Positions 1-64,000 of a stretch of DNA of 64,000 nt are shown in pieces. The notes under the pieces were generated by a model. The model had not been told where the DNA came from and did not search any database. It saw nothing but the letters and a program-made list of their open reading frames with translations. Location of the stretch: NCBI GenBank assembly GCA_048884965.1, contig JBHLQH010000019.1, positions 314 through 64,313 on the forward strand. The letters run 5' to 3'. Position 1 is the first letter of the stretch, and every line of letters starts with the position of its first letter. The position numbers and the translations under genes were made by a program. Source of the DNA: Candidatus Thorarchaeota archaeon. GTDB taxonomy: Archaea; Asgardarchaeota; Thorarchaeia; Thorarchaeales; Thorarchaeaceae.

Positions 1-735
1 TAGTGCTTAGGCTATCTCCGGTCCTGTCATTATCCGCATCGACCGCAGTAAACTCGAAGCTCTGTGTTCCCAGCGTCGAAGTAAGATAATACGTTCCACT
101 CGGATCCACAGACAATCCAGAATCATCGCTTGCTGTTACCTGTATGTAACCAGGGTCTCCATCAGTGTTACTTCCGAAGTATTCCCATGTAATCGTTGGA
201 GCAGTTGTATCATCATCTCCGATTTCAATATCCACACTGATAGTGGTATTCAGTTTGTCATTGGGTCTATCGTCATCTGCATCAATGGCAGTGAATGTAA
301 AGGTCTGTATGCCCGTATCCGATGAGAGGTAGTATGTTCCACTCGGATCCAGCGAAAGACCTGAATCATCAGATGCGGTGACCTCAATATATCCTGCATC
401 TCCATCCTCATAACTGCCGAAATACTCCCATGTTATGGTCGGAGCAGTTGTATCATCATCATGAATATTGATGGTCACTGATACTGTGGTACTCAGACTA
501 TCGTCTGGTCGATCATTATCTGCATCAACTGCAGTGAATTCAAAATTCTGATCTCCTAAGGTTGATGTCAAGTAGTATGTTCCGCTTGGGTCTACTGAGA
601 GACCTGAGGAATCAGATGCAGTTACAGAGATATAACCTGGAGATCCGTCTTCCTTATCACCTACATACTGCCATATGATAGTGGGAGCTGTTGTATCATC
701 ATCCGGTATAGAAACGACCAACTCACTAGTCAAAG
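1..735 (-). repeat. At least three tandem in-frame coding repeats, period 243 nt (81 aa); the array runs off the window
   Basis: DNA encoding DDDTTAPTI recurs at about 191-220, 434-463 and 677-706, with exact 243-nt spacing. The flanking sequence is also similar (SGLS(V/L)DPSGTYYL..F(E/T)FTA(V/I)DAD(N/D)DR). Confidence 0.85.
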
Positions 736-2746
736 GACCTTTGCCAACATTGTTTACCGCACAAATCTGGTAGTAGTAATCATTGGTTTCCACAATGCCA
801 GTGTCTGTGAATGATGTACCGGTGACAGATGCATAGAGCGACAGAGCTCCTGAACTAGTTCCTCTATAGATGTTGTATCCATTGAATGGTGAATCCCCAA
901 GAATTGCAGGTGCATTCCAAGACAGATCCACCTCATCAGAATCCAGTGTAGCCTGAGCGTTTTGTGGTGCAGAAGGTAATTCGATTTCGATTGCGTCATC
1001 AAAGGGATTGAACTTGATATTGTCAATCCATCCACAATCGGAACCGGAAGAATAGAACCACCCTTTGGAATATGTCCATCTCAGAGTATGAGTTCCCCAT
1101 GAGTTGACGACGAATGATTGTGTGTTCCAATATACATATCCTGAAATTGCAGCCTGCTGAACTCCATCAATATAGAAACGGAGGTAGTCATTGCCAGATT
1201 CAGATGATACACGCCAATCGAAAGTGATTTTTCCAGGACCTTGAACACTAGTTTCAATCCAAGAGTCATCCAAATTACCAATACTGCCGCTTCGATAAGA
1301 TGAGTCGCCAACCGATGCTGTGGAAGTTCGATACCATGTCGCATCGCCACCAGAGCCCCAAGTCAAATCAGGGCTCTCTAGTGTAGAATCCACATCTTGA
1401 ATCTGAAGATTGTCAATCCAGCCGCAATCAGAACCCTGAGAGATAATCCATCCCTTGGAATATGTCCACCTTAGAGTATGGGAACCCCAAGAGGAAATTG
1501 AGTAGCTTCTAGTTGACCAAGAGGTCGTTCCTGATATTGCACTCATCTCAGTGCCATCTATATAGAAGCGGAGGTAATCACTACCTGCTTCCGAAGAAAC
1601 TCGCCAATCGAAACTGAATGCTACAGGACCTTGGACAGTTGTTTGGAACCATGTTGAACTCAAGCTGCCAATGTCACCACTACGCATTGATGATCCACCC
1701 GAGCTGGATATGCCGGTATCAATCAACCAGTTCGCATTGCCACCACTAGTCCAATCTACTTCAGGATCTTCCATCACACCATCGATCCTTTGAATCTCCA
1801 AGTTGTCAATCCAGCCACAATCAGAACCTCTCGATACAGAGTAGTCCTTGGTGTATGACCATCTCAAAGTATGAATACCCCAAGTGTTGACGATATATGT
1901 CTGAGAAGCCCATGAAGTATATCCTGATATCGCACTTTGCTGGGTGCCATCAATATAGAAACGGAGGTAATCATAATTCGATTCAGAGGAAACTCGCCAA
2001 TCAAAACTAACAATAGCAGGGCCTTCAACGGAAGCTTCAATCCATGAATTGTCATTATGGCTTATGCTACCACTTTGAACCGATGAGCCTCCATTGGAAT
2101 ATGTAGACGAAGTGATGAACCAATTTGCATCGCCACCTGATGACCAAATCAAATCGGGGGCTTCCACGGTGTAATCAATATCTTGAATTAGAACATTATC
2201 AATCCAACCACAATCAGAGTATGAGGAAACCGAGTAGTCCTTTGTATATGACCATCTCAATGTATAGATTCCCCATGACAGGAAAGATATGGATCTATGC
2301 TCCCAAGAAGTAAAGCCAGATATAGAACTCTGTTGTGCTCCATTGATATAGAAACGAAGATAATCATAGTTCGCTTCAGAGGAGACTCGCCAATCAAAAC
2401 TCACTAGAGCAGGGGCTTCGATAGTCGTTTCAATCCAACTAATTTGGTTGTTATTGATATCACCACTACGTATTGATGAGCTTCCAACATTGTAGGTGCC
2501 TGTATCAATCAACCAATCTGCACTCCCACCTGTGATCCATGAGAATCCTGGATCCTCTACAGCAGAATCAAAGCTTGTGGGAGCTATCTCGATGCCTCTC
2601 TCCTCGACATCGGTAACTTCTTGATTCTGTTGTATCGAACTATTGCTGGCAATCTCCCCAAAGTTATTGAATTGGACTAGAAGTAGAAAGATGAGAAATA
2701 TAGTACCAACTCTCCAACCAACGCGACTCATACCCAAAAAAAACAT
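1..2746 (-). CDS. Secreted repeat-rich surface protein; its C-terminal part lies beyond the window start
   Basis: Absent from the supplied ORF track because it has no in-window stop. Hand translation of the minus strand from ATG 2746-2744 stays open to position 1. There is a second in-frame ATG at 2731-2729 and an in-frame TAA just upstream at 2758-2756. The product begins MFFLGMSRVGWRVGTIFLIFLLLVQF (signal/anchor-like). It continues with 4 units containing FDWRVSSE..DYLRFYI(D/N)G..HTLRW(S/T)Y(T/S)K..GSDCGWIDN. Next comes an FN3-like stretch (LSWNAP..YNIYRG..YYYQICAVNNVG), then at least 3 units starting DDDTTAPTI(I/T)W(Q/E)Y. Confidence 0.8.
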   Translation of the reverse strand, partial: MFFLGMSRVGWRVGTIFLIFLLLVQFNNFGEIASNSSIQQNQEVTDVEERGIEIAPTSFDSAVEDPGFSWITGGSADWLIDTGTYNVGSSSIRSGDINNNQISWIETTIEAPALVSFDWRVSSEANYDYLRFYINGAQQSSISGFTSWEHRSISFLSWGIYTLRWSYTKDYSVSSYSDCGWIDNVLIQDIDYTVEAPDLIWSSGGDANWFITSSTYSNGGSSVQSGSISHNDNSWIEASVEGPAIVSFDWRVSSESNYDYLRFYIDGTQQSAISGYTSWASQTYIVNTWGIHTLRWSYTKDYSVSRGSDCGWIDNLEIQRIDGVMEDPEVDWTSGGNANWLIDTGISSSGGSSMRSGDIGSLSSTWFQTTVQGPVAFSFDWRVSSEAGSDYLRFYIDGTEMSAISGTTSWSTRSYSISSWGSHTLRWTYSKGWIISQGSDCGWIDNLQIQDVDSTLESPDLTWGSGGDATWYRTSTASVGDSSYRSGSIGNLDDSWIETSVQGPGKITFDWRVSSESGNDYLRFYIDGVQQAAISGYVYWNTQSFVVNSWGTHTLRWTYSKGWFYSSGSDCGWIDNIKFNPFDDAIEIELPSAPQNAQATLDSDEVDLSWNAPAILGDSPFNGYNIYRGTSSGALSLYASVTGTSFTDTGIVETNDYYYQICAVNNVGKGPLTSELVVSIPDDDTTAPTIIWQYVGDKEDGSPGYISVTASDSSGLSVDPSGTYYLTSTLGDQNFEFTAVDADNDRPDDSLSTTVSVTINIHDDDTTAPTITWEYFGSYEDGDAGYIEVTASDDSGLSLDPSGTYYLSSDTGIQTFTFTAIDADDDRPNDKLNTTISVDIEIGDDDTTAPTITWEYFGSNTDGDPGYIQVTASDDSGLSVDPSGTYYLTSTLGTQSFEFTAVDADNDRTGDSLST
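1012..2572 (-). repeat. Four tandem in-frame coding repeats, period 390-393 nt (module of about 130 aa)
   Basis: The Trp codon of the GSDCGWIDN motif recurs at 1028-1030, 1418-1420, 1811-1813 and 2204-2206, all in the same frame. Each unit also carries FDWRVSSE and DYLRFYI(D/N)G. Confidence 0.85.
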
Positions 2747-2874
2747 AGAAGGATTTTAAACTTTTAGTTCAAAAAAATGGCTTTTCTACCATTTGTAGAT
2801 GTCAATATGAGAGCATTTTGACTAACAGAAGATGAACCATAAATCATAATATCGGAGCATTATCTGAGAACATA

Positions 2875-3624
2875 GTGATTTACGTGGAAATTAATGAGTT
2901 CCATCAAGCACGGAAACTGTTGACAGAAGGGAAGCGACTTTCAGCTTTACGAGAATACGAAGCCGCAACCAAGGTTCTCAATGAGGTTATCGAAGGTAAT
3001 CCTGAGAATGCTGAAGCGTGGTATGAATTGGCAAAAGTCCATCATACTCAGGGTAACATGGATCAAAGGGATGTATGCATCAATCATGTAATTGAGTTGA
3101 AACCCGAATGGGCAAAATTCACAGACCGCCTTAGGACCACACCCACCATCTTTGAGGGACAAGAACCAACTAAAGAATCAGATAAGATTCAACCTCTTGA
3201 CACCTCTGAAGGTCCAAGCTTTGTGTATCCATACGAGATGCTTGATGCCTTAGTCAACAATGTACTGATGGATCTATTCTTTCTTTGTGAGGAAGGGAAT
3301 GTGCATGAGCCCTTCATCCTTCCGAGATCAGGTTTCAATTCTGACGATGCGATACGAATACTAACACTCGCTTCAACAAAAGGAAGACAAGAAGAAGCAT
3401 ACACGGGTCTTATAGCATATCTTAAGCTAAGACCTAAAGACCAGTCTACTTGGAAAATTGTGATGGCTCTTGCGGATAGCATGAACCTCAAGGAGTCAAT
3501 TGAAGCTGCCAAACTCGCTCTCCATCAATTGGAACTGGAGGAAGACATACCTCGAAATACATGGGATCGATTCTGCACTGTTGAGATTCCCGAGCGAGAA
3601 CATCCAGATACATCTTCGTCCTGA
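2875..3624 (+). CDS. TPR-repeat protein (GTG start)
   Basis: 249-aa ORF. The N-terminus has a TPR-like pattern (EYEAATKVLNEVIEGNPENAEAWYELAKVHHTQGNMDQRDVCINHVIELKPEW). The antisense ORFs inside it have low-complexity, non-protein-like sequence. Confidence 0.7.
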   Translation: MIYVEINEFHQARKLLTEGKRLSALREYEAATKVLNEVIEGNPENAEAWYELAKVHHTQGNMDQRDVCINHVIELKPEWAKFTDRLRTTPTIFEGQEPTKESDKIQPLDTSEGPSFVYPYEMLDALVNNVLMDLFFLCEEGNVHEPFILPRSGFNSDDAIRILTLASTKGRQEEAYTGLIAYLKLRPKDQSTWKIVMALADSMNLKESIEAAKLALHQLELEEDIPRNTWDRFCTVEIPEREHPDTSSS

Positions 3625-3697
3625 TTACTTCTTTAAAGTGATATACTCATAAGCACCATTGCGAGAGAACATCCGTTTGTATTAGCGTGGCCGATTC

Positions 3698-6600
3698 ATG
3701 AACGAAGTGCGAAAGAAACCTAAGAAGGAATATCACCTTATCCTATTCAGCGAAGCTTTGAAGCAATCATTGATAGAAGAAGTCATTGCCATCCAAGAAG
3801 AACGTTGTGAATATGCAAGCTTCGAAGAAACCCATCCTGCCAATCTCAGGCTTGACGCGAACGAGAGAGCTGAGTGGCTTTGGATAGCCTCAAAGGGAGA
3901 GTACGAAGGAAAGAAATGGGATTGGTCGACCGACAGATTGAGTGGAGACCCGTACTCTGCAGAAGTCTTTCGTGATTGGATAGGAAAGATGAAGTCAGCC
4001 CCAAAGCAGGTATCAAATATAGGGGATCTAGATGAGTGGGCATTGCTTAGTACCAGATATGTACGGGAGTATACAGATGTTGGCTCATGGGGTGTACATG
4101 AAGACCGCTTCGTTGAAGATGTGACATCAGAGGGACTCGTAATAGTGAGTGTCGTTGGAAATCGCAGATTCCAAGATGTACCACCTTCAGCGACCACTGG
4201 ACGAGCTCGAGTAGACCTGAACCTTTTCGAAAGCAAATCCACGAACGAATTGGTCTTACTTCTGCACGATTCCAATTCCTTGATTCGTGAGATTGCCGCG
4301 AAACTTCTTGGGCGTACAAAAGAGAGTTGGACTGTGGATCATTTGATCCTATCAACTGATGATGAAGCGAAATACGTTCGGATTTCAGCGATAGAAGCGC
4401 TTGGGAAAATAGGAGGAGATGCAGCGATCCAAAAGCTCTGTTCCATCCTAAGTGAGAGTGAATATCCAGATAAGGCAGCACAAGAGGCCTTAGCCAAGAT
4501 AGGTGAGCCAGCACTTGAGTCGATAATACCAATGCTTGCTGCAGAAAGTGATCACACCAGCAATGCAGCGGCTGCATTGGTTGCCAACATCGGAGGAAGA
4601 GAAGCTGCTAACGCTCTAATCGATGCGATTGATGAAAGAAGAGCCCAGCGAGCAATGCATACACTCCATACAATCATCCAATCATTGGGGGATATGCAAT
4701 CTATTGAGGCTTTGGAGAGAATTGCAGATTGCCTTCATGATGCTGATATGGGGATACAAGTGACTGCTGCAAAGGCACTCGGAAGCCTCATGGACCAGCG
4801 TTCTATCAAAGCTCTAGTTGATGCGCTCTACACGTGTGAATACATGACTCGTAAAACCATAGTCGAATCACTTGAGAGATTGGGATGGACCCCCACGGGA
4901 GAGTACCATGCTTGGGTGTACTATATCAAGGAGGATTGGGCAGGTCTATTCGCATTAGGAGATGATGCAATAGAAGCAATCTTGAGAGCACTTGAGGAAA
5001 AGGACTCTTCCTATCAAGGAAAGATACTTGCACCATTAGCAAATTCAGGTATCACATTATTGAACTCAAAGGTAGCAGATGCTATCATCAAGATCTACAG
5101 GAGTGATAATCAAAAAGAGTACGTGAAGGTTGATGCCTTAGGAGCTCTTGCCTGCACTCCAACTTTGGAAGTCATGTCCTTCCTGGTGAAGGAATACATG
5201 AATCCAGACACAGATTACTTTCGAAGAAAAATCAGCAACATAATAGAGAAACTTGTGCTTTCTGGAAATGAAATCGCAGGTTCATTGGTTACGAATCTAA
5301 TGGAGATGAATAGTGAGGGTTCTATTGGAAAAGGTATCCGATATGGTCTGAGCCTTCTCACCATTGTGCCATTGAGTCAGTCACAATTGAAGATGCTAGT
5401 ACCTCTGATGGAAATAGTAAAGCAGCGGACACGGGATAAGGAAATCGTGGACCTAGTGTCGGGATTGCTCCTCTTGGATCAGATTCGATCTGATTTCTCG
5501 GCACCGGAATTTCAAGTAAGAAAGAAAGCAATCGAGGCAATTGACAAATATCATCTTCCATCAGCTATCGAGCCATTAATCAAAGCACTGGGTGATGCTC
5601 ATCAGTACATTCGAGACAAAGCTATTCGGGCAATTGACAACATTGGAGTAGGGGCGATAGTTAACACAATTACCGCCCTCGAGAATGATGATTATAGAAT
5701 CAGAATGGGAGCCGCTGAAGCTCTTGGTAGACTACGCTTTGCACAAGCCGCAGAACCGCTTCTAAATGCACTTGATGATAAGAATGAAATAGTACGCCAA
5801 AATGCAGCTTGGGCATTAGGTAAACTGTATCTTAACCAGGAGATGTATGTAGAAATCAAAGGAAAAGTCATAGAAGCACTGGTACGCCTTATGAATAGCG
5901 ATGACCACTTGCCTGCTCGTGCCAATGCAGTCCTTTCATTAGCTAACCTTGAGGATGAAAGAGCAATCAATTGGCTTTTTGAAGCAATGAATCAGCCTAT
6001 CAAGGAATTTAGGCTAAACGCTAGTTTTGGGTTTATTCGACTGGCACATATTCTCCCAAAGGAATCTGAATTTCACAATAGGGTCATAGACAAAATGATT
6101 GCGGCACTAGATGATCCCGTGAAAGAAGTAAGGTACAACGCAGTTGATGGACTGCGCCTCTTCATGGGAAAGAAAGCGAAGAAAGCGCTCGTGGCACTAA
6201 GGGATGATCCGGATGAAGAGCTCAGGGATCTTGCAAAGATAGGTGTAGAAGAGATTGAAAAGTGGGGGGATAATGATAGAGCTAGTTGGAGCTATACAGA
6301 ACGAGCATACTATCTGCTTCGTGATCCAAAAGCCATTGAAGAGCTTATTCCGTTCTTCATGGAGGATGATCTAAAGGTCCAACGGGAAACTCAGATTCAG
6401 ATAAGCAAGTTTGGAGATATCGCGTATGATAAGATGATGAAGTTGCTTCTTGACAAAGAGCAACATTACAGAGTCCGGATGGGAGCAGCTGCCACTTTGG
6501 GAGACATTGGTGATACCAGAGCGATCTACGCTCTCATCGATGCATTGCATGATGCACACGAGGATGTAAGATGCAATGCAGCGTGGGCACTTGCTGAGCT

Positions 6601-6901
6601 TAAAGACGAACGATCTGTCGAAGCTCTATCAAATGCGATGAAGGACACGAATTGGCAGGTAAGAGTGAATGTTGCAGCTGCCTTTGGCAAAATTGGAGGA
6701 AGGAGTGCCTTTAACGGAGTTGTGCAGTTGATAGATGATGACCATCCTGAAGTTCGATTGGTCGCTACAAGTTACCTCGCACACTTCGATGAACCTGAAG
6801 TGATGCATTATCTTCAAGCAAAGTTGAGAGATGACGAGAAGAAAGTCCGTGATATGGCGAAGAGCTGGATCAAGCATCTTGAGTCGCGAAGAAGTAACTA
6901 A
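3698..6901 (+). CDS. Large HEAT-repeat protein (PBS-lyase HEAT-like repeats)
   Basis: 1067-aa ORF with many repeats of the pattern VR..AA.ALG.(I/L)G(D/G)..A(I/V)..L(I/L).AL.D (e.g. VRCNAAWALAELKDERSVEALSNAMKD, VRQNAAWALGKL, IRMGAAEALGRL). The roughly 190-aa N-terminal region was not recognised. Confidence 0.85.
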   Translation: MNEVRKKPKKEYHLILFSEALKQSLIEEVIAIQEERCEYASFEETHPANLRLDANERAEWLWIASKGEYEGKKWDWSTDRLSGDPYSAEVFRDWIGKMKSAPKQVSNIGDLDEWALLSTRYVREYTDVGSWGVHEDRFVEDVTSEGLVIVSVVGNRRFQDVPPSATTGRARVDLNLFESKSTNELVLLLHDSNSLIREIAAKLLGRTKESWTVDHLILSTDDEAKYVRISAIEALGKIGGDAAIQKLCSILSESEYPDKAAQEALAKIGEPALESIIPMLAAESDHTSNAAAALVANIGGREAANALIDAIDERRAQRAMHTLHTIIQSLGDMQSIEALERIADCLHDADMGIQVTAAKALGSLMDQRSIKALVDALYTCEYMTRKTIVESLERLGWTPTGEYHAWVYYIKEDWAGLFALGDDAIEAILRALEEKDSSYQGKILAPLANSGITLLNSKVADAIIKIYRSDNQKEYVKVDALGALACTPTLEVMSFLVKEYMNPDTDYFRRKISNIIEKLVLSGNEIAGSLVTNLMEMNSEGSIGKGIRYGLSLLTIVPLSQSQLKMLVPLMEIVKQRTRDKEIVDLVSGLLLLDQIRSDFSAPEFQVRKKAIEAIDKYHLPSAIEPLIKALGDAHQYIRDKAIRAIDNIGVGAIVNTITALENDDYRIRMGAAEALGRLRFAQAAEPLLNALDDKNEIVRQNAAWALGKLYLNQEMYVEIKGKVIEALVRLMNSDDHLPARANAVLSLANLEDERAINWLFEAMNQPIKEFRLNASFGFIRLAHILPKESEFHNRVIDKMIAALDDPVKEVRYNAVDGLRLFMGKKAKKALVALRDDPDEELRDLAKIGVEEIEKWGDNDRASWSYTERAYYLLRDPKAIEELIPFFMEDDLKVQRETQIQISKFGDIAYDKMMKLLLDKEQHYRVRMGAAATLGDIGDTRAIYALIDALHDAHEDVRCNAAWALAELKDERSVEALSNAMKDTNWQVRVNVAAAFGKIGGRSAFNGVVQLIDDDHPEVRLVATSYLAHFDEPEVMHYLQAKLRDDEKKVRDMAKSWIKHLESRRSN

Positions 6902-7120
6902 AGGTACGCATCTTTATGCATCAAACAATTCTCCGCGGATTCATTATCATTAAGCCATGATATGCGAATTGTATTCCAAGGGAAATGCTGCTTCTAAGAA
7001 AATGAGATGCTTTGAGAAGTTGCGCTGAACAATCTCCCTATAATATACTGAAGCAACTGTATTCCAAGAGTAGAGGGTTGGTTGGGTTATGTCCCTAATC
7101 AGAAAAGAAGTGAGGAGAAG

Positions 7121-9427
7121 ATGCTGAAAAACAAGCATATGCGCACTACCATTCTGACCATTCTTTTGTTCTTGTTACTTATGTCAGGAATTGTACCCAA
7201 TGAAAAAGGAGATTCCAGAGTGCAGATAGCACCTCAGGAGAAATCTCAGACATCATCGGAGTCTGCATTAACGAAAAGATGGAATGCCATTCAAGTTCCG
7301 TTTGAGTTTCAACAATTAGAGCACGGCGGAGCTGGCCCTGCATGTCTGTCTATGTTGTCTCAGTTCTATGGAGACAATGTGACTCAAACCGAATATGAGG
7401 ATGTGCTATTCAATGGGAACTGGGAGGGAGACCTAATGTTTGATAGATTCATTGTCGCCGCAGAGCATGATGAATATGCAAACAGGAACTATGGATATCA
7501 AACCGCTATGTACTCACTTGCAGGGTATTCAGATGCCGAAAAGCGAGAGTTCTTCCAGGCCTATGTTGACTCGGGAAAGCCTCTCTTGATCTTGACCAAG
7601 TATGCAGAGACAACTATTCCCGCATTTCGTATAGTGACTGGCTACGATTGGTCGCCGTATACGCTCATCTGCCATGATACATGGACTCAGCCTACCTATT
7701 GTGGTAAGTACTGCATTATGAGCTTGGAACCGGGCAATTTCCTCGCAAGAGTCTGGAATAATACAGATTACAAGGTGATGGATGTAAGACCATTGAAAGT
7801 TGACCTCGATATCAATGACAAGCCGGCTCAAGGAGGAGATACTATAGAAGTGAGTTGCACGGTTGATCTCAACATTCCAAACGCATTGACACTGAATCCA
7901 ACCGAACTGTACTCATCACCAACTATCCAAGGAACGGACATTGAAGTCACATTGGAATTGCCTAGCGGATTTGCTCTTGCTTCCGGTTCCACTACGATCA
8001 CCCTGAATTCTGTGAGTCAAATAGGCTCATGCTCATGGACAGTTGATATACCAGAAAGTGCCGAAATCACTGATGAGATTAGAGTTGTAGCTAGAACAGT
8101 TGGGCAGTCATATGTCGTTGGAGGAGAATCGAATATCTATCCTCTAGCCCCCAAGGATCCAATCATCTCAAAGCCGGTATTAGAGAATGAAGGAGTCTAC
8201 TCTCCATGCATGTTCAATGTCTCTGGGTATGTGGACTATGATGGGGAATACGATGTGGAAGCTCACTTCTTTGACAAGAGCAATTCATTGAATGTTGACT
8301 CAGATGTTATTCAGATAGGATGCGACACCGAGTCATTTTGTGTTAGGTCATCCATGCTACATGAGAATCGTCTTGTTTTTTCATGGTTTGAAGTGATTAC
8401 AGAAACTGGTACATTCCTATCAAACGTAACCATGACGGAAACCAAGTCTACGAATGATGTAGAGATTCTATTCATCATGGATAACGACTACGGAGCAAAC
8501 TATCACTACATCCGTCCGATTCTTGAAGGATGGGGATGGGAAGTCACCCTTGCTGGAACGGCTATGACAATAGAACCATGTGACTATCAATCGGGTTCTT
8601 CGACATTGGATATGGACATGCTGATTTCTGATGTCACTGACATCTCAGATTATGATGCAATCTCGATAATGCCAGGAGACAGCCACGAAGGATTGCTGAG
8701 CTCAACTGCTGCATTGAATCTCATCAGATCAGCTGCTAATATGGGCATAGTCGTAAGCGCATGGTGCAGAGCGGTAAGAGTGCTTGCTGCTGCCGATGTT
8801 ATTGACGGGCGGAATGTAAGTGGCCATGCAGATTATGCAGCAGAATACACAGCAGCAGGAGCGAGTTACATACCAGGAGATGTGCCTCCAATCATTGATG
8901 GGAACATTGTCACGACTGTACGAAGCCAATACTACCGTGATGAGATGTGTGTAGCAATTGCAATGGCAATAGGAATATTTGAAGAGAATGCACCTGATAT
9001 CATATCCGCAAGATTGAACCCAGAGGAACTCACTCCTGACAATAGTTCCACACTCATCGTCGATATTCTCGAAGCATCGGGTGTTGATCAGGCGATTGCA
9101 AGATTCTACACGATTGACCCAGAAACTGGAGAACGTAACTCGACAGAACCATATCGCACTGTGACTCTGGCACATGTTCTTCAAGAAAGATATGATGTAG
9201 ATCTGTTGCCTTTTGGGGAAGGAAACTACACTGTAGATATCATCACACGGGACATCTTTGGCAATGGAAAAACATTCACAGGCGTCATTACATTTGGAGT
9301 GATGTATCCACTTCAGCCAGAAAGTGATCTGGATGGAACTATGATACTAGTGATTGGAGCAGGTTCGATTCTTGGAATTGCTATACTATTTGGGCTGGTC
9401 ACATTCCTTCAAAAAAGGTCTACGTGA
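7121..9427 (+). CDS. Membrane-anchored secreted protein: C39-like N-terminal region, Ig-like middle, DJ-1/PfpI-like domain, C-terminal TM anchor
   Basis: The ORF track starts at TTG 7082. ATG 7121 is preferred because GAGGAG sits just upstream and the product starts MLKNKHMRTTILTILLFLLLMSG (signal-like). GGAGPACLSMLSQFYG resembles a C39-type Cys motif. ISIMPGDSHEG..GIVVSAWCRAVRVLAAADVIDGRNVSGH resembles the DJ-1/PfpI nucleophile elbow. The C-terminus ILVIGAGSILGIAILFGLVTFLQKRST is a TM helix plus basic stop-transfer. Confidence 0.75.
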   Translation: MLKNKHMRTTILTILLFLLLMSGIVPNEKGDSRVQIAPQEKSQTSSESALTKRWNAIQVPFEFQQLEHGGAGPACLSMLSQFYGDNVTQTEYEDVLFNGNWEGDLMFDRFIVAAEHDEYANRNYGYQTAMYSLAGYSDAEKREFFQAYVDSGKPLLILTKYAETTIPAFRIVTGYDWSPYTLICHDTWTQPTYCGKYCIMSLEPGNFLARVWNNTDYKVMDVRPLKVDLDINDKPAQGGDTIEVSCTVDLNIPNALTLNPTELYSSPTIQGTDIEVTLELPSGFALASGSTTITLNSVSQIGSCSWTVDIPESAEITDEIRVVARTVGQSYVVGGESNIYPLAPKDPIISKPVLENEGVYSPCMFNVSGYVDYDGEYDVEAHFFDKSNSLNVDSDVIQIGCDTESFCVRSSMLHENRLVFSWFEVITETGTFLSNVTMTETKSTNDVEILFIMDNDYGANYHYIRPILEGWGWEVTLAGTAMTIEPCDYQSGSSTLDMDMLISDVTDISDYDAISIMPGDSHEGLLSSTAALNLIRSAANMGIVVSAWCRAVRVLAAADVIDGRNVSGHADYAAEYTAAGASYIPGDVPPIIDGNIVTTVRSQYYRDEMCVAIAMAIGIFEENAPDIISARLNPEELTPDNSSTLIVDILEASGVDQAIARFYTIDPETGERNSTEPYRTVTLAHVLQERYDVDLLPFGEGNYTVDIITRDIFGNGKTFTGVITFGVMYPLQPESDLDGTMILVIGAGSILGIAILFGLVTFLQKRST

Positions 9428-9460
9428 AGAATTGCATTTGGACCAATTAATTACAAGAAT

Positions 9461-9499
9461 ATCAAAAAAGAGGAGGACAGCCCTTTTGAAGGACTGTCC
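9461..9499. terminator. Putative bidirectional terminator (hairpin flanked by an oligo-T tract on each strand)
   Basis: This is the only convergent junction in the window with real spacing (79 nt). GGACAGCC (9475-9482) pairs with GG-A-CTGTCC (9491-9499). The loop contains TTTT (9484-9487) for the plus-strand gene. AAAAAA (9464-9469) provides a T6 tract for the minus-strand gene. Confidence 0.4.
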
Positions 9500-9506
9500 A
9501 AATCTT

Positions 9507-11327
9507 CTACTCTTTCTTTCTTCTACAGACATAGACGATTAGTAGTAATACAGCAAAACCGCCAACTCCTGCAGCGACATACAACCAGAATGTGTAGTCC
9601 TCTGGTAGTGTGGCACCGACTCGGTTGGAATCATAGATTGTATCACCATCAGTGATGACTCGAACAGTGAAGAAGTATGTCTCTTCACCATTCAATCCGC
9701 CGACTACCGTAGAGATTGTTGTAACCTCATCAATCGTCTGGACAAGTGTGCCAAGCTGATTGGGCTGAGTTGATACGTATACCTCATACCCTGCGAAGTT
9801 GCTTAGCTCGTTGTTGAATTGAGACCAATGCAGCTCAACGGAATTCCCTGATAGAATGGTCGGTGCTTGTAGATAGACACCGATCTCAGCAACTGAGATG
9901 CCACTTCCATCAAGCGTCACAGTGAAGACATCATTCTGACCAGGAACAGTTTCGCCTATGACTTCCTCAGTCACCATCTTCCCATCAACGACTCGATTAG
10001 CTTCCATCCTATACTCACCAGTACCAGTTCCGGTAAGGTTGATGGTATAAGGCAGTCCGGGGGCGAATGGGAAAAGCATATGCTTCTCACCCTCATCCTC
10101 AATCGCAATGGCAGGGAACTCAAGATGAGGCACACCATCATCACCAATCGACACTGTCCGTCCTAGTGGATCTGTAATCTCAACATCCACAGGACTAAAG
10201 AGACCCAAACTCAGGAGATCCGGTAGGAGGTCTATCAACGCTGTAATGATACTATTGTATTCCCCAGTGTCAGGATAGAAAGACATTCGAGTGAAAAGTG
10301 ATTCATTGTCTTCTTCACCATATGGAGCAAGATGAGTACCTGCGAAGTTACCATTTGAATCAAGGAGAATCCAGTCATCGTATAATGCACGAGATTCATC
10401 ATATCGCTCCCAATTATTGTAGATGTAGAGAGTGATCGAACCATTAGAATTGAGGTCATAGTCAATCACATTCACAAAATGACTTGATGTTGGTGAGGGC
10501 ACTTCCCAGCACGGAGCCATAAGCAAAATGACCTGTGGTGCATAGAATGGTGAGCCAACTAGCATCTCATCCATCATCCTCTGCACTTCCTGAGCATTTG
10601 TAATTCCGCCTTGGGGAGTGGGAATTCCAAGGTATATCTTTATCCAGTTCAACAAATGGTTGGGATTGAAGAATGCTCCAGAGCCTTTCCAAAGGACGTA
10701 TTCCTTGATTGCAGCCTCTGACACATCTCCTCCAGTTTCTTCAGCTAGTGTAATATTTGGATTTGGATCGGGCAATAGATGAGCATAGTTTCTCCCTAGT
10801 GGTATTTTGTTGGGATCAACAAAATAATCCCTAGCAGCCTGTGCAAATCCGTTGCAAAATCCAGCGAATTCCATATCCAGCCAGTCAATGATGAGGGAGT
10901 CAAATACCCTGAAGAGCATGATATCGAGTATACTTACTTCACATGCCGCTTGAATATCAGAGTATAGAAGCTGGAAGATATAATTCCTTAGGTTGGATTC
11001 AACTTCTTCAGGCTGCATAACGAAATCACTGAAGTATATTGCACTATTCGTGAAGTTGAAGGTGTGATGCCAGTCGAATGGTACGACCATATCCGCAGGA
11101 AGATGCTTCTTTGCGTCTATACCTTTCTCATAGGCTTCATCCATTCCATCACTCATATCGCGGTCATTCGTGAGCTGCCATGCATCAATGAACTCCAATA
11201 GTCGCTCTCGGAGAGTATCAGAGTCCAATGAGGATGCAATAGCCACTCTTATCGGTGGTACTACTGCAATCGTTGTCAATCCAAACACTATCATTAGACA
11301 AATGAGATATTTCGTATTCTTCTTCAT
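9507..11327 (-). CDS. Secreted, C-terminally membrane-anchored protein with papain-like Cys/His motifs and an FN3-like domain
   Basis: 606-aa ORF. AAGGAGG lies 8 nt upstream of the ATG. The signal-like N-terminus is MKKNTKYLICLMIVFGLTTIAVV. It has the motifs FAGFCNGFAQAARDYF and SSHFVNVIDYDLN. The FN3-like stretch is LHWSQF..YEVYVST..TYFFTVRVI. The C-terminal TM is FWLYVAAGVGGFAVLLLIVYVCRRKKE. Confidence 0.7.
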   Translation of the reverse strand: MKKNTKYLICLMIVFGLTTIAVVPPIRVAIASSLDSDTLRERLLEFIDAWQLTNDRDMSDGMDEAYEKGIDAKKHLPADMVVPFDWHHTFNFTNSAIYFSDFVMQPEEVESNLRNYIFQLLYSDIQAACEVSILDIMLFRVFDSLIIDWLDMEFAGFCNGFAQAARDYFVDPNKIPLGRNYAHLLPDPNPNITLAEETGGDVSEAAIKEYVLWKGSGAFFNPNHLLNWIKIYLGIPTPQGGITNAQEVQRMMDEMLVGSPFYAPQVILLMAPCWEVPSPTSSHFVNVIDYDLNSNGSITLYIYNNWERYDESRALYDDWILLDSNGNFAGTHLAPYGEEDNESLFTRMSFYPDTGEYNSIITALIDLLPDLLSLGLFSPVDVEITDPLGRTVSIGDDGVPHLEFPAIAIEDEGEKHMLFPFAPGLPYTINLTGTGTGEYRMEANRVVDGKMVTEEVIGETVPGQNDVFTVTLDGSGISVAEIGVYLQAPTILSGNSVELHWSQFNNELSNFAGYEVYVSTQPNQLGTLVQTIDEVTTISTVVGGLNGEETYFFTVRVITDGDTIYDSNRVGATLPEDYTFWLYVAAGVGGFAVLLLIVYVCRRKKE

Positions 11328-11340
11328 CTTTCAACCCTCC

Positions 11341-14300
11341 TTAGCAGACGCCAAACCTCCGTGTTCTTCCTTGAAGGAATTCTAGCATTCTTTCTAGATT
11401 CAGGTGAATGCTATCCAAGAATGCCATCATTGGTGTCTGAAGTTCTTGTGCCACTGGAGTTAGGTCTCCTGCCAGGAACATATCAGGACTTGTAGCTATA
11501 GCAGACGAGTTTACTACCCATTCGTAGGCGTAGAGATATCCCTTTAGTGCAGTAGCGATGATCTCCATCCTACCATTTCTGTTGGAATCGCCCAATCGAA
11601 TGTCAGAAATCTCTTCAGCAAGCTCACCACTGTTCCAGACCGCATCATATACATGATCGATTCTGTTCTTTGTCTGGTTCTGTTCAAAGACTGTCAAATT
11701 GTTGCCAGTTCCAGCAATGACCTCAAGCCAGCTATCGCCATCAGTGTTGCCCACTTGAACTGCTTTCGTTGTTTCTGCAGTAGGTAGGAGCTTTCTTGCA
11801 GCAATCGTTCCTCCTGCATCGCTCTCATAGATCTCGACTCCGTGAGCCAAGCCAACGAAGACTTCAAGGCGACCATCCATATCATTATCAGCGATATCAA
11901 GACAGAATGCGCCAGTTTGAGGCTGAATCTGTAGGTACTGGATATACTTGTTGTCCTCGTATGTGTCGTCGTCGATCTTAACCGGAGTTAGGAATCGAAT
12001 CCATCCATACTGATTTGCGAGATATGATCCTTGATAGTCATCATCGGTTCCAACTACAACAATGTCCTTCAACCCATCTCGGTTAATGTCGCCTGTTTGT
12101 ATCCCTCTGATGAAGGGATCACCTTGCTCCATTGTGATATATTTGTAGGCTGCGACCTGCGTGTAGTTGTTATCACCTAGATTCTCAATGACTGCTAGGA
12201 CATTTTGGGCTCCAACAATTATCTCTCCGAGACCGTCACCATCCAGATCCTTGTCTACTGCGAGAACATACGGCTGGGCAGGGAGCCATTCACCGACCTT
12301 TGTACCACCGTAGTCCTCCCAATACATTATGCTATCGAACCAGACGAGGTCATAGACATCATCCTCCACGTATTCGAAGATGTACACATGGAAGCCAGTA
12401 CAAACAATGATCTCCTGCTTTCCATCCTTGTCTTGATCGCCTATGATCATGTCACGGATGTTCATATATGCGGGATACTGTTCGTGCGTAAAGTAATGTT
12501 GTAGCCAGAAGTCAGGAGACCGCCAAGACCTTCTGTAGGTGTTGTTCGCAACTTGCTCGAAGGCAATGATGTTGTGATCGAAGGACCCTACAAAGACCTC
12601 AGGTATCTCGTCCTGATCAACATCACCGTATTCCAGAGCTCGGCTCCAATACTCGAATACAATCCAGTTGGTCCATGAGTCGAATGCCTCATAGCCCCAG
12701 TAACCACTGGATTGAGTTCTCTTGTCCACCTCGACCATGTGAATATACGGATATGTCGCACACAGGAACGTGTCATGATCGATCGTGCCATAGAATACAT
12801 CGATGTAATCCTCGTTCATACAGATTAGATCAACGATGCCATCAGCATTCATGTCGCGATATTGCGGGAAGTCATGTCCGTACAATGGATCTAACAGGGT
12901 TCCTGTAAAGTCAGGCTCGAACATGGACCTGGTCTTCAGCCATTCGGGATCCTGCGTTGTGCCCTTGTTACGCCAAAGGGTGAATCGACCGGTCTCGCAT
13001 TTGTATCCACCACCAGTGTAGTTCTCACTTGCATGTGGAACAAGAACATCATACCTTCCGTCGTAATCGAAGTCTCCAAAGGCGAGAGCACCGAAGACAG
13101 TTTCGTTCTTCCGGTCATCGTTAATCTCTTGGAAGATGGTCGAATCATAGCTAAAGTAGAAGCGAGAGCCGGAGAAGTAGTTTGTTTGCTCAAAGTAATA
13201 GAGATAGTCAGTGGAAATAGCTAGGTCCTTATCGCCGTCAAGATCCCAATCTACCATCGTTATTCGGGGTATGAAGTCTGTAGAAATAACAATCGGGGAC
13301 AAGTCAGGAAGATATCCAGTTCGTTCGGTCCAGTAGTCTGTCGCTGTCTGCTCAAAGTATCTCATGGAGAAGATATAGTCGGAATCCGGATCTAAGCCTG
13401 CTTCACATAGGATTATATCATCATCATAATCGCCATCTAAGTCACCCATTGAAATTGTAGAATACTCAAAGAACGAGTCCGTGCTTAGGGTACTATGTGA
13501 TACGAAATATCCAGATTGATATGACCAAACCGGAGCTTCGTTTGTACCTGTGTTTCTATAGTAGATTAACCTACTTGATGCCCCAGTGTTGACCGTAGCA
13601 ACGAGATCATATGCGGAGGTGCCATCGACATCTATCAAAGCATATGATTCGAACATGTTGAAAGTCGGTACATTGCTGGAAACCTGAGAGCCGCTGATAA
13701 GATACCCTTCTTCAGTCCAAGTAGGTACCATCCCCTTATCCTGTATCTGAACGATATCCCAAATGGAAACTCCGAGTGAGAACTTCGGTTGATCAGATTG
13801 ACTCTCCCAGATCATTGCTCCTTCTGCTGTATATGCCATCATTTCTCCATCAACTGTTCCTATGATGATCTTCATTTGATCGTCATCATATCCGGTCTTC
13901 ACGTATCCTGTTGATACAACAAGTGCAGTATCAATCGGACGAGCTGGTGTGCCAAACGCTGCATCGACACCATAGACAGCTCCACCCTTGACACCTATCT
14001 TCATGTATCTGTACTCGTCCCAACGGGCTGCCCTGAGTGCATTATCCACGTCAAGATAGATGAAGGATGCCCAACTCACAATCGGCCAGTTGTAGTAGTA
14101 AGACTGTGCATACTGAGGGCTGAGATCGATGGGTTGCCATGTTTCAAGGTCGTTTGAGATGTACAACTCCATATTCTCAAGGTCGACCTCCTGCTGAATG
14201 ATTAGTATCATATCATATTCATCAGTGGCATCTCCTCCGAGTTCCTCCCATTGACCGAAATCAACGACAGCCACTGCCATATCATTCAGTTGGACGGATG

Positions 14301-17214
14301 GTTTGAGCATCAGAATCGTTCCAGAATTGGCATCTGCTATCATCAGGCTCTGATTCTCTGGTCTCCAAACAAGACGGAATCCATCGTAGATATAGCCGTA
14401 TTTTTCGACCTTAGGATTTCCAACCTCATAGTTCATTAGATCTATGAGAGTACCATCACTTGAGTACTTCAAAATGCCATTGTTGAATGGTGCTGCTGCG
14501 TATACGAAACCTTGGTCATCGAACGCGACTCCTCCGGAGAAGTACCCATCGTCCCAAATGTCAACGGGTGTTCCGTTCTTAAAGAATCGTTGAATCCGAT
14601 AGTTCCATCTTTCAGAGACATAAACTAACCCATCAGGTCCAATGTCGACTCCATATGGAGTGTCCAACTGACCCAATCCGGTTCCAACAACACCAAACGT
14701 GGTTACAGCGTTGAATCCGTAATCGAAGACATGGATTCTATCATTGCCGGCATCTGCGACGAAGATATGTTCTCCATCTGCAGCCACATCATAAGGTGTG
14801 TTCAGCTCACCTAGTCCAGAACCATATACACCAAACTCTCCTTGATGACTACCTGTGCTGTTGAACACAAACACCTTGTGATATGCATAATCTGTAACGA
14901 ACACCAAGTCCGAGTCATCGACTGTTATACCGCACGCATATCCCCATACTCCTGGAATTGTCCAATTGAGAATATAGTTGCCTGCGGGGTCGTATTTGTA
15001 GACATATGGTGATGAGAAATCAGTTACATAGTAATTGCCTTCAGAGTCAAATGCAATATCGTACGCTGTGTATTGACCAGGATGAACTCCATATGTTTCA
15101 AGTAACTCGTATTCCTGCACACCGAAGCGTTGGATTCTGTAGTTGACAGGATCCATGACCAGGATGCCGCCAAACGGAGTGAATGCAAGATCCCAGCTTG
15201 TTGCGAACTCACCTGGACCGGTACCAGAGGAGCCAAACTCAGACTCAAAGTCCCAAGTTGGACTAAACTTCTGTACACGATCATTCTGCGAGTCAGTCAC
15301 ATAGATACGTCCATCATCATCCACAATGACATGGGTAGGTTGGTCGAATTGACTTGGTCCTGAGCCTCCAGTCCCCACCTTGTCTAAGAAGGTTCCGTTG
15401 GCATAGAAACGTTGTACTCGATCGTTCATTGCATCACAGACGTAGAGTCGCCCCTCCATATCAAAGGCGAGACCTCCAGGATAGTCGAAGCTACCGTCAG
15501 CAGTTCCAGCGGTACCAAATCGGAAGAGGAACTCACCAGTATTCTTGTCCAAGACCTGTATTCGATTGTTGATATAGTCGGTGGCATATAGCTTGTCCTC
15601 CCAGACCACAACATCAAACACACCAAAGAACTGCTCTGGGCCGGTGCCATTCTCACCCCAAGAGGCTATGAAGTCACCCTCTGGTGAGAACTTCTGGACC
15701 CTGCTGTTTCCATAGTCTGCAACGTAGACGAACCCTTCTTCATCCACCGTGAGACCTGCGGGGTAATCGAATTGGCCATTTCCAGCCCCACTTCCACCAA
15801 ACACCAGAATAGGCTCCATATTCTCCGTCACACGTGTTACGCGATCCCGGAGGAAGTCAGTGATGTAATAGGTCATATCAGGAGCTTGAGCAATACCATA
15901 CGCTATGTCGAACTGACCAAAGCCAGTACCATGCTCCAACGCCCATTGATTCTGAAAGGTGAACTGCTCAGTCGAATCAAAGGTGGTCTCAATGTCATCC
16001 AAGGGACCTCCCATTGCAGACGCACCGCCTAGTTCTACTGTGTTCCAAGGAGCAGGTATCGTACCCGGTTCGGTAATGCCTTGACCTCCCCAACCAAAGA
16101 CTTTCCTGTCAATCCATTCGTCAGCCTCATAGCCAGTGTACACACCAGCGGTCTGAGAGATCGCCCGTTCCCAGCTCTTGATTCCTTGGTTCAACTTACG
16201 CACGTCAAAGCTCTCTGTCTCATGATTGTAGTCGAAGACAAAGACACCTTGTCCATAGGCGGAAGCGACGATCTCACCAAAGTGGTCATCGTCGAGATCC
16301 TGATGGGCGGTCACTGAAGTAACAGGAGCCCAAATCGCATCGCCACTGGTCCATCGTAAGGTGTAGGTATGCTTGAAACAAGGTATCTCCTCGAATAAGT
16401 AGACATGGTTATCCTGGCTGCCAGCCACGATCTCCATCCGAGTATCATTATCACTATCGATGACACACACCGAGTTCACTCTGCCCTTGATGGTATCGCC
16501 TGAGTCCCAGACAGGCTGGAATTCTATCCAGTGAGCGTTCAAACAGTATGGATATGCAGAGTGATCAATGTAATCGAAAACGTAGACCTTCGAGTCCCAG
16601 GCACCTGCGATGATCTCATCGTGGCTATCATGATCGATATCGTAGGTCACTACTGACCAGACCTGCCTGTCGATGTAGAGACCGCTATCCCAGACCAGCT
16701 CCCACTTGTGCGACATGGAGTATATGTCAAAGGGACTGTCTTGGTCACCAAGCTGCTCGAAAACGTAGATATGACCATCTGCGCATGCTGCGACGACCTC
16801 CAACCGATTGTTGTTGTCAGAGTCCATGAATGCGACATCCATGACATCGCCCTTGATGATACCATCGCCTGCATCGAAGATCGGGTAGTACTGATGCAAT
16901 GGAGCCAGCCATCTGTAGATGTGGACCTGCATGTCGTTGAGATAGCCTCCAGCGGAAGCCATCCATTCGCTGTCCTCAGACACTGCTACTGCATGGGTCG
17001 AGCCACGTATGTTATTGGGCTCCCAGATCTTCTGGTACTCGTTGGTCAGGTTGAAGTCAGCCTGCATCTCATTGACGAGGGAGTCAACCGGCTCATCTGT
17101 GAACTCCTGCGCGACAGGGTCCCTACTTGAATCGGAGAGGCCTGCGGGCATGAGTGACAGTAGCATCAGGGCAACGATGCCCAACGTGATGAGTTTAGGT
17201 ACTAGTTGCTTCAT
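11341..17214 (-). CDS. Giant secreted protein with FG-GAP/integrin-alpha-like repeats and about 11-12 NHL repeats
   Basis: 1957-aa ORF whose start ATG overlaps the upstream stop (ATGA at 17211-17214). The signal is MKQLVPKLITLGIVALMLLSLMPAG. The NHL pattern (e.g. YPAGLTVDEEGFVYVADYGNSRVQKF, QPTHVIVDDDGRIYVTDSQNDRVQKF) spans aa ~430-925 (nt ~14440-15927). FG-GAP-like D.D.DG..E(I/V)(I/V).G motifs occur at both ends (e.g. DKDGKQEIIVCTGFHVYIFE). Confidence 0.85.
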   Translation of the reverse strand: MKQLVPKLITLGIVALMLLSLMPAGLSDSSRDPVAQEFTDEPVDSLVNEMQADFNLTNEYQKIWEPNNIRGSTHAVAVSEDSEWMASAGGYLNDMQVHIYRWLAPLHQYYPIFDAGDGIIKGDVMDVAFMDSDNNNRLEVVAACADGHIYVFEQLGDQDSPFDIYSMSHKWELVWDSGLYIDRQVWSVVTYDIDHDSHDEIIAGAWDSKVYVFDYIDHSAYPYCLNAHWIEFQPVWDSGDTIKGRVNSVCVIDSDNDTRMEIVAGSQDNHVYLFEEIPCFKHTYTLRWTSGDAIWAPVTSVTAHQDLDDDHFGEIVASAYGQGVFVFDYNHETESFDVRKLNQGIKSWERAISQTAGVYTGYEADEWIDRKVFGWGGQGITEPGTIPAPWNTVELGGASAMGGPLDDIETTFDSTEQFTFQNQWALEHGTGFGQFDIAYGIAQAPDMTYYITDFLRDRVTRVTENMEPILVFGGSGAGNGQFDYPAGLTVDEEGFVYVADYGNSRVQKFSPEGDFIASWGENGTGPEQFFGVFDVVVWEDKLYATDYINNRIQVLDKNTGEFLFRFGTAGTADGSFDYPGGLAFDMEGRLYVCDAMNDRVQRFYANGTFLDKVGTGGSGPSQFDQPTHVIVDDDGRIYVTDSQNDRVQKFSPTWDFESEFGSSGTGPGEFATSWDLAFTPFGGILVMDPVNYRIQRFGVQEYELLETYGVHPGQYTAYDIAFDSEGNYYVTDFSSPYVYKYDPAGNYILNWTIPGVWGYACGITVDDSDLVFVTDYAYHKVFVFNSTGSHQGEFGVYGSGLGELNTPYDVAADGEHIFVADAGNDRIHVFDYGFNAVTTFGVVGTGLGQLDTPYGVDIGPDGLVYVSERWNYRIQRFFKNGTPVDIWDDGYFSGGVAFDDQGFVYAAAPFNNGILKYSSDGTLIDLMNYEVGNPKVEKYGYIYDGFRLVWRPENQSLMIADANSGTILMLKPSVQLNDMAVAVVDFGQWEELGGDATDEYDMILIIQQEVDLENMELYISNDLETWQPIDLSPQYAQSYYYNWPIVSWASFIYLDVDNALRAARWDEYRYMKIGVKGGAVYGVDAAFGTPARPIDTALVVSTGYVKTGYDDDQMKIIIGTVDGEMMAYTAEGAMIWESQSDQPKFSLGVSIWDIVQIQDKGMVPTWTEEGYLISGSQVSSNVPTFNMFESYALIDVDGTSAYDLVATVNTGASSRLIYYRNTGTNEAPVWSYQSGYFVSHSTLSTDSFFEYSTISMGDLDGDYDDDIILCEAGLDPDSDYIFSMRYFEQTATDYWTERTGYLPDLSPIVISTDFIPRITMVDWDLDGDKDLAISTDYLYYFEQTNYFSGSRFYFSYDSTIFQEINDDRKNETVFGALAFGDFDYDGRYDVLVPHASENYTGGGYKCETGRFTLWRNKGTTQDPEWLKTRSMFEPDFTGTLLDPLYGHDFPQYRDMNADGIVDLICMNEDYIDVFYGTIDHDTFLCATYPYIHMVEVDKRTQSSGYWGYEAFDSWTNWIVFEYWSRALEYGDVDQDEIPEVFVGSFDHNIIAFEQVANNTYRRSWRSPDFWLQHYFTHEQYPAYMNIRDMIIGDQDKDGKQEIIVCTGFHVYIFEYVEDDVYDLVWFDSIMYWEDYGGTKVGEWLPAQPYVLAVDKDLDGDGLGEIIVGAQNVLAVIENLGDNNYTQVAAYKYITMEQGDPFIRGIQTGDINRDGLKDIVVVGTDDDYQGSYLANQYGWIRFLTPVKIDDDTYEDNKYIQYLQIQPQTGAFCLDIADNDMDGRLEVFVGLAHGVEIYESDAGGTIAARKLLPTAETTKAVQVGNTDGDSWLEVIAGTGNNLTVFEQNQTKNRIDHVYDAVWNSGELAEEISDIRLGDSNRNGRMEIIATALKGYLYAYEWVVNSSAIATSPDMFLAGDLTPVAQELQTPMMAFLDSIHLNLERMLEFLQGRTRRFGVC

Positions 17215-20200
17215 TTGGTATCACCCTCCTTCTTAGACTTGGTCTTTGATGATTTCGTCGTCTTCTTGGAGTCTGTGGCCTCCGTCTTATCGGCCTTCTT
17301 GGTCGTCTTCTTGGAGTCTGCCTTTGACTCCGTCTTGTCGCCGCTACGTAGAGACCCTACCTTCTTGACCGTGAACCGAAGGACCGGTGGTACGATTATC
17401 CCAGCGATGAACCCTGCACCACCAAGAATGGCTGCGAGCATCCAGAATGGATAGCCTTCTGTGATGGGGACAAGTGGGTTCTGGCCGAGGGCGACCTCCT
17501 CGTTGTCAGGTACACCATCGCCATCTGTGTCAGTCGAGGTAGGGTCAGTACCGTAGACCTTGACCTCGAGACCGTCGTCTAGCCCGTCTCCGTCTGAGTC
17601 AGGGTTGTCAAAGCCACCCGGTGCTGCGTTCCAGTGCCAGAGGCCAGAGGAGTCGTTTCCAATTGGCAGCGGGGTCATCCATGTCATTTCGAAATAGAAT
17701 TCTTCACCGTCTGATAGTCCGTCTCCATCAAAGTCGTACTCGAAGCCATCAGCGATACCATTGCCGTTCTCATCCCATTCCAATGGATTCAGGCCATAGA
17801 CGTATTCTAGGCCATCTGGGAGATAGTCGTCATCAGTATCACTATCGGTCACGTTCGTAGGATAGAGCGGCCACCAGGACTCGTTCGCCTGCGCGAGGAA
17901 GAACGGTGGCATCAATGCTTCCGGCGGCGTCGTGTTCGCGGATATCATTTCCCACGACTCGAGGGCATCACCCAGCTCATCACCGTCGGTGTCATTTGAC
18001 ATAGGGTTAGTATGAGTCACGAAGATCTCGTTGTAGTCGTTGATACGATCGTCATCCGAGTCTGCGTTATTCGGGTAGGTGCCATAGAAGAGCTCGAGAC
18101 CGTCATCAAGCCCGTCTCCATCTGTGTCATTCAGGACAGGACAGGAGCCGTAGCGGAGCACGATGGTCAGAGCCTCGTATGGGAAGGTGATGATACTTAC
18201 ATTCTCAAGGATCATCTCAGTTCCGTCAAGCAGAGTATCCCCATCAGTGTCATTGTTCAGGGGGTCCAGTGGTACGGGATCGTGACCAGGCCAGCCTAGG
18301 CCTAGGTAGATCTCCTGTGAATCAGTGAGACCATCTGCATCAGTATCCATGGTGATAGGTGAGGTACCATAGTCAAGAACCTCATCGCCGTCACTTAGGG
18401 GCAGGGTCATCGAACCGTTCTCGTTCGGGTAGTCGAGCGAATCGTGATCAGTATCCCAGTCGAGTGGGTCGCTATTGAACACGAGCAGCTCCTCACCGTC
18501 TCCGAGACGGTCGTTATCAGTATCCCATAGCCGCGGGTCGGTATGAGCGTAGAAAATCTCGTACCCGTCAGTAAGGTCGTCATGATCAGTATCTGCCTCC
18601 AGCGGGTCGGTCAGGTAGATTAGAATCTCCTCACCGTCAGTCAGCCCATCATAGTCAGAGTCTCGCACGAGTGGGTTACAGTAGAAGAAGAACAGCTCCT
18701 CGCCGTCCGTTAGCCCATCTCGATCTGTATCATTATTGAGCGGATTGGTGCCATAGAGGAAGTACTCATCACCATCAAGCACCATGTCCTCGTCACAATC
18801 TGGATTCCGCGGGTCTGTATCCAACATCCAATCCTCGTAGTCAGGTAGGTGGTCATTATCAGTATCGGGATTCTGCGCGTCGGTTCCAGAGCCTCCTGGA
18901 CCTATCTGCTCATACCCGTCCCTCAGACCATCAGAGTCTTGGTCACCGTTGGTGGGGTCCCACTGCGGGTCGCGAGCGAGCTCGTTACCATCAGTAAGAT
19001 AGAGATAGACTGCGCCCCATGCCGTGTCATTGTCTGTATCTGGATTGCAAGGATTAGTCTTGACCAGCTTGACCTCAGGATAGCCCTCAAGGTCAGGAAT
19101 GATGGCAATCTGTCCGAACACCTCGGTACCATCATGGAGGTCCCAGATGTAGTCATCAGTCGGAGCGAATGGGTCACCCCATCCACCTCCTTGATACAGC
19201 CATGCGACACAGTCCTCATCCGTATCCGCATCTAAGGGGTGAGTCCATCTGAAGTTGACATACTGATACATGGAAACCTCTGTTTCATTACAGTACTCCA
19301 CCCCGTTATCCCATTCTTCACCATCAAGCAAACCATCGTTATCCGTATCAGGGTTCAATGGATCAGTCCTATCATCATAGGACACGCCACCGATAATGAC
19401 AGACTCTACAGAGCCGTAAGTGCCCTTGGTGAGAGTCACGTCGTACACTGTATTGATCTCATACCAGTCGTAGAGCATATCCCCGTCGGTGTCGATAAGG
19501 AACGGAGAAGTATGGTAGACCTTGACCTCTTGATAGTCAGTCAGGTTGTCCCGATCGGTATCGTTCAGAAGCGGGTTGGTCTTGAAGGTCACGTGCTCCT
19601 CGTAGTCAGTTAGCAGGTCATCGTCTGAGTCGACCTTCCACGGAGCAGTGTTCAGCTCTATCTCAAGTTTATCATTAAGCCCGTCTCCGTCTGTGTCGGC
19701 GGACAGCGGGTCAAGGAATGTGCTGGAGTCAGCCAAGGTGTAGCCAGGCAAGGACCCGTAGAGGAGGGACATGCGGGTCTCAAAGTCGTCGGGGAGACCA
19801 TCCTCATCTGTGTCTGTGAGGTCAGCGGCTTCTTCGCCATAGGAGCTGGAGCCCCATGAAGCAGAGATGTCGATGGTAGTCGTCCACGGTCCTCCGAAAT
19901 GCGTTCCGAAGGATGTGAAGAAGAGGTCGATGCCAAAGTAAAGGGAACAGTAGAGAGTGATGTAGATGCCAATGGTTGACGTCGCTATATCACTCAATGT
20001 ATGTATGATGACCGGGTCGGGGTCCGCCGCTAACGCCATGAGCGGTTCCCCTGCTAGTATCCCGGATCTCATTTCGAAGCGGAGGCCTACCTTGAAGGTC
20101 CCTTCGAATATCACGATAAGAAGGCGGATGTGTAGAGTCACACCTATGATGATGTCAAGCAAGAGGGTAGAAAGGGATGGAAGGCCCTGTCCTTGGTATT

Positions 20201-21956
20201 TCTTACTGATCTCGAATACGATGGATAATGTAAGGGTGATAGAGATTGATAGGAGCTCTGAGAACCACTCCATGATAGTCGAGATGACACCAGCTCCACC
20301 AGGTGAGAGGAAAGCCGATATGCTTAGGGAGAACGAAGCATCCAGCTCGAATCTGAGACCCCATTCACGTACATCAATGAATGCTCTATCAGTATTGGAT
20401 GCATCCATAGGTGGAAAGGCAAGCTTTAGCCAAGCATGTCCAAAGAACTCGATAGTGAACTGACCCATGAGACCTTGTACCCAGTCGTTCCCGGTTGGGA
20501 GGAAGGCACAGACACCAAGGTCGATCTCCATCACAGGGATGATGTCTATGAACTTACGAATCTCAGTGAACTGCTCCTCAACGTCACCGAACTCGGACAT
20601 GTTCTTTCCTCCGAGTACTGCTTGATTCATAAAGCTCTCAAAGGGAGTCTTGTCTATCTCAAAGTCAGGTAGGAGCTTGATCCGAAGAACTGCGCCAAAG
20701 CTCGCAAAGTCAGAGCCCAGATTGATAGGAGTTCCCAATCTGAATAGGAATACTGGAACCAGCCCTGTCAGTTTGTCTTGGACAGGAGTATTGATGATCC
20801 AGTCGAAGAACTCGCCAATATACTCATCCACCTCATACCACGCATCGAGGATAAGCTGGTCAACCATGGACCAGAGATCGAACATCTGTCTGGGTAAGAG
20901 CTGTGGCATCCATGTTGCGAAATCATGGTTGGTGATGTTGAAGCCCTCATCAATGAACCATTCCTTAATCTGGTCCCGAGCGTCCTCGATGGCACCCTGC
21001 ATGTAATCATTCAGGTCCTCTGCTGCATCGATATGAATAGCTAGGTTTTGAAGTCCTAGGTCGATCATACTATATAACACGGTATCTATCAGCCATCCCA
21101 TGGGTCCTCCGACACCGCTGGTCGGTGCCATCTCACGTAGGCCGATGTAATCCTCACTCTGAGCGGGAATTCCCAGACGCATGATAGGCATTAGCTCCTC
21201 GCCCTTGTCATCGTATTGCTTCTCTTCGATGACCCATGATTCGGTGAGGGCGGGATCAGTGATTGGGTCTGGAATATGTTCGCCTGTGTATTCTTCAGGA
21301 ACGACTCCTTTTGCCATATACTCATTGATGTTATCAGAGAAATCTCTCAACACCGTCTCACGAAGGCATTCTCCTTTTGCAGCCCACGTTGGCTCGTCAG
21401 AAAGTGCCATTGTGTCAGCTACTTCCCAAAGTGCATACAAGCGCCCAAGTCGCACATCGATGACCTCGGAATCATCGACATGAAGGTTGGCAGGTTCACC
21501 AAGGTAGTCCTTAATGATGAAGGCGCTTCCAACGCCGAAGATATGCTCGATCCTTGGAAAGTCAGCTAAGGTTTCAGCAACAACTTTCCACGATGTGATT
21601 TCCTCTCTGAACATGAGACCGGCTTGGCAGCTTTGGAAATAGTAGATGGCATAGTCTGGGCGATACCTATCAAGTTCAGCTTCTAGTTGTAATATAGATG
21701 AAACATCAAAGGAATCAACAAGGATGCCGTTCTGGAGAAGAGGGTTCATCGAATCCAACAGCATCGCTCTTGCTTCCAGACACTCCTTGTCATAATAGAT
21801 ATGTATCAGAGCTGGAGTTGCCTTTGCGACCTGAGGTTCAACGACTTCCGGAATGGAAGCAGCTGAAACAGGGAACATCAATGATGAGCTTACAAGCATC
21901 ATCACGGTAATAATGACGACTACCTTGCGGAGTCCAACCTTCATATTCATAGACAT
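17211..21956 (-). CDS. Giant secreted, C-terminally anchored protein with a long array of thrombospondin-type-3-like Ca-binding repeats
   Basis: 1581-aa ORF. GGAGG lies 9 nt upstream of ATG 21956. The signal-like N-terminus is MSMNMKVGLRKVVVIITVMMLVSSSLMFPVSA. More than 25 D.D.D.L.D..E motifs (DTDGDGLNDKLE, DTDNDGLLDGEE, DSDGDGLDDGLE) occupy aa ~700-1505. The TM is FWMLAAILGGAGFIAGIIVPPVL, followed by a Lys/Ser/Thr-rich tail. Confidence 0.85.
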   Translation of the reverse strand: MSMNMKVGLRKVVVIITVMMLVSSSLMFPVSAASIPEVVEPQVAKATPALIHIYYDKECLEARAMLLDSMNPLLQNGILVDSFDVSSILQLEAELDRYRPDYAIYYFQSCQAGLMFREEITSWKVVAETLADFPRIEHIFGVGSAFIIKDYLGEPANLHVDDSEVIDVRLGRLYALWEVADTMALSDEPTWAAKGECLRETVLRDFSDNINEYMAKGVVPEEYTGEHIPDPITDPALTESWVIEEKQYDDKGEELMPIMRLGIPAQSEDYIGLREMAPTSGVGGPMGWLIDTVLYSMIDLGLQNLAIHIDAAEDLNDYMQGAIEDARDQIKEWFIDEGFNITNHDFATWMPQLLPRQMFDLWSMVDQLILDAWYEVDEYIGEFFDWIINTPVQDKLTGLVPVFLFRLGTPINLGSDFASFGAVLRIKLLPDFEIDKTPFESFMNQAVLGGKNMSEFGDVEEQFTEIRKFIDIIPVMEIDLGVCAFLPTGNDWVQGLMGQFTIEFFGHAWLKLAFPPMDASNTDRAFIDVREWGLRFELDASFSLSISAFLSPGGAGVISTIMEWFSELLSISITLTLSIVFEISKKYQGQGLPSLSTLLLDIIIGVTLHIRLLIVIFEGTFKVGLRFEMRSGILAGEPLMALAADPDPVIIHTLSDIATSTIGIYITLYCSLYFGIDLFFTSFGTHFGGPWTTTIDISASWGSSSYGEEAADLTDTDEDGLPDDFETRMSLLYGSLPGYTLADSSTFLDPLSADTDGDGLNDKLEIELNTAPWKVDSDDDLLTDYEEHVTFKTNPLLNDTDRDNLTDYQEVKVYHTSPFLIDTDGDMLYDWYEINTVYDVTLTKGTYGSVESVIIGGVSYDDRTDPLNPDTDNDGLLDGEEWDNGVEYCNETEVSMYQYVNFRWTHPLDADTDEDCVAWLYQGGGWGDPFAPTDDYIWDLHDGTEVFGQIAIIPDLEGYPEVKLVKTNPCNPDTDNDTAWGAVYLYLTDGNELARDPQWDPTNGDQDSDGLRDGYEQIGPGGSGTDAQNPDTDNDHLPDYEDWMLDTDPRNPDCDEDMVLDGDEYFLYGTNPLNNDTDRDGLTDGEELFFFYCNPLVRDSDYDGLTDGEEILIYLTDPLEADTDHDDLTDGYEIFYAHTDPRLWDTDNDRLGDGEELLVFNSDPLDWDTDHDSLDYPNENGSMTLPLSDGDEVLDYGTSPITMDTDADGLTDSQEIYLGLGWPGHDPVPLDPLNNDTDGDTLLDGTEMILENVSIITFPYEALTIVLRYGSCPVLNDTDGDGLDDGLELFYGTYPNNADSDDDRINDYNEIFVTHTNPMSNDTDGDELGDALESWEMISANTTPPEALMPPFFLAQANESWWPLYPTNVTDSDTDDDYLPDGLEYVYGLNPLEWDENGNGIADGFEYDFDGDGLSDGEEFYFEMTWMTPLPIGNDSSGLWHWNAAPGGFDNPDSDGDGLDDGLEVKVYGTDPTSTDTDGDGVPDNEEVALGQNPLVPITEGYPFWMLAAILGGAGFIAGIIVPPVLRFTVKKVGSLRSGDKTESKADSKKTTKKADKTEATDSKKTTKSSKTKSKKEGDTK

Positions 21957-22270
21957 GTGATAATTCCTCCGAGGGAAAAACTAGAACGAGAGCAAGGATG
22001 AATGAACCTAATACCAACTGTAATATCTCGAGCAAGTTCACCAGATGTAGTGTGCATGGCGTGCTCTACTACTACACAGGATGGTCGCCTTAAACGCATC
22101 CTTATCTCCCAGCGAATACCATTATTCGTTCAATAGAACGATTACTCTCGGTTAGAATCAGTCCCATTTAACGTTTACCACAAACCAATTCTTCATTTAT
22201 TTATAGCACAAGCTCAATAAATAAGAAGTTCTTGGAGGAAAACCAGTCACAGGTATGGCAAAAGCAAGAG

Positions 22271-22290
22271 GACTGGGGATATCCCCAGTC
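22271..22290. promoter_or_regulatory. Perfect 20-bp palindrome GACTGGGGATATCCCCAGTC (terminator hairpin or operator)
   Basis: Read directly: 22271-22280 is the reverse complement of 22281-22290. It lies 18 nt past the stop of the small minus-strand ORF (22308) and about 315 nt upstream of the giant-operon start (21956). Confidence 0.4.
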
Positions 22291-22307
22291 TAGATTATGA
22301 TATGCTA

Positions 22308-22490
22308 TCAATCAGAACTCAGTTCGTCATCTTCTTCATCTGATTCTTCTGGTTCTTCTTCTGGTTCTTCTTCTTTCTCGACCTTCTTGGCGCTTGTGAC
22401 AACAGCCTCAGTCTTTCTACTACAGACAACAGATGGCACGAAGATCAATGCGAGGAGAATCATTAACAATGCAGCAGGAATAATAATCAA
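22308..22490 (-). CDS. Small single-pass membrane protein with an acidic tail (TTG start)
   Basis: AGGAGG lies 8 nt upstream of TTG 22490-22488. The product is MIIIPAALLMILLALIFVPSVV (TM) followed by KKVEKEEEPEEEPEESDEEDDELSSD. The overlapping plus-strand ORF is a poly-Ser mirror image. Confidence 0.5.
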   Translation of the reverse strand: MIIIPAALLMILLALIFVPSVVCSRKTEAVVTSAKKVEKEEEPEEEPEESDEEDDELSSD

Positions 22491-22565
22491 ACTTTTTTCC
22501 TCCTATCAAGATTGGTTGTGGTAGTTGTGCATATATGACCATTCTTAACATTTTCGTAGAGGAAT

Positions 22566-23837
22566 CTAGGACGCCTTGGACCAGTCATAGAGATTCTCCA
22601 TAGCCTCACGCTCCATATCATGGATTAGAGTGAGATGAGGAAGGATAGGCTCCAATATGCATGAGAAGTCTTGAACCTCTCTTTCTGCCGCCGTGTAGAG
22701 TGGCTTCAATCGTAGAGTATTCTCTCTAACAGCGTCGAATGCCTTAATTCCGTGCTCCTCCATCTCCTTATTATTGTTCCACAGGATATCTCGAATCTCA
22801 GAAAGTGTTGGACATCTATCGGGTAGAATCATTTTGGCTAGTGAACTCCAAGCATCGGAGATCCTATCATAATCACTGCTTGCTTTTCTTAGGACCCCGT
22901 CCTTCAGGATATCACCGGCTTCAGACAGAAAATCAGAATAGATCCTCCTGAAAAGAGCTCCACCACTTCCCCCCGTCTCGATGTATACATAATGCTCGCA
23001 CAAAGCACGTACCAGATTATGAGGCTCAGGCATCAATTTACTGTAGTTCTGTAGCTCCTTTTGCCATCGTAGAATCCCTCTAACACCCATGTTACTGATT
23101 GGAGGATTCAGCATGAATTCAGCGTTCTCTCGGATTGCATTTTGGATAATCTCAGGGAGAGGAGTCATGACTTCTGGCATCTCAACCGTTAGCAACTTAT
23201 TCTCTGCAGGAAAGGGATGGTACTTTGATGCTCGTGCCTGTTGAAGAGAAGTTAGGGAGATAGTGAGAGGAGTAGCAAATCGATCAGAAACGTACGCTTC
23301 ATTCTTTGCTTCATCGATCCCATATACCAAGACATTATGCATCCCAAAGTGATCATCTCCTCCAATCGAAAGATAGTTCAGAAAGCCTATATCCACACAT
23401 ACCAATGCTGGACAGTCCTGTCTCAGTACATCAGTCAACTGTTTATGTGCTCGTATCATTGATGTGCTCTTTAGGACCTTCCAAGAACCACCTAGCCTAT
23501 CAATTGCCAGACCGAGAATAGTCGGGAAGCGACCTCCATTCATTCCACCAACAAATGGGACTGGAAGCTGTTTCATGTTCCAATAGATGAAACCCAATCC
23601 TGATGCAATTCCGACAATCATCTCTTCAGTGATCTTCAATCCCTGATGATTGAACAACTTCCACAGCGAACTGCTCATGCAATTTCTGCCACCTGGAAGA
23701 TGCTCAAAGTCCAAAACCAAACGTTCATTGTTTCCACCCGCGATCTCTTCATTCGAATTCACACTATCATCTCCTTCATCATGAAACCTTGAAATTGAAA
23801 CCTCTGCCTTCATTGACCTTCTCGATGAATTCATCAA
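22566..23837 (-). CDS. BtrH-N-like (C39/papain-fold) protein with a helical C-terminal domain (DUF4872-like architecture)
   Basis: 423-aa ORF. NCMSSSLWKLFNHQGLKITEEMIVGIASGLGFIYW resembles the BtrH_N Cys motif, and DHFGMHNVLVYGIDEAKNEAYVSD the His/Asp motif. There is no signal peptide. The start is uncertain (23837, 23834 or 23813), and all candidates overlap the PadR 3' end. Confidence 0.5.
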   Translation of the reverse strand: MMNSSRRSMKAEVSISRFHDEGDDSVNSNEEIAGGNNERLVLDFEHLPGGRNCMSSSLWKLFNHQGLKITEEMIVGIASGLGFIYWNMKQLPVPFVGGMNGGRFPTILGLAIDRLGGSWKVLKSTSMIRAHKQLTDVLRQDCPALVCVDIGFLNYLSIGGDDHFGMHNVLVYGIDEAKNEAYVSDRFATPLTISLTSLQQARASKYHPFPAENKLLTVEMPEVMTPLPEIIQNAIRENAEFMLNPPISNMGVRGILRWQKELQNYSKLMPEPHNLVRALCEHYVYIETGGSGGALFRRIYSDFLSEAGDILKDGVLRKASSDYDRISDAWSSLAKMILPDRCPTLSEIRDILWNNNKEMEEHGIKAFDAVRENTLRLKPLYTAAEREVQDFSCILEPILPHLTLIHDMEREAMENLYDWSKAS

Positions 23838-24432
23838 GCCAGATTATCTGACTCTCAAGACCTCTAAGCGGCCTCTCAAAGAGGGCAACTACTACCTCGA
23901 TCTCATCGCTACCATCAAACTCAACTGCTTGTTGATGACCAATCATCCGAGTAGGAGAGTCCTTCCTGATTTCCTCTATATTCCGCAATAGCTTGACCTG
24001 AGTGGAGAGAAACGCGATGTTCTCAGAGAGGTTCTCTCTATAGGTCACAAGTGCATCTAGGACCTCATTCCTAGTCAAGCTGCTCAATGCAGAGAGACCC
24101 AGATCGAACATTGTATAGCATCTTGGAGGACTACTCAAGATCTGCAGTATCTGCTCCTTCAGGACCTTGCTCCCTTTTCGTGTAAGAGAGTAGACCTTTT
24201 TTGAAGCCTTTACAGATTCATCTTCTTTAACGCCCTTTACAAGACCTCTGTTTTCAAGCTCGTTCAATGCTTTGTAGATAGAAGAGAATTGGAGATCGAC
24301 CCAGTTGCGATATCCATGACGTTCTAGAAGGTCATTGATTTCATATCCATACCGAGCACCTTTACCAATCAGAGTAAGTACCGTGAGGTAGGTCGTAGGT
24401 AGTAACGAGTCTTTATCAGGCATTTGTTCCAC
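23779..24432 (-). CDS. padR: PadR-family transcriptional regulator with a C-terminal extension
   Basis: The winged-helix pattern is LTVLTLIGKGARYGYEINDLLERHGYRNWVDLQFSSIYKALNELENRGLVKG...KKVYSLTRKG. Confidence 0.8.
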   Translation of the reverse strand: MEQMPDKDSLLPTTYLTVLTLIGKGARYGYEINDLLERHGYRNWVDLQFSSIYKALNELENRGLVKGVKEDESVKASKKVYSLTRKGSKVLKEQILQILSSPPRCYTMFDLGLSALSSLTRNEVLDALVTYRENLSENIAFLSTQVKLLRNIEEIRKDSPTRMIGHQQAVEFDGSDEIEVVVALFERPLRGLESQIIWLDEFIEKVNEGRGFNFKVS

Positions 24433-24435
24433 ATC

Positions 24436-24453
24436 TATTATACTAGTATAATA
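24436..24453. promoter_or_regulatory. Perfect 18-bp AT-rich palindrome TATTATACTAGTATAATA immediately upstream of padR (candidate operator / TATA region)
   Basis: Read directly; it is self-complementary. It sits 4-21 nt upstream of the padR start codon (24432, minus strand), in the divergent intergenic region shared with the TPR gene. Confidence 0.4.
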
Positions 24454-24623
24454 TTTTTATTATGCCGGTATAATATTAATAAGAGTATCGGAACATTAGA
24501 ATTTTACTTGTATGAGCCTTTACACAAAAGATGCAATGATGAATTATCTTATATACATACAATTCGGGCGAAACTGTGGACTACATATAGTTACTTCAGT
24601 AACTCGAATGGGGTTAAGTGTTG

Positions 24624-25262
24624 AAGATGGCAAATGACAGTCCCGACATGGGACAAATCCTTGACAAGGCCGAGAACCTGATGAGCAATTCAAAATTCAG
24701 TGATGCTATAGAGGCATTGGAAAAGGCCGTTTCAATTGATCCAAACAATCGTATAGTTTGGGATAACGTTATTATTTGCAATCTAGAGCTCAAACGTCCA
24801 AAGAAAGCTCTAGAGGCAATGAACTCGATTTTGAATATCGACCCCACTGCATACCAAGTGTGGGCTGATAAGGCATACCTCCATTTCTTGCTGCAGGAGG
24901 ATGGTGAAGGTGTTGAAGCACTTCGCAATAGTCTCAAATTGAACCCAAGGAACTACCGAGATTGGTTTTTACTTGGATCAGTGTTCATGTCTAATGAACG
25001 ATGGGATGACGCACGAGATGCATTTCACAACGCATTACAACTTAATCCAACGGATTCAGCTGTATGGTACAATCTTGCTGCAGTCAACTACATGATAGGT
25101 GACTTTGGAGCGGCTCTTGGAGCTGCTGAACAAGCAACCTCTATTGACCCGACCATGGACCTTTCAGAGGATGAATGGCTTGAAGAACTCAAGGATACCT
25201 TTGAACCTTTCACTGATAGCGATGATGATGATTTGATGTTTGACTTGGCAGCAGGAAGCTAG
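24624..25262 (+). CDS. TPR-repeat protein with an acidic C-terminus
   Basis: The ORF track starts at TTG 24618, and ATG 24624 is in frame. Repeated TPR signatures are present (AIEALEKAVSIDPNN, ALEAMNSILNIDPTAYQVWADKAY, ALRNSLKLNPRNYRDWFLLG, AFHNALQLNPTDSAVWYNLA, AAEQATSIDP). Confidence 0.8.
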   Translation, partial: KMANDSPDMGQILDKAENLMSNSKFSDAIEALEKAVSIDPNNRIVWDNVIICNLELKRPKKALEAMNSILNIDPTAYQVWADKAYLHFLLQEDGEGVEALRNSLKLNPRNYRDWFLLGSVFMSNERWDDARDAFHNALQLNPTDSAVWYNLAAVNYMIGDFGAALGAAEQATSIDPTMDLSEDEWLEELKDTFEPFTDSDDDDLMFDLAAGS

Positions 25263-27304
25263 ACTTCCTTCTTCTTGGTCCTACGTCTCTTTTTCTTAGG
25301 CGGTACCTCAGAGACGGGCTCTTCGATTTTTGCATCCTCAGAAGCTTGATTTTTTGATTCCTCGGGAGCTTGATTCGAAGCTTCGACGGGAGCTTCCTTT
25401 TTCCCAGAGTCGCTCCCTTCAACACCCTTCAGAATAGCCAGTTCCTTTGATAGGCTTTGAATCTCGTCCTTCATCTTATGATATTGTGCAGCTTGTAATG
25501 CCTGTTCTATTGCCTCTGTAAGCTGCTTCGTTTCTCTCTGGAACTCTGCGATATTCTGAGGATTGGTTGTTTGTTCTTTTCGTTTCGTCAAAACACCTAG
25601 TAAACCTTTGATTGCAGAAGATGTTTCATCTTTCGTTAACACGACTTCTTGCGGCTCAGTTGTTGAAACACTCAAGATACGACCGATTTGATCCTTCAGA
25701 TGAACAAACTCATTCAATGCCAAAGCAAGAATCTCAACGACTTCTGCATCCTCTTCAGCGTCATCTATGCTTTTTTCCAATTTGGTAATTGCGTTGGTAA
25801 GAAATCCTTCTCGTTCTTGCAGTGATGATCGTTTCCTTTCAAGCCAACGCCACTCGCTTCTCACATTTTGAGTAAGGGTAAGTGCTTCTGTTATCTTCTC
25901 TTGGTATAGCTCGAACTTCTCCTGTGCTTCATGCCATTCTTGCTCAAGATTATCAGTAGCATGAGAAAGCTGATAGCTAAGGATGTGACCAGCTTGTGCT
26001 TCAGCTAATACACGACTCTCTTTGATGGCACGGGATGCTGCATTCCATATCCGCTCCAGCTCTACCTCATCCTTGCTTGATCTGCCCTCTCTATCAAACT
26101 CGTCTGAAATGACCATTATTTCCTTTGTAAGGTCTTCAATCTCTGATATTTTCGCACGGAGGAGTGAAAGTCCTAGTCTATCGTTCAACTCATTGGTCAA
26201 AGCCTCACGTTCAGAAGGCACTTCCAACAGAGCATGGGTATTATCAATCAAGAGTTGGAGTGCGTGCTCGTAGTCAGCCACGGCTTCATGATACTCAGCG
26301 TTCTGTATCTTGGCATCTCCCTGTTTTTGAAGATCTAAGACAGACTCAAGAACGTCATATGGAGATGTCTTTAGAAGACCAGGAGCATAGAGCATACCGT
26401 CCTCGGCGGATAAATCCAATGGTTGTTGGCTTAGGGTTATGGATACGATTAGAATCTTATCCGGAGTTGCCAAGAAGATATGTTGCTTATCTACTCGAAC
26501 ATGGAAAATCTTCGTGCCCTCAAGCTTGATTGTACCTATTCCAACTCCTTTCCTGAGATCCCAGATGGAAACTCTAGCAGTATTTGAGGATACCACGAGG
26601 TAGAGATCATTAGCCCACATCGAACCAATTACATTGCTTTCTAGAGCGGGTAAGGACTTGATCTGTGACCAATCTACACGATCCCATAACTTGATGTCAG
26701 CAGTAGTCAAGCCAGTAATTATGAAATGACTATTCCCAACTACCTTTGTACCCTTGTCTTTTTTCTCCAGGCGCTTGATTTCAGTGGGAGCTCCTTCACT
26801 TTCTAATTTCCAGACTACAGCTTCATCCTTGCTGGTTGATGTACAGATTATCTCCCCATCGCCCCAAAGATTGTTGATATCTGCCTTGAAAAGCTGCCAG
26901 CTTGAAGTATCATGCGATTCCTTCTTAATCGATACTAAGCGACCCTCCTTAGCGCCAACGTACAGCGAATCACCACGAAGTGTAGAGGTCACAGCAGAAT
27001 AGCTGAGTTCAAACCATCCAATCATACCCCATGAGTTCTTGTTCCAGACATAGACTCGCTTTTCACAAGTTGCGTAAACTTGATTATCATCAACATGAAC
27101 AGCCAGAGGAGGAGAACTGGTTTCACCTAGTTCAGCAACTAGTTGCCAGTCATCTCTTGACCAGACCCGTACCTTCATGTCATCGCACGCGGCATAAACG
27201 TATTTATCGTCGACATTTAGATAGACAGCGTCGCCCTCAAGTTGAGCTTCAACATGATGTTGCAGACGCGGTGAGGCCGCGTTACCTCCCGCTGATTTAG
27301 CCAT
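25259..27304 (-). CDS. WD40-like beta-propeller + long coiled coil + basic C-terminal tail
   Basis: 681-aa ORF. The N-terminal ~300 aa carry repeated blade-end motifs (VRVWSRDDW, VYVWNKNSW, AVVWKLES, IKLWDRVDW, VSIWDLRKG). Residues ~330-640 are heptad-rich and charged. The protein ends PPKKKRRRTKKKEV. Confidence 0.75.
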   Translation of the reverse strand: MAKSAGGNAASPRLQHHVEAQLEGDAVYLNVDDKYVYAACDDMKVRVWSRDDWQLVAELGETSSPPLAVHVDDNQVYATCEKRVYVWNKNSWGMIGWFELSYSAVTSTLRGDSLYVGAKEGRLVSIKKESHDTSSWQLFKADINNLWGDGEIICTSTSKDEAVVWKLESEGAPTEIKRLEKKDKGTKVVGNSHFIITGLTTADIKLWDRVDWSQIKSLPALESNVIGSMWANDLYLVVSSNTARVSIWDLRKGVGIGTIKLEGTKIFHVRVDKQHIFLATPDKILIVSITLSQQPLDLSAEDGMLYAPGLLKTSPYDVLESVLDLQKQGDAKIQNAEYHEAVADYEHALQLLIDNTHALLEVPSEREALTNELNDRLGLSLLRAKISEIEDLTKEIMVISDEFDREGRSSKDEVELERIWNAASRAIKESRVLAEAQAGHILSYQLSHATDNLEQEWHEAQEKFELYQEKITEALTLTQNVRSEWRWLERKRSSLQEREGFLTNAITKLEKSIDDAEEDAEVVEILALALNEFVHLKDQIGRILSVSTTEPQEVVLTKDETSSAIKGLLGVLTKRKEQTTNPQNIAEFQRETKQLTEAIEQALQAAQYHKMKDEIQSLSKELAILKGVEGSDSGKKEAPVEASNQAPEESKNQASEDAKIEEPVSEVPPKKKRRRTKKKEV

Positions 27305-27519
27305 AATATTCAGTCCCTACAAGTACCTTGAACGCTATTAAGTGAGTTTCGTTTCACAAATGATGTTTTAAGACTTTATTCAACCGTGCAAGTATCTTCT
27401 TTTGCCTTAAAAATGCCTAATTACTGAGGCTCAGACAGGTGATAAAGAATTAAAGGAATAAACACAGAACACACTTAAGACATACATCGTCTCAAGTAAC
27501 GCCTATTGGAGGTAGCTCA
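27305..27519. promoter_or_regulatory. Divergent intergenic region that must carry the promoters of the WD40/coiled-coil gene and the FtsZ-like operon
   Basis: Inferred from gene geometry only: 215 nt of AT-rich sequence between divergent starts. TATA-like candidates include CTTAAAAAT (~27406) and, on the minus strand, CTTAATAG (~27333-27340). GGAGG lies 7 nt before TTG 27520. Confidence 0.35.
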
Positions 27520-30207
27520 TTGGACACTAACAAGTGGAGACGAGAACTTGACAGAGTCTCGGAAATGAAAGGAATGCTGGTATCACTCAATCCCAGCCTT
27601 GAGGAACAGACAGGCCACCAAATTCGCCAGCTCTATGATGTCTTTGCAAGTCTTTCGAAGACAGACAACGAGCTGGGCACAGCTGGATTCATGGCAAAAC
27701 GGAAGTTTCAAACTCAACGTGATAAAATAGACAATGACCTCGAAGATATGTTCATGAGGATTGTACGTGAGTTCGCCGAGCTGTTTCGAAGAGAACATAG
27801 AGACATCATGGGATTGCTCCCAAAGCTGCAAGAGATGAAACCTGCAGAAGCGAAGGGCATCGCCTCAATCAGCCTTCCATCTGTAGGTGCAGGAGATATG
27901 GCAGATTTCGAAAGGCTCTACGAATTTGGAGAGGTTTTCTCCAAGAAATGCATTACGCTCAAGAATGATATGTCCAGAGAAGTCAAAGACCTCCTTGATG
28001 AGAACAATAGAACTGTTGAAACCTTTGAGCGGCATATCACTATTGACAGGGGAGAAGTTGCGACCAGCGTTTCTAATGAGGATGTTATTGGTCTATCTGT
28101 TACAGACCTCATCACTATGAATGATAAGCTCAAAGCAGAGAAGATCTATCTAGATGGCCGCAGAGGCGAAGTAGGCCGCATGCTTGGTGTTTCACTCATT
28201 GGTGATATAGAATCGCTTCAGGCATGGGTCGAAACATCTACTCGACTCGGGTTGGATTTGCCAATGGACTTCTCTCAGAAGCTAAGGATTCTAGCGAGAG
28301 AGGCATCAGGTGCTGAGAACCTTACAACCCTAATCAGTCTTGAGAGCCAAATGCATGCTTCAAGACTCCAGCTCGCAAATATGTTGAAGGATCGAATCAT
28401 CAACATGAAGCACGAAGTAACTACCAAGTTTGTTCAAGCTGGAATACCAACGACCGCGGATATTATTCCACAGGCACCTTCAATGGTAGTCGAGAATCAG
28501 GAAGTTCCAAGTCTATTATCATCATACCAGAAGATGGTAGAATGGGAAGGTCAAGTAAAGATATCCCTCAAAGACAAGATAGAGGAACTCCTTGACGATG
28601 TAGAGAAGGCCACCGATCAACCAGAGGATACAGGTATCGCAGATGTTGTCGCAACGAGGGAATTTGTCGCTGAGTCAAATAAAGCACTCAAGAAAGGCGA
28701 GCTCGATAAAATGATCGATATCTATCAGAAAGCCTCTGCAATGTCGGAAGACCACAAGAAGCACGTGAAGGACCTAATCAGATCATACCTCACACGTTTC
28801 AATGAGCTAGCTACTTCTGCTGACAGAGTGCTTGATTACGCCCAGCTAAGCAAGAAGGCTCCCAAAGTCGAGGAGCTAGAGGGTGGCATTGTCTTTCACA
28901 TACAGTCACTTGAGAACCTGAGGAATGCTGTCGAGAGCGGCGTTGCCACTTTTCGAGATGCATGCCAACAGGAGATCGAAGCAATCATTCAGGATTTGCA
29001 AACCATAAAGCCAGCCTACGCAGAGATATTCATGCCTATCATTACAGAACTTGACGAAGGAGAGGTACGAATCAGGCGGCTCAATGAATTCGCAGAGATT
29101 CGCTCAGAGATGCGTACAATAAAGGAAACCATCCTAGCAAAGGCAAAGGAATCGCTTGAGAACCTCAGATACAGATTGGGTGTCAAGATCCGACTTGCCG
29201 CAGCCAAGCTAATGGGAGCTGGCGTTGAGATACCAATTGAGGTGCAGGATGCCATAAGTGAACTGAACAGCATCGGAGTGGCTGCTGAAACGGTGTTTAG
29301 CCTTCCGCAACAAGCCAGAAAGATGATCGAGCTCTATGAGAAGAAGATCACTGGAAACGTACTCGAATCCCTCAAAGAGGAAGCTACAGCCCTTCAGGAT
29401 TCGTTCACCAAGGCAGCTTCAATCGGCGTACCATTAGGTGAGGAACTCACCATTCTAATGAACATCATTGACACACCACCTACGGAGCTAGAAGAAGCAG
29501 CTGACGCCTTTGACAGACTAGCGGGTCTCACTACATCCAAGGATATACAGAAGCGTGTGAGGGAACGCGGAAATGATGCCTATCGCCAGATCAATGGTGC
29601 AATATCAATCTTCGAGGAACAAGGTATGCCTGATTTCGTTAAGAGACTGAAGGCATTACTTAACCAAGTCCCTCAGAAGATGCAGGCAGAGTCCAAGTAC
29701 ATCACTGAACCCCTTGAGGTCTGTTTGACTCTAGCTAATGTTCAAGATGAGATGCTCGGAGTCATGAAGAGCATCGCAGCGAAGGACAAAGAGGCACATG
29801 AGAAGGAGATTCGCGAAAGAAGTAACTATTACTCAACAATCGAGCGCGTCTATGAGAATCATCCCAAGGACTTCAGCAAGTTAATCTATCCTGTCGATAG
29901 GATGATCCAGATAGAGAAAGACCTAGAATTTGCTGATCAACTCGATAAGGCACTTGATTACTTCAATGAACTCAGAACACTGAGAACCGAGTGGGTTGAC
30001 AAAGCAGAGAAGATGGATGACTGGCACAAGTCAATGAAGATGTTCCTGACAGGATATAGTCCAACAGCTAGCATCGATGAAAGAGAGAAGTTCATGGATG
30101 ATGCGATCAGGAAGATTAGAGAAACCTATAGTAGGGAAGACATAAGCTCATATCTAGCCTGGGCCATCAGAGAGATTGCTCACTCAATGGCAAAAGGAAG
30201 AAAATAA
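27520..30207 (+). CDS. Large all-helical protein of unknown family, first gene of the FtsZ/tubulin-like operon (TTG start)
   Basis: 895-aa ORF. GGAGG lies 7 nt upstream. The composition is charged and helix-prone throughout, with no TM segment or signal and no recognisable catalytic motif. A G(I/V/M/L)..(I/L)P-type motif recurs 5 times. Confidence 0.8.
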   Translation: MDTNKWRRELDRVSEMKGMLVSLNPSLEEQTGHQIRQLYDVFASLSKTDNELGTAGFMAKRKFQTQRDKIDNDLEDMFMRIVREFAELFRREHRDIMGLLPKLQEMKPAEAKGIASISLPSVGAGDMADFERLYEFGEVFSKKCITLKNDMSREVKDLLDENNRTVETFERHITIDRGEVATSVSNEDVIGLSVTDLITMNDKLKAEKIYLDGRRGEVGRMLGVSLIGDIESLQAWVETSTRLGLDLPMDFSQKLRILAREASGAENLTTLISLESQMHASRLQLANMLKDRIINMKHEVTTKFVQAGIPTTADIIPQAPSMVVENQEVPSLLSSYQKMVEWEGQVKISLKDKIEELLDDVEKATDQPEDTGIADVVATREFVAESNKALKKGELDKMIDIYQKASAMSEDHKKHVKDLIRSYLTRFNELATSADRVLDYAQLSKKAPKVEELEGGIVFHIQSLENLRNAVESGVATFRDACQQEIEAIIQDLQTIKPAYAEIFMPIITELDEGEVRIRRLNEFAEIRSEMRTIKETILAKAKESLENLRYRLGVKIRLAAAKLMGAGVEIPIEVQDAISELNSIGVAAETVFSLPQQARKMIELYEKKITGNVLESLKEEATALQDSFTKAASIGVPLGEELTILMNIIDTPPTELEEAADAFDRLAGLTTSKDIQKRVRERGNDAYRQINGAISIFEEQGMPDFVKRLKALLNQVPQKMQAESKYITEPLEVCLTLANVQDEMLGVMKSIAAKDKEAHEKEIRERSNYYSTIERVYENHPKDFSKLIYPVDRMIQIEKDLEFADQLDKALDYFNELRTLRTEWVDKAEKMDDWHKSMKMFLTGYSPTASIDEREKFMDDAIRKIRETYSREDISSYLAWAIREIAHSMAKGRK

Positions 30208-30225
30208 TCTAAGGAGATAGAAACA

Positions 30226-31620
30226 ATGTCAAATGGTGTTACAAGACTCGGAGAAGACGAAACCAAAGCAGCCGAGGTCTTCGCAATTGGTGTGGGAGAG
30301 TGTGGTTCCAATATCGTTGGCTCATACCTTAAAGCAAGCAAAGACAGGCGACTCCCATCAAGAGTCCGAGGATATCTCCTTATGAACACAGACAGAGCAG
30401 ACCTGACTAAGGTTCGTTCAAAATATGAGATTCCAAAGGAACACACCATGCTCTACGGTGCAAGTGAGATTGGTGTGGGTGGTCGTTTCATGGATGGCTA
30501 TAACGCTATCATAGAATCGAAGGATATCATCTTCGATCAACTAGGAGATCTTGGCTTTGAAGGTGTTTCAGGTTTCTGTATCTTCACCAGCCTCGGCGGT
30601 GGTACAGGTTGTGGCGGAACACCTGCTATCATCGAGCTACTCAAGCAAAGATTCCAAGAAGAGGAAGGACGACGTATCTTTGTGTATGTCATCGGAATCC
30701 TACCCTTCGAAGGACAGTCCAGTGAAGCCCTCAACAGTATATGGGCAGTATCACGATTGCTTCGTGCCCAGCTGCAGGAGAGAGGAGCTGATCTTACAAT
30801 TCTACTTAGCAACAGAACCATGCTAAAGCGTATTCTGCAATCGAGAAGAGCTGATAGCGTTGACTACCTCCAGAGAGAGTTAGAGGTTGACATCGCGGAT
30901 ATCGACTCTATTGAAACAATGGTACCATCAACACTAGATGAGGGTGGAGAGTTAGAAGCTAGAACTGAACAAGCATTCGTCGAGCTCGTTAACCCACTCG
31001 CACTTGACGTCGTTGAAGCTATGCTTTCACCAGGAGTATATGAACCCAACAAGGATGTCTTCCCGACCACAGACCTTGCAGACTATGCGCGCAAGCTTGA
31101 TCCAGTGGTCGTTCCAGCACTCTACCAAGATATCGGATTAATTCCTGACGCAGGTAGTATGCCAAAGCAATTGAAGACTATGATTGATTATGCAGTCAGG
31201 GAATGCAGCTATGCTGATGTCGGTGATGAGCCAAATGCTGAATCTGTCTACTATGTGTTCTCAGGACCTAGGCATATCAGCAAGGCAGAATATGGTATGC
31301 ATCTCAAAGAAGCGCTTGACAAGTTCATCGCTCCTGGAGCAGCAATCACTCCTTGCTATGTGCAGAGACATACCAAGGATCCCAAGACCGACTTACTTCT
31401 CCTGCTAGGTTTGCCAAAGATACCTGAGCTTGTGCAAATCATAAACGAAGCCACGCAACTCGTCAATCTACACAGTGGTGCTTCACCACTCAAGCAAAGC
31501 TGGTTCATGCGATCAAAGGGTGTCCAACGCAAGGAACTCGTTGACGCGATTGCGGACTTCCGAGAGCTATTCAGCTACTATATGACACCAGGATCTGGAG
31601 ATATGCAACAGGGCGTGTGA
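30226..31620 (+). CDS. FtsZ/tubulin-superfamily GTPase, divergent
   Basis: AAGGAG lies ~10 nt upstream. The ordered motifs are AIGVGECGSNIV (T1), MNTDRADL, GVGGRFMDG (T3-like), SLGGGTGCGGTPAI (T4, tubulin signature), LPFEGQSS (T5), LLSNRTML (T6) and TTDLADY (T7-like). A C-terminal domain of FtsZ-like layout follows (VYYVFSGPRHIS..LLLLLGLP). Confidence 0.8.
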   Translation: MSNGVTRLGEDETKAAEVFAIGVGECGSNIVGSYLKASKDRRLPSRVRGYLLMNTDRADLTKVRSKYEIPKEHTMLYGASEIGVGGRFMDGYNAIIESKDIIFDQLGDLGFEGVSGFCIFTSLGGGTGCGGTPAIIELLKQRFQEEEGRRIFVYVIGILPFEGQSSEALNSIWAVSRLLRAQLQERGADLTILLSNRTMLKRILQSRRADSVDYLQRELEVDIADIDSIETMVPSTLDEGGELEARTEQAFVELVNPLALDVVEAMLSPGVYEPNKDVFPTTDLADYARKLDPVVVPALYQDIGLIPDAGSMPKQLKTMIDYAVRECSYADVGDEPNAESVYYVFSGPRHISKAEYGMHLKEALDKFIAPGAAITPCYVQRHTKDPKTDLLLLLGLPKIPELVQIINEATQLVNLHSGASPLKQSWFMRSKGVQRKELVDAIADFRELFSYYMTPGSGDMQQGV

Positions 31621-31624
31621 AACC

Positions 31625-32698
31625 GTGTCTGACTCATTCAAGACTGAAGACCTCGTCGATAGGCTTCTACTCGTAGTTACCCTCAACTCTACACTGATTC
31701 ATTTTCTGATCAGCTCGCAGGTTGAAGGCTATGTGGACCCTGATAGGGTAGATTCTCTAACACAAGGACTGATCAAGACAAGGTCTTGGATCGAGGAAGC
31801 GACTACCTCGGAAACCATCCCTGCATCGACTTCAAACATCCTTAGCCTCATCGTCAAGAGGTTGACCCAGATTGAAAGCATCCTCCCCAAGCTTTCAGAG
31901 AAGGCAAAACAAGCTGAACAAGGAAAGACTCCAGCTGCAGAAATTCTATCACTTCTTGAAGGAAGTGGACCACAGCGAGAAAGCCAAATAACTGGCGATC
32001 AAAGAATTGTCCCAGTCGTTGGCGAAGAAGGAACAATTGTTCCATTGGTTTCGGATCAGCCAGAGGTCCCACGAGAGCCCTACAAAAGAGTCGAGATGGA
32101 AAACGATGAGTGGGGCATCATAGGGCAGACCCAGATGCTCATCCAGCAGTACAGCAAACGCTGTCATGTTCTACTACCTACCTTTTGGATGGAAGCTCTA
32201 CGAGAGCTCCATAAATATCAATCACAATCACAGTATCTCGGAGACACTATTGAGATACCAGCACGTATCTTGGCCAAGATCGTCAAAGGACTCCTAACTG
32301 AGGCACCAGGTGCACGATTGCTACAGGACCTCTCAAAGAAAAGGCCTCAGGAGAACTATCTGGACCCATCAGAGTCTGAACGTATCAACAGAGCGGTTTC
32401 TAAGTACTTCCAAGGTCTTGAAGGTGTTTTGACCGAGAATATGCCTTCCCCGAAAGACAAGATAATGGAAGCACAAAATGCTTTTGACGGATTTGGATGG
32501 GGTGGTCCAGAACTTGAAAAGCGGTTGATAAAACGTATAAATCAGCAATGTGAGGAAGCCATGCAGAGCGCTGAAGCGACGACCGATGTAGCCAGAGCAG
32601 CTGTCTATGCAGAAACTACGAAACTACTCTGCAAGCTGCAGCATGCCATTCTAGCTGAACCGAGACTACGTGAGATTCTAGCTGAAATGAAGCCATAG
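31625..32698 (+). CDS. Helical protein of unknown family, third gene of the FtsZ/tubulin-like operon (GTG start)
   Basis: 357-aa ORF starting 4 nt after the FtsZ-like stop. No TM segment and no recognised motif. The central linker is Pro/Glu-rich (VPVVGEEGTIVPLVSDQPEVPREPY). Confidence 0.65.
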   Translation: MSDSFKTEDLVDRLLLVVTLNSTLIHFLISSQVEGYVDPDRVDSLTQGLIKTRSWIEEATTSETIPASTSNILSLIVKRLTQIESILPKLSEKAKQAEQGKTPAAEILSLLEGSGPQRESQITGDQRIVPVVGEEGTIVPLVSDQPEVPREPYKRVEMENDEWGIIGQTQMLIQQYSKRCHVLLPTFWMEALRELHKYQSQSQYLGDTIEIPARILAKIVKGLLTEAPGARLLQDLSKKRPQENYLDPSESERINRAVSKYFQGLEGVLTENMPSPKDKIMEAQNAFDGFGWGGPELEKRLIKRINQQCEEAMQSAEATTDVARAAVYAETTKLLCKLQHAILAEPRLREILAEMKP

Positions 32699-32802
32699 TA
32701 GACAGTATTGCTCGCATGCCTCCATGTCTGATTCAGATGCGTATCTCATATAAGGGATGATTTTCTTCACTCGGTAAAGCCTACGATAATCGAGGGAACG
32801 AG

Positions 32803-34209
32803 ATGAAAGGTCTTGACACTATGCTTAACCCAAAGGTCACTGCTGTGGTGGGTGTTTCCACATCGAACCCCTTCTCACCGGGTAATGTGATCTTCAGAAA
32901 ACTGTGCTTCGAGAATTCCTTGCCAACATATCCCATCAATCCACGTGGTGGTACAGTCGAAGGACAACATGTCTACAAATCACTAATCGAAGCTCCTAAT
33001 GATATCGAGATGGTCGTCATCTCCGTTCCAGCGAAATATGTTCCAAGTGTTCTAGAAGAGTGTGGTCAGAAAAAGATAAAATCTGTTATAGTCGTTTCAG
33101 GTGGCTTTAGCGAAACCGGAGAGTCAGGTGCAAGTCTGCAGGAGGAGATTATCCAAATATGCAAGACATATGGAATTTCCATGGTTGGACCGAACTGCAT
33201 TGGAGTGTTCGTTCCCGACCAGCTTGACACGTTCTTCCTTCCATCAGAACGTGTGGCTAGAACAAGAAAGGGATCGGTAGCCCTCATATCACAGAGTGGA
33301 GGGTGGTTGATTGAAAGACTTGAGGAGTTTGCCTCTCGAGATGTAGGCATTGCTGCGGCGATATCAATCGGGAATGCCGCACAGACAAAGGTCTATGATT
33401 TCATTGACCACTTTGGGCATGATAAGAATGTTTCAGCCATAGTCTGTTACATAGAAGGCTTCGGTGAAGATGAGGGACGCACATTTGTAGATGTCTGTGC
33501 ACGGGTTACAGAGAAGAAGCCAGTGATTGTACTAAAAGGAGGACAATCTGAAGCGGGTCATAGAGCGACTCAGAGTCACACCTCGTCACTTGCAGGAAGT
33601 ACCGTTGTTACCTCTGCAGCATTCAAGCAATTTGGCGTTATCGAAGCGGCTGACGAAGACGAAGTCATGGCTTACTCTAAGGTCTTCTCATTTCCATTCA
33701 GAACGATGGAAGGCAATAGAATAGGTTGCCTAACGGTAAGCGGCGGTCATGGCGTTATCGCTACAGATGAAGCTGAACAATACGGTCTTGAATTTCCACC
33801 CTTCTCTGAAGCAGATCAAACTGCAATGAGGGCGACTGTTACACCAGCCTATCAAGGGATTGCTTCCTTCCGTAACCCATGCGACCTGACAGGAAGTGCT
33901 TCAGATGTTGACTATGAGGGAGTGCTCCGAGTGATGTTGAATATCGACTACGTTGATGCTGCATTACTCCTACTATTACCGTACGCTCCAGGGATTTCTC
34001 TTCAAATTGGGGCTCGTGTCGCAAATGTTACAAAGACAAAGAACAAGACCGTTGTTGCCTATGTCCCAGATCTGGACAAGTACGAAGTTATAATCAGGGG
34101 CTTCGAGATAAATGGTATCCCCTGTGCAGATACAATTGAAGAAGCTGTGCAGATGATTAATGGGATTCACAAACGATCCGAGTACCTTCAACGAATCGGC
34201 AAACTCTAG
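32803..34209 (+). CDS. acdA: ADP-forming acetyl/acyl-CoA synthetase, alpha-type subunit (CoA-binding + succinyl-CoA-synthetase-like ligase domain)
   Basis: Motifs: VAVVGVS, YPINPRGG, VVISVPA, VVSGGFSETG, MVGPNCIGV, and ATQSHTSSLAG (phospho-His loop). No ATP-grasp beta subunit is adjacent. Confidence 0.75.
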   Translation: MKGLDTMLNPKVTAVVGVSTSNPFSPGNVIFRKLCFENSLPTYPINPRGGTVEGQHVYKSLIEAPNDIEMVVISVPAKYVPSVLEECGQKKIKSVIVVSGGFSETGESGASLQEEIIQICKTYGISMVGPNCIGVFVPDQLDTFFLPSERVARTRKGSVALISQSGGWLIERLEEFASRDVGIAAAISIGNAAQTKVYDFIDHFGHDKNVSAIVCYIEGFGEDEGRTFVDVCARVTEKKPVIVLKGGQSEAGHRATQSHTSSLAGSTVVTSAAFKQFGVIEAADEDEVMAYSKVFSFPFRTMEGNRIGCLTVSGGHGVIATDEAEQYGLEFPPFSEADQTAMRATVTPAYQGIASFRNPCDLTGSASDVDYEGVLRVMLNIDYVDAALLLLLPYAPGISLQIGARVANVTKTKNKTVVAYVPDLDKYEVIIRGFEINGIPCADTIEEAVQMINGIHKRSEYLQRIGKL

Positions 34210-35357
34210 GTAGATGCAGTTCCTTTCGCGATCTTTAGGTAGTCGATATCTAGTGATTTCAGGTGCTCCTTCAATTCACCTTGGATGATCAAGGGGCATC
34301 CAGCAAGATCTTCGATTTTCTGACAACCAGTCAGATACATTGCCGTTCGTAAGCCTTCAAGATGAATCTCGATCTCTGCAATTACATCTTCAGTCGTGCC
34401 GTTTACAGCGGGTTCCAAGAAGGGATACGCCATACCGGCTGCTGTGGCTCCTAGTGCGAGGGATTTTGCAATATCAATACCCGACCTGATGCCACCTGTG
34501 GCTATGACCTCTAGGTCTGTCACATCCTTGACCATGATGATACTCAACGCAGTTGGGACACCCCAATCCCAGAAATCAAGACCAAGTTGTGCCTTTACTC
34601 CATCATTCTCATTCAATGCACGATAGTACTCAACAGCTGCCCAGCTTGTTCCCCCGACTCCTCCAACATCAACGGCAGAAACGCCAACAGATTCGAGAGC
34701 AGCTGCAACTCGGGAGGAGATGCCAGCTCCTGTTTCCTTTACCATCACAGGTACGTCGACAGCATCAACGATAAGGCCAATGTTCTCAAGAACGCCTATG
34801 GAATTACAATCACCCTCAGGCTGAATGGCTTCTTGAAGTGGATTCAGGTGGATAGCAAGAATGTCTGCATCGATCATCTCAACAGCTCTAGGTGCGACAT
34901 CAACATGAGTAGCCCCAATGTTTGCGATAATAGGGACACTAGGAGCTGAGTCCCTCACGATTCTGAAGGTTTCAGCGAGCTTAGCATCTTCGATACCAGC
35001 TCGTTGGCTTCCAACGCCAATGGGAATTCGCTTTGCCTCTGCAGCTTCAGCGAGTCTCTGATTAATGATCATTGTATCAGGGTGGCCTCCAGTCATTGCC
35101 GCAATGACAAGTGGAGCCCCGGCTCGTAAGCCAATGAAATTCGTTGTCAAATCGATTTGATCCTTATCAATCTCAGGTAAGGCATTATGAATGAATCCAA
35201 CATCCTCCAAGAGAGTTGTCCGATTGCATTGTACATTTTCTTGCAAGCAGATCTCTATATGCTCGATTTTCCTCCTCTTTGTCTGGATGGATTCTTCTAA
35301 TCGATCAGACTCAGTCATATCGTTAGGCTTGCCTTTTGACATTGATTTGCACCACAT
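34206..35357 (-). CDS. fni: Type-2 isopentenyl-diphosphate delta-isomerase (FMN-dependent)
   Basis: Motifs: RKIEHIEICL, IAAMTGGH, IGVGSQRAG, VMVKETGAGIS, GGVGGTSWAAVE, IATGGIRSGIDIAKSLALGA. The true start may be an internal Met (35342 or 35318). Confidence 0.9.
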   Translation of the reverse strand: MWCKSMSKGKPNDMTESDRLEESIQTKRRKIEHIEICLQENVQCNRTTLLEDVGFIHNALPEIDKDQIDLTTNFIGLRAGAPLVIAAMTGGHPDTMIINQRLAEAAEAKRIPIGVGSQRAGIEDAKLAETFRIVRDSAPSVPIIANIGATHVDVAPRAVEMIDADILAIHLNPLQEAIQPEGDCNSIGVLENIGLIVDAVDVPVMVKETGAGISSRVAAALESVGVSAVDVGGVGGTSWAAVEYYRALNENDGVKAQLGLDFWDWGVPTALSIIMVKDVTDLEVIATGGIRSGIDIAKSLALGATAAGMAYPFLEPAVNGTTEDVIAEIEIHLEGLRTAMYLTGCQKIEDLAGCPLIIQGELKEHLKSLDIDYLKIAKGTAST

Positions 35358-35491
35358 TTGAACTCTATATTCTTTTCAAAATAAAGCTAGCAGTTCGATG
35401 ATTAGGAGTTTTGTCAAAGAATGATTGAATCACTTGCGCGAGGCGAAGTATTTATTCAAGAATGGAATGCTTTCTTCAGTGGTGCCAGTAG

Positions 35492-36040
35492 ATGGACGAA
35501 GAAACAAGATACAGAGTGGAAAAAGAAGACGAGGAACTTGATACGAAACAAGAGGCTAAGGGATTCCTCCGACCACTACCAGAGCCAGAAGTTAAACCAA
35601 GAATGGAGAAACGCGGTAAAGGAGCAGTGACAAAGCTCCTAGGAATCACCATGTATGAAAGGAATAGAGACGCTCTGATAATCCTCGTCATGCCATTATT
35701 CGTGGGATTAATTGACGCAAATCTCTACGCGCTTGTTATCATTGATGTCCTTATTGATTCAACTATCTTCCTCTTCGTTATACCCGCCATTGCAGCGATT
35801 CCTGTAGGTCTAACAGCTGGGAAGACAAGTCACGGATTGTTTGGAGGAATCATATGTTCATTCTATTTTGTGATATTCCTAGAACTATTCTTTATCACAC
35901 CAGCAATTATGGCTCCGGATGCTCCATTTGGTGAGTTCTTCTTTGCAGGTTTGTGGCTCAGCTTCGTTTACATCTTCTTCGTGATCTTCGCATCACTCCT
36001 TGGAGGCTTAATTGGAGCACTGGCTAGAGAATTCTTCTAG
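35492..36040 (+). CDS. Integral membrane protein (about 4 TM segments), start uncertain
   Basis: The hydrophobic C-terminal ~125 aa are LIILVMPLFVGLI.., IFLFVIPAIAAIPVGL, LFGGIICSFYFVIFLELFFI, FFFAGLWLSFVYIFFVIFASLLGGLIGAL. The N-terminal ~55 aa are highly charged, so the start could be the Met of MYERNRD. Confidence 0.55.
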   Translation: MDEETRYRVEKEDEELDTKQEAKGFLRPLPEPEVKPRMEKRGKGAVTKLLGITMYERNRDALIILVMPLFVGLIDANLYALVIIDVLIDSTIFLFVIPAIAAIPVGLTAGKTSHGLFGGIICSFYFVIFLELFFITPAIMAPDAPFGEFFFAGLWLSFVYIFFVIFASLLGGLIGALAREFF

Positions 36041-36088
36041 ACTCACAAGCAGAAAGATTGATATTGATAGTTTCAGCGGCTCGGTTGC

Positions 36089-36694
36089 ATGAGCCGGGTC
36101 GGAGTATTAATCAGCGGCAGAGGAACAAATCTTCAGGCTCTGATTGATGCACAAGAACAGGGGATGCTTGGTGGCCAGATTGTTGTAGTCATCAGCAATA
36201 AGAGTAAAGCTCAGGGACTGGAACGAGCTCGAAAGGCTGGAATAAAGACTGTAACGGTGACAAGGAAAGAATATCCCCAGCGCGAGGATTTTGATAGACA
36301 ACTGCTTTCAATCCTTAGACAAAATAATGTTGATCTGGTCGTTCTAGCAGGTTTCATGCGTATCCTTACGAACATCTTCATCTCAGAGTTCGCAAATAGG
36401 ATAATCAATGTACATCCATCTCTGTTACCCTCATTTAGAGGGGTGGAAGCACAATGGCAAGCTGTTGATTTTGGTGTCAGAGTGTCAGGGTGTACTACGC
36501 ATTTCGTCAGCTTAGAAATGGACGCAGGGCCTATTATATTGCAACGAGCAGTGCCGGTTCACCCAAATGATGATGGTGAATCCCTCTCAATGCGGATATT
36601 GAAGGAAGAGCATGAGATCCTCGTTGAATCTGTTCGTCTGTTCTGTGATGGCAAGCTCAAGATAGAAGGTCAAAGAGTTATCATTGTGGAGTGA
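36089..36694 (+). CDS. purN: Phosphoribosylglycinamide formyltransferase
   Basis: Motifs: VLISGRGTNLQALID, VLAGFMRIL, INVHPSLLPSFRG, and GCTTHFV..DAGPII. Confidence 0.9.
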   Translation: MSRVGVLISGRGTNLQALIDAQEQGMLGGQIVVVISNKSKAQGLERARKAGIKTVTVTRKEYPQREDFDRQLLSILRQNNVDLVVLAGFMRILTNIFISEFANRIINVHPSLLPSFRGVEAQWQAVDFGVRVSGCTTHFVSLEMDAGPIILQRAVPVHPNDDGESLSMRILKEEHEILVESVRLFCDGKLKIEGQRVIIVE

Positions 36695-36702
36695 GAATCA
36701 TT

Positions 36703-38100
36703 ATGTGTGGAGTTCTAGGAATTCTCGGAAACTATCCGATCCGAGCATCAAGAGATTTACTGCTGCTCCTTACTCATCGAGGTCAAGATGCTTCAGGGCT
36801 TCTCTGGTCTGGAGAAGAAGGATTTGTCTCTAGTAAGACAATGGGCAGTCCATCAGTAATTGAAGTACCTGAGAGTGAAAGCAGTATCATAATCGGCAGC
36901 ACAAGGTATCCCACTTCTGGAAAGAAGGTAGCCACAGAGGACGATTTGAGAACCTTTGTTGGTCCGTTCTGTTCAGCAACACTTGCTCTCACACATAATG
37001 GAAATATTACAAACATGGGACAGGTTTCTGAGAAGCAATACGATTGTGATTCTGAATTCATAACGGATAGGCTTGCACGTCATCTATCAGAGAACAACAA
37101 TGATCTAGCAAAGGCATTCAGATTGATTGACAAGGAAATCGACGGAGCATACAGCCTGATTGGAATCCATGGAGAAAGAATGTTCGCATATCGTGATTCA
37201 AGAGGATTCAAACCTCTTGTGTTTGGACGAACAGCGGATCATACCTTCGTTGCTTCAGAGAGCACTGTTCTTGATATGGCAGGAGCCAATTTGGAACGCG
37301 ATGTATATCCTGGCGAGTTATTGATTTTTAATCCAGATATGTCGATGGAGTCCCATTCAATCTCTCAAGGTAAGTCACACTCACATTGCTTTTTCGAGTA
37401 CGTTTACTTTGCCCACCCTGCAGCAACGATGGAAAGTCATCTGGTGTATGACACTCGATTTCGCTTGGGAAGATCTCTAGCAAATAAATTCAAGAAAATG
37501 GGACTCGAATTGCCAGATTATGTCGTTCCAGTACCCGATACAAGTAGACCCTCAGCCCAAGCTCTTGCAGAAGAGCTTGGTGTCCCCATGAGAGAGATTA
37601 TTCTAAAGAATCGGTATCTTGGTCGGACATTCATCGCGAGATCACAAGAAGAACGCGATGCAATGGCAAAATCGAAGTATATCTATCTTGAAGATAAAAT
37701 TCGAGGAAAGAGCATCCTCGTCGTAGATGATAGTATCGTCAGAGGGACCACTGCAAAGATGATTGTCGCAGATCTTAGAAAGAGAGGTGCCCAGACAGTC
37801 TATTTTGCTGCGACTTGTCCGCCACAAACACACCCGTGCTACTATGGGATTGATATTGCTACCGATAAGGAGCTCATTGCTTCCGATACTGACATCCAAG
37901 GTATTGCTGAATATATTCAAGCAGATGCTCTAATCTATCAAGACATGGTAGGTCTTGTCAACGCCATAGAGATGAAAGACCTCTGCCTTGCATGCTTGGA
38001 TGGCGATTATCCCACTGAGCATGCAAAGAGAATTCGAAGAAGCATCGAGGAGAATGGTGCGTCTGTAGATGGCAGGGACTATGAGAGGTCACTAGAATGA
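36703..38100 (+). CDS. purF: Amidophosphoribosyltransferase
   Basis: ATG 36703 gives MCGVLGI (Ntn-Cys directly after Met). The ORF track starts at GTG 36691. The PRPP loop is VVDDSIVRGTT, and PCYYGID is also present. Confidence 0.9.
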   Translation: MCGVLGILGNYPIRASRDLLLLLTHRGQDASGLLWSGEEGFVSSKTMGSPSVIEVPESESSIIIGSTRYPTSGKKVATEDDLRTFVGPFCSATLALTHNGNITNMGQVSEKQYDCDSEFITDRLARHLSENNNDLAKAFRLIDKEIDGAYSLIGIHGERMFAYRDSRGFKPLVFGRTADHTFVASESTVLDMAGANLERDVYPGELLIFNPDMSMESHSISQGKSHSHCFFEYVYFAHPAATMESHLVYDTRFRLGRSLANKFKKMGLELPDYVVPVPDTSRPSAQALAEELGVPMREIILKNRYLGRTFIARSQEERDAMAKSKYIYLEDKIRGKSILVVDDSIVRGTTAKMIVADLRKRGAQTVYFAATCPPQTHPCYYGIDIATDKELIASDTDIQGIAEYIQADALIYQDMVGLVNAIEMKDLCLACLDGDYPTEHAKRIRRSIEENGASVDGRDYERSLE

Positions 38101-39050
38101 AGATTGGAACAATAGCAAGCCATAGCGCGTTGAATATCATTGCAGGAGCAAAGGCAGAGGGTTTTGAAACTGTACTTGTGTCAACTCCTGATAGAACTGA
38201 GTTCTACAGGTCATTCAATTTGGATGGAGTAATAGTAGAAGTCGATGCATTTTCAGAGATTCTTGATTTAGACTTGGAGGATGTAATTTGGATCCCACAT
38301 GGTTCCTTTGTTGCCTATATAGGAGCTGAGAAGATACTGGAGTCTACATTGCCACTCTTTGGTAACAAACAGTTACTGAGATGGGAAGAGGATCGCCAAT
38401 TAAAATCAAAGCTGCTTAGGGAGGGAGGATGGAATGTGCCTCATGAGTTTGCATCCGTGGAAGAAGTAGACCGACCAGTCATTGTGAAGACCTATGGAGC
38501 CGCTGGAGGTGAAGGTTATTTTATTGCAAAGGACAAGGAGGAAATCCATAGGAAACTGGACCCCGAGAAGCAATATTCGATACAGGAGTATGTCGTTGGT
38601 ACAAAAGTATTCGTGACCTACTTCAATTCTCTTGCTCGACACCGATTAGAAGTATTTGGAGCAGATATCAGATATGAAACAGATGCTGACGCGAATCTCA
38701 GATTTGATGATAGACCCTCCTTCGTTGTGATTGGGAATCTACCAATGGTTCTCAGAGAATCCACGCTGCACCAGTATTACGAACTTGGAAAGACCTTTGT
38801 TGAGGGATTCGAAAAACTTACGGGTCAGAAGCTACCCGGAGCTTTCTGTATAGAGACAATCATTGATAGGAACCAGAGAATCTGCGCCTTCGAATTTAGT
38901 GGACGTATTGTCGCAGGGACTAATGTTTGGATACCCTCCTCACCTTATTCATACCTTCAGTTCGGAGAGCAAATGTGGATGGGGAGGAGGATTGCACGCG
39001 AAATAAAAGAACTCAAAGGGGAGGATAGGCTTAATGAAGCGATACTATAG
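38097..39050 (+). CDS. purP: 5-formaminoimidazole-4-carboxamide ribonucleotide (FAICAR) synthetase, archaeal PurP family
   Basis: MKIGTIASHSALNIIAGAKAEGFETVLV and the ATP-grasp layout match the PurP family as I recall it. Its start overlaps the purF stop (ATGA). Confidence 0.75.
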   Translation: MKIGTIASHSALNIIAGAKAEGFETVLVSTPDRTEFYRSFNLDGVIVEVDAFSEILDLDLEDVIWIPHGSFVAYIGAEKILESTLPLFGNKQLLRWEEDRQLKSKLLREGGWNVPHEFASVEEVDRPVIVKTYGAAGGEGYFIAKDKEEIHRKLDPEKQYSIQEYVVGTKVFVTYFNSLARHRLEVFGADIRYETDADANLRFDDRPSFVVIGNLPMVLRESTLHQYYELGKTFVEGFEKLTGQKLPGAFCIETIIDRNQRICAFEFSGRIVAGTNVWIPSSPYSYLQFGEQMWMGRRIAREIKELKGEDRLNEAIL

Positions 39051-39122
39051 CAAGACTTACAAAGCCACTTCTTACCCCAGCCATCTCGTAGATGAACGGG
39101 TGTTCGGTCTTGAGGAGATGAT

Positions 39123-40196
39123 ATGACGAAGCCTACGATTGGGATGCTTGGGTCCCACAGTGCAGAGGAGATAGCAGTTTCAGCCAAGTCACATGGTTTT
39201 GCCACTGCTGTCGTCTGTCAGAAGGGGCGAGAGAAGCTATATTCTGTATACAACAAGCATCTCTTTGATGACATACTCATTCTCGATAGTTTTAGAGACA
39301 TATTGCTCGATGAGAACCAGCAATTTCTCAAAGACCTAGATACCCTTTGGATGCCAAATCGCTCGTTCAGCGTATATGTTGGCTATGATAACATTGAGAA
39401 GAACTTTGAGCTTCCAATGTATGGAAATCGGAACATATTGCGTGTTGAGGAACGAGGATTTCCAAGGGATCAATATTGGCTCCTAGAGGAGTCAGGCGTA
39501 CGTATTCCAAAATCATACCAGCCCAATGAAATCGATACCCTCGTAATCGTTAAGGTGCAACAAAAGGACAATCCATTAGAGAGAGCATTCTTCTATGCCA
39601 CATCTCCGAATGACTATGACAATATCTCACAATCAATGATTGCTAGCGGAACAATTCGTGAAGAAGATCTAAATGATGCCACTATCGAGGAGTTCGTTAT
39701 TGCACCACGTTTCAATGCGAATTTCCAAGCATATGGCTTGAATGATGTGTTTGGAGATCTTGATTTCGTTGGATTTGATGATCGAGTTCAGACGAATCTT
39801 GGCGGTTTGCTCAATCTACCTGCAAAGGATCAGCTAACCCTTGATTTTATTCCCATGAATGAAGAGGTTGGTCATAAAGGTGTGACCATGCGAGAGAGCA
39901 AGAAACCTCTTGTGTATACTGCAGCAGAACAATTCATCTCCGGTGTGAAGAAGCACTTCCCTCCCAAGATGATTGGACTATTCTCTCTACAAGGAGCACT
40001 TACGGAGAGATCGGAATTCATCGTTTTTGATCTTAGTCCTAGAGTCCCAGGTGCTCCATGTGTTGGCCCCACAAGTCCAGAGATGAGGCGACTCAGTCTC
40101 AAAATGAAACGACCAGTTGAATCGCCTTTAGACTTGTGTATGATAGAGATAGACAAAGCGGTTCAGGACAAGCGTCTTGATGAAATCACTACTTGA
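39123..40196 (+). CDS. Second PurP-family ATP-grasp paralogue
   Basis: TIGMLGSHSAEEIAVSAKSHGFATAVVC parallels the N-terminus of the upstream PurP. GGAG lies 7 nt upstream. At 357 aa it is longer than the first copy (317 aa). Confidence 0.7.
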   Translation: MTKPTIGMLGSHSAEEIAVSAKSHGFATAVVCQKGREKLYSVYNKHLFDDILILDSFRDILLDENQQFLKDLDTLWMPNRSFSVYVGYDNIEKNFELPMYGNRNILRVEERGFPRDQYWLLEESGVRIPKSYQPNEIDTLVIVKVQQKDNPLERAFFYATSPNDYDNISQSMIASGTIREEDLNDATIEEFVIAPRFNANFQAYGLNDVFGDLDFVGFDDRVQTNLGGLLNLPAKDQLTLDFIPMNEEVGHKGVTMRESKKPLVYTAAEQFISGVKKHFPPKMIGLFSLQGALTERSEFIVFDLSPRVPGAPCVGPTSPEMRRLSLKMKRPVESPLDLCMIEIDKAVQDKRLDEITT

Positions 40197-40226
40197 TGAA
40201 ATTGAAATGAATGAGGAACGTGGAAA

Positions 40227-41195
40227 ATGGATCTAGTTCATGAAGGTAAAGCAAAGAAAGTCTTCCGTGACGAGGCATCATCTGATAATGTCATTATTGA
40301 ATTCACAGACAATGTGACTGCTGGTGATGGAGAGAAGCATGATGTTATTGCAGGGAAAGGTAAGCTTGCATGCGATTTGAGTGATTTCTTCCTTCGATTT
40401 CTAAGTGCGAAGGGAATTGACACCCACTATATCAAGAGGATGAATGAAACAAGCTTGCGATGCAAATTGGTCACAATATTACCCTTGGAGGTTGTCTGCA
40501 GGAATATTGCGGCTGGTTCTTTTTGTAGAAGATATGGCATAGAAAAAGGGACTGCTCTGGCTTCACCACTTATAGAATTCTTCCTCAAAGATGATTCCTT
40601 ACACGATCCTCTGATATCAAGCGATGCGGCAATTCGACTAAAGCTGGTAACACAGGTGGAGCTTGAATTCATGAAATCTGTTGCATTGTCAGTCAATCAC
40701 TATTTATCTGAACTTCTGAAACAGGTTAATCTCACTCTAGTCGATTTCAAGCTAGAATTCGGTAAAACATCGAAAGGGACCATCCTTCTAGCAGATGAGA
40801 TTTCCGGGGACACAATTCGTGTATGGAATGAGAAAGGCGAGTCCTATGACAAAGACCTCTATCGCAAAGGTGAAGGGGACATCACCGTGGCATATTCATA
40901 CCTGCTCGGAGAGCTCAACAAAACCAAACAGAATGACATCAAAATCAGAAACGAGATACTTCACGTTATGATAATGCCAAAGGATGGTATAAAGAATCCA
41001 CCTGGAGAAGTAACGAAGACGGCTCTAGTGCGTTTGGGATTCTCCTATCCAAACATTGTGCGAGTTGGTAAGATGTTTGAGATTCAGATAAACCATCCAA
41101 TCACCTCTGAGATTCTCAATCAGCTTACTCTCATGAACATGAAGCTCCTTTCCAATCCAATCGCAGAAAAGCACGAAGTGAGGCTGGATATGTGA
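40227..41195 (+). CDS. purC: SAICAR synthetase fused to a PurS-like C-terminal domain
   Basis: The PurC part contains HEGKAKKVF, LPLEVVCRNIAAGS, and LLADEISGDTIRVW. The C-terminal ~85 aa (nt ~40950-41192) are VMIMPKDGIKNPPGEVTKTALVRLGF..VRVGKMFEIQI..LLSNPIAEKHEV, which is the PurS pattern. Confidence 0.8.
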   Translation: MDLVHEGKAKKVFRDEASSDNVIIEFTDNVTAGDGEKHDVIAGKGKLACDLSDFFLRFLSAKGIDTHYIKRMNETSLRCKLVTILPLEVVCRNIAAGSFCRRYGIEKGTALASPLIEFFLKDDSLHDPLISSDAAIRLKLVTQVELEFMKSVALSVNHYLSELLKQVNLTLVDFKLEFGKTSKGTILLADEISGDTIRVWNEKGESYDKDLYRKGEGDITVAYSYLLGELNKTKQNDIKIRNEILHVMIMPKDGIKNPPGEVTKTALVRLGFSYPNIVRVGKMFEIQINHPITSEILNQLTLMNMKLLSNPIAEKHEVRLDM

Positions 41196-41890
41196 CGATA
41201 GCTGTTATCAGATTCCCTGGAACAAACAACGAGAATGATATTCTCAGAGCGTTAGGTACAATTCCAGGTGCGGATCCCTACCTCGTTCCAAGTCGAGCTG
41301 GAGCAAAGGCATTGAAGGGAGCTGAGGGTATTGTGATTCCAGGAGGCTTTTCCTATGGGGACTATCTACGAGCAGGAGCAGTCGCTTCTGTTGGGGATAT
41401 TCTTGATGGTGTTCGCGAAATCGCAGGAGGAGGCAAGCCAGTTCTGGGGATATGTAACGGATTCCAGATTCTCGCAGAAGCAGGATTACTTCCAGGAGCT
41501 CTACTACCCAATACATCTGCCCATTTCATCTGCAAATGGATCTATCTAAAAATCTGCAAGAATACTAACATATTCTCAGAAGGATTAGAAGAAGCAGTGA
41601 TTCGAATCCCAATTGCCCATGCAGAGGGTAACTACTATTGTAGTGATCAGGACCTTGAAACCTTGAAAGGTGGAGCTCGAATAGTATTCAGGTATTGTGA
41701 TTCTGAAGGAGATACGAACGATGTATCCAATCCCAATGGCTCTGTCTTCAATATCGCGGGCATCCTGAATGAGAAAGGCAACATCCTTGGCATGATGCCA
41801 CATCCTGAACGAGCATCTCGGGCAATCTTGGGCTCCTCAGATGGGCTTGGTATTCTAGAAAATTTCGTTCGAGCGACAAAGGAGGCATAG
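41192..41890 (+). CDS. purQ: FGAM synthase, glutaminase subunit (GTG start overlapping the upstream stop)
   Basis: Motifs: IAVIRFPGTNNENDI, GICNGFQIL (nucleophile Cys), MPHPER. Confidence 0.9.
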   Translation: MTIAVIRFPGTNNENDILRALGTIPGADPYLVPSRAGAKALKGAEGIVIPGGFSYGDYLRAGAVASVGDILDGVREIAGGGKPVLGICNGFQILAEAGLLPGALLPNTSAHFICKWIYLKICKNTNIFSEGLEEAVIRIPIAHAEGNYYCSDQDLETLKGGARIVFRYCDSEGDTNDVSNPNGSVFNIAGILNEKGNILGMMPHPERASRAILGSSDGLGILENFVRATKEA

Positions 41891-41894
41891 AGGC

Positions 41895-44063
41895 ATGCTG
41901 ACTAATGACGAACTCGTCTATGCAAAGAAATACCTGGGACGAGACCTCACACAAACGGAGCTCAACATGCTTGATGTTCTATGGTCTGAGCACTGCAGCT
42001 ATAAAAGTAGCAAGAGATGGTTCCATCATTTCAAGACAGAAGGTAAGAACGTATTCCTAGGAATTGGTGAAGGAGCGGGACTTGTAGACATCGGTGGAGG
42101 CTATCTAGTTGGGGTCGCGATGGAATCGCACAATCATCCAAGTCAGATTGACCCCTATAATGGTGCGGCAACGGGAGTAGGGGGGATTATTAGAGATGTC
42201 ATATCCCAAGGATGCAAGGCCGTCGGACTAATGAACTGCCTTCGATTCGGGAACCCTGCAAAGCCAAGGAATGCTTATCTCTTGGAACATGTCGTTCGTG
42301 GCATAAGCGAGTATGGCAATAGTGTTGGAATCCCAACGATTGGTGGTGAAATCGAGTTCGATGATTCTTACGATGAGAATTGCTTGGTGAACGTCGTTTG
42401 TGTCGGCGTCATCAAGCCTGAATACGTTGTCAGAAGCAGCGCACGAACTCCTGGACATCACTTGGTCATGTTCGGCTCAACAACGGGGAGAGATGGCATT
42501 GCTGGAGTCAGCTTTGCTTCCGAAACATTCTCTGATGAAGAGGAAGAAAATAGATCTGCTGTGCAAATAGGAGATCCACTTTCAAAGAAGATTGTAATCG
42601 ACACCCTCACTGAATTAGTAAAAGAAAATCTACTTGATGGACTACAAGATTTCGGAGGTGGAGGAGCTACATCTGCAGCAGGTGAGCTTGCGAAGCAAGG
42701 TGGTAATGGTGTAGAGGTACATGTAGACAAGTTCCCACTCAGAGAGTCTGATATGGAATCTCATGAGATCATCATCTCGGAATCCCAGGAACGTATGCTT
42801 GCCATTGTTGCACCGGAGAAATTAGATCGAGTACTTGAGATTCTAGCTAAGAATGAAACGCCACATGCAGTCATTGGGAAAGTTACTGAGGAGAAATTCT
42901 ATACGGTCATAGAGAGGGGTGAAGTCAAGGCAAAGCTGCCGATAGAGCTTCTTGTTGATGGATTCCCTGAGCCAGAACGTAATGTAGGAGCTCTTCCTAC
43001 AAGGAGTCCTGGTATGGGTTGGTTCCAAGAACCTGAGGACTACAGAAAGGTACTACTAGATCTTTTGGACTCGTTGAATATATGTGACAGGTCATGGGTG
43101 TATCAGCAATATGACCAACATGTTCAATCCAACACGGTTGTGGATATCGGGGAGAATGCAGGCGTTCTTGAATTCCCCACAGGCAAGCTTCTAGCCTTCA
43201 CTAGTGATTGCAATTCAACTCATTGTCTACTAGACCCGTTCCATGGAACGGCAAACTCAGCAGCCGAGTCATTGCGAAACCTTGTTGCGATGGGAGCGGC
43301 ACCCATTTTCATCGCGGACTGCCTGAATTTTGGAAACCCTGAGAGACCAGAGTCCTATGTACAATTCGTTGATGCCGTCAGAGGCCTTGGTCAATTCTCA
43401 CACGATTTTGATATTCCTATCATTGGTGGTAATGTATCACTATACAATGAAGCTATAGTAGAAGGAGAGATTCGAAGAATCAACCCAACACCACAAATTA
43501 TGATAGCTGGGATGATCCGGAATGGTGGATCTCCAGTCAGAAGAAATCTAATTACTCCTTGGGCAAATCTCTTCTTGGTTGGCGAAACACACCAAGAGCT
43601 AAATGGAACTGAGTTTCAGAAACTTCAGATTGGAGAGGTCAAGGGACTTCCGCCGCGGTATAGACCTCAAGATGAGAAGAAAGCGATGAATGCGATTCTC
43701 GAGGCACATTCAAGGGGACTCATCCGCTCCTGCAATAATCTTGGAAGAGGCGGTCTTGCAATTGGACTGATGAAAATGGTTCTGAATAGTTCCTATGGAT
43801 TCAAACTGAACATAGAAGGAGTTCCAGGAGGTGCAAGGAGCTTCGCAGAGAAGCTTTTCTCCGAGAGCGGAGGACGCTATATTGCTGAGGTCCAAGAAAC
43901 CAATCAACCAGAATTTGTATCAATAATGGAATCTGCTGGAGTCGAAACATGTGAGATTGGACTTACAGTTCAAGATCACATCGCAGACTTTGGTAAGTTC
44001 TCATTGTCAATGGAAGAAGCATACAGTGCTTTTCGGAATGGGCTTCGAAAATATATGGAGTAG
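41895..44063 (+). CDS. purL: FGAM synthase II (large subunit)
   Basis: Motifs: WSEHCSYKSSK, ESHNHPS, GGNVSLYNE. The 722-aa length is typical of small-type PurL. GGAGG lies upstream. Confidence 0.9.
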   Translation: MLTNDELVYAKKYLGRDLTQTELNMLDVLWSEHCSYKSSKRWFHHFKTEGKNVFLGIGEGAGLVDIGGGYLVGVAMESHNHPSQIDPYNGAATGVGGIIRDVISQGCKAVGLMNCLRFGNPAKPRNAYLLEHVVRGISEYGNSVGIPTIGGEIEFDDSYDENCLVNVVCVGVIKPEYVVRSSARTPGHHLVMFGSTTGRDGIAGVSFASETFSDEEEENRSAVQIGDPLSKKIVIDTLTELVKENLLDGLQDFGGGGATSAAGELAKQGGNGVEVHVDKFPLRESDMESHEIIISESQERMLAIVAPEKLDRVLEILAKNETPHAVIGKVTEEKFYTVIERGEVKAKLPIELLVDGFPEPERNVGALPTRSPGMGWFQEPEDYRKVLLDLLDSLNICDRSWVYQQYDQHVQSNTVVDIGENAGVLEFPTGKLLAFTSDCNSTHCLLDPFHGTANSAAESLRNLVAMGAAPIFIADCLNFGNPERPESYVQFVDAVRGLGQFSHDFDIPIIGGNVSLYNEAIVEGEIRRINPTPQIMIAGMIRNGGSPVRRNLITPWANLFLVGETHQELNGTEFQKLQIGEVKGLPPRYRPQDEKKAMNAILEAHSRGLIRSCNNLGRGGLAIGLMKMVLNSSYGFKLNIEGVPGGARSFAEKLFSESGGRYIAEVQETNQPEFVSIMESAGVETCEIGLTVQDHIADFGKFSLSMEEAYSAFRNGLRKYME

Positions 44064-44069
44064 AGGAAA

Positions 44070-45506
44070 ATGGCAGATGTGCTAGTCATATCAGGAAGCA
44101 AGAGCGACGAAAAGGTGATCAAGAAGACCACAGATACTCTTGACGAGTTAGGAATCGCCTACAAAGTAGAGATCGCTTCGGCTCATAGGGAACCAGAACG
44201 AGTAAAAAGAATCGTTGAGCAATCTGATGCACGAGTGATCATTGCGATTGCTGGCCTTGCCGCAGCACTACCTGGAGTAGTTGCCTCTTTCACAGATAGA
44301 CCTGTGATTGGTGTACCTGTATCAGCAGCCTTGGGAGGGTTGGATGCCCTTCTCTCAATTGTGCAGATGCCAAAAGGTGTTCCTGTAGCTACGGTGGGTA
44401 TTGATAATGGTCAGAATGCTGCTCACCTTGCTGCAAGAATCCTAAATATCCGAACTGCACCCACAGGGAAGCCTCCTGCGACCTACGCAGAAGCAGGCGT
44501 AGATGAGTATCTCGTCGGACAGGGGCTTGCAGTGCTTGGAAAATTCGTGAAGGAATCCTTCAAGTATGGAGAAGTAACCCAAGATTATGGACATTACGCT
44601 AACACAGTCAAGATCAATGATGATCTTTGTATCGCTTTGTCAACGGACGGAGTTGGTAGCAAGGTCCTCATCGCGGAGCTGGCAGGTAAGTATGATACAA
44701 TTGGGATTGATTGTGTAGCTATGAATGTGAATGACCTGATATGCATAGGGTCGATGCCAGTTGGTTTTGTAGACTATCTTGCTTCAGAGAAGCCCCTACC
44801 ACCTGATATCCTCGAACAGATAGGCAGTGGACTCCTGCAAGGTTGCAAAGAATCCGGCATCCCAATACTAGGAGGAGAAACCGCAATCCTGCCGGACATG
44901 ATTAAGGGAGCTAAAGGAATTGGTCTCGATCTTGCAGGAACAGCAGTTGGCATATCGCACCCGAGTGAGCTAGTAGATGGCAGCAAGATAGTGCCAGGAG
45001 ATGTGATTCTTGGGATAGCGTCTAATGGGATTCACTCTAATGGTTTTAGTTTGGCAAGAAAGGTCATACTCTCAAAATATAATATCGATGAAATGTTTGA
45101 ATGGGGTACAACCGTAGCGGATGAACTTCTACGTCCGACCAGGATTTATGTCGAGCACTTCAAAGCCTTGAGGAAAGCAAAGATTGATGTACGAGGGATT
45201 GCACATATCACAGGATCAGGTTTCAGAAAGATATTGCGACTTGGACCCCATAGATATAGTATCGCTGAACTTCCAGATATTCCACCCATCTTTGATCTTA
45301 TCAAAAATGTTGGGCAGATTGAATGGCAGGAGATGTTCACTACTTTCAACAATGGAATTGGACTAGTAGTCATTGTTCCACAGAGTCAACTGGGACAAGC
45401 GATAGATGTTCTACAAGGCTTGGATGATGTCTTTGAGTTGGGACATGTTGGAAAATCTGACGTGCCAAAGGTCGAACTTATACAGTATGGAGTTACGATA
45501 AAATGA
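44070..45506 (+). CDS. purE/purM: PurE (AIR carboxylase/mutase) fused to PurM (AIR synthetase)
   Basis: The N-terminal ~128 aa carry [35 protein letters not shown] and [13 protein letters not shown] linker ([12 protein letters not shown]) follows. The PurM part carries [16 protein letters not shown] and GGETAILP. Confidence 0.85.
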
Positions 45507-46759
45507 CACGTATCCTATTGGTAGGGAATGGGGCAAGAGAACATGCATTGGCTGCGGCTCTGACAAAAGCGGATGTTGAAATCATCGCACACATGGACAA
45601 AGTGAATCCGGGCATCGCAGCACTCGCAAAGGAAGTAAGCATCAACACATTGATGGATCCTAGGAAACTGCCAGACCTAGAAGGAATTGACTATGCAGTT
45701 ATAGGACCTGAAGCGCCGCTCTCGATCGGTATGGTGGATTATCTAGACAGCAATGGGATCGAGAGCATTGGCCCTCATCAGATTACAGCACGTATTGAGA
45801 CGAGTAAAGCATTAGCTCGAAGGGTGCTTGAGAAGGTTGCAAAGACAGCAAATCCACAATTCGAGATAATAAGGAGCATTGATGCGCTTAGAAAGTTCGA
45901 GGACAAGATAGGAGTCGAGAATCTGGTCGTCAAACCAGATGGACTAACTGGTGGAAAGGGTGTCAAAATCTTTGGAGATCACTTCAAGACTAGGGACGAG
46001 TTGGAAAAGTACGCAAAGTCGTTGTTAATTGACCATGGTATAGTAATCTTGGAAGAGAAGATGGTTGGAACTGAGTTCACCGTACAAGCTTTCTCTGATG
46101 GAAAGAGACTTGAGTCCATGCCTCTTGTACGCGATTACAAAAGAGCGTATGATGAAGACCAAGGTCCAAATACTGGGTCTATGGGTTCATACTCGAGAGA
46201 GGATCATGGACTTGGATATGTCACAGATGATGACCTTGCTATTGCAAAGGATATAATGCAAAGAACCATACTGGGTCTAAAGAAGCAAACAAGCAAAGAG
46301 TACAGAGGCATCCTCTATGGTCAATTCATGAAGACCTCCTCAGGAATCAAAGTCGTTGAATTCAATGCCAGGTTTGGAGATCCGGAGGCAATGAATGTTC
46401 TTTCGATTCTAACATCCTCCTTAGATGATGTGTTCCAGAGTATGATTGATGGAGTAGTAATCAAACCTGCCTTTGAGAAGAAAGCCACTGTCTGTGTCTA
46501 TATTGTGCCAGAGGGATATCCAGGTCCAGATGTCATAAAGGACAAGCCAATCAGTTTGGTTCCAGGCATGGAGAGTGAAGTTTACTATGCATCAGTATAT
46601 GATAAGGATGGAGTGATTCACACCACTGGAAGCCGCGCAATTGGTATACTGGCAAAAGGGGACTCAGTGCCTGAAGCAAGACGTATCGCATACAAAGATG
46701 CTGAACGAGTAAATGGAAAAATCAGATACCGTAGAGATATCGCTCAGGGAATCAACTAA
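45503..46759 (+). CDS. purD: Phosphoribosylamine-glycine ligase
   Basis: Motifs: [36 protein letters not shown]. Its start overlaps the upstream stop (ATGA). Confidence 0.9.
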
Positions 46760-46837
46760 CGGAATCACTGTCACTAGTCAACCAAGAGGTAATGGATATA
46801 AGCAAAGGTCTTGCGAAGCCAGCTCGGAGGTTCATTG

Positions 46838-48394
46838 ATGCCAGATCTAGTGGTTGTTATTGACTATGGAGGACAATACACGCATCTCATTGCACGTAGA
46901 TGCAGAGAATTAGGAGTCTTCGCGGAAATTGTGCCGCAAGATCAACCACTTGAATTTGGCAACTCCTCAGATATCAAGGGCGTCATAATGTCGGGAGGAC
47001 CTCGAACCGCAGGGGCGAGCGACCTTGATTTCCCCTTTGATCAGAATCTGGCTTCGCTAAAAGAATATGGCATTCCTGTCTTGGGGATTTGCTTCGGACA
47101 TCAGCTCCTAGCGATCGCAAGTGGAGCGAAACTTGCGGCAGGTGGAAATCCGGAATACGGTAGTACGATTATATCAATCAAGGATAGCTATTCGATCTTG
47201 AGAGGACTCAGCAATGGACAGAGAGTCTGGATGTCACACAGTGACCAGGTAACGAGTCTACCTTCGTCCATAGCAATTCTTGCTACTACTGGAGATGGGC
47301 ATGTCGCTGCTTTTGAGGACCAAGAAAGCAAACGGTTTGGAGTACAATTTCATCCTGAAGTATTTCACACACCAAATGGGATGTCAGTTCTGGATTCCTT
47401 CTTAAGAGATGTCTGTGGATTCACGGAGCAGTGGACACCAGAGAGCCTTATTGATGACATCATCGAATCCATACGCGTCCAAGTAGGCAATGGACGAGTG
47501 CTGATGGGAACAAGCGGAGGAGTCGACTCGACGGTAGCTGCTTTCTTAATCAAAGAAGCGATTGGAGACCGACTTTATTGTGTATTCGTCGACAACGGCC
47601 TTCTACGGGCGGGAGAAGTAGAGGAAGTTACCAAAGCATTCAAAGAGATGGGATTCGAACACTTCGAAGTTGCTGATGCTGGAAAGGAATTCCTCAACGG
47701 ACTGACAGGTATAGAAGATCCAGAGGAGAAAAGGAGAATCATAGCTGATACATTCATTCGTGTTTTTGAGAGAAGAGCAAAAGCTCTTCAGAAAGAGTAC
47801 GGAGAGTTCGATTTCCTTGGGCAAGGTACTATCTACCCGGATAGAGTTGAGAGTGCAGCGACGGGAAAAGCCACAGCAGTGATAAAGAGTCACCATAATG
47901 TAAGATTACCTGAATGGATGAAGCTGAAACTTGTTGAACCACTAAAAGACCTGTACAAGGATGAAGTTCGACAAGTGGGTCTGAAGATGAATATCCCTCC
48001 CAGAATGATCCACAGACAACCATTTCCTGGACCATCTCTTGCTATTCGCATTGGAGGGCCAGTAAATGAGGAACAACTGTCCTTACTGCGGCATGCGGAT
48101 ACCATACTACAAGAGGAATTGGCGAAAGATCCAATCTACCCTTCGGTATGGCAGTCGTTCTGTGTTCTCTTACCAGTGAAGTCAGTTGGGGTGATGGGAG
48201 ACGAAAGGACATATGACCAAGCAGTAGTAATCCGGATTGTAGAAAGTCTCGATGCGATGACAGCATCAGTTTCAAGACCATCATGGGACATTCTTTTAGA
48301 TATCGCATCTAGAATAGCCAACGAAGTAAAGGGAATCAATAGAGTTGTCTATGACTTAACAACGAAACCACCAAGCACAATTGAGTGGTATTAG
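46838..48394 (+). CDS. guaA: GMP synthase (glutamine-hydrolysing), single-polypeptide form
   Basis: ATG 46838 is preceded by GGAGG at 7 nt (the ORF track starts at 46811). Motifs: ICFGHQLL (GATase Cys), QFHPEV, SGGVDSTV (PP-loop), C-terminal IEWY. Confidence 0.9.
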   Translation: MPDLVVVIDYGGQYTHLIARRCRELGVFAEIVPQDQPLEFGNSSDIKGVIMSGGPRTAGASDLDFPFDQNLASLKEYGIPVLGICFGHQLLAIASGAKLAAGGNPEYGSTIISIKDSYSILRGLSNGQRVWMSHSDQVTSLPSSIAILATTGDGHVAAFEDQESKRFGVQFHPEVFHTPNGMSVLDSFLRDVCGFTEQWTPESLIDDIIESIRVQVGNGRVLMGTSGGVDSTVAAFLIKEAIGDRLYCVFVDNGLLRAGEVEEVTKAFKEMGFEHFEVADAGKEFLNGLTGIEDPEEKRRIIADTFIRVFERRAKALQKEYGEFDFLGQGTIYPDRVESAATGKATAVIKSHHNVRLPEWMKLKLVEPLKDLYKDEVRQVGLKMNIPPRMIHRQPFPGPSLAIRIGGPVNEEQLSLLRHADTILQEELAKDPIYPSVWQSFCVLLPVKSVGVMGDERTYDQAVVIRIVESLDAMTASVSRPSWDILLDIASRIANEVKGINRVVYDLTTKPPSTIEWY

Positions 48395-48396
48395 GT

Positions 48397-48756
48397 TCAT
48401 TTCGGGGGCAATGATTTCACAAAGGCTATCGACTCATTGATGAGCGATTTCATAGTATCTTCATCAGAATAGATGGATTCAGGGATAGTAACATACTCTC
48501 TCATTGCGCGTCCTTTCAATGGTTGAAATTGTTCAACCTCATCATTATATCTCATTAGATCTTTCTGTTTCTCTGCAGGTAGTCTGATGAAAACGTCATC
48601 TTGGAAGACTCCTGCAAACATCTGCCCATCATAGAAGAGGGCATATTGACCGAACATCTTTCTCCTTTCGAAAGGAATGTGGTCGACCAGTTCCTCAAGC
48701 ATGATGAGAAGTTCCTCCGAAGGCTTATTCCAACCCATCTTCATCAAATTCCACAC
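48397..48756 (-). CDS. TfoX N-terminal-domain-like protein
   Basis: 119 aa. RKMFGQYALFYDGQMFAGVFQDDVFIRLP resembles the TfoX_N pattern. Confidence 0.5.
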   Translation of the reverse strand: MWNLMKMGWNKPSEELLIMLEELVDHIPFERRKMFGQYALFYDGQMFAGVFQDDVFIRLPAEKQKDLMRYNDEVEQFQPLKGRAMREYVTIPESIYSDEDTMKSLINESIAFVKSLPPK

Positions 48757-48805
48757 TATTCCCCAAGAATAAATAAGGTTGTCACTTAGATATCGAGCTC
48801 TGAAA

Positions 48806-49954
48806 ATGAGAGGAAAATTGATCTATCCCTATACAGATGCCTTGCGGAATTATGAGTTCAAACCAGAGCATCCTCTCAAGCCGGATAGGCTCATGCTCAC
48901 GTATCTCCTATCAAAACAGCTTGGACTTTTGGATAAGGTCAGGGTCATTGAGCCCTCAATCGCAAAACGTGAGGACTTAGAGATGTTCCATTCCTCTGAA
49001 TTCATTGATGCTGTGATACGATGTGGAGAGACCTCATGTGTGGACTATAGGCACGGACTTGGGACACCTGACAATCCGGTCTTTCCAAATATCTACGAAG
49101 CTGCTGCGCGTTACGTGGGAGCAACCTTAGATGGGATGGATGAAATCATCAAAGGAGCATCCAATGCATTTGTCATCTCCGGAGGGTTGCACCATGCTCA
49201 GAGAACAGAGGCATCGGGATTCTGTATCTTTAATGATATCGTTCTCGCGATCATGAAACTACAGAAGAAGAAAGATTGCAGGGTCATGTATGTCGATATT
49301 GATGCTCATCACGGGGATGGTGTACAAAATGCCTTCTATCGATCCAAGGATGTCCTAACAATTTCAACTCATCAGAATGGCAAAAACTTCTTCCCAGGCA
49401 CAGGATTCGTGTACGAGTCGGGAGGCGGCGATGCGATTGGGTACTCAGTTAATGTACCTCTCTCCGCGGGGTCTTCCTCCGAAGAATTGATTTCAGTTCT
49501 GGATGAGATCATAGTGCCGTTAATGGAATCCTACAAGCCCGATCTTCTCGTCAGCCAACTTGGTGTAGACGCGCATTTTCTTGATCCTCTAGCACATTTA
49601 GCATTTTCATCCTATGGATATGAAATGGTTGTGAAGAAGCTTAGAGATCTCTCATCAGACATCTGCAAGATAGGCTGGCTTGCAGTTGGTGGTGGAGGAT
49701 ATCACCCAGTCAATGTAGCGAGATTATGGACACTCTTCCTTGCAATCATGCTGGATGAAAAAGTTCCACAGAATCTTCCTGAGGAATTTATGGAGCATTG
49801 CAGGGAACTGGGATATACTCATTTTCCAGAAGGAATACGAGATGAGGCAGAAGTCGTACAACAATATTATCCCCGTTCGGTTGTAAAACTAGATCTTGAA
49901 AGAACGATTCGCCGAGTAAAGGAAACTATATTCCCATATCACGGCCTGTTCTAG
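48806..49954 (+). CDS. Histone deacetylase / AcuC-family Zn-dependent deacetylase
   Basis: Motifs: HPLKPDRL, SGGLHHAQRTEASGFCIFND, VDIDAHHGDGVQ, GGGGYH. The ORF track starts at TTG 48779, and ATG 48806 is in frame. Confidence 0.85.
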   Translation: MRGKLIYPYTDALRNYEFKPEHPLKPDRLMLTYLLSKQLGLLDKVRVIEPSIAKREDLEMFHSSEFIDAVIRCGETSCVDYRHGLGTPDNPVFPNIYEAAARYVGATLDGMDEIIKGASNAFVISGGLHHAQRTEASGFCIFNDIVLAIMKLQKKKDCRVMYVDIDAHHGDGVQNAFYRSKDVLTISTHQNGKNFFPGTGFVYESGGGDAIGYSVNVPLSAGSSSEELISVLDEIIVPLMESYKPDLLVSQLGVDAHFLDPLAHLAFSSYGYEMVVKKLRDLSSDICKIGWLAVGGGGYHPVNVARLWTLFLAIMLDEKVPQNLPEEFMEHCRELGYTHFPEGIRDEAEVVQQYYPRSVVKLDLERTIRRVKETIFPYHGLF

Positions 49955-49959
49955 CATAA

Positions 49960-50589
49960 TCAATCATCCGCGTTAGCAAGCTGTACATCTATCCAACGTC
50001 TTACTATCTTTGTTACAAGATCAGATGCGGAAACCAAGATGATGGCATCAGCGTCCTCTGATAGCAATGAGGAGGGATCAACTCCAGAGCGTGCTATTCT
50101 AAGGAGCGGTGTATAGCATAGTAGACCCAATGCCTCAATGATATTCCCTGAATCATTCCCGGCTATCCCGTACCCTTGACCAAGCTCCTCAATTGGATCG
50201 ACATCACTATCAGCATCAAAGAGGTTCATCAGTAATCGTTCAGTCCCAGAAATGATGACGTCTGGTTCCACACAATCCTCGAAAATATAGGCCTCACTTG
50301 AATCAAATACAAGAGAATGAGTAGCCTCAATGTCATTGGCCTGGAAGCATATGGTCAAGTCTAAGAACGATTGTTCAGTGGTATCCATGAACGCCTCGAA
50401 TTCTGCCTCTGAGATCTGATGAAGTTCTCGTGCCTTCTCGATGCTCAATGATAATGCGGCTCTTGAACCATCTACAATGGGACCCAAATACTCCATAATC
50501 ATGAACTGGTCATGATTCAAATCACGAGCAACGGCTTTCAATGTGGATAGAAGAGTCTTCCTCTCTTTTTTCTCGGCCAAAGGAATCAA
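49960..50589 (-). CDS. Acidic hypothetical protein (possibly SCP2-like; weak)
   Basis: 209-aa ORF with protein-like composition. VIISGTERLLMNLFDADSDVDPIEEL..IAGND..IIEALGLL is only vaguely SCP2-like. Confidence 0.5.
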   Translation of the reverse strand: MIPLAEKKERKTLLSTLKAVARDLNHDQFMIMEYLGPIVDGSRAALSLSIEKARELHQISEAEFEAFMDTTEQSFLDLTICFQANDIEATHSLVFDSSEAYIFEDCVEPDVIISGTERLLMNLFDADSDVDPIEELGQGYGIAGNDSGNIIEALGLLCYTPLLRIARSGVDPSSLLSEDADAIILVSASDLVTKIVRRWIDVQLANADD

Positions 50590-50681
50590 CTGCTGCTCTT
50601 ACTGAATACATATAGAGATGTTGCTATCGCCACAGCAAAGAAAGAAAAGTATCCTCGTTCACAGGATATCTGGTAATCTTC

Positions 50682-51437
50682 ATGACGACGGACATTCATA
50701 CACAACTTGGTCTCAATAGAATGGCAGTGCATGAAGTAGACGAGAAAGATCTCGCAGAGCAGGTCGATCTCCTAATTGATCAAATGAATACCTTTGGCAT
50801 CAAACGTGCAGTCCTGAGTCCCTCGGACCCATTTGATGGGAATAGGCTCTACAAGAAGGCTGCAGATATCTACCCGGACCAGCTTCATTTCGCATGCACT
50901 CTCTATCCAAGACCGATAGAGGATTCTCGTCGCACACTGAAACGATATATCGATGCAGGCTGTGTTGCCCTGATAATGGACGAGAAGCTGTATCATCCTC
51001 AAGACCCAGCAGCAGATGCTCTTGTCCAAGCTGCAGTGAAGAATGACCTTGCTATCTACTTCAGGAGTCGTGAACTCAGAGGAGCAAATCTCGGGTTCGT
51101 CGATCGTACATCATTGATTCATCCTGAAGGAAGATTCGTCGTGCTACACATGGGAGGGCTCTTCTCATTCCCAAATGTAATACCACTCATCACACGGCAA
51201 AATGTCTGGTTGGAAACCTCCTATACTCTTACTCGATTAGTCGAGTCGCCAATGAGAGTCTATCTTGATGCATTGGTTCAGGATATTGGGGTACGCAACC
51301 TAGTCTTTGGATCAGGGCATCATACAGAATATGCCCATCTGCAAGCCTCGTTGAATATGATAGATCTCAATTATGAACAGCAAAGGCTGATTACAAAGGA
51401 AAATGCTTACTTCGTCTTGGGGCTAGGTTATAGCTAG
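50682..51437 (+). CDS. Amidohydrolase-2 / TIM-barrel metal-dependent hydrolase-like protein
   Basis: TDIHTQLG lies near the N-terminus (HxQ instead of the usual HxH). VVLHMGG, VFGSGHH and ITKENAYFVLGL match the layout of the family. Confidence 0.55.
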   Translation: MTTDIHTQLGLNRMAVHEVDEKDLAEQVDLLIDQMNTFGIKRAVLSPSDPFDGNRLYKKAADIYPDQLHFACTLYPRPIEDSRRTLKRYIDAGCVALIMDEKLYHPQDPAADALVQAAVKNDLAIYFRSRELRGANLGFVDRTSLIHPEGRFVVLHMGGLFSFPNVIPLITRQNVWLETSYTLTRLVESPMRVYLDALVQDIGVRNLVFGSGHHTEYAHLQASLNMIDLNYEQQRLITKENAYFVLGLGYS

Positions 51438-51441
51438 ATAT

Positions 51442-51783
51442 CTATCTAGTCAGATATTCATTCAATGCAAGCTGAAGTGTTCGTTCATCAGGTATCCCTA
51501 TGATTTGTTGATTTCCCACAACAGTTGTAGGAAGGGCATAGATGTTCATCGTTTCCATCAACTCCTGATTGCGATCAGCAGGTAGTTCAATGATCCTGAA
51601 GTTACATCGTGGTAGTGATGTTTCTGGATCGTTCAGCATTCTATCAATCTCCCATAGACCATAGCGCGACAGTCCACTATTCGAGCTTGTAAAGACACGA
51701 ATCTCTACGATTGATTCGGTAGAGTCATCTAAGGAGGCCTCGTCAGCTGGTTGAGTTTTCGATGAGTGCTTTCTATGTGCCAT
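51442..51783 (-). CDS. Thioredoxin/glutaredoxin-fold protein lacking the CxxC cysteines
   Basis: VEIRVFTSSNSGLSRYG aligns by eye with the strand-CxxC-helix of small archaeal thioredoxin-like proteins, with SGLS in place of CxxC. YALPTTVVGNQQIIG matches the cis-Pro strand. Confidence 0.45.
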   Translation of the reverse strand: MAHRKHSSKTQPADEASLDDSTESIVEIRVFTSSNSGLSRYGLWEIDRMLNDPETSLPRCNFRIIELPADRNQELMETMNIYALPTTVVGNQQIIGIPDERTLQLALNEYLTR

Positions 51784-51809
51784 TCAACAGACCTCCTTGA
51801 GAGTTTCCT

Positions 51810-52097
51810 TTATTCTGCAAAAGTGGGCGGTTTCAACCTGATTTCTTCTGTGACTGAATCTATTGCCTTGATCGGTATAGCTTCCCATGTGCTGTTTAGG
51901 GTCTGACTCCTGTTTCGTTCAACGATAACCATTGGACCATTGGCATCATCGACCCAGAGCTTCTTTACGCGACCAATCGGAAATCCCCTGAAATCGGTAA
52001 CCACTTTATTCTTCAACAACCAGTTCATTCGTTCGTCTGTCATGTCTGCTCGTTGACAATTGAGGTGTAACCACTCAAGAGGATGTGTACAACCCAC
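51810..52097 (-). CDS. PRC-barrel-like small protein (start uncertain: GTG 52097 or ATG 52043)
   Basis: LLKNKVVTDFRGFPIGRVKKLWVDDANGPMVIVERN resembles the PRC-barrel pattern. Confidence 0.45.
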   Translation of the reverse strand: MGCTHPLEWLHLNCQRADMTDERMNWLLKNKVVTDFRGFPIGRVKKLWVDDANGPMVIVERNRSQTLNSTWEAIPIKAIDSVTEEIRLKPPTFAE

Positions 52098-52119
52098 ATC
52101 AATCTCTATGTAACACTCA

Positions 52120-52650
52120 CTAGGGTATCAGGAAGTGCATGTTTGGCAACACGATCAGTAGACCCATCAACAGGGGGAACATATACCAGACAATATAGTT
52201 TCCAGGAGGTGCTGTAAAGCGATTCACCTTTTGTGGAACGAAACGGAAATACCCGTTTGCAACTGATTTCCAAATCCATAACGATTTCTTCTTTGAACAA
52301 TAAGGCTCGATCAATGCTAGATCAACCGATGCGCCCATGGTTCCTGCTAATACACTCGCAGATATGCCATCCAGACCAAGTAGGATACCTATCAGGAATA
52401 GTCCCTGTATGGCAAATAGCCACATGAAAGGAATCCATGAAGCTACCTTGCCAAAGAAGAAACCATTGAGCTCAGTATAATGATAGTAGCCTTGACTCGA
52501 TATGAGGTGTTCCCCAAAGGTGCCAATCATGAGAATTGATAGGACTTGGATTGATACTATCCACCCATATAGATGCCATAGGATCCCAGTTGTCAAAGCT
52601 CCGAGAGCTATGAAGGTAACTGATAGTAAAATACCATTGCGACGCGACAC
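52120..52650 (-). CDS. Integral membrane protein (about 5 TM segments)
   Basis: 176-aa hydrophobic ORF (ILLSVTFIALGALTTGILW, IQVLSILMIGTF, IPFMWLFAIQGLFLIGILLGL, NYIVWYMFPLLMGLLIVL). Confidence 0.65.
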   Translation of the reverse strand: MSRRNGILLSVTFIALGALTTGILWHLYGWIVSIQVLSILMIGTFGEHLISSQGYYHYTELNGFFFGKVASWIPFMWLFAIQGLFLIGILLGLDGISASVLAGTMGASVDLALIEPYCSKKKSLWIWKSVANGYFRFVPQKVNRFTAPPGNYIVWYMFPLLMGLLIVLPNMHFLIP

Positions 52651-52656
52651 AGATAC

Positions 52657-52977
52657 TCACCCTCTCATTTTGAAACTCTTTGCTTTAGATACTGCTTTCT
52701 TTGCCTTATCCTCAATGAATCGATAGATTTTGCTATTGCCACGCTCAATCTTGATCATCTCCCTTCCTTCAAGGCTGCTCTGAATCTGGTCGATCATTTC
52801 AAGAACTTTGGAGATAGTGCGACGGTCAGCTCCAACTCGTCGAGATAGCTCAGCGATGGTCAAGGGGATACCTTTTGCTAGCTCCTGCAGCACATCACCC
52901 AAGACATCTGAAATACCGACACGATTGCGAATAGGAAAGGACATAATGATCAAGAATGGAAGTATGAACTCATCCAT
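52657..52977 (-). CDS. Small winged-helix DNA-binding protein
   Basis: The HTH is LTIAELSRRVGADRRTISKVLEMI, followed by a wing-like IKIERGNSKIYRF. It lies 6 nt upstream of the membrane-protein gene. Confidence 0.6.
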   Translation of the reverse strand: MDEFILPFLIIMSFPIRNRVGISDVLGDVLQELAKGIPLTIAELSRRVGADRRTISKVLEMIDQIQSSLEGREMIKIERGNSKIYRFIEDKAKKAVSKAKSFKMRG

Positions 52978-53025
52978 ATATACATTATTATGTACACTTA
53001 ACTATGTCGTCATAATTATGGAAAT

Positions 53026-53655
53026 CTACTTAGGCCTCTGGTGTTCATCAAAGCCCCACTCAACGATGGTTTCATTTCCATCGGGAATGACCGAGCCACC
53101 AATGCAGTATCCCATTGCGCCCATGAGAAGCCCGATTATATTCATTACTCCACCTGTGACTATGTAGGTACGTGAATCGCTGGTTTGCGTGAAGGAGATG
53201 TCGACATCAGAGGCTCCGATGATGGAATCGATATAAATCGTATAATCACCGGGATCGATTGCTATGAGTCTTCGTTGTTCATAAAATGAGCCATCTGATG
53301 GACGATCAGCTAATGTCAATGTCATATTGATAATCGTCGCATCAAGGGTGACATTATTCATGATGCGAACATTGACATACACCGATCCGTTATGACCAGG
53401 AGTGACAATCACTGAAATTTCAAGCTCGGGATGATATCCAGGTCGGTCCCAAATGTCAAATGTTGCAGCATCACCAGGTAATGCGATAAACCCAGTATAG
53501 TGATAGGGAGCCATTACGACAATTGCTCCACCCAATATCAGAATGAATGCTCCTCCAAAATAGAGGAACGCTTTCTTGCTTAACCAAGGACTACCCATTG
53601 GATACCACCATGATTTTCTGAACAAGAGCGAATATAGATGTAACGAACAGGACAA
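53026..53655 (-). CDS. Membrane protein with two TM helices flanking a beta-rich ectodomain
   Basis: TM1 is FLYFGGAFILILGGAIVVMA and TM2 is GGVMNIIGLLMGAMGYCIGG. The start may be the internal Met at ~53598. Confidence 0.55.
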   Translation of the reverse strand: MSCSLHLYSLLFRKSWWYPMGSPWLSKKAFLYFGGAFILILGGAIVVMAPYHYTGFIALPGDAATFDIWDRPGYHPELEISVIVTPGHNGSVYVNVRIMNNVTLDATIINMTLTLADRPSDGSFYEQRRLIAIDPGDYTIYIDSIIGASDVDISFTQTSDSRTYIVTGGVMNIIGLLMGAMGYCIGGSVIPDGNETIVEWGFDEHQRPK

Positions 53656-53717
53656 TTGATTGCGATTATTGATGATATCGACAGAAATGTAAGGCTGAAT
53701 CTAGAAAGTAAGATATA

Positions 53718-55391
53718 ATGACAGAGTTCAGCGAGTTAGCAAGTGTTCTTGATAGCATCTCAGCAACTACGAAGCGGAAAGAGAAGACTAGGTTGATTGC
53801 AGGATTTCTAAAGGATATACATGATGATGATATTGAGATCGCTGCGCTCCTCTTAGCAGGCAGGATTTTTGCTGAAAGCGACGAACGTACGCTGAATATG
53901 TCGTGGGCCGGGATACTCGGGGCGATTCAGAAGGCCATGGAGATTGATATCAAAGAAATTGAGAAGCATTACAAAGGAGATGCCGGTGAAGCAATCGCCT
54001 CTGTATTGGAATCTACTAATATCCCAAGGCAACAAGTACTCTATGTAGAACCCTTAACGCTTGAACTAGTACAATCGACGATCAGGAGGATTGCCTTGTC
54101 AGAAGGGAAAGGGTCTAAAAGTGAAAGAGAAGCGCTCCTGTCGAATTTACTCCAGTCTGCCTCACCAAGAGAGATTAGATATCTAGTTGCGCTATTCCTT
54201 GGGGATATGCGTACAGGGGTATCTGATGCAATGCTCATCGATGGCATCTCAGAAGCATTTGATATAGAAGGAGACCTTCTCCGTCGAGCATGGAGCTTCT
54301 CTGGCGATATTGGCAAGGTAGCTCGAGTTGCTAGCTTCTCTGGAATCGAAGGAATCTCAAAGATTGAGATTCAGCTCTTTACTCCCATCAAACCAATGCT
54401 GGCAACTCCAGGAGATAGTGTTGGTGAGGTCCTTTCAGATGTATCTGAGAGATACTACTTGGAGATGAAGTATGATGGTGCAAGAGTGCAAATCCATAAG
54501 CAATACGAAGAAGTGAGAATCTACTCCCGACGTTTAATCGAAGTAACTCAAAGCTTACCTGAAATAGTGAAGATAGTGAATGAAAGGATAAAGGTAGAAA
54601 GCGTGATACTTGATGGTGAAATAATAGCAGTCAATCAAGAGGGAGTACCTGCACCATTTCAAGAAGTCATGAAACGCTTTGGAAGAACTCAAGAAATCGA
54701 GGATGCAATGGCGGAGGTCCAAATCCAGCTTTTCGTGTTTGATATTATATTGAAAGATAGTCAATGTCTTGTTGATAGTGATTATGCATGTCGAAGAGAT
54801 ATTCTTGAATCAACTGTCCCAAGTGAGCTCATAGCCCCTCGGTATACGTTCTCTTCTCTACATGAAGCTGAGGAATTCTTTGAGAGCAGCAAAGCATCAG
54901 GACACGAGGGTGTGATGATCAAGAAAGGCTCATCGAACTATATACCCGGAAAAAGAGGGAAGTATTGGTATAAGATCAAACATACCCTACCCACTTTAGA
55001 TATGGTGATTCTTGCAGCCGAATGGGGTCATGGAAGGCGTAGCAATTGGCTTTCGGACTATCACTTGGGGGTTTACGATGAAGACAGTGGTGAGTATATT
55101 ATGGTGGGCAAGACCTTCAAAGGTCTTACAGATAAGGAACTAGATACTATGACCAAGGAGCTCCAAGATATCGCATACGAATCCAAACGAGGGCTTGTGA
55201 GGGTCAGACCAGAGATTGTAGTAGAGGTGATTGTTTCTGAACTGCAAAGTAGCTCCACCTATGATGCAGGGATAGCACTGCGTTTTGCACGGATTAAGCG
55301 GATTCGACAAGATTTGAATCCCAAAGAGATCCTCACGCTGAAGCAGCTAGAGGATTTATTCAATTCTCAATTCGATTTCAAAGCTAGGTGA
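53718..55391 (+). CDS. lig: ATP-dependent DNA ligase
   Basis: Motif I is EMKYDGARVQIH (adenylated Lys). LDGEIIA, HEGVMIKK, and YWYKIK are present. The 557-aa length is typical of archaeal Lig. Confidence 0.9.
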   Translation: MTEFSELASVLDSISATTKRKEKTRLIAGFLKDIHDDDIEIAALLLAGRIFAESDERTLNMSWAGILGAIQKAMEIDIKEIEKHYKGDAGEAIASVLESTNIPRQQVLYVEPLTLELVQSTIRRIALSEGKGSKSEREALLSNLLQSASPREIRYLVALFLGDMRTGVSDAMLIDGISEAFDIEGDLLRRAWSFSGDIGKVARVASFSGIEGISKIEIQLFTPIKPMLATPGDSVGEVLSDVSERYYLEMKYDGARVQIHKQYEEVRIYSRRLIEVTQSLPEIVKIVNERIKVESVILDGEIIAVNQEGVPAPFQEVMKRFGRTQEIEDAMAEVQIQLFVFDIILKDSQCLVDSDYACRRDILESTVPSELIAPRYTFSSLHEAEEFFESSKASGHEGVMIKKGSSNYIPGKRGKYWYKIKHTLPTLDMVILAAEWGHGRRSNWLSDYHLGVYDEDSGEYIMVGKTFKGLTDKELDTMTKELQDIAYESKRGLVRVRPEIVVEVIVSELQSSSTYDAGIALRFARIKRIRQDLNPKEILTLKQLEDLFNSQFDFKAR

Positions 55392-56569
55392 ATCAAGAAT
55401 CGCACTACTTGTGTGGTTTATATATATCAAAAAGACACATGCAGTGCGCCATCACCTTTCAAGGCAAGGGGAGTCTTATGAGGAGGGCTCAAAGAAAGGA
55501 ATCCGATATATCAGCGTTGATTCCGAAGAATCACTTCGCATCAGTAGGATTATTTCGTGAAGAGCCACTGGTTAGTTGGCCATTCACCAAAGCGGTTCTC
55601 TTCACCGCATATGATGTCTTTCGATCTTCAGACTTTTGGCTCGATACTATAATCAAATCCGGAAAGACTCTCAAGGAAGGACTCGTTGATTTGGGGTTCC
55701 CAAAGGCAAACACGATGATTGCCGACACAGGCATCTTTGAACTTGAAGCAAAGAAAGCAGGAATATCCAAGGAGCTTGGGATACCAATAGATATCGACCT
55801 TTCGAACGAACAAATCTTTGAGGCATACGAATTGTCAGGGGCAGATTACTTCGTATCACCGGATGAGATAATATTAGCAACCGATACGAATACAGAAGCC
55901 AATGAAAAAATCAGAAGGATAAAGGATAACACCATCGAACTACTTGAGGTTGCTGATTCAAAAGATGTGATTGGAGTGCTGCAGGGGATCAGAAGAGAGA
56001 GGGCCGAAGACCTGTTTGATTTCTATAGAAGCCATGGAGTTGAGAAATTCGCGATTGGAGGTTTGCTCCCACTCTACTACTATGATAAGACACTCTTCAA
56101 GGATGTCCTAGTGTTCACGAGAGCTCTTACAAAAGATTACTGGCTTCATACGTTTGGTCTGCCCAGGATTAATCTACTTCCATTTTACCTTCAGGAGATT
56201 GGTATCGATAGTGTCGATACATCAATGATACTCTATCTTACTATTAGACGAAGTTATCTTGTCGATATCGAATCTAGACCAGTGAGATTAGCTGATTTCA
56301 AAGGATGCTCATGTAAAGGATGCAATATACTGTCATCTGGGCTTCAATCATACGAAGCGGACTTCTTTGTGAATCTCTATATCCACAATGTACTGGAAGC
56401 TTCGCGTATTGCCTTAGAATGCTCCAAAGGTGTTTGGCATGCAATAGCACGTCAAGATACCGTTAGCACTCATAAGGAAGAAGAGCCAACCATAAAGAGA
56501 GCGTCTAAACCATTGAAGGACTATAATGGCCAATGGGTCACTGCTGACAAACTGCTTGAGGACCGGTGA
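55388..56569 (+). CDS. tRNA-guanine-transglycosylase (TGT) superfamily protein without a PUA domain; substrate unknown (DpdA-like?)
   Basis: ADTGIFE parallels TGT TDSGGFQ. FAIGGL parallels TGT aIGGL. WLHTFGLP and GIDSVDTS parallel G(V)D(M/L)FD. The Zn motif CSCKGC (56306-56323) is followed by YIHN. The start is either GTG 55388 (overlapping the lig stop) or ATG 55478 (GGGGAG 5 nt upstream). Confidence 0.65.
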   Translation: MNQESHYLCGLYISKRHMQCAITFQGKGSLMRRAQRKESDISALIPKNHFASVGLFREEPLVSWPFTKAVLFTAYDVFRSSDFWLDTIIKSGKTLKEGLVDLGFPKANTMIADTGIFELEAKKAGISKELGIPIDIDLSNEQIFEAYELSGADYFVSPDEIILATDTNTEANEKIRRIKDNTIELLEVADSKDVIGVLQGIRRERAEDLFDFYRSHGVEKFAIGGLLPLYYYDKTLFKDVLVFTRALTKDYWLHTFGLPRINLLPFYLQEIGIDSVDTSMILYLTIRRSYLVDIESRPVRLADFKGCSCKGCNILSSGLQSYEADFFVNLYIHNVLEASRIALECSKGVWHAIARQDTVSTHKEEEPTIKRASKPLKDYNGQWVTADKLLEDR

Positions 56570-56789
56570 GATTCATGCTACTTCTTGTTGAACCATACAC
56601 AGAACGTATGAACACGAAGGAATTTGTTCGTTTTTGCGTCCAATGATAGCTCAGCTTTGAGGTAAGGTTTTTACTGAATTCTAGAAGAGAACCTAGCATA
56701 TATCTTCTTTTGGATGACATTGACTTGAACGGTAACTTTTATAGGTCAATCAGTTGGCAATCGAAGCATACGCACAGGAGCAATTGACC

Positions 56790-57185
56790 ATGTTCTGGGT
56801 ATTAATATTCCTGATTCCATTCTTGGCAATCATCTTGCTGTTCTTCATCTTCTGGATAGTACAAGAGGGTAGCCGTTGGCAGAAACACAGATTCCTCGGA
56901 GGATTCGCACGATTCATTCAATCCTCTGCAGGACGGGCTTTTGGTATTTTCGCATTCTTGACCTTCGCGATAGTACCTGCCACCCTTATGCTAATGGTAG
57001 GGGTATGGTGGGATGTTCTTGCAGAAGGTTCAGCTCCAAGCAACACTGTACCTGTCGTTAACACACTGCTTATCATGTTCGTCTTGCTTGCTGCAATGAT
57101 TCCAGTCCTATGGAGCAGCTACAGAACTTGGAGACAAGCAGTCAGAAGCGCCGCTGATGTTAGGGTACGAACTACCCAAGGCTAA
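56790..57185 (+). CDS. Small integral membrane protein (3 TM segments)
   Basis: ATG 56790 is preceded by AGGAG at 9 nt (the ORF track starts at TTG 56754). The product begins MFWVLIFLIPFLAIILLFFIFWIV and also contains FGIFAFLTFAIVPATLMLMVGVWW and LLIMFVLLAAMIPVLW. Confidence 0.65.
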   Translation: MFWVLIFLIPFLAIILLFFIFWIVQEGSRWQKHRFLGGFARFIQSSAGRAFGIFAFLTFAIVPATLMLMVGVWWDVLAEGSAPSNTVPVVNTLLIMFVLLAAMIPVLWSSYRTWRQAVRSAADVRVRTTQG

Positions 57186-57227
57186 GATTAGTCATCGGGA
57201 TATTCGCCCGGACATATCGAGAGATGG

Positions 57228-58214
57228 ATGCCCGAAGAACCGGGCATCCAGTTCCTTCTATTTCTGAATTCTGTGAGCTTGTTATGCATGAAAAGTGTAG
57301 ATTTTGGTAATGGATTTCATGTGGTCATTGGGGGAGAATTCCCTCTTTGCAATACACCAGTGATCTTGTCAGATGAAGTGACCGTTATCGATCCTGGATG
57401 TCGTCTTGAAGATTTGAGAGCGTTCCTAAAATCACATTCGATTGATTTCAATGAGATTGATAATGTAGTGCTTTCACACATCCATCCAGATCATATTACG
57501 CATGCGGCTAGAATCCAACGATTGGCAAAGGCAAAAATCATAGCCAATGAAATCACAGCACCTTGTTTCAACGACAAGGAAGAGATGAAAATGCTCCTTG
57601 GGTTCCATCCAAAACAGAAGGTTCGTCCATTCTGGGAACAGCTCGTAAACGACAGGATGTATGGTGCCCTTGATGACGGGAGTGTAGATATCGTACTTCA
57701 AGATAGAGAAACTCTTACTCTTGGAAATGTCGTGATGAGGACATTGTATACGCCAGGACACCTTCCAGATCACATGTGCTTGGAGTTCCCTGAAATAGGG
57801 TATGTCTTTGGAGCAGATATTGATTGCACAGATTTTGGTCCTTTCTATGGTCATCCAAGCTCATCGATTCCGCTCTTCAAGGAATCAATACAGATGCTTA
57901 GAGATATGGAATTCAAGGGACTTATCAGTGGGCATCTAGCAGACCCGCTGGTTGAGGATTATAAAGGAGCTCTGAAATCCTACGAGCTGCAAATCGACAT
58001 GAGAGATGACTTTGTCTTGATGGCTATCTCAGGCGGAGCTGGCACAATTGACGAAATTACAATGACTCCAATAATATATCGCTCGCTTTCCAATCTAGTA
58101 TTCTTGCAATTTGAGAAGTGGATGATCGAGCATCACGTGAACTCATTAGTTGTCGAAAAGCTAGTAGCAGTTGAGGATGATCGATACATAGCTAAGCAGA
58201 CGCCTTCATCCTAG
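57228..58214 (+). CDS. Metallo-beta-lactamase-fold hydrolase
   Basis: Motifs: VLSHIHPDHITH (HxHxDH), YTPGHLPDH, GADID, ISGH. The start may be ATG 57288. Confidence 0.8.
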   Translation: MPEEPGIQFLLFLNSVSLLCMKSVDFGNGFHVVIGGEFPLCNTPVILSDEVTVIDPGCRLEDLRAFLKSHSIDFNEIDNVVLSHIHPDHITHAARIQRLAKAKIIANEITAPCFNDKEEMKMLLGFHPKQKVRPFWEQLVNDRMYGALDDGSVDIVLQDRETLTLGNVVMRTLYTPGHLPDHMCLEFPEIGYVFGADIDCTDFGPFYGHPSSSIPLFKESIQMLRDMEFKGLISGHLADPLVEDYKGALKSYELQIDMRDDFVLMAISGGAGTIDEITMTPIIYRSLSNLVFLQFEKWMIEHHVNSLVVEKLVAVEDDRYIAKQTPSS

Positions 58215-58273
58215 GTGATTCCTCGATATAACAATGTTTAATCTGATTTTGGAAATTTCGACACTTCCACAGG

Positions 58274-58281
58274 TTTATATC
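58274..58281 (+). promoter_or_regulatory. Candidate archaeal TATA box TTTATATC upstream of the DUF255 gene
   Basis: It lies 35-42 nt upstream of the TTG start at 58316, in a 100-nt intergenic region. It is a sequence match only. Confidence 0.3.
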
Positions 58282-58315
58282 TAATTAACAATAGTAAATG
58301 ACGGGGCATTGAATT

Positions 58316-60418
58316 TTGCGAGTTGAATCAGATAACAGAGCAAACCGTTTGTCAGAAGAGAAGAGTCCATACCTACTACAGCATGCGCACAACCCAGTTG
58401 ATTGGTATCCTTGGACAGAAGAAGCATTCGAGAAAGCTAGAGCCGAGGATAAACCAATATTCCTCTCAGTTGGCTACTCTACCTGTCATTGGTGTCACGT
58501 GATGGCTCATGAATCGTTCGAAGATGAAGAGGTTGCTCAGCTGATGAACAACGCTTTTGTCAACATAAAAGTAGACAGAGAGGAAAGACCCGATATTGAC
58601 ATGATCTATATGCAAGTGGCACAAATGATGACTGGACGTGGGGGATGGCCACTTACGATAATCATGACTCCAGATAAGAAGCCCTTCTATGCAGATACAT
58701 ACATTCCAAAGACTGCGAGGTATAATAAACCGGGTTTGCTTGAGCTTATCCCAAGAATCAAAACTCTCTGGAAAACAGACCGTTCGAACATCAACGATGT
58801 GACAAAAAGAGTATTGGATACTCTGAAGGAGAAGACAGTTGCGGACAAACATGATTTGAGCGATTCCACCTTGGACTTGGCCTTCAAGGGTTTTGAGGAG
58901 AGATTCGATGAACTCCGAGGTGGTTTTGGTTCGGCGCCGAAGTTCCCATCTCCCCATAACTTGCTTTTCCTAATGAGATATTGGAAACGAACAGGAAATA
59001 AGAAAGCACTTCAAATTGTCGAGAAGACCCTTTATGAGATGAGAAAGGGAGGCATCTATGATCAAGTGGGGTTTGGTTTCCACCGATACTCAACTGATGC
59101 TAATTGGCTTTTACCTCATTTTGAAAAGATGCTCTATGACCAAGCGATGCATTTAATGGCATATACAGAAGCATATCAAATAACCAAGAAGGATGAGTAT
59201 AGGATAGTTGCCGAAGAAATCGTGACATACCTTAGGAGAGACCTACTTAGTTCAGAAGGAGGATTCTTCTCAGCGGAAGATGCAGACAGCGAGGGAGAAG
59301 AAGGCAAGTTCTATGTTTGGACTTTGGACGAAATCAAGAATCATCTTGACGAAAGAGAAGCCACAGTCTTCATAGAGATGTACAATATTATGGAAGAAGG
59401 GAACTTCTTTGATGAGGCAACAGGTCATCGTACTGGACAGAATATCCCGTACATCACTGAAACTCTCCATGAATATGCCAAGGGTATGAAAATTGATGAA
59501 ACTGAGCTACAAAAAATCATTGAATCAGCTCGGCAGAAGCTTATCGCTGTACGATCGACCAGAATTCGTCCACATTTGGATGACAAAGTTCTCACTGACT
59601 GGAATGCATTGATAATAGTCGCTCTTGCAAAAGCAGCAAGGGTGTTTGATAATGTAGAGTATCTGAATCTTGCTGAGAATGCACTCACATTCATCAATTC
59701 TACATTGCATGATGCGCAAGGTATCCTACTCCATAGATACAGAGATGGTGAAGCTACGATATCGGCGTTCTTAGATGATTACGCCTTTTTGATCTGGGCA
59801 CTGATAGAATTGTATCAAACCACATTCAAAGTGCAATATATCCAACAAGCCATGCAATACTTGGATGTGTTGATTTCAGAGTTCTGGGACCCAATGCAAG
59901 GTGGTCTATACTTCACTGGTATTCATAGTGAGAAAATATTGTCACGGCAAATAGAAGGATACGACGGAGCAATTCCCTCCGGAAACTCGGTGGCTATGTA
60001 TAACCTAATCAGGATGGGAAGGATGCTAGGCGCAATCGAGTATGAGGATAAGGCAATGAAAATCGCTGAGCACTTCTCAAGTATACTGAGCACTGCTGGG
60101 ACAGGGTTTAGTATGATGCTTATTGCCCTTGAATTCTCACTAGGTCCAACACATGAAATTGTAATTGCAGGTGATGCTGAAGCTTCTGAAACTATAGATA
60201 TGATTTCACTTCTTTCGAAAGAGTTCTTGCCAAGAGCGACTGTCCTCTTAAGGGGTACAGAGAATCAGAGAGCGATGCTATCAAAACTTGCTCCATACAC
60301 GAAATACCATGAATCCATCAAAAAGAAGCCCACAGCCTTTGTGTGTATAGAGAAGAACTGTAAACTTCCTACTACAGAAATTGGCCAAGTACGCGAACTC
60401 CTTAATATCAGAAGTTGA
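58316..60418 (+). CDS. Thioredoxin-domain protein of the DUF255 / YyaL (SPATA20-like) family
   Basis: The highly characteristic N-terminus is [60 protein letters not shown] long alpha/alpha-toroid-like C-terminal part follows. Confidence 0.9.
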
Positions 60419-60502
60419 TGTGGCGCCTTCCCATAGCCTTATTTTGCTGTCGGAAAGCCCTCGTTCTTTAGAGGAAAAAATACTCTGGAGATACTGGGTC
60501 CT

Positions 60503-62659
60503 ATGAATTCAAACCTCTCAAGAATTTTGGCTTCAACGGTTCTATTGTACTGTCTTCTAGTTCCAATCACCTTGCAGCCAATAGCACTTTCCACTATTTC
60601 ACCTGAACTGCAAATGGGTGAATCACAATTGGCTCAAGTATATGAATTCCAAGTCTTTCATGGAGGGTCGATCGAGTCCATAAGGATAGTGGAGTATGAT
60701 ACATTAGAAGATGCATTAGATGCCATTGATTCAGGTGCGGCTGATCTGTTGGGTCATAGAGTGAATGAATCAGACTATTCCACTATTGATAGCTATGATA
60801 ATATCGAAGAACAGTGGGCTTATGACAACCAAGCATTCTTTCTTTCACTAAACGCAAAATACTATCCATTAAGCAACGAACATCTCCGGAGAGCTATTGC
60901 GTATGCAGTGAATAAGACTGACATTGTCGAGAATGCATTGGATGGACAAGTTGATGAACTTGATTTCGTCCTACCTCTCTTCAACGAATATTGTGTTGAA
61001 ACTGAGCAAGGCGGAGAGTACTATGATGCGGACCTAGTCAATGCAGTATACGAACTAGAGCTTGCTGGAATGCTTGATGTAGATGAAGATGGTGTTGTAG
61101 AAGGGCCAGATGGTAGTGAAGTCTGCATTCCAATTTGGTATCCTATTGATATCATTGGATTAAACGAAACGGTCAGTCTCATTTCTTTGAACTTGGATGT
61201 CGCAGGCATCAACAACACACTTGTCCCAATGAATTTCATTGATCTTCAATATGAGATAGCAAACCATAATCAGACATATGGGATTGCACTCTACCAGCAG
61301 GAACTGGATCAATATGCATATGAATGGACGGCAATGGCATTCCATGTTTCGCTGCAAAGCGAGCCAGGTTATAATATCGCAAACATCGATGATGATCAGC
61401 TAAATGACCTAGCAGAGGATTATATCGATGCCATTCAGCTTGATTCTGCTGAATCAATAGGATATCAAGCGATGATGCGAATATTCGATATCTGCCCCGT
61501 TATCCCACTCTTCAGCTATAGGTGGCTGTCAGTCTATTCAAATACGAATTTCGGGAATTGGCCAGATGACACCTATGCAGGAGCATTCAGTCTTTGGAGT
61601 CCTGTTACTGTCACTGCCATTGGAGCTTCCTCCGAGCTCGTCGTTGCAGTTCTTCCAACCTATTTTGATAATTTCTTCAAATCGTTGAATCCGTTTTATG
61701 AGAACACGACCATAGATCCTGATTGGATTGAAAGGCATTATTTCAATCCCTATTTACTCGTATATGACTCACCTATGGCAACCGCCCCTGATGGTCATGC
61801 AGTCCCTCGACATGCGACATCATGGGAGATGCAGTTTCTAGGCATTGTTCCAGACTTGACCAATGATGAATCTAGAGTGAATTACTACTCTGATCCCAAT
61901 GCTAATTGGACAGATGGGATGCCCATGGATGCTCAAGATTATCGCTTTACCTTTGAATATCTGCAAAACAACTCACTCTCTATCTATGCCAATGGAATTG
62001 ACGAAGTGAAGGTAACGGGAAGGTATCTTGCAGGTATTGAGTATGATTCCAGAGATATGTATTTGTTCAGAAAGTTCGGAGCTCTCCCGATTCTGCCTGA
62101 ACATATTTGGTCTGAAAGAAATGCGACGGGATGGAATCCAACAGTTGGAGATGTTATAGGTTCAGGACCTTTCTCATTCGAATCATTTACTCAAGGCAGT
62201 GAAGTAGTACTGGACGCTAATCCAAATTATTACCCTGAAATAGACACTGACGCCCCTACGCTACGTTCAATTTCATTCATTCCAGAAGCGCCTATTCCAG
62301 CGGAGAGCGTCGTGTTTCGGGTTTTCGTTGATGATCGAAGTATAGTGGAGAATGTGTCAATCTATTATACCTATCAAGTAGGTAGAATCAATTTCACTGA
62401 TTCCCAGATAATGGTTCAAGACGCCTCAGGATTTCAGGCAACAATCCCAGCGCGTGTGACAGCGAATGCCGTCATTTGGGAAATCCATGCAACTGATATC
62501 TGGGGTAACTCTGCAAAAATCGCTAACGGGTCATACTTCATGGATACTGGACCTCAAATTGAACCTCTAGACCTAACACTTCCTCTGTTGATTGCAGCTG
62601 GTTTTGGCATGATTGTAGTCATCTATGCGATTGTCCGGAGAAGAAGCAAAGTTCCATAA
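60503..62659 (+). CDS. Family-5 (peptide/nickel type) extracellular solute-binding protein with an extra C-terminal domain and a TM anchor
   Basis: The signal-like N-terminus is ILASTVLLYCLLVPITL. LRRAIAYAVNKTDIVENAL and VVLDANPNYYP are typical SBP_bac_5 patterns. The C-terminal TM is LPLLIAAGFGMIVVIYAIVRRRSKVP. Confidence 0.7.
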   Translation: MNSNLSRILASTVLLYCLLVPITLQPIALSTISPELQMGESQLAQVYEFQVFHGGSIESIRIVEYDTLEDALDAIDSGAADLLGHRVNESDYSTIDSYDNIEEQWAYDNQAFFLSLNAKYYPLSNEHLRRAIAYAVNKTDIVENALDGQVDELDFVLPLFNEYCVETEQGGEYYDADLVNAVYELELAGMLDVDEDGVVEGPDGSEVCIPIWYPIDIIGLNETVSLISLNLDVAGINNTLVPMNFIDLQYEIANHNQTYGIALYQQELDQYAYEWTAMAFHVSLQSEPGYNIANIDDDQLNDLAEDYIDAIQLDSAESIGYQAMMRIFDICPVIPLFSYRWLSVYSNTNFGNWPDDTYAGAFSLWSPVTVTAIGASSELVVAVLPTYFDNFFKSLNPFYENTTIDPDWIERHYFNPYLLVYDSPMATAPDGHAVPRHATSWEMQFLGIVPDLTNDESRVNYYSDPNANWTDGMPMDAQDYRFTFEYLQNNSLSIYANGIDEVKVTGRYLAGIEYDSRDMYLFRKFGALPILPEHIWSERNATGWNPTVGDVIGSGPFSFESFTQGSEVVLDANPNYYPEIDTDAPTLRSISFIPEAPIPAESVVFRVFVDDRSIVENVSIYYTYQVGRINFTDSQIMVQDASGFQATIPARVTANAVIWEIHATDIWGNSAKIANGSYFMDTGPQIEPLDLTLPLLIAAGFGMIVVIYAIVRRRSKVP

Positions 62660-62661
62660 TC

Positions 62662-64000
62662 CTATTGAGACGGTTTCGATCGAATCTGGAATATTGCATA
62701 AAGGACGGTTACACCTGCAGCGGCAGCTGCAAGAAGGATAAGTGGACCATAAACAATCAGAGGATTGTTGCTCCAGATTTCAGCAAGAGCATTCCCTGCG
62801 GCAAGCCAGCCATCAGCAACTCCTAGCAGATGAGTCGAGATTTGACCAAGCTCAGTCGAGTAGAGTGCCAATGTATTAGCCATATCTCCAGTTTCGTTAT
62901 ATTCAATGGACATCTCATAGAAGGTTTCGGAAACCAAACCATCAATGTATGTTAGATTTCCAGGGAATATCAGGGTGTTATTAGATGAGAGGGCATCCAT
63001 ATGAGGCAATGCATCTTCAGCAGATTGAACAAAGGTAGCAAGATCAATATCTGGTAGGAGAGAGGGCAGTTTCTCCACAGCCTTGCGAAATGATAGATAC
63101 TGAAGAGTTACTGCAGACTCAATTCCTAGTCCCATGAATAGCAGAATAGAGGATTTGAAAGCAACCTCATTATCTATACCATCAAATATAGAGAAGTACG
63201 CAGTAAGACCTGCTACTGAGAAATCCTCACTCATCTTTCTGAAGGCCTTTTCACCAAAATCCCAGAGATATGCACTAGAGCTTCCAGCCGCATAAACAGT
63301 ACCCACTCCAAGAAGCTTATCACGAATCATTGAGCCCAATCGAGAAGAGTAATCAGAAACTGGCGCATCAACTGGAATAAGCAGGTTGCTGATATAGTAT
63401 CTCTGGGACCAAGCATTATTGAGCGCAGTGTAAGTAATCTCTGTGTAATTACCTCGTCCATCGTCAGGATAACCAAATAGATCACCAAAGGAACCTACTC
63501 CTGGATCCATGATCTTTGCAGTACCAGACGTGTCGTTGTATCCTACAATGACAACTCCATGAGCACCTCCTGTGCTACTCTGGAGACGAAGAATGTCGTA
63601 GTCTGCAGGAGGAAGCCAAATGGGATCCACGCTTATAATCAGGGGATAGCCTGCATCGATCGAATTTCTCATCAATGCAAAAGCCTCAACCTCTCCGCCA
63701 AGTATGCCAACATTAATTCCCTGTGATTCCCAGTATTGCTCATATTCAGCTGCACCAGTGAGGTCTCCTGAAAGGTAGATTGTGTAGTTGACACCGTGAA
63801 GATCAGCAAGGAAGTCTAGAGGTTCAGCTTGTGTATAGATTGCACCTGGATAAGTTAGAATAGTATCATTATAATGGATGTAGGCATAGGAAAAACCAAT
63901 GGTGGACACAGCAAATACATCATGAAGATCTAGATCAACATCTATGTATTGCAATGCTATCGACGCTGCAGCCCACCCGCAGAAACCGTTTATCTCCTGC
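62662..64000 (-). CDS. Papain-like (C39-type) cysteine peptidase domain protein, C-terminally membrane-anchored; the N-terminus lies beyond the window end
   Basis: The frame stays open upstream of the track's TTG start (63954) to position 64000 and reads ..QEINGFCGWAAASIALQYIDVD, a catalytic-Cys-type motif. GGAHGVVIVGYNDTSGTAKIMDPG is the His/Asp-type motif. The C-terminal TM is PLILLAAAAAGVTVLYAIFQIRSK. Confidence 0.7.
   Translation of the reverse strand, partial: QEINGFCGWAAASIALQYIDVDLDLHDVFAVSTIGFSYAYIHYNDTILTYPGAIYTQAEPLDFLADLHGVNYTIYLSGDLTGAAEYEQYWESQGINVGILGGEVEAFALMRNSIDAGYPLIISVDPIWLPPADYDILRLQSSTGGAHGVVIVGYNDTSGTAKIMDPGVGSFGDLFGYPDDGRGNYTEITYTALNNAWSQRYYISNLLIPVDAPVSDYSSRLGSMIRDKLLGVGTVYAAGSSSAYLWDFGEKAFRKMSEDFSVAGLTAYFSIFDGIDNEVAFKSSILLFMGLGIESAVTLQYLSFRKAVEKLPSLLPDIDLATFVQSAEDALPHMDALSSNNTLIFPGNLTYIDGLVSETFYEMSIEYNETGDMANTLALYSTELGQISTHLLGVADGWLAAGNALAEIWSNNPLIVYGPLILLAAAAAGVTVLYAIFQIRSKPSQ

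Follow-up and report, generated by a model that had tools for sequence, protein, structure and literature searches.

A conserved three-gene unit in Asgard archaea that encodes a tubulin-superfamily GTPase and two orphan proteins of predicted helical structure

Layout of the locus

The window analyzed here, a 64,000-nucleotide stretch of DNA from a Candidatus Thorarchaeota archaeon (GCA_048884965.1 JBHLQH010000019.1:314-64313), contains a compact block of three genes on the plus strand: gene A (27520–30207; 895 aa, TTG start), gene B (30226–31620; 464 aa, ATG start) and gene C (31625–32698; 357 aa, GTG start). The stop codon of gene A (TAA, 30205–30207) is followed by an 18-nt spacer that includes GGAG (30213–30216) and leads to the ATG at 30226; the stop codon of gene B (TGA, 31618–31620) is separated from the GTG at 31625 by only 4 nt. 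A Shine-Dalgarno-like GGAGG (27508–27512, plus strand) lies 7 nt 5' of the TTG of gene A. The block is preceded by a gap of 215 nt (27305–27519), common to a divergently transcribed gene, and is followed by a gap of 104 nt (32699–32802). The ORF list and direct reading of the sequence, including both junctions, thus agree with the original prediction on the three same-strand genes and their coordinates, the two spacers, the GGAGG and GGAG sites before the first two genes, and both flanking gaps.

These are genuine genes rather than chance ORFs, given that each of the three has more than 150 homologues and that the start and the N-terminus of gene A are kept among relatives. In an alignment of six Thor loci, the GGAGG and the TTG start of gene A are invariant, and the otherwise unconserved intergenic region retains a sole conserved block, CAGAACACACTTAAGA (27465–27480, plus strand), ~40 nt 5' of the gene A start. 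This block occurs once in the window and is found at the matching relative position, with at most three mismatches, in at least 24 Thor loci. Judging by its position only, it may be the core promoter (BRE/TATA-like) or an operator of the entire unit. No clear Shine-Dalgarno site was found at the start of gene C when the B/C junction was read directly, so that, with a spacer of merely 4 nt, translational coupling is likely. The single upstream element combined with the GGAGG before gene A and the short internal spacers supports the reading of the triad as a single transcription unit, for which there are no co-transcription data.

The genes around the triad in this locus are housekeeping ones (CoA ligase, isoprenoid and purine genes). 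In most of the Thor loci, a gene for a basic-tailed protein that combines a WD40 beta-propeller with a coiled-coil is divergently adjacent.

The GTPase and its place in the tubulin superfamily

The product of gene B matches the tubulin/FtsZ GTPase family PF00091 with an E-value of 1.3e-19 and 71.6 bits, compared with the cut-off of 33 bits, over residues 17–201 (model positions 1–187 of 190), and the Pfam envelope delimits an N-terminal GTPase domain at 30274–30828 on the plus strand. It contains the signature GGGTGCG (residues 124–130), in which Cys replaces the Ser/Thr of the GGGTG[ST]G pattern. The proposed FtsZ/tubulin-like GTPase is thereby confirmed as a member of the superfamily, although direct evidence of GTPase activity is lacking. 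The nucleotide-binding loops are T1 (GxGECGSN, residues 22–29), T2 (NTD, 54–56), T3 (GVGG, 83–86), T4 (GGGTGCGG, 124–131) and T6 (N196). Across 15 sequences that span the lineages from Thor to Heimdall, G22, G24, G27 and N29, the N54–T55 pair, G83, G85 and G86, and N196 are all invariant, and so is the T4 signature.

A T7-type loop, TTDLAD (31066–31083, plus strand; residues 281–286), is located after the conserved core helix 248–266. It fits the pattern [NT]xDxx[DE]; T282, D283 and D286 do not vary in the same 15 sequences, and a published MSA places the tubulin H7/T7 region (GxLNxDLxx) over it to within one column. Because sequence comparison links the C-terminal half of the protein to no tubulin, FtsZ or CetZ of known structure, the T7 assignment depends on the motif and its position and on a single alignment that is off by one column. 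TTDLAD is predicted to be the catalytic ‘synergy’ loop that completes the GTPase site of the neighboring subunit, a role inferred without a structural model of gene B. In addition, gene B carries an extra, variable insertion of ~45 residues between the GTPase domain and helix H7.

The nearest relatives of known structure are CetZ proteins (Haloferax volcanii CetZ1/CetZ2, 4B46/4B45, and Methanosaeta 3ZID), with E-values from 8e-11 for 4B46 to 2e-6, followed by OdinTubulin, AtubA and tubulins at ~1e-4. CetZ and gene B are both archaeal and share the GGGTGxG signature, the FtsZ-like NTD in the T2 loop and, probably, a non-division role, but the similarity does not extend beyond the N-terminal ~160 residues, and we know of no CetZ genes with A- or C-type partners.

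Assignment to the established families of the superfamily was rejected in each case. As an FtsZ, gene B reaches only 34.1 bits against the 295.2-bit cut-off of TIGR00065, with the match restricted to residues 12–141, and FtsZ_C is not matched at E-values up to 1. As a tubulin of the eukaryotic type (Odin, Atub and Btub proteins included), it lacks a match to the Tubulin_C domain (PF03953), and the profile E-values of ~1e-4 cover the GTPase core only. Placement inside the CetZ family, as defined by Duggin 2015 and by Brown & Duggin 2023, is contradicted by the restriction of the CetZ match to the N-terminal domain and by the published trees, in which the clade to which gene B belongs falls outside CetZ. 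The Tubulin_2 family (PF13809) scores 17.8 bits, under its cut-off.

By sequence comparison, gene B is a member of the uncharacterized Asg.Tub clade, a CetZ-related group of Asgard proteins that was named in 2023 from four sequences, OLS26264.1, OLS30664.1, KXH77455.1 and PWI48967.1 (Santana-Molina et al. 2023, PMC9871819). One of these, OLS26264.1 (P0114 in our set), is a full-length homologue of gene B (E 8.5e-144, 50% identity, 97% coverage), and another, OLS30664.1 from Thorarchaeota AB_25, comes from a locus (L046) with the full triad and is 88% identical. CetZ-type indels have been reported for Asg.Tub (PMC9871819); in published trees it branches outside canonical CetZ, as an associated clade or at a point between CetZ and tubulins, and it has served as an outgroup (10.64898/2026.02.15.705738). 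The 2023 work is phylogenetic only: it saw unknown coiled-coil genes nearby and described the contexts of the CetZ-like groups as ‘unknown and unrelated genes’, without reporting a conserved operon (PMC9871819). The original prediction that the system matches nothing described has, accordingly, to be narrowed: it survives for the partners and the triad, no description of which was found in the literature, but not for the GTPase, whose clade is already known as Asg.Tub (PMC9871819). What goes beyond that study is the constancy of the three-gene arrangement, the pair of partner families with their predicted folds, the conservation of T7 and the breadth of the distribution across Asgard classes.

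Two partners without recognizable relatives

Genes A and C have no match in Pfam, NCBIfam, PADLOC, PHROGs or, by sequence or profile, the PDB, and Foldseek searches with their AlphaFold models yielded nothing for the predicted folds either. The partners had been proposed to be helical and impossible to place, and a match to well-characterized families would have spoken against the proposal; no such match appears in Pfam, NCBIfam, PADLOC, PHROGs, PDB or BFVD, and both proteins are predicted to be all-alpha by AF2. The expected lack of a nucleotide-binding motif is borne out, with Walker A absent from both, whereas the claim that neither has a transmembrane segment requires a caveat: no 19-residue Kyte-Doolittle window exceeds 1.6, but helix 1 of gene C reaches 1.59. 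Both proteins are acidic.

Gene A has a net charge of −31, and its orthologues range from 870 to 1396 aa. The AF2 model (mean pLDDT 87.2, pTM 0.41), with ~33 helices of up to 50 residues, predicts an elongated all-alpha chain of long-helix bundles. The AF2 alignments for both partners contained only Thorarchaeota sequences (58–100% identity), so that the models could be over-confident helical packings. No internal repeats were found in gene A, and its sequence has no match in Pfam, NCBIfam or PDB. The best Foldseek match in the PDB has an E-value of 0.54, i.e. none is significant; the non-significant list (E ≥0.5) includes gamma-TuRC chains, the dynein tail and PRC1. Gene A was also considered, and rejected, as a gamma-tubulin complex protein (GCP/Spc97-98): the GRIP1 and GRIP2 families (PF17681/PF04130) are unmatched in 17 orthologues, and the gamma-TuRC chains reach only non-significant Foldseek E-values of 1.4–4.2 with TM of ~0.1.

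Gene C, for which only 48 relatives were found among 1.84 billion representative proteins, is predicted to be all-alpha, with a disordered linker connecting its two domains; it comprises an N-terminal three-helix domain (residues 7–101; pLDDT ~66–79), a variable linker (101–146; <50) and a conserved C-terminal domain (150–357; >90) that ends with a conserved MKP tail. Invariant across lineages are D161, Y176, P185, L224-E226-A227-P228, G293, E298, R300 and K356. The fold has no match in PDB or BFVD. The first helix of the N-terminal domain is hydrophobic; its borderline Kyte-Doolittle value rises to 1.8–1.9 in Heimdall orthologues, and the helix is missing from two orthologues (L083 and L084). 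Membrane association of gene C is, at the level of sequence, only hinted at.

The general logic of the triad resembles that of FtsZ with SepF, ZipA, FtsA, ZapA or EzrA, namely a superfamily polymer served by non-enzymatic tethers and bundlers. The anchor-like domain, long disordered linker and globular domain of gene C recall ZipA-type tethers, and the chain of long-helix bundles in gene A recalls EzrA or spectrin-like helical-bundle regulators, but neither partner has a sequence or fold match to any FtsZ accessory protein. BtubAB-BtubC, AtubAB(C) and OdinTubulin are likewise operon-encoded superfamily proteins, some occurring in Asgard archaea, and BtubC, a TPR protein, is a helical partner. 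The triad differs from these systems in having a single GTPase gene instead of an A/B pair and partners that are not TPR proteins, and the gene B family has a far broader distribution among Asgard archaea than the Atub and Odin tubulins, which occur patchily. The TubZRC/PhuZ, FtsZl-1, artubulin-Snf7 and Halo_adaptin CetZ-like systems similarly combine non-canonical GTPases with dedicated partners in small conserved clusters; unlike these, the triad has no DNA-binding adaptor, mobile-element context, ESCRT, Snf7 or adaptin domains, or membrane proteins.

Synteny and possible functions

The arrangement was compared across 89 loci from the Thor-, Sif-, Borr-, Hermod-, Heimdall-/Hod- and ‘Asgardarchaeia’ lineages. 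In each of the 81 testable loci, gene A immediately precedes the GTPase gene on its strand, and in each of the 88 testable on the other side, gene C immediately follows it, again on the same strand, with intergenic distances mostly between −8 and +30 nt. The remaining neighbors all differ in the Heimdall, LC_3, Borr, Hermod, Sif and ‘Asgardarchaeia’ contexts. The loss of synteny that would have undermined the original prediction was not seen among these loci. The possibility that the three genes are mere neighbors with unrelated functions has nothing positive in its favor and is effectively refuted by these counts, because order, strand and near-zero spacing persist in every testable locus despite wholly different surroundings.

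The context of the triad also bears on a role in DNA segregation or positioning. TubZRC and PhuZ are superfamily GTPases encoded in small dedicated operons with non-enzymatic partners, an organization that the triad shares, so that it could conceivably partition a mobile element or the chromosome, with A or C as the DNA adaptor; for the basic-tailed coiled-coil protein of the adjoining WD40 gene in Thor, nucleic-acid binding is possible in principle. However, no helix-turn-helix or other DNA-binding domain was found in A or C, both of which are acidic, and neither repeats nor centromere-like arrays were observed. The triad lies in a housekeeping context, the locus is syntenic within classes, and its divergence tracks class-level taxonomy; no integrase or mobile-element genes were found in the triad neighborhoods, 50,697 phage records contain no relatives, and 72,556 plasmid records contain one weak megaplasmid match; PADLOC and PHROGs likewise gave no match. 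A segregation system of this kind is extremely improbable.

The triad probably represents an undescribed three-protein cytoskeletal module, a chromosomal, vertically inherited filament with two accessory proteins that is separate from the FtsZ divisome and is present across many Asgard archaea, the prokaryotes most closely related to eukaryotes. The analysis shows the structure of the genes, the superfamily membership of gene B, the conserved motifs, the obligate synteny, and the lack of known relatives and the predicted folds of A and C; polymerization, contact between the proteins, what A and C do and how the cell uses the triad are inferred. At evolutionary distances where gene B retains 50–62% identity, gene A retains 16–32% and gene C 22–28%, which is the pattern expected of a polymer subunit with faster-evolving accessory proteins. 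Under this filament hypothesis, the three proteins would be expressed together, probably under a single promoter and with coupled translation; the Asg.Tub GTPase would bind GTP and assemble head-to-tail into protofilaments in which the TTDLAD loop of one subunit would activate hydrolysis in the next. Gene A would be a filament-associated scaffold, bundler or spacer, and gene C a tether or adaptor that connects either the filament or gene A with a target, for instance the membrane. Most Asgard archaea are reported to have FtsZ and SepF (PMC10936438), and with FtsZ1/FtsZ2 and SepF serving division, the role of the triad is most likely that of a non-division cytoskeleton involved in cell shape, protrusions or membrane organization.

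The same linkage is compatible with a stable hetero-oligomer in which a non-polymerizing GTPase is bound to A and C and GTP is a switch or structural cofactor, akin to gamma-tubulin in the GCP helical-bundle complexes or to Misato-type relatives; such a complex could, for example, serve to nucleate or cap a different filament, or to control a membrane process. The obligate linkage to genes for two helical proteins is tight enough to suggest fixed stoichiometry, the C-terminal half of gene B is strongly diverged from all polymerizing relatives, and the variable insertion precedes H7; the large helical-bundle form of gene A, with gamma-TuRC, dynein tail and PRC1 among its non-significant Foldseek matches, is no more than a hint. 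Yet the invariant acidic residues of the T7-type loop are normally kept only with hydrolysis at a longitudinal subunit interface, the very high conservation over the whole GTPase surface suits a self-assembling polymer, and neither the GRIP-domain families in the 17 gene A orthologues nor any significant structural match points to GCP. The hetero-oligomer is unlikely, without being negligible.

A bolder form of the filament hypothesis, tentative and somewhat short of an even chance, is that the triad is an ancient Asgard-specific machine, a third filament system beside Lokiactin and FtsZ/Atub, with A and C as new folds. If so, given its presence in the Heimdall/Hod lineage, eukaryotes would have arisen from a lineage that already carried it; A as a giant scaffold of helical bundles and C as an adaptor tethered by a linker would together organize cell shape, protrusions or internal membranes, and gene A might be a functional forerunner or analogue of the eukaryotic helical-bundle tubulin binders (GCP- or MAP-like).

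A sub-variant of the filament hypothesis assigns it another cellular role, that of an accessory to membrane remodeling or vesicle trafficking linked to Arf-family GTPases, in which the tubulin-like protein would act on membranes, analogous to what has been proposed for the FtsZl-1, artubulin-Snf7 and Halo_adaptin CetZ-like systems, rather than a shape-determining cytoskeleton. CetZ-like genes in adaptin/ESCRT-like clusters provide a precedent (PMC10936438), helix 1 of gene C is hydrophobic, and the WD40 and coiled-coil gene adjoins most Thor triads. This role appears rather improbable: ESCRT, adaptin and Snf7 domains were not found in the triad, which has no transmembrane segment either, and the Arf, CDC48 and WD40 neighbors, in contrast to A and C, are not maintained from class to class. 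Asgard genomes abound in small GTPases, so their closeness to the triad may be accidental, and the Heimdall loci include several that are not independent. The proximity itself is observed in the Heimdall, LC_3 and ‘Asgardarchaeia’ loci, where genes for Arf/Ras-family GTPases are found no more than 8 kb from the triad, with CDC48 also nearby in the Heimdall loci; in L083, such a GTPase gene is directly upstream on the same strand, and in L089 two such genes lie upstream.

A three-gene module and its conservation

The module is encoded on the forward strand and consists of gene A (27520–30207, 895 aa, TTG start), gene B (30226–31620, 464 aa, ATG start) and gene C (31625–32698, 357 aa, GTG start). 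The original prediction described three same-strand ORFs, which an ORF scan recovers at exactly these coordinates, and reading of the junctions from the sequence bears out the details: a GGAGG site (27508–27512, forward strand) lies 7 nt ahead of the gene A TTG, the 18-nt spacer between A and B carries GGAG, that between B and C is 4 nt long, and the triad is flanked by a 215-nt gap on the 5′ side, common to the divergent gene, and a 104-nt gap on the 3′ side. Homologue searches produced more than 150 homologues for each of the three, which are therefore real genes; the window belongs to a Thorarchaeota (Asgard) genome, and the closest relatives, at 85–98% identity, are labelled Thorarchaeota.

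In an alignment of the Thor loci, the 215-nt upstream region is poorly kept except for the GGAGG site, the TTG start and a block of ~20 nt, AACACAGAACACACTTAAGAC (27460–27480, forward strand). The core of this block, CAGAACACACTTAAGA, occurs once in the window and recurs, equally placed and with three mismatches at most, in at least 24 Thor loci; the element was not seen in the non-Thor loci. Its position, ~40 nt ahead of the start, is the sole basis for reading it as a possible BRE/TATA-like promoter or operator. The conserved element and the two short spacers support the proposed single transcript, for which there are no expression data. Rfam and tRNA scans of the window gave no matches.

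The linkage of the three genes is obligate. Scanning GTDB with one genome per species yielded 119 relatives, with 80 loci kept; nine more loci were fetched for distant homologues, and all ORFs of the resulting 89 loci were searched with HMMs for the three genes, each built from a cross-lineage alignment. Wherever more than 1 kb precedes gene B, which is the case in 81 loci, gene A is its immediate upstream neighbour and reads in the same direction (the other 8 loci are contig ends); gene C lies directly downstream of B in 88 of 88 loci; an apparent lack of C in L042 results from an over-extended ORF call, and tblastn locates the gene there. Absence of synteny in relatives, which would have refuted the prediction, thus fails decisively. 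The triad spacers mostly range from −8 to +30 nt, with overlaps in several loci. The loci are labelled Thor-, Sif-, Borr-, Hermod- and Heimdall-/Hod-archaea and ‘Asgardarchaeia’, with protein sizes of 870–1396 aa for A, 437–479 aa for B and 296–392 aa for C, plus a single C of 602 aa.

The identity to the window proteins declines in the order expected under vertical descent, from 85–95% (B), 55–82% (A) and 52–85% (C) within Thor, through 58–62%, 27–32% and 25–28%, respectively, in Sif, Borr and Hermod, to 50–56%, 16–21% and 22–25% in Heimdall and ‘Asgardarchaeia’, so that B is far more constrained than A and C. The observed context is chromosomal. A DNA segregation module similar to TubZRC or PhuZ is an unlikely interpretation of the triad: there is neither a DNA-binding partner nor a mobile-element context, no phage relatives were detected, and the only megaplasmid match is a single weak one.

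In two of the loci, genes appear shortened. Detection of A upstream of the GTPase in L014 (7118–7981; complete Thorarchaeota chromosome CP070658.1) is limited to the C-terminal ~290 residues, and the near-identical L013 has the full gene; masking, an assembly error or disruption could account for the partial A. In L083 (‘Asgardarchaeia’; 8001–9323 and 9342–10232), the GTPase call stops at 389 aa, ahead of a separate 42-aa ORF, so that the conserved C-terminal helices are missing from it; the C orthologue, at 296 aa, has no N-terminal domain. Either a frameshift or an assembly error is responsible, or the module is genuinely reduced in this locus.

Gene B and the Asg.Tub clade

Gene B belongs to the tubulin superfamily: residues 17–201 match the Tubulin/FtsZ GTPase domain (PF00091) with 71.6 bits against a 33-bit cut-off, as expected from the initial FtsZ/tubulin-like call. 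In a search of solved structures with the family profile, the best matches are the CetZ entries 4b46, 3zid and 4b45 (E 8e-11 to 2e-6), followed by OdinTubulin, Asgard AtubA, BtubA/B and the eukaryotic tubulins (E ~1e-4), and the matches are always confined to the N-terminal domain. In its logic the triad resembles systems in which FtsZ, CetZ or tubulin works with accessory proteins, but gene B does not qualify as FtsZ (34 bits with the FtsZ equivalog model against a 295-bit cut-off, and no FtsZ_C detected), canonical CetZ or eukaryote-type tubulin (no Tubulin_C domain detected).

The nucleotide site is intact. Fifteen homologues that span Thor to Heimdall (50–87% identity) were aligned, and the invariant residues include G22, G24, E25, G27 and N29 of T1, N54 and T55 of T2, G83, G85 and G86 of T3, G124–G131 (GGGTGCGG) of T4 and N196 of T6. 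Past T6, a variable insert of ~45 residues precedes a conserved helix, after which T282-D283...D286 (TTDLAD) is invariant; this T7-type motif fits the [NT]xDxx[DE] form of the synergy loop, and in a published alignment, the tubulin H7/T7 stretch falls within one column of this segment (PMC9871819). The C-terminal half of gene B, searched as a profile against PDB, matches no tubulin, FtsZ or CetZ, so that its fold remains unconfirmed by sequence and the putative assignment of TTDLAD as the T7 loop is well motivated but not proven. This result agrees with the report that the C-termini of the Asg.Tub clade match nothing (PMC9871819). The C-terminal helices of gene B, which contain W426-F427...K431-G432, are nevertheless conserved within the family.

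This clade was described by Santana-Molina et al. as a ‘novel CetZ-like group in Asgardarchaeota’ with an unstable position between CetZ and the tubulins, and the genomic contexts of such CetZ-like proteins were noted to include unknown, mostly coiled-coil genes (PMC9871819). Four sequences underlie Asg.Tub: OLS26264.1, PWI48967.1, KXH77455.1 and OLS30664.1 (PMC9871819, supplementary files). The first of these is a gene B homologue in our set (P0114; 50% identity to the window protein at 97% coverage), and OLS30664.1 comes from Thorarchaeota AB_25, from the contig of locus L046, where the entire triad is present. Gene B is a member of this named but uncharacterised clade. Apart from PMC9871819, a literature search by topic and by protein accession returned a single mention, as an outgroup, in a preprint of 2026, and no function or conserved operon is described for the Asg.Tub GTPase in the searchable literature. 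The suggestion that the module matches no described system therefore holds in part: the GTPase clade has already been flagged, as a tree branch, whereas no description was found of the invariant gene triad, of its spread over Asgard classes or of the two partner families.

True tubulins are patchy in Asgard archaea; the CetZ-related GTPase of gene B is widespread, unusually conserved (50–62% identity between Thor and other lineages up to Heimdall) and, in the testable loci, always accompanied by two large proteins of unknown fold.

Two orphan helical partners

The gene A protein is acidic and, in agreement with the first reading, has no transmembrane segment or Walker motif in transmembrane/amphipathic and motif scans. 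It shows no match to PDB with either the single sequence or the cross-lineage profile, and no Pfam or NCBIfam family above threshold; the sub-threshold matches (SHE3 etc.) are coiled-coil noise, not common to the 17 orthologues compared. An AlphaFold2 model built from 102 sequences, all from Thorarchaeota, is confident and all-alpha, with a mean pLDDT of 87 and ~33 helices, many of them 30–50 residues long; the low pTM (0.41) is expected for an elongated multi-bundle protein. Foldseek against PDB found no match better than E 0.5 for this model, and the dynein-tail, gamma-TuRC, PRC1 and vinculin entries (E >0.5) were rejected as generic helical-bundle matches. Pairwise hhalign comparison of seven segments detects no internal repeats (all probabilities <10%), so that A is not a recent repeat array of the spectrin type. 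The protein aligns end to end between lineages, with fairly even conservation over its length and scattered invariant residues, such as W835-H836 and Y878-L879. A homologue with 83% identity (P0123) is named ‘tryptophanyl-tRNA synthetase’ in its JGI record, which finds no support in the sequence and looks like an annotation error; a few homologues carry a precomputed match to PF04513 (baculovirus polyhedron envelope protein) that is probably coiled-coil noise.

Gene C, unrelated to gene A by hhalign, has three parts in the cross-lineage alignment: the N-terminal region is helical, the linker variable and poorly conserved, and the C-terminal domain, of ~200 residues, conserved, with invariant D161, Y176, P185, L224-x-E226-A227-P228, G293, E298, R300 and terminal K356 (…MKP). 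The AlphaFold2 model, built from a Thor-only alignment, agrees with this division, predicting a three-helix N-terminal domain (residues 7–101, pLDDT ~66–79), a disordered linker (101–146, pLDDT <50) and an all-alpha C-terminal domain (~150–357, pLDDT mostly >90). This model gave no Foldseek match at E ≤0.001 in PDB or BFVD, and there was no sequence match in PDB (single sequence and cross-lineage profile) or Pfam. A profile search of 1.84 billion representative proteins yields only 48 relatives, 45 of these at E ≤1e-10 and nearly all 290–420 aa long, so that C is a tiny orphan family without informative fusions. As claimed initially, transmembrane/amphipathic scans identify no transmembrane segment, with the first helix a borderline case. 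This helix is hydrophobic (Kyte-Doolittle values over 19 residues of 1.3–1.9, highest in Heimdall), has a conserved polar N-S-T core and is absent from two orthologues; given the borderline hydrophobicity, it is not called a membrane anchor, and membrane binding by gene C is a possibility only.

When PADLOC, PHROGs, Pfam and NCBIfam were run on A, B and C, only PF00091 of gene B passed, the partners giving no more than coiled-coil noise below threshold, and Pfam searches of 17 A and 18 C orthologues revealed no common family beyond noise, in particular no GCP, spectrin, BAR, ESCRT or TPR. No described family or fold includes A or C, and the early failure to place them persists across these databases, PDB sequences and fold comparison. 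The triad also offers a function-linked handle on two orphan protein families.

Possible roles and genomic surroundings

The evidence best supports reading the triad as a filament system in which a tubulin-superfamily protein is served by two dedicated accessory proteins, with polymerisation and the partner roles both inferred. Gene B would polymerise in a GTP-dependent manner, for which there are no biochemical data; the elongated helical-bundle chain of gene A may scaffold, bundle or space the filaments; and gene C, with two domains joined by a flexible linker, might tether them to something, possibly the membrane. The main rival holds that the GTPase does not polymerise but is retained in a complex, like gamma-tubulin in the helical-bundle GCP proteins. 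The diverged C-terminal half of gene B and the stoichiometric-looking coupling of A, B and C favour such a complex; against it stand the invariance of the T7 acidic residues and the lack of any GCP signal for gene A from Pfam on the 17 orthologues or from Foldseek. We regard this rival as rather improbable. If gene B does form filaments, the triad would be a major uncharacterised component of the Asgard cell architecture, with new types of accessory proteins. With only three genes, all adjacent, and no membrane protein among their products, the module is compact and hence directly testable. Since FtsZ and SepF are present for division in most Asgard archaea (PMC10936438), the proposed filament system more likely acts outside division, in cell shape, protrusions or membrane organisation.

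The neighbouring genes hint at another possibility, a tie to Arf-family GTPases and trafficking. Heimdall-type, LC_3 and ‘Asgardarchaeia’ loci repeatedly carry Arf/Ras-family small GTPase genes no more than 8 kb upstream of the triad (L081 102–1037; L083 4532–5113, directly upstream on the same strand; L084 1–468; L087 1–724; L089 749–1917, two in tandem), often accompanied by CDC48 and a MoCF_biosynth-domain gene. In Thor, the divergent neighbour (25259–27304, reverse strand) encodes a 681-aa protein with an N-terminal WD40 beta-propeller (~residues 26–290), a helical/coiled-coil region of ~350 residues and a very basic tail (PPKKKRRRTKKKEV). However, neither type of neighbour is conserved between classes, and small GTPases are so abundant in Asgard genomes that the recurrence could be due to chance. 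The WD40 gene adjoins the triad in most Thorarchaeota loci (42–68% identity) and is not beside it in L049, L052, L056 or any non-Thor lineage examined; hhalign finds its product unrelated to gene A.

The TPR and isoprenoid gene neighbours of the Thor triad, like the WD40/coiled-coil gene, are not kept outside Thor, and the neighbours in the Heimdall loci are quite different. Besides A and C, a single neighbour persists in other lineages, namely the gene directly 3′ of the triad (32803–34209, forward strand), which contains CoA-binding and Succ_CoA_lig domains, resembles ADP-forming acyl-CoA synthetases and shows 67–88% identity in Thor and 31–34% in Borr/Sif (L062, L063, L065, L068, L086). In Heimdall-type loci (L081 10517–11347, L087 10543–11400, L088 10779–11537), the triad is followed, after ~100–300 nt, by a fourth same-strand gene of 252–285 aa with no Pfam match.

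Elsewhere in the window, its only GC-rich stretch (11341–21956, reverse strand; ~52% against ~44% GC) harbors two giant adjacent ORFs, one of 1957 aa with NHL, FG-GAP and other beta-propeller repeats and one of 1581 aa with bacterial TSP3 repeats, which are probably large surface or adhesion proteins. A 1067-aa protein (3698–6901, forward strand) consists nearly entirely of HEAT/Armadillo repeats (HEAT_2, E 8e-77) and shows sub-threshold likeness to the adaptin N-terminal region and the ARM repeats of tubulin chaperone D.

Follow-up and report, generated by a model that had tools for sequence, protein, structure and literature searches.

The gene under study lies at positions 30226-31620 on the forward strand of the window, that is, the whole 64,000-nt stretch of Thorarchaeota chromosome that was analysed. 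It starts with ATG and codes for a 464-aa GTPase of the tubulin/FtsZ superfamily which belongs to the already known Asg.Tub clade; the open reading frame was found exactly as the original prediction had given it. An SD-like AAGGAG box, read from the sequence, is present on the same strand at 30211-30216, 9 nt 5' of the ATG and within the 18-nt gap that follows the stop codon (TAA, 30205-30207) of the preceding gene. This preceding gene (27520-30207, forward strand) has a TTG start with a GGAGGT box before it at 27508-27513, and codes for an acidic, soluble, all-α protein of 895 aa, called here the upstream partner. On the other side, a GTG start 4 nt past the stop of the tubulin-like gene opens the gene for the downstream partner (31625-32698, forward strand), a soluble protein of 357 aa. 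The three genes form a triad with junctions of 18 nt and 4 nt.

An ordered set of FtsZ/tubulin motifs had been listed for the product, and in the ORF translation each of them stands at its claimed coordinates. The T1 loop GVGECGSN (aa 22-29, 30289-30312) is followed by NTDRADL (aa 54-60), by the T4 signature SLGGGTGCGGTPAI with a family-specific Cys129 (aa 122-135, 30589-30630), by LPFEGQSS (aa 159-166) and by the T6 region LLSNRTML with an invariant Asn196 (aa 193-200, 30802-30825), the T1, T4 and T6 positions being read from the translation together with the family alignment. The T7-like loop and the start of helix H8, TTDLADY (aa 281-287, 31066-31086), carry the invariant acidic pair D283/D286. 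Between T6/H6 and the core helix H7, an insert is placed by AF2 and the alignment at aa 201-247 (30826-30966). Three conserved surface helices at the C-terminus (aa 400-452, 31423-31581) are delimited by AF2, conservation and hhalign to CetZ. All of these features are on the forward strand.

The three-gene operon and its distribution

The Asg.Tub clade was named from four sequences, KXH77455.1, OLS30664.1, OLS26264.1 and PWI48967.1, in a study that treated it only phylogenetically, found its position between CetZ and tubulin unstable and recorded unknown coiled-coil-type genes as its neighbours (Santana-Molina, del Saz-Navarro & Devos 2023, PMC9871819). The 'CetZ-related Asgard archaeal clade' that serves as an outgroup in a later work (bioRxiv 10.64898/2026.02.15.705738) is Asg.Tub as well. 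The Heimdall LC-3 member OLS26264.1 corresponds to P0114 of our set (E=8.5e-144, 50% identity, 97% of the query), the Thor AB_25 contig is our locus L054 (89% identity), and KXH77455.1 (Thorarchaeales) and PWI48967.1 share the T1, T4, T7 and H7 strings in the supplement alignment of PMC9871819. The family is specific to Asgard archaea and was found to be pan-Asgard, with 128 species-level genomes from at least seven named lineages. It thus occurs in far more Asgard genomes than the true tubulins, which according to the cited papers are confined to a few lineages. Some MAG annotations label its members 'Tubulin-like protein CetZ'. No functional study of any Asg.Tub member, by biochemistry or imaging, was found in the literature searched. 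Beyond PMC9871819, the pan-Asgard spread, the fixed operon, the two partner families, the structure model and the family synapomorphies were not found reported.

The upstream partner adjoins the tubulin-like gene on its 5' side and on the same strand in 62 of 63 loci, and the downstream partner adjoins it in all of 77. Consecutive NCBI locus tags bear out this adjacency. The triad is also present in Heimdall, Hod, Baldr and 'Asgardarchaeia' loci with the homology of the partners confirmed; homologues of the upstream partner again stand 5' in the cross-class loci L001, L003-L006 and L008, while the cross-class homology of the downstream partner runs via its C-terminal domain. A paralogue locus of Hodarchaeales (L005) is without the downstream partner. 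The tubulin-like protein was the best conserved of the three in every one of 59 loci, which argues for a constraint of the polymer type. Its median identity is 88% in the Thor-like set (upstream partner 61%, downstream partner 65%) and 61% in more distant lineages (30% and 27%, respectively).

Both partners are acidic. The upstream partner (pI 5.15, no TM segment) ranges from 870 to 1311 aa across the family. In the downstream partner, a low-complexity linker joins a helical N-terminal part to a C-terminal domain of about 200 aa that is conserved. For the upstream partner, there was no Pfam or NCBIfam match above threshold, only sub-threshold Pfam matches of coiled-coil type, and a PDB profile search was empty; the downstream partner had no match in Pfam, NCBIfam or PDB. 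Neither partner matched PHROGs, PADLOC or any Pfam repeat, and no HTH or other DNA-binding domain was found in either of them by the Pfam, NCBIfam and PDB profile searches. No membrane anchor and no conserved C-terminal tail peptide was found in any of the three proteins. An AF2 model of the upstream partner, built on a Thorarchaeota-only alignment, gave about 14 helices of 30-45 aa (pLDDT 84, pTM 0.38) in an overall shape that is uncertain. Its best Foldseek hits, namely the dynein stalk, an Umb toxin and the γ-TuRC GCP, were discarded as non-specific long-helix matches (E>=0.5, probability <=0.18). A kinship of the two partners with each other, hinted at by a stray BLAST match, was likewise rejected, its hhalign probability being 0.5%.

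The triad is chromosomal and not mobile. The source locus lies on a Thorarchaeota chromosome, two family loci are on closed Thorarchaeota chromosomes, and the neighbours of the triad are housekeeping genes which differ between classes. There were no PHROGs or PADLOC matches at the locus, and an Rfam scan of the window gave no matches. A linkage to Arf-family GTPases was set aside as lineage-specific or due to chance: Arf-like genes stand close to the triad in loci of Heimdall, Hod and 'Asgardarchaeia', but in only 1 of 80 other loci. WD40, TPR, ACS and FMN-dehydrogenase neighbours were also set aside, as they are conserved only at the level of Thorarchaeota synteny and are absent from six cross-class loci. 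A remote sister gene, P0145, was seen to adjoin SMC-ScpA; the 262-aa TM-bearing ORF which follows it gave a marginal match to the downstream partner (5.5 bits, E=0.002 in a five-sequence database).

Fold and relation to the named families

The protein is a true tubulin/FtsZ-superfamily GTPase by fold, as the original prediction had held, and the fold was recovered by Pfam, AF2 and Foldseek. For the Pfam Tubulin family (PF00091), aa 17-201 scored 71.6 bits (E=1.3e-19; cutoff 33 bits) and spanned model positions 1-187 of 190. The AF2 model (pLDDT 82.2, pTM 0.83) has the two-domain layout, with the GTPase domain, H7 (242-270), T7, H8 (284-288) and the β-sheet domain. Foldseek returned 1029 PDB matches at E<=1e-3, the top 50 of which are all from tubulin or CetZ families. 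The leading matches were OdinTubulin 7evh (1.9e-17), CetZ 3zid/4b45, γ/β-tubulin and BtubA/B, tied at about 1e-17.

With FtsZ the protein shares the N-terminal GTPase domain, the NTD..L and PF.EG motifs and the D-x-A-D of T7. The FtsZ equivalog TIGR00065 scored 34.1 bits against a cutoff of 295.2, in an alignment limited to aa 12-141, and hhalign aligned only 163 N-terminal columns, ending at T6 (probability 99.3%). FtsZ_C (PF12327) gave no match at E<=10, whereas the FtsZ P0260 from the same search set scores 51 bits. FtsZ is absent from the Foldseek top 50, and no conserved C-terminal tail peptide was seen in the family alignment. CetZ_C (PF21011) and Tubulin_C (PF03953) were also without a match at E<=10. 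The profile of the family itself scores 489 bits with its most divergent member versus at most 75 bits with named families such as CetZ. In a neighbour-joining (NJ) tree the family was monophyletic with 97% bootstrap and stood outside the CetZ clusters; deep nodes had less than 10% support, so that no placement deeper than the family node is supported. The claim that the protein fits no familiar subfamily was thus upheld by the failed FtsZ equivalog, the three unmatched C-terminal domains and the separate clade, and short-branch nesting in FtsZ1/2 or CetZ was seen neither in the NJ tree nor in the profiles.

CetZ is the closest named relative by sequence and by profile. CetZ proteins are reportedly archaeal tubulin-like proteins of cell shape (Duggin et al. 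2015), with structures 4b45, 4b46 and 3zid. They resemble Asg.Tub in their two-domain fold, C-terminal helical region, single-gene homopolymer logic and coexistence with FtsZ1/2. The protein could then be a fast-evolving CetZ orthologue with the CetZ role in cell shape (rod and motility morphogenesis), its separate clade being a long-branch artefact. The best PDB sequence match is indeed CetZ 4b46 (1e-9 for the single sequence, 5.6e-12 for the family profile), with 3zid and 4b45 next. A CetZ profile was aligned by hhalign with a probability of 99.8% (E=3e-28), across 378 columns that take in the C-terminal domain. The Foldseek TM-score to the target reaches 0.78 for CetZ 4b45, and the CetZ label in some MAGs speaks for the same reading. 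However, true CetZ proteins score well for CetZ_C (P0161, P0163 and P0164 at 167, 184 and 60 bits), whereas the tubulin-like protein does not match it at E<=10, and in the NJ tree the family is not nested in the CetZ cluster. An unnamed non-CetZ group aligns with the family as well as CetZ does. As drawn by specialists, CetZ extends as far as the Thermococcales clade, and the Asgard sequences fall outside it as non-canonical TSF proteins (Brown & Duggin 2023); the genome context published for CetZ is, in addition, unrelated to that of Asg.Tub (PMC9871819). Furthermore, CetZ genes are not known to occur in an obligatory operon of this kind, with two partners of their own. Specific to the family are also the extra residues before H7 (about 42 aa), the Thr in T7 and the Cys in T4, and the T1 of CetZ reads GQAG or GQCG versus GECG here. 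On balance it is unlikely that the protein is a CetZ orthologue.

The unnamed group mentioned above is marked by YTRW and GGGTGNG motifs. Its equation with the Halo.Tub of PMC9871819 was dropped, as the motif string is absent from the supplement, and the group was left unnamed; one Halo.Tub sequence is longer than this group, at least 560 aa as judged from a residue range of 337-560.

A stem or sister lineage of the true tubulins, intermediate between CetZ and tubulin and forming multi-protofilament tubes with MAP-like partners, was also weighed. True tubulins (OdinTubulin 7evb-7evh; AtubA/B 9f6t, 9hxc; BtubA/B-BtubC 5o09) are equal-best structural matches to Asg.Tub, OdinTubulin being the top Foldseek match and γ/β-tubulin and BtubAB scoring within one order of magnitude of CetZ. 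The family profile also picks up Asgard AtubA, BtubA/B and γ-tubulin (about 5e-5), T1 has a tubulin-like Cys (GxCG), three C-terminal helices are modelled by AF2 where tubulin has H11-H12, and several tree methods put Asg.Tub between CetZ and the tubulins (PMC9871819). BtubAB-BtubC and AtubAB(C) are operons too which join tubulin to accessory or paralogous proteins. Against this, the identity to tubulins in the Foldseek alignments is 13-17%, Tubulin_C is unmatched, and the HMMER alignments to tubulins do not extend beyond about 100 residues around T3-T5 (about aa 84-200, E 1e-5 to 1e-2). True tubulins form an A/B heterodimer, whereas Asg.Tub is a single gene and not an A/B pair; BtubC is a TPR protein, and the partners of Asg.Tub are unrelated to it and have no Pfam repeat match. 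The NJ tree lends no support to any deep placement, and indels and mid-point rooting were found by Santana-Molina et al. to speak against an affiliation with tubulin (PMC9871819). Such a stem or sister lineage with tubulin-like tubes is very unlikely.

Conserved motifs, insert and C-terminal helices

Conservation of the motifs was judged on a cross-class family alignment of 31 sequences. In T1, G22, G24, E25, G27 and N29 are invariant throughout and C26 is kept in at least 90% of the sequences; the family thus has Glu in place of the Gln of tubulin and CetZ, and Cys as in the GQCG of tubulin. G124-G126, G128, C129, G130 and G131 of T4, N196 of T6 and T282, D283 and D286 of T7 are likewise invariant or nearly so. 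The tubulin T4 signature of PROSITE type is [SAG]-G-G-T-G-[SA]-G. Here T4 reads GGGTGCG, where the glycines and the Thr are invariant and Cys occupies the [SA] position, so that the signature is kept in essence but not to the letter. Cys is found at this position in 131 of 134 family members versus 7 of 110 outgroup proteins. In T7, the position that is usually Asn is an invariant Thr (T282). The departures that had been noticed in the single sequence, namely the T1 Cys, the T4 Cys and the T7 Thr, proved to be conserved across the family alignment. Either the change from Asn to Thr in T7 or that from Ser/Thr/Ala to Cys in T4 could alter or weaken nucleotide handling. The T7 acidic pair, which had been said to be retained, is invariant. 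The T7-H8 string of the family is T-T-D-L-A-D-Y-x-x-x-L-x-P, and its D-x-x-[DE] spacing is common to Asg.Tub, to FtsZ (N-x-D-F-A-D) and to α-tubulin (N-x-D-L-x-E), the latter two strings being taken from general knowledge.

Together with the T4 Cys and the T7 Thr, an insert of about 42 aa is a synapomorphy of the family. The T6 Asn and the H7 Asn are 60 aa apart in this protein versus 18 aa in two CetZ proteins. Every family member has the insert, with a length of 37-56 aa, and no block of the family alignment is more variable. The AF2 model shows it as a pair of additional short helices (aa 209-219 and 226-232), then a disordered, low-pLDDT stretch (aa 234-240), after which H7 follows. It was originally predicted that the extra T6-T7 residues are very acidic. 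The insert itself is real and family-wide, but its net charge across the family runs from -6 to +4 (median -2), and the strong acidity is a trait of Thorarchaeota and not of the family.

A helical C-terminal extension of about 60 aa had also been proposed. This region does contain three confidently predicted helices (AF2; aa 400-415, 421-431 and 435-452), with H416, S420, W426, F427, K431, G432 and L448 invariant in the 31-sequence alignment. It is, however, an extension only relative to FtsZ, as hhalign pairs it with the C-terminal part of CetZ. The three helices are a candidate surface for binding of the partners.

A putative filament and its partners

Our data make it fairly likely that Asg.Tub forms a GTP-driven homopolymeric filament which uses the invariant T7 pair and is organised by its two co-operonic partners. 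GTP would be bound via the complete T1-T6 pocket, and the subunits would assemble head-to-tail into homopolymeric protofilaments. The T7 loop with D283 and D286 would then enter the nucleotide site of the next subunit and bring about GTP hydrolysis, the outcome being a dynamic cytoskeletal filament. A homopolymer is suggested by the presence of a single tubulin-like gene in each operon, with the T7 acidic pair preserved. The tight three-gene operon could ensure co-expression with two dedicated soluble all-α proteins, the upstream one large and elongated. These partners are likely to attach to the filament and to serve as its scaffold, bundler or adaptor, and their binding site may be the conserved C-terminal helices or the family-specific insert. 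That the protein binds and hydrolyses GTP, polymerises and interacts with its partners is inferred from such comparisons, as is its cellular role. A role in cell shape or internal organisation, like that of CetZ, is likelier than one in a division ring, because the same genomes carry canonical FtsZ. Heimdall LC-3, for example, also has OLS21975.1 with the FtsZ-type motifs GVGGAGNN, NTDAQ and GGGTGTG (PMC9871819 supplement).

It could also be thought that the protein has kept the tubulin fold but is a non-polymerising GTPase or a pseudo-enzyme, working as a regulatory switch or forming part of a static complex together with its partners. The departures from consensus at positions that matter for catalysis (T7 Asn to Thr, T4 Ser/Thr to Cys, T1 Gln to Glu), the large insert beside H7 and the obligatory linkage to two partners would agree with this. 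However, the full set of nucleotide-binding motifs and the T7 acidic pair are invariant over phylum-level divergence. The acidic pair is needed only where one subunit completes the active site of another. In addition, the protein is conserved far above its partners, as is usual for polymers that assemble themselves through many interfaces. This alternative is highly improbable. A TubZ/PhuZ-type segregation motor of type III partition, with the flanking proteins as TubR/TubY-like adaptor and regulator, is hardly credible: the operon is superficially like tubRZ(Y) and the remote sister P0145 stands beside SMC-ScpA, but TubZ/PhuZ belong to plasmids and phages and go with a TubR adaptor and a centromere, whereas the triad is chromosomal among housekeeping genes, including on two closed chromosomes, its acidic partners have no HTH or other DNA-binding domain, PHROGs matches are none, TubZ/PhuZ are absent from the Foldseek top 50 and from the PDB sequence matches, and vertical pan-Asgard inheritance under strong constraint is ill-suited to a system of mobile elements.

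A wider reading of the homopolymeric filament with its two partners is possible, and is put forward tentatively. The triad might represent an undescribed ancestral cytoskeletal system of Asgard archaea, that is, a separate filament lineage beside FtsZ1/2, CetZ and the Odin/Atub tubulins, with two dedicated filament-binding families of unmatched fold. The triad is conserved from Thor- and Baldrarchaeia to Heimdall/Hod, the lineage nearest to eukaryotes, where it is duplicated. If this reading is true, the triad could have belonged to the cytoskeletal toolkit with which the archaeal ancestor of eukaryotes was equipped, and could also mark the transition from CetZ to tubulin. The origin of the eukaryotic cytoskeleton from Asgard archaea is an active question, and to our knowledge the only Asgard members of the superfamily studied experimentally so far are FtsZ1/2, OdinTubulin and AtubAB. 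Asg.Tub is under very strong constraint, with an unstable placement between CetZ and tubulin, and the fixed operon offers a defined three-protein co-expression system in which polymerisation, GTPase activity, filament architecture and partner function are directly testable. If Asg.Tub forms no filaments, it would be a rare case of the tubulin fold in a different use. If it does form filaments with accessory proteins of its own, another tubulin-type cytoskeleton would be added to the inferred toolkit of the archaeal ancestor.

Placement of the protein in the tubulin superfamily

The tubulin-like gene occupies 30226-31620 (+) and codes for 464 aa; the reading frame and every motif assigned to it in the original prediction were recovered with the same residues and nucleotides. 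Its identification as an FtsZ/tubulin-superfamily GTPase is borne out by the Pfam Tubulin/FtsZ GTPase domain, which matches at aa 17-201 with 71.6 bits (cutoff 33). It had also been suggested that the protein fits no familiar subfamily, and this holds as well: the FtsZ model TIGR00065 gives 34 bits vs 295, there is no match to FtsZ_C, Tubulin_C or CetZ_C even at E≤10, and the family of the protein is monophyletic at 97% in a bootstrapped NJ tree of 118 sequences. Control proteins of the same search set do match C-terminal domain models of the FtsZ_C/CetZ_C type. With hhalign, the alignment to an FtsZ profile is limited to the N-terminal 163 columns; CetZ shows remote homology over the full length (99.8%, 378 columns). 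The best PDB sequence matches, for the single sequence and the family profile alike, are three CetZ structures; next come OdinTubulin, BtubA/B, AtubA and γ-tubulin, and every match is confined to the GTPase domain.

An AF2 model built from a 31-sequence family alignment (pLDDT 82.2, pTM 0.83) consists of the GTPase domain, two additional short helices (aa 209-219 and 226-232), a disordered segment (aa 234-240), the long core helix H7 (aa 242-270), T7 (about aa 271-283), H8 (aa 284-288), a β-sheet activation domain and three C-terminal helices (aa 400-452). The structural check proposed earlier recovered the tubulin/CetZ fold, with 1029 significant Foldseek matches in the PDB. The top matches are effectively tied at 13-19% identity: OdinTubulin (1.9e-17), CetZ 3zid (2.2e-17), γ-tubulin, β-tubulin, CetZ 4b45 (TM-score to target 0.78) and BtubA/B. 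FtsZ is absent from the best 50 matches. As modelled, the protein is structurally on the CetZ/tubulin side of the superfamily.

A search of a 5.8-billion-protein collection yielded 156 relatives, almost all annotated as 'hypothetical protein'. Identity to the tubulin-like protein is 85-98% in Thorarchaeota, ~60% in a second group, and about 50-55% in Hodarchaeales, Heimdallarchaeota, Hermodarchaeota and 'Asgardarchaeia'. One relative (P0114) is OLS26264.1 of Heimdallarchaeota LC_3. It is one of the four sequences of the Asg.Tub group, the others being KXH77455.1, OLS30664.1 and PWI48967.1; this group from Asgardarchaeota was introduced as novel and CetZ-like (Santana-Molina et al. 2023, PMC9871819). 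In that study its placement was unstable, with tubulins in some cases and with CetZ in others, its C-terminal HMM matched no other family, and its gene neighbours were 'unknown genes', mainly coiled-coil. The window protein is a new member of a clade named in 2023 and functionally uncharacterised in the literature; no functional or structural study of the clade turned up in full-text searches. That the protein is a divergent true CetZ is plausible in view of the full-length homology; however, the features of CetZ membership fail in it, and CetZ specialists regard the Asgard sequences as 'non-canonical TSF proteins' outside the CetZ boundary. A stem-tubulin is a conceivable but weakly supported reading.

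Isolation and shared characters of the family

The isolation of the family was evident in an exhaustive hmmsearch of its profile against 1.84 billion cluster representatives. Two full-length family representatives scored 723 and 489 bits (the latter from Baldrarchaeia), an intermediate protein, P0145, scored 154 bits, and all remaining full-length matches, including CetZ (GTPase domain only), scored ≤75 bits. In the 118-sequence set the mean distance within the family is 0.60 and the minimum to any outgroup is 1.40. The NJ tree joins the family to the remote sisters P0145 and P0156 at 27% support, and all deeper nodes are <10%.

Several characters are shared within the family. T1 reads GxGECGSN, with Glu at the position of Gln in tubulin and CetZ, and T4 reads GGGTGCG, its Cys being present in 131/134 members vs 7/110 outgroup proteins. 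T7 is P-T-T-D-x-x-D with T282, D283 and D286 invariant in the family alignment, so that the acidic pair is retained as originally proposed. Between T6 and H7 the whole family carries an insertion of 37-56 aa, and the spacing from T6-Asn to H7-Asn is 60 aa in the window protein vs 18 aa in two CetZs. The insert had been called very acidic; this is true in Thorarchaeota but does not extend to the whole family, where its net charge runs from -6 to +4. The family also has a conserved C-terminal block, HSG..LK..WF.RSKG.

P0145 keeps GGTGCG in T4 and has GIGEGGGN as T1. Its gene (locus L007, 7001-8374) lies downstream of SMC-ScpA without a large upstream partner and is overlapped at its 3' side by a 262-aa ORF (8361-9149) with an N-terminal TM helix and marginal similarity to the downstream partner. 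An unnamed metagenomic tubulin-like group (P0159, P0160, P0166, P0174, P0185, P0186, P0190, P0191, P0197, P0209 and P0262; alignment A7) carries N-terminal YTRW, T1 GEGGGR, T4 GGGTGNG and T7 V-I-D-V-x-D-Y. By hhalign it matches Asg.Tub as closely as CetZ does (99.8%, 341 columns).

A three-gene operon and its surroundings

The tubulin-like gene stands between two partner genes. The upstream partner (27520-30207, +, 895 aa) ends 18 nt before the tubulin-like ATG, which is preceded by an AAGGAG box 9 nt 5', and the downstream partner (31625-32698, +, 357 aa) begins 4 nt past the tubulin-like stop codon. The same layout is found in Heimdallarchaeota, the ~60%-identity group, 'Asgardarchaeia', Hodarchaeales, another lineage and Baldrarchaeia. 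Across these classes the upstream proteins are mutually homologous, and likewise the downstream proteins. The exception is a Hodarchaeales paralogue locus (L005, P0120), which keeps the upstream partner without the downstream gene. One Hodarchaeota MAG (locus-tag prefix ACFFB3) holds two Asg.Tub paralogues, P0069 and P0118, which implies that the family was duplicated in the Heimdall/Hod lineage.

Among GTDB species representatives, 128 genomes proved to contain a relative; 80 loci were retained, among them loci of Thor-, Sif-, Borr- and Hermodarchaeota and of 2 closed Thorarchaeota chromosomes. In 63 loci the sequence leaves space for the upstream partner, which adjoins on the same strand in 62 of them and lies 550 bp off in the 63rd; the downstream partner adjoins in 77/77. 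This adjacency is independently backed by consecutive NCBI locus tags. WD40, TPR, acetyl-CoA synthetase and FMN dehydrogenase neighbours recur only at the level of Thorarchaeota synteny. A 681-aa WD40 β-propeller gene (25259-27304, -) is divergent from the triad, with a TPR protein gene beside it (24618-25262, +); both are next to the triad in about 41-43/80 loci, mostly Thor-labelled, and in 0/6 cross-class loci. Arf/Ras/RagA-family small GTPase genes lie ≤7 kb from the triad in Heimdall, Hod and 'Asgardarchaeia' loci (L001 102-1037; L004 3532-4113; L005 8516-10729, 11134-12000 and 14544-15338; L006 1-917), in L004 immediately before the upstream partner and in the same orientation. BLAST found an Arf-like gene nearby in 1/80 other loci. 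This proximity may reflect a lineage-specific linkage or the sheer abundance of such GTPases in Asgard genomes.

Both partners are acidic and soluble, without a TM segment, and are unrelated to each other; searches of Pfam, NCBIfam, PHROGs, PADLOC and PDB found no relative of either. For the upstream partner, prediction gives an all-α protein with ~14 helices, each 30-45 residues long. Its AF2 model is locally confident (pLDDT 84) and globally undefined (pTM 0.38), and Foldseek gave no significant match to it. An upstream-partner homologue, P0413, is named 'tryptophanyl-tRNA synthetase' in its JGI record; this looks like a misannotation, because the window orthologue, 83% identical, has no tRNA-synthetase match in Pfam or NCBIfam. 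In the downstream partner the N-terminal part and the linker vary, and a C-terminal domain of ~200 aa is conserved, with D161, P185, P228, L232, G293, E298, R300 and K356 invariant.

The surroundings of the tubulin-like gene have a GC of ~0.44-0.47, the composition of the window is ordinary and an Rfam scan of it detected no RNA. Two giant overlapping ORFs (11341-17214, -, 1957 aa; 17211-21956, -, 1581 aa) carry NHL, FG-GAP, β-propeller and TSP3 repeats at a GC of 0.52 vs about 0.44, and probably code for huge surface or adhesion proteins. A 1067-aa HEAT/ARM-repeat protein (3698-6901, +), 23 kb from the tubulin-like gene, scores 28.5 bits with PF25767 (tubulin-specific chaperone D ARM repeats), just below the cutoff of 29.7; the match probably reflects nothing more specific than similarity between repeats. 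A long co-directional purine-biosynthesis cluster (36089-48394, +) comprises PurN-like formyltransferase, amidophosphoribosyltransferase, SAICAR synthetase-PurS, PurQ/PurL, an AIR carboxylase-AIR synthase fusion, GAR synthetase, GMP synthase and tandem DUF1246/DUF1297 (PurP-like) paralogues (38097-39050 and 39123-40196).

Possible function of the system

The tubulin-like protein is the most conserved of the three in 59/59 loci with all three genes. Median identities of the tubulin-like protein, upstream partner and downstream partner are 88%, 61% and 65% in Thor-like loci and 61%, 30% and 27% in more distant lineages. This ranking would fit a protein that self-assembles into a polymer through many interfaces, alongside accessory factors that evolve faster. 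The best-supported reading is that the protein could polymerise GTP-dependently into a homopolymeric filament, in which the T7 acidic pair of one subunit would complete the active site of its neighbour, and which the two co-expressed partners would organise. A non-polymerising GTPase is disfavoured by the invariance of the T7 pair. A TubZ-like segregation system is contradicted by the chromosomal locus, its housekeeping surroundings and the lack of any DNA-binding partner. Canonical FtsZ is also present in Asgard genomes with Asg.Tub; LC-3, for example, carries OLS21975.1 with FtsZ motifs besides Asg.Tub (PMC9871819 supplement). This would make a role outside division, in cell shape or internal organisation as for CetZ, more likely than a division ring.

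Apparently new with respect to the searchable literature are the pan-Asgard distribution of the family, its sharp separation from other families, its synapomorphies and the fixed set of three genes, two of which encode orphan partner families. The Asg.Tub system would be a distinct variant of the tubulin-superfamily cytoskeletal filament, relevant to the Asgard cytoskeleton and to how tubulin arose; its operon defines a three-protein system that is open to direct testing.
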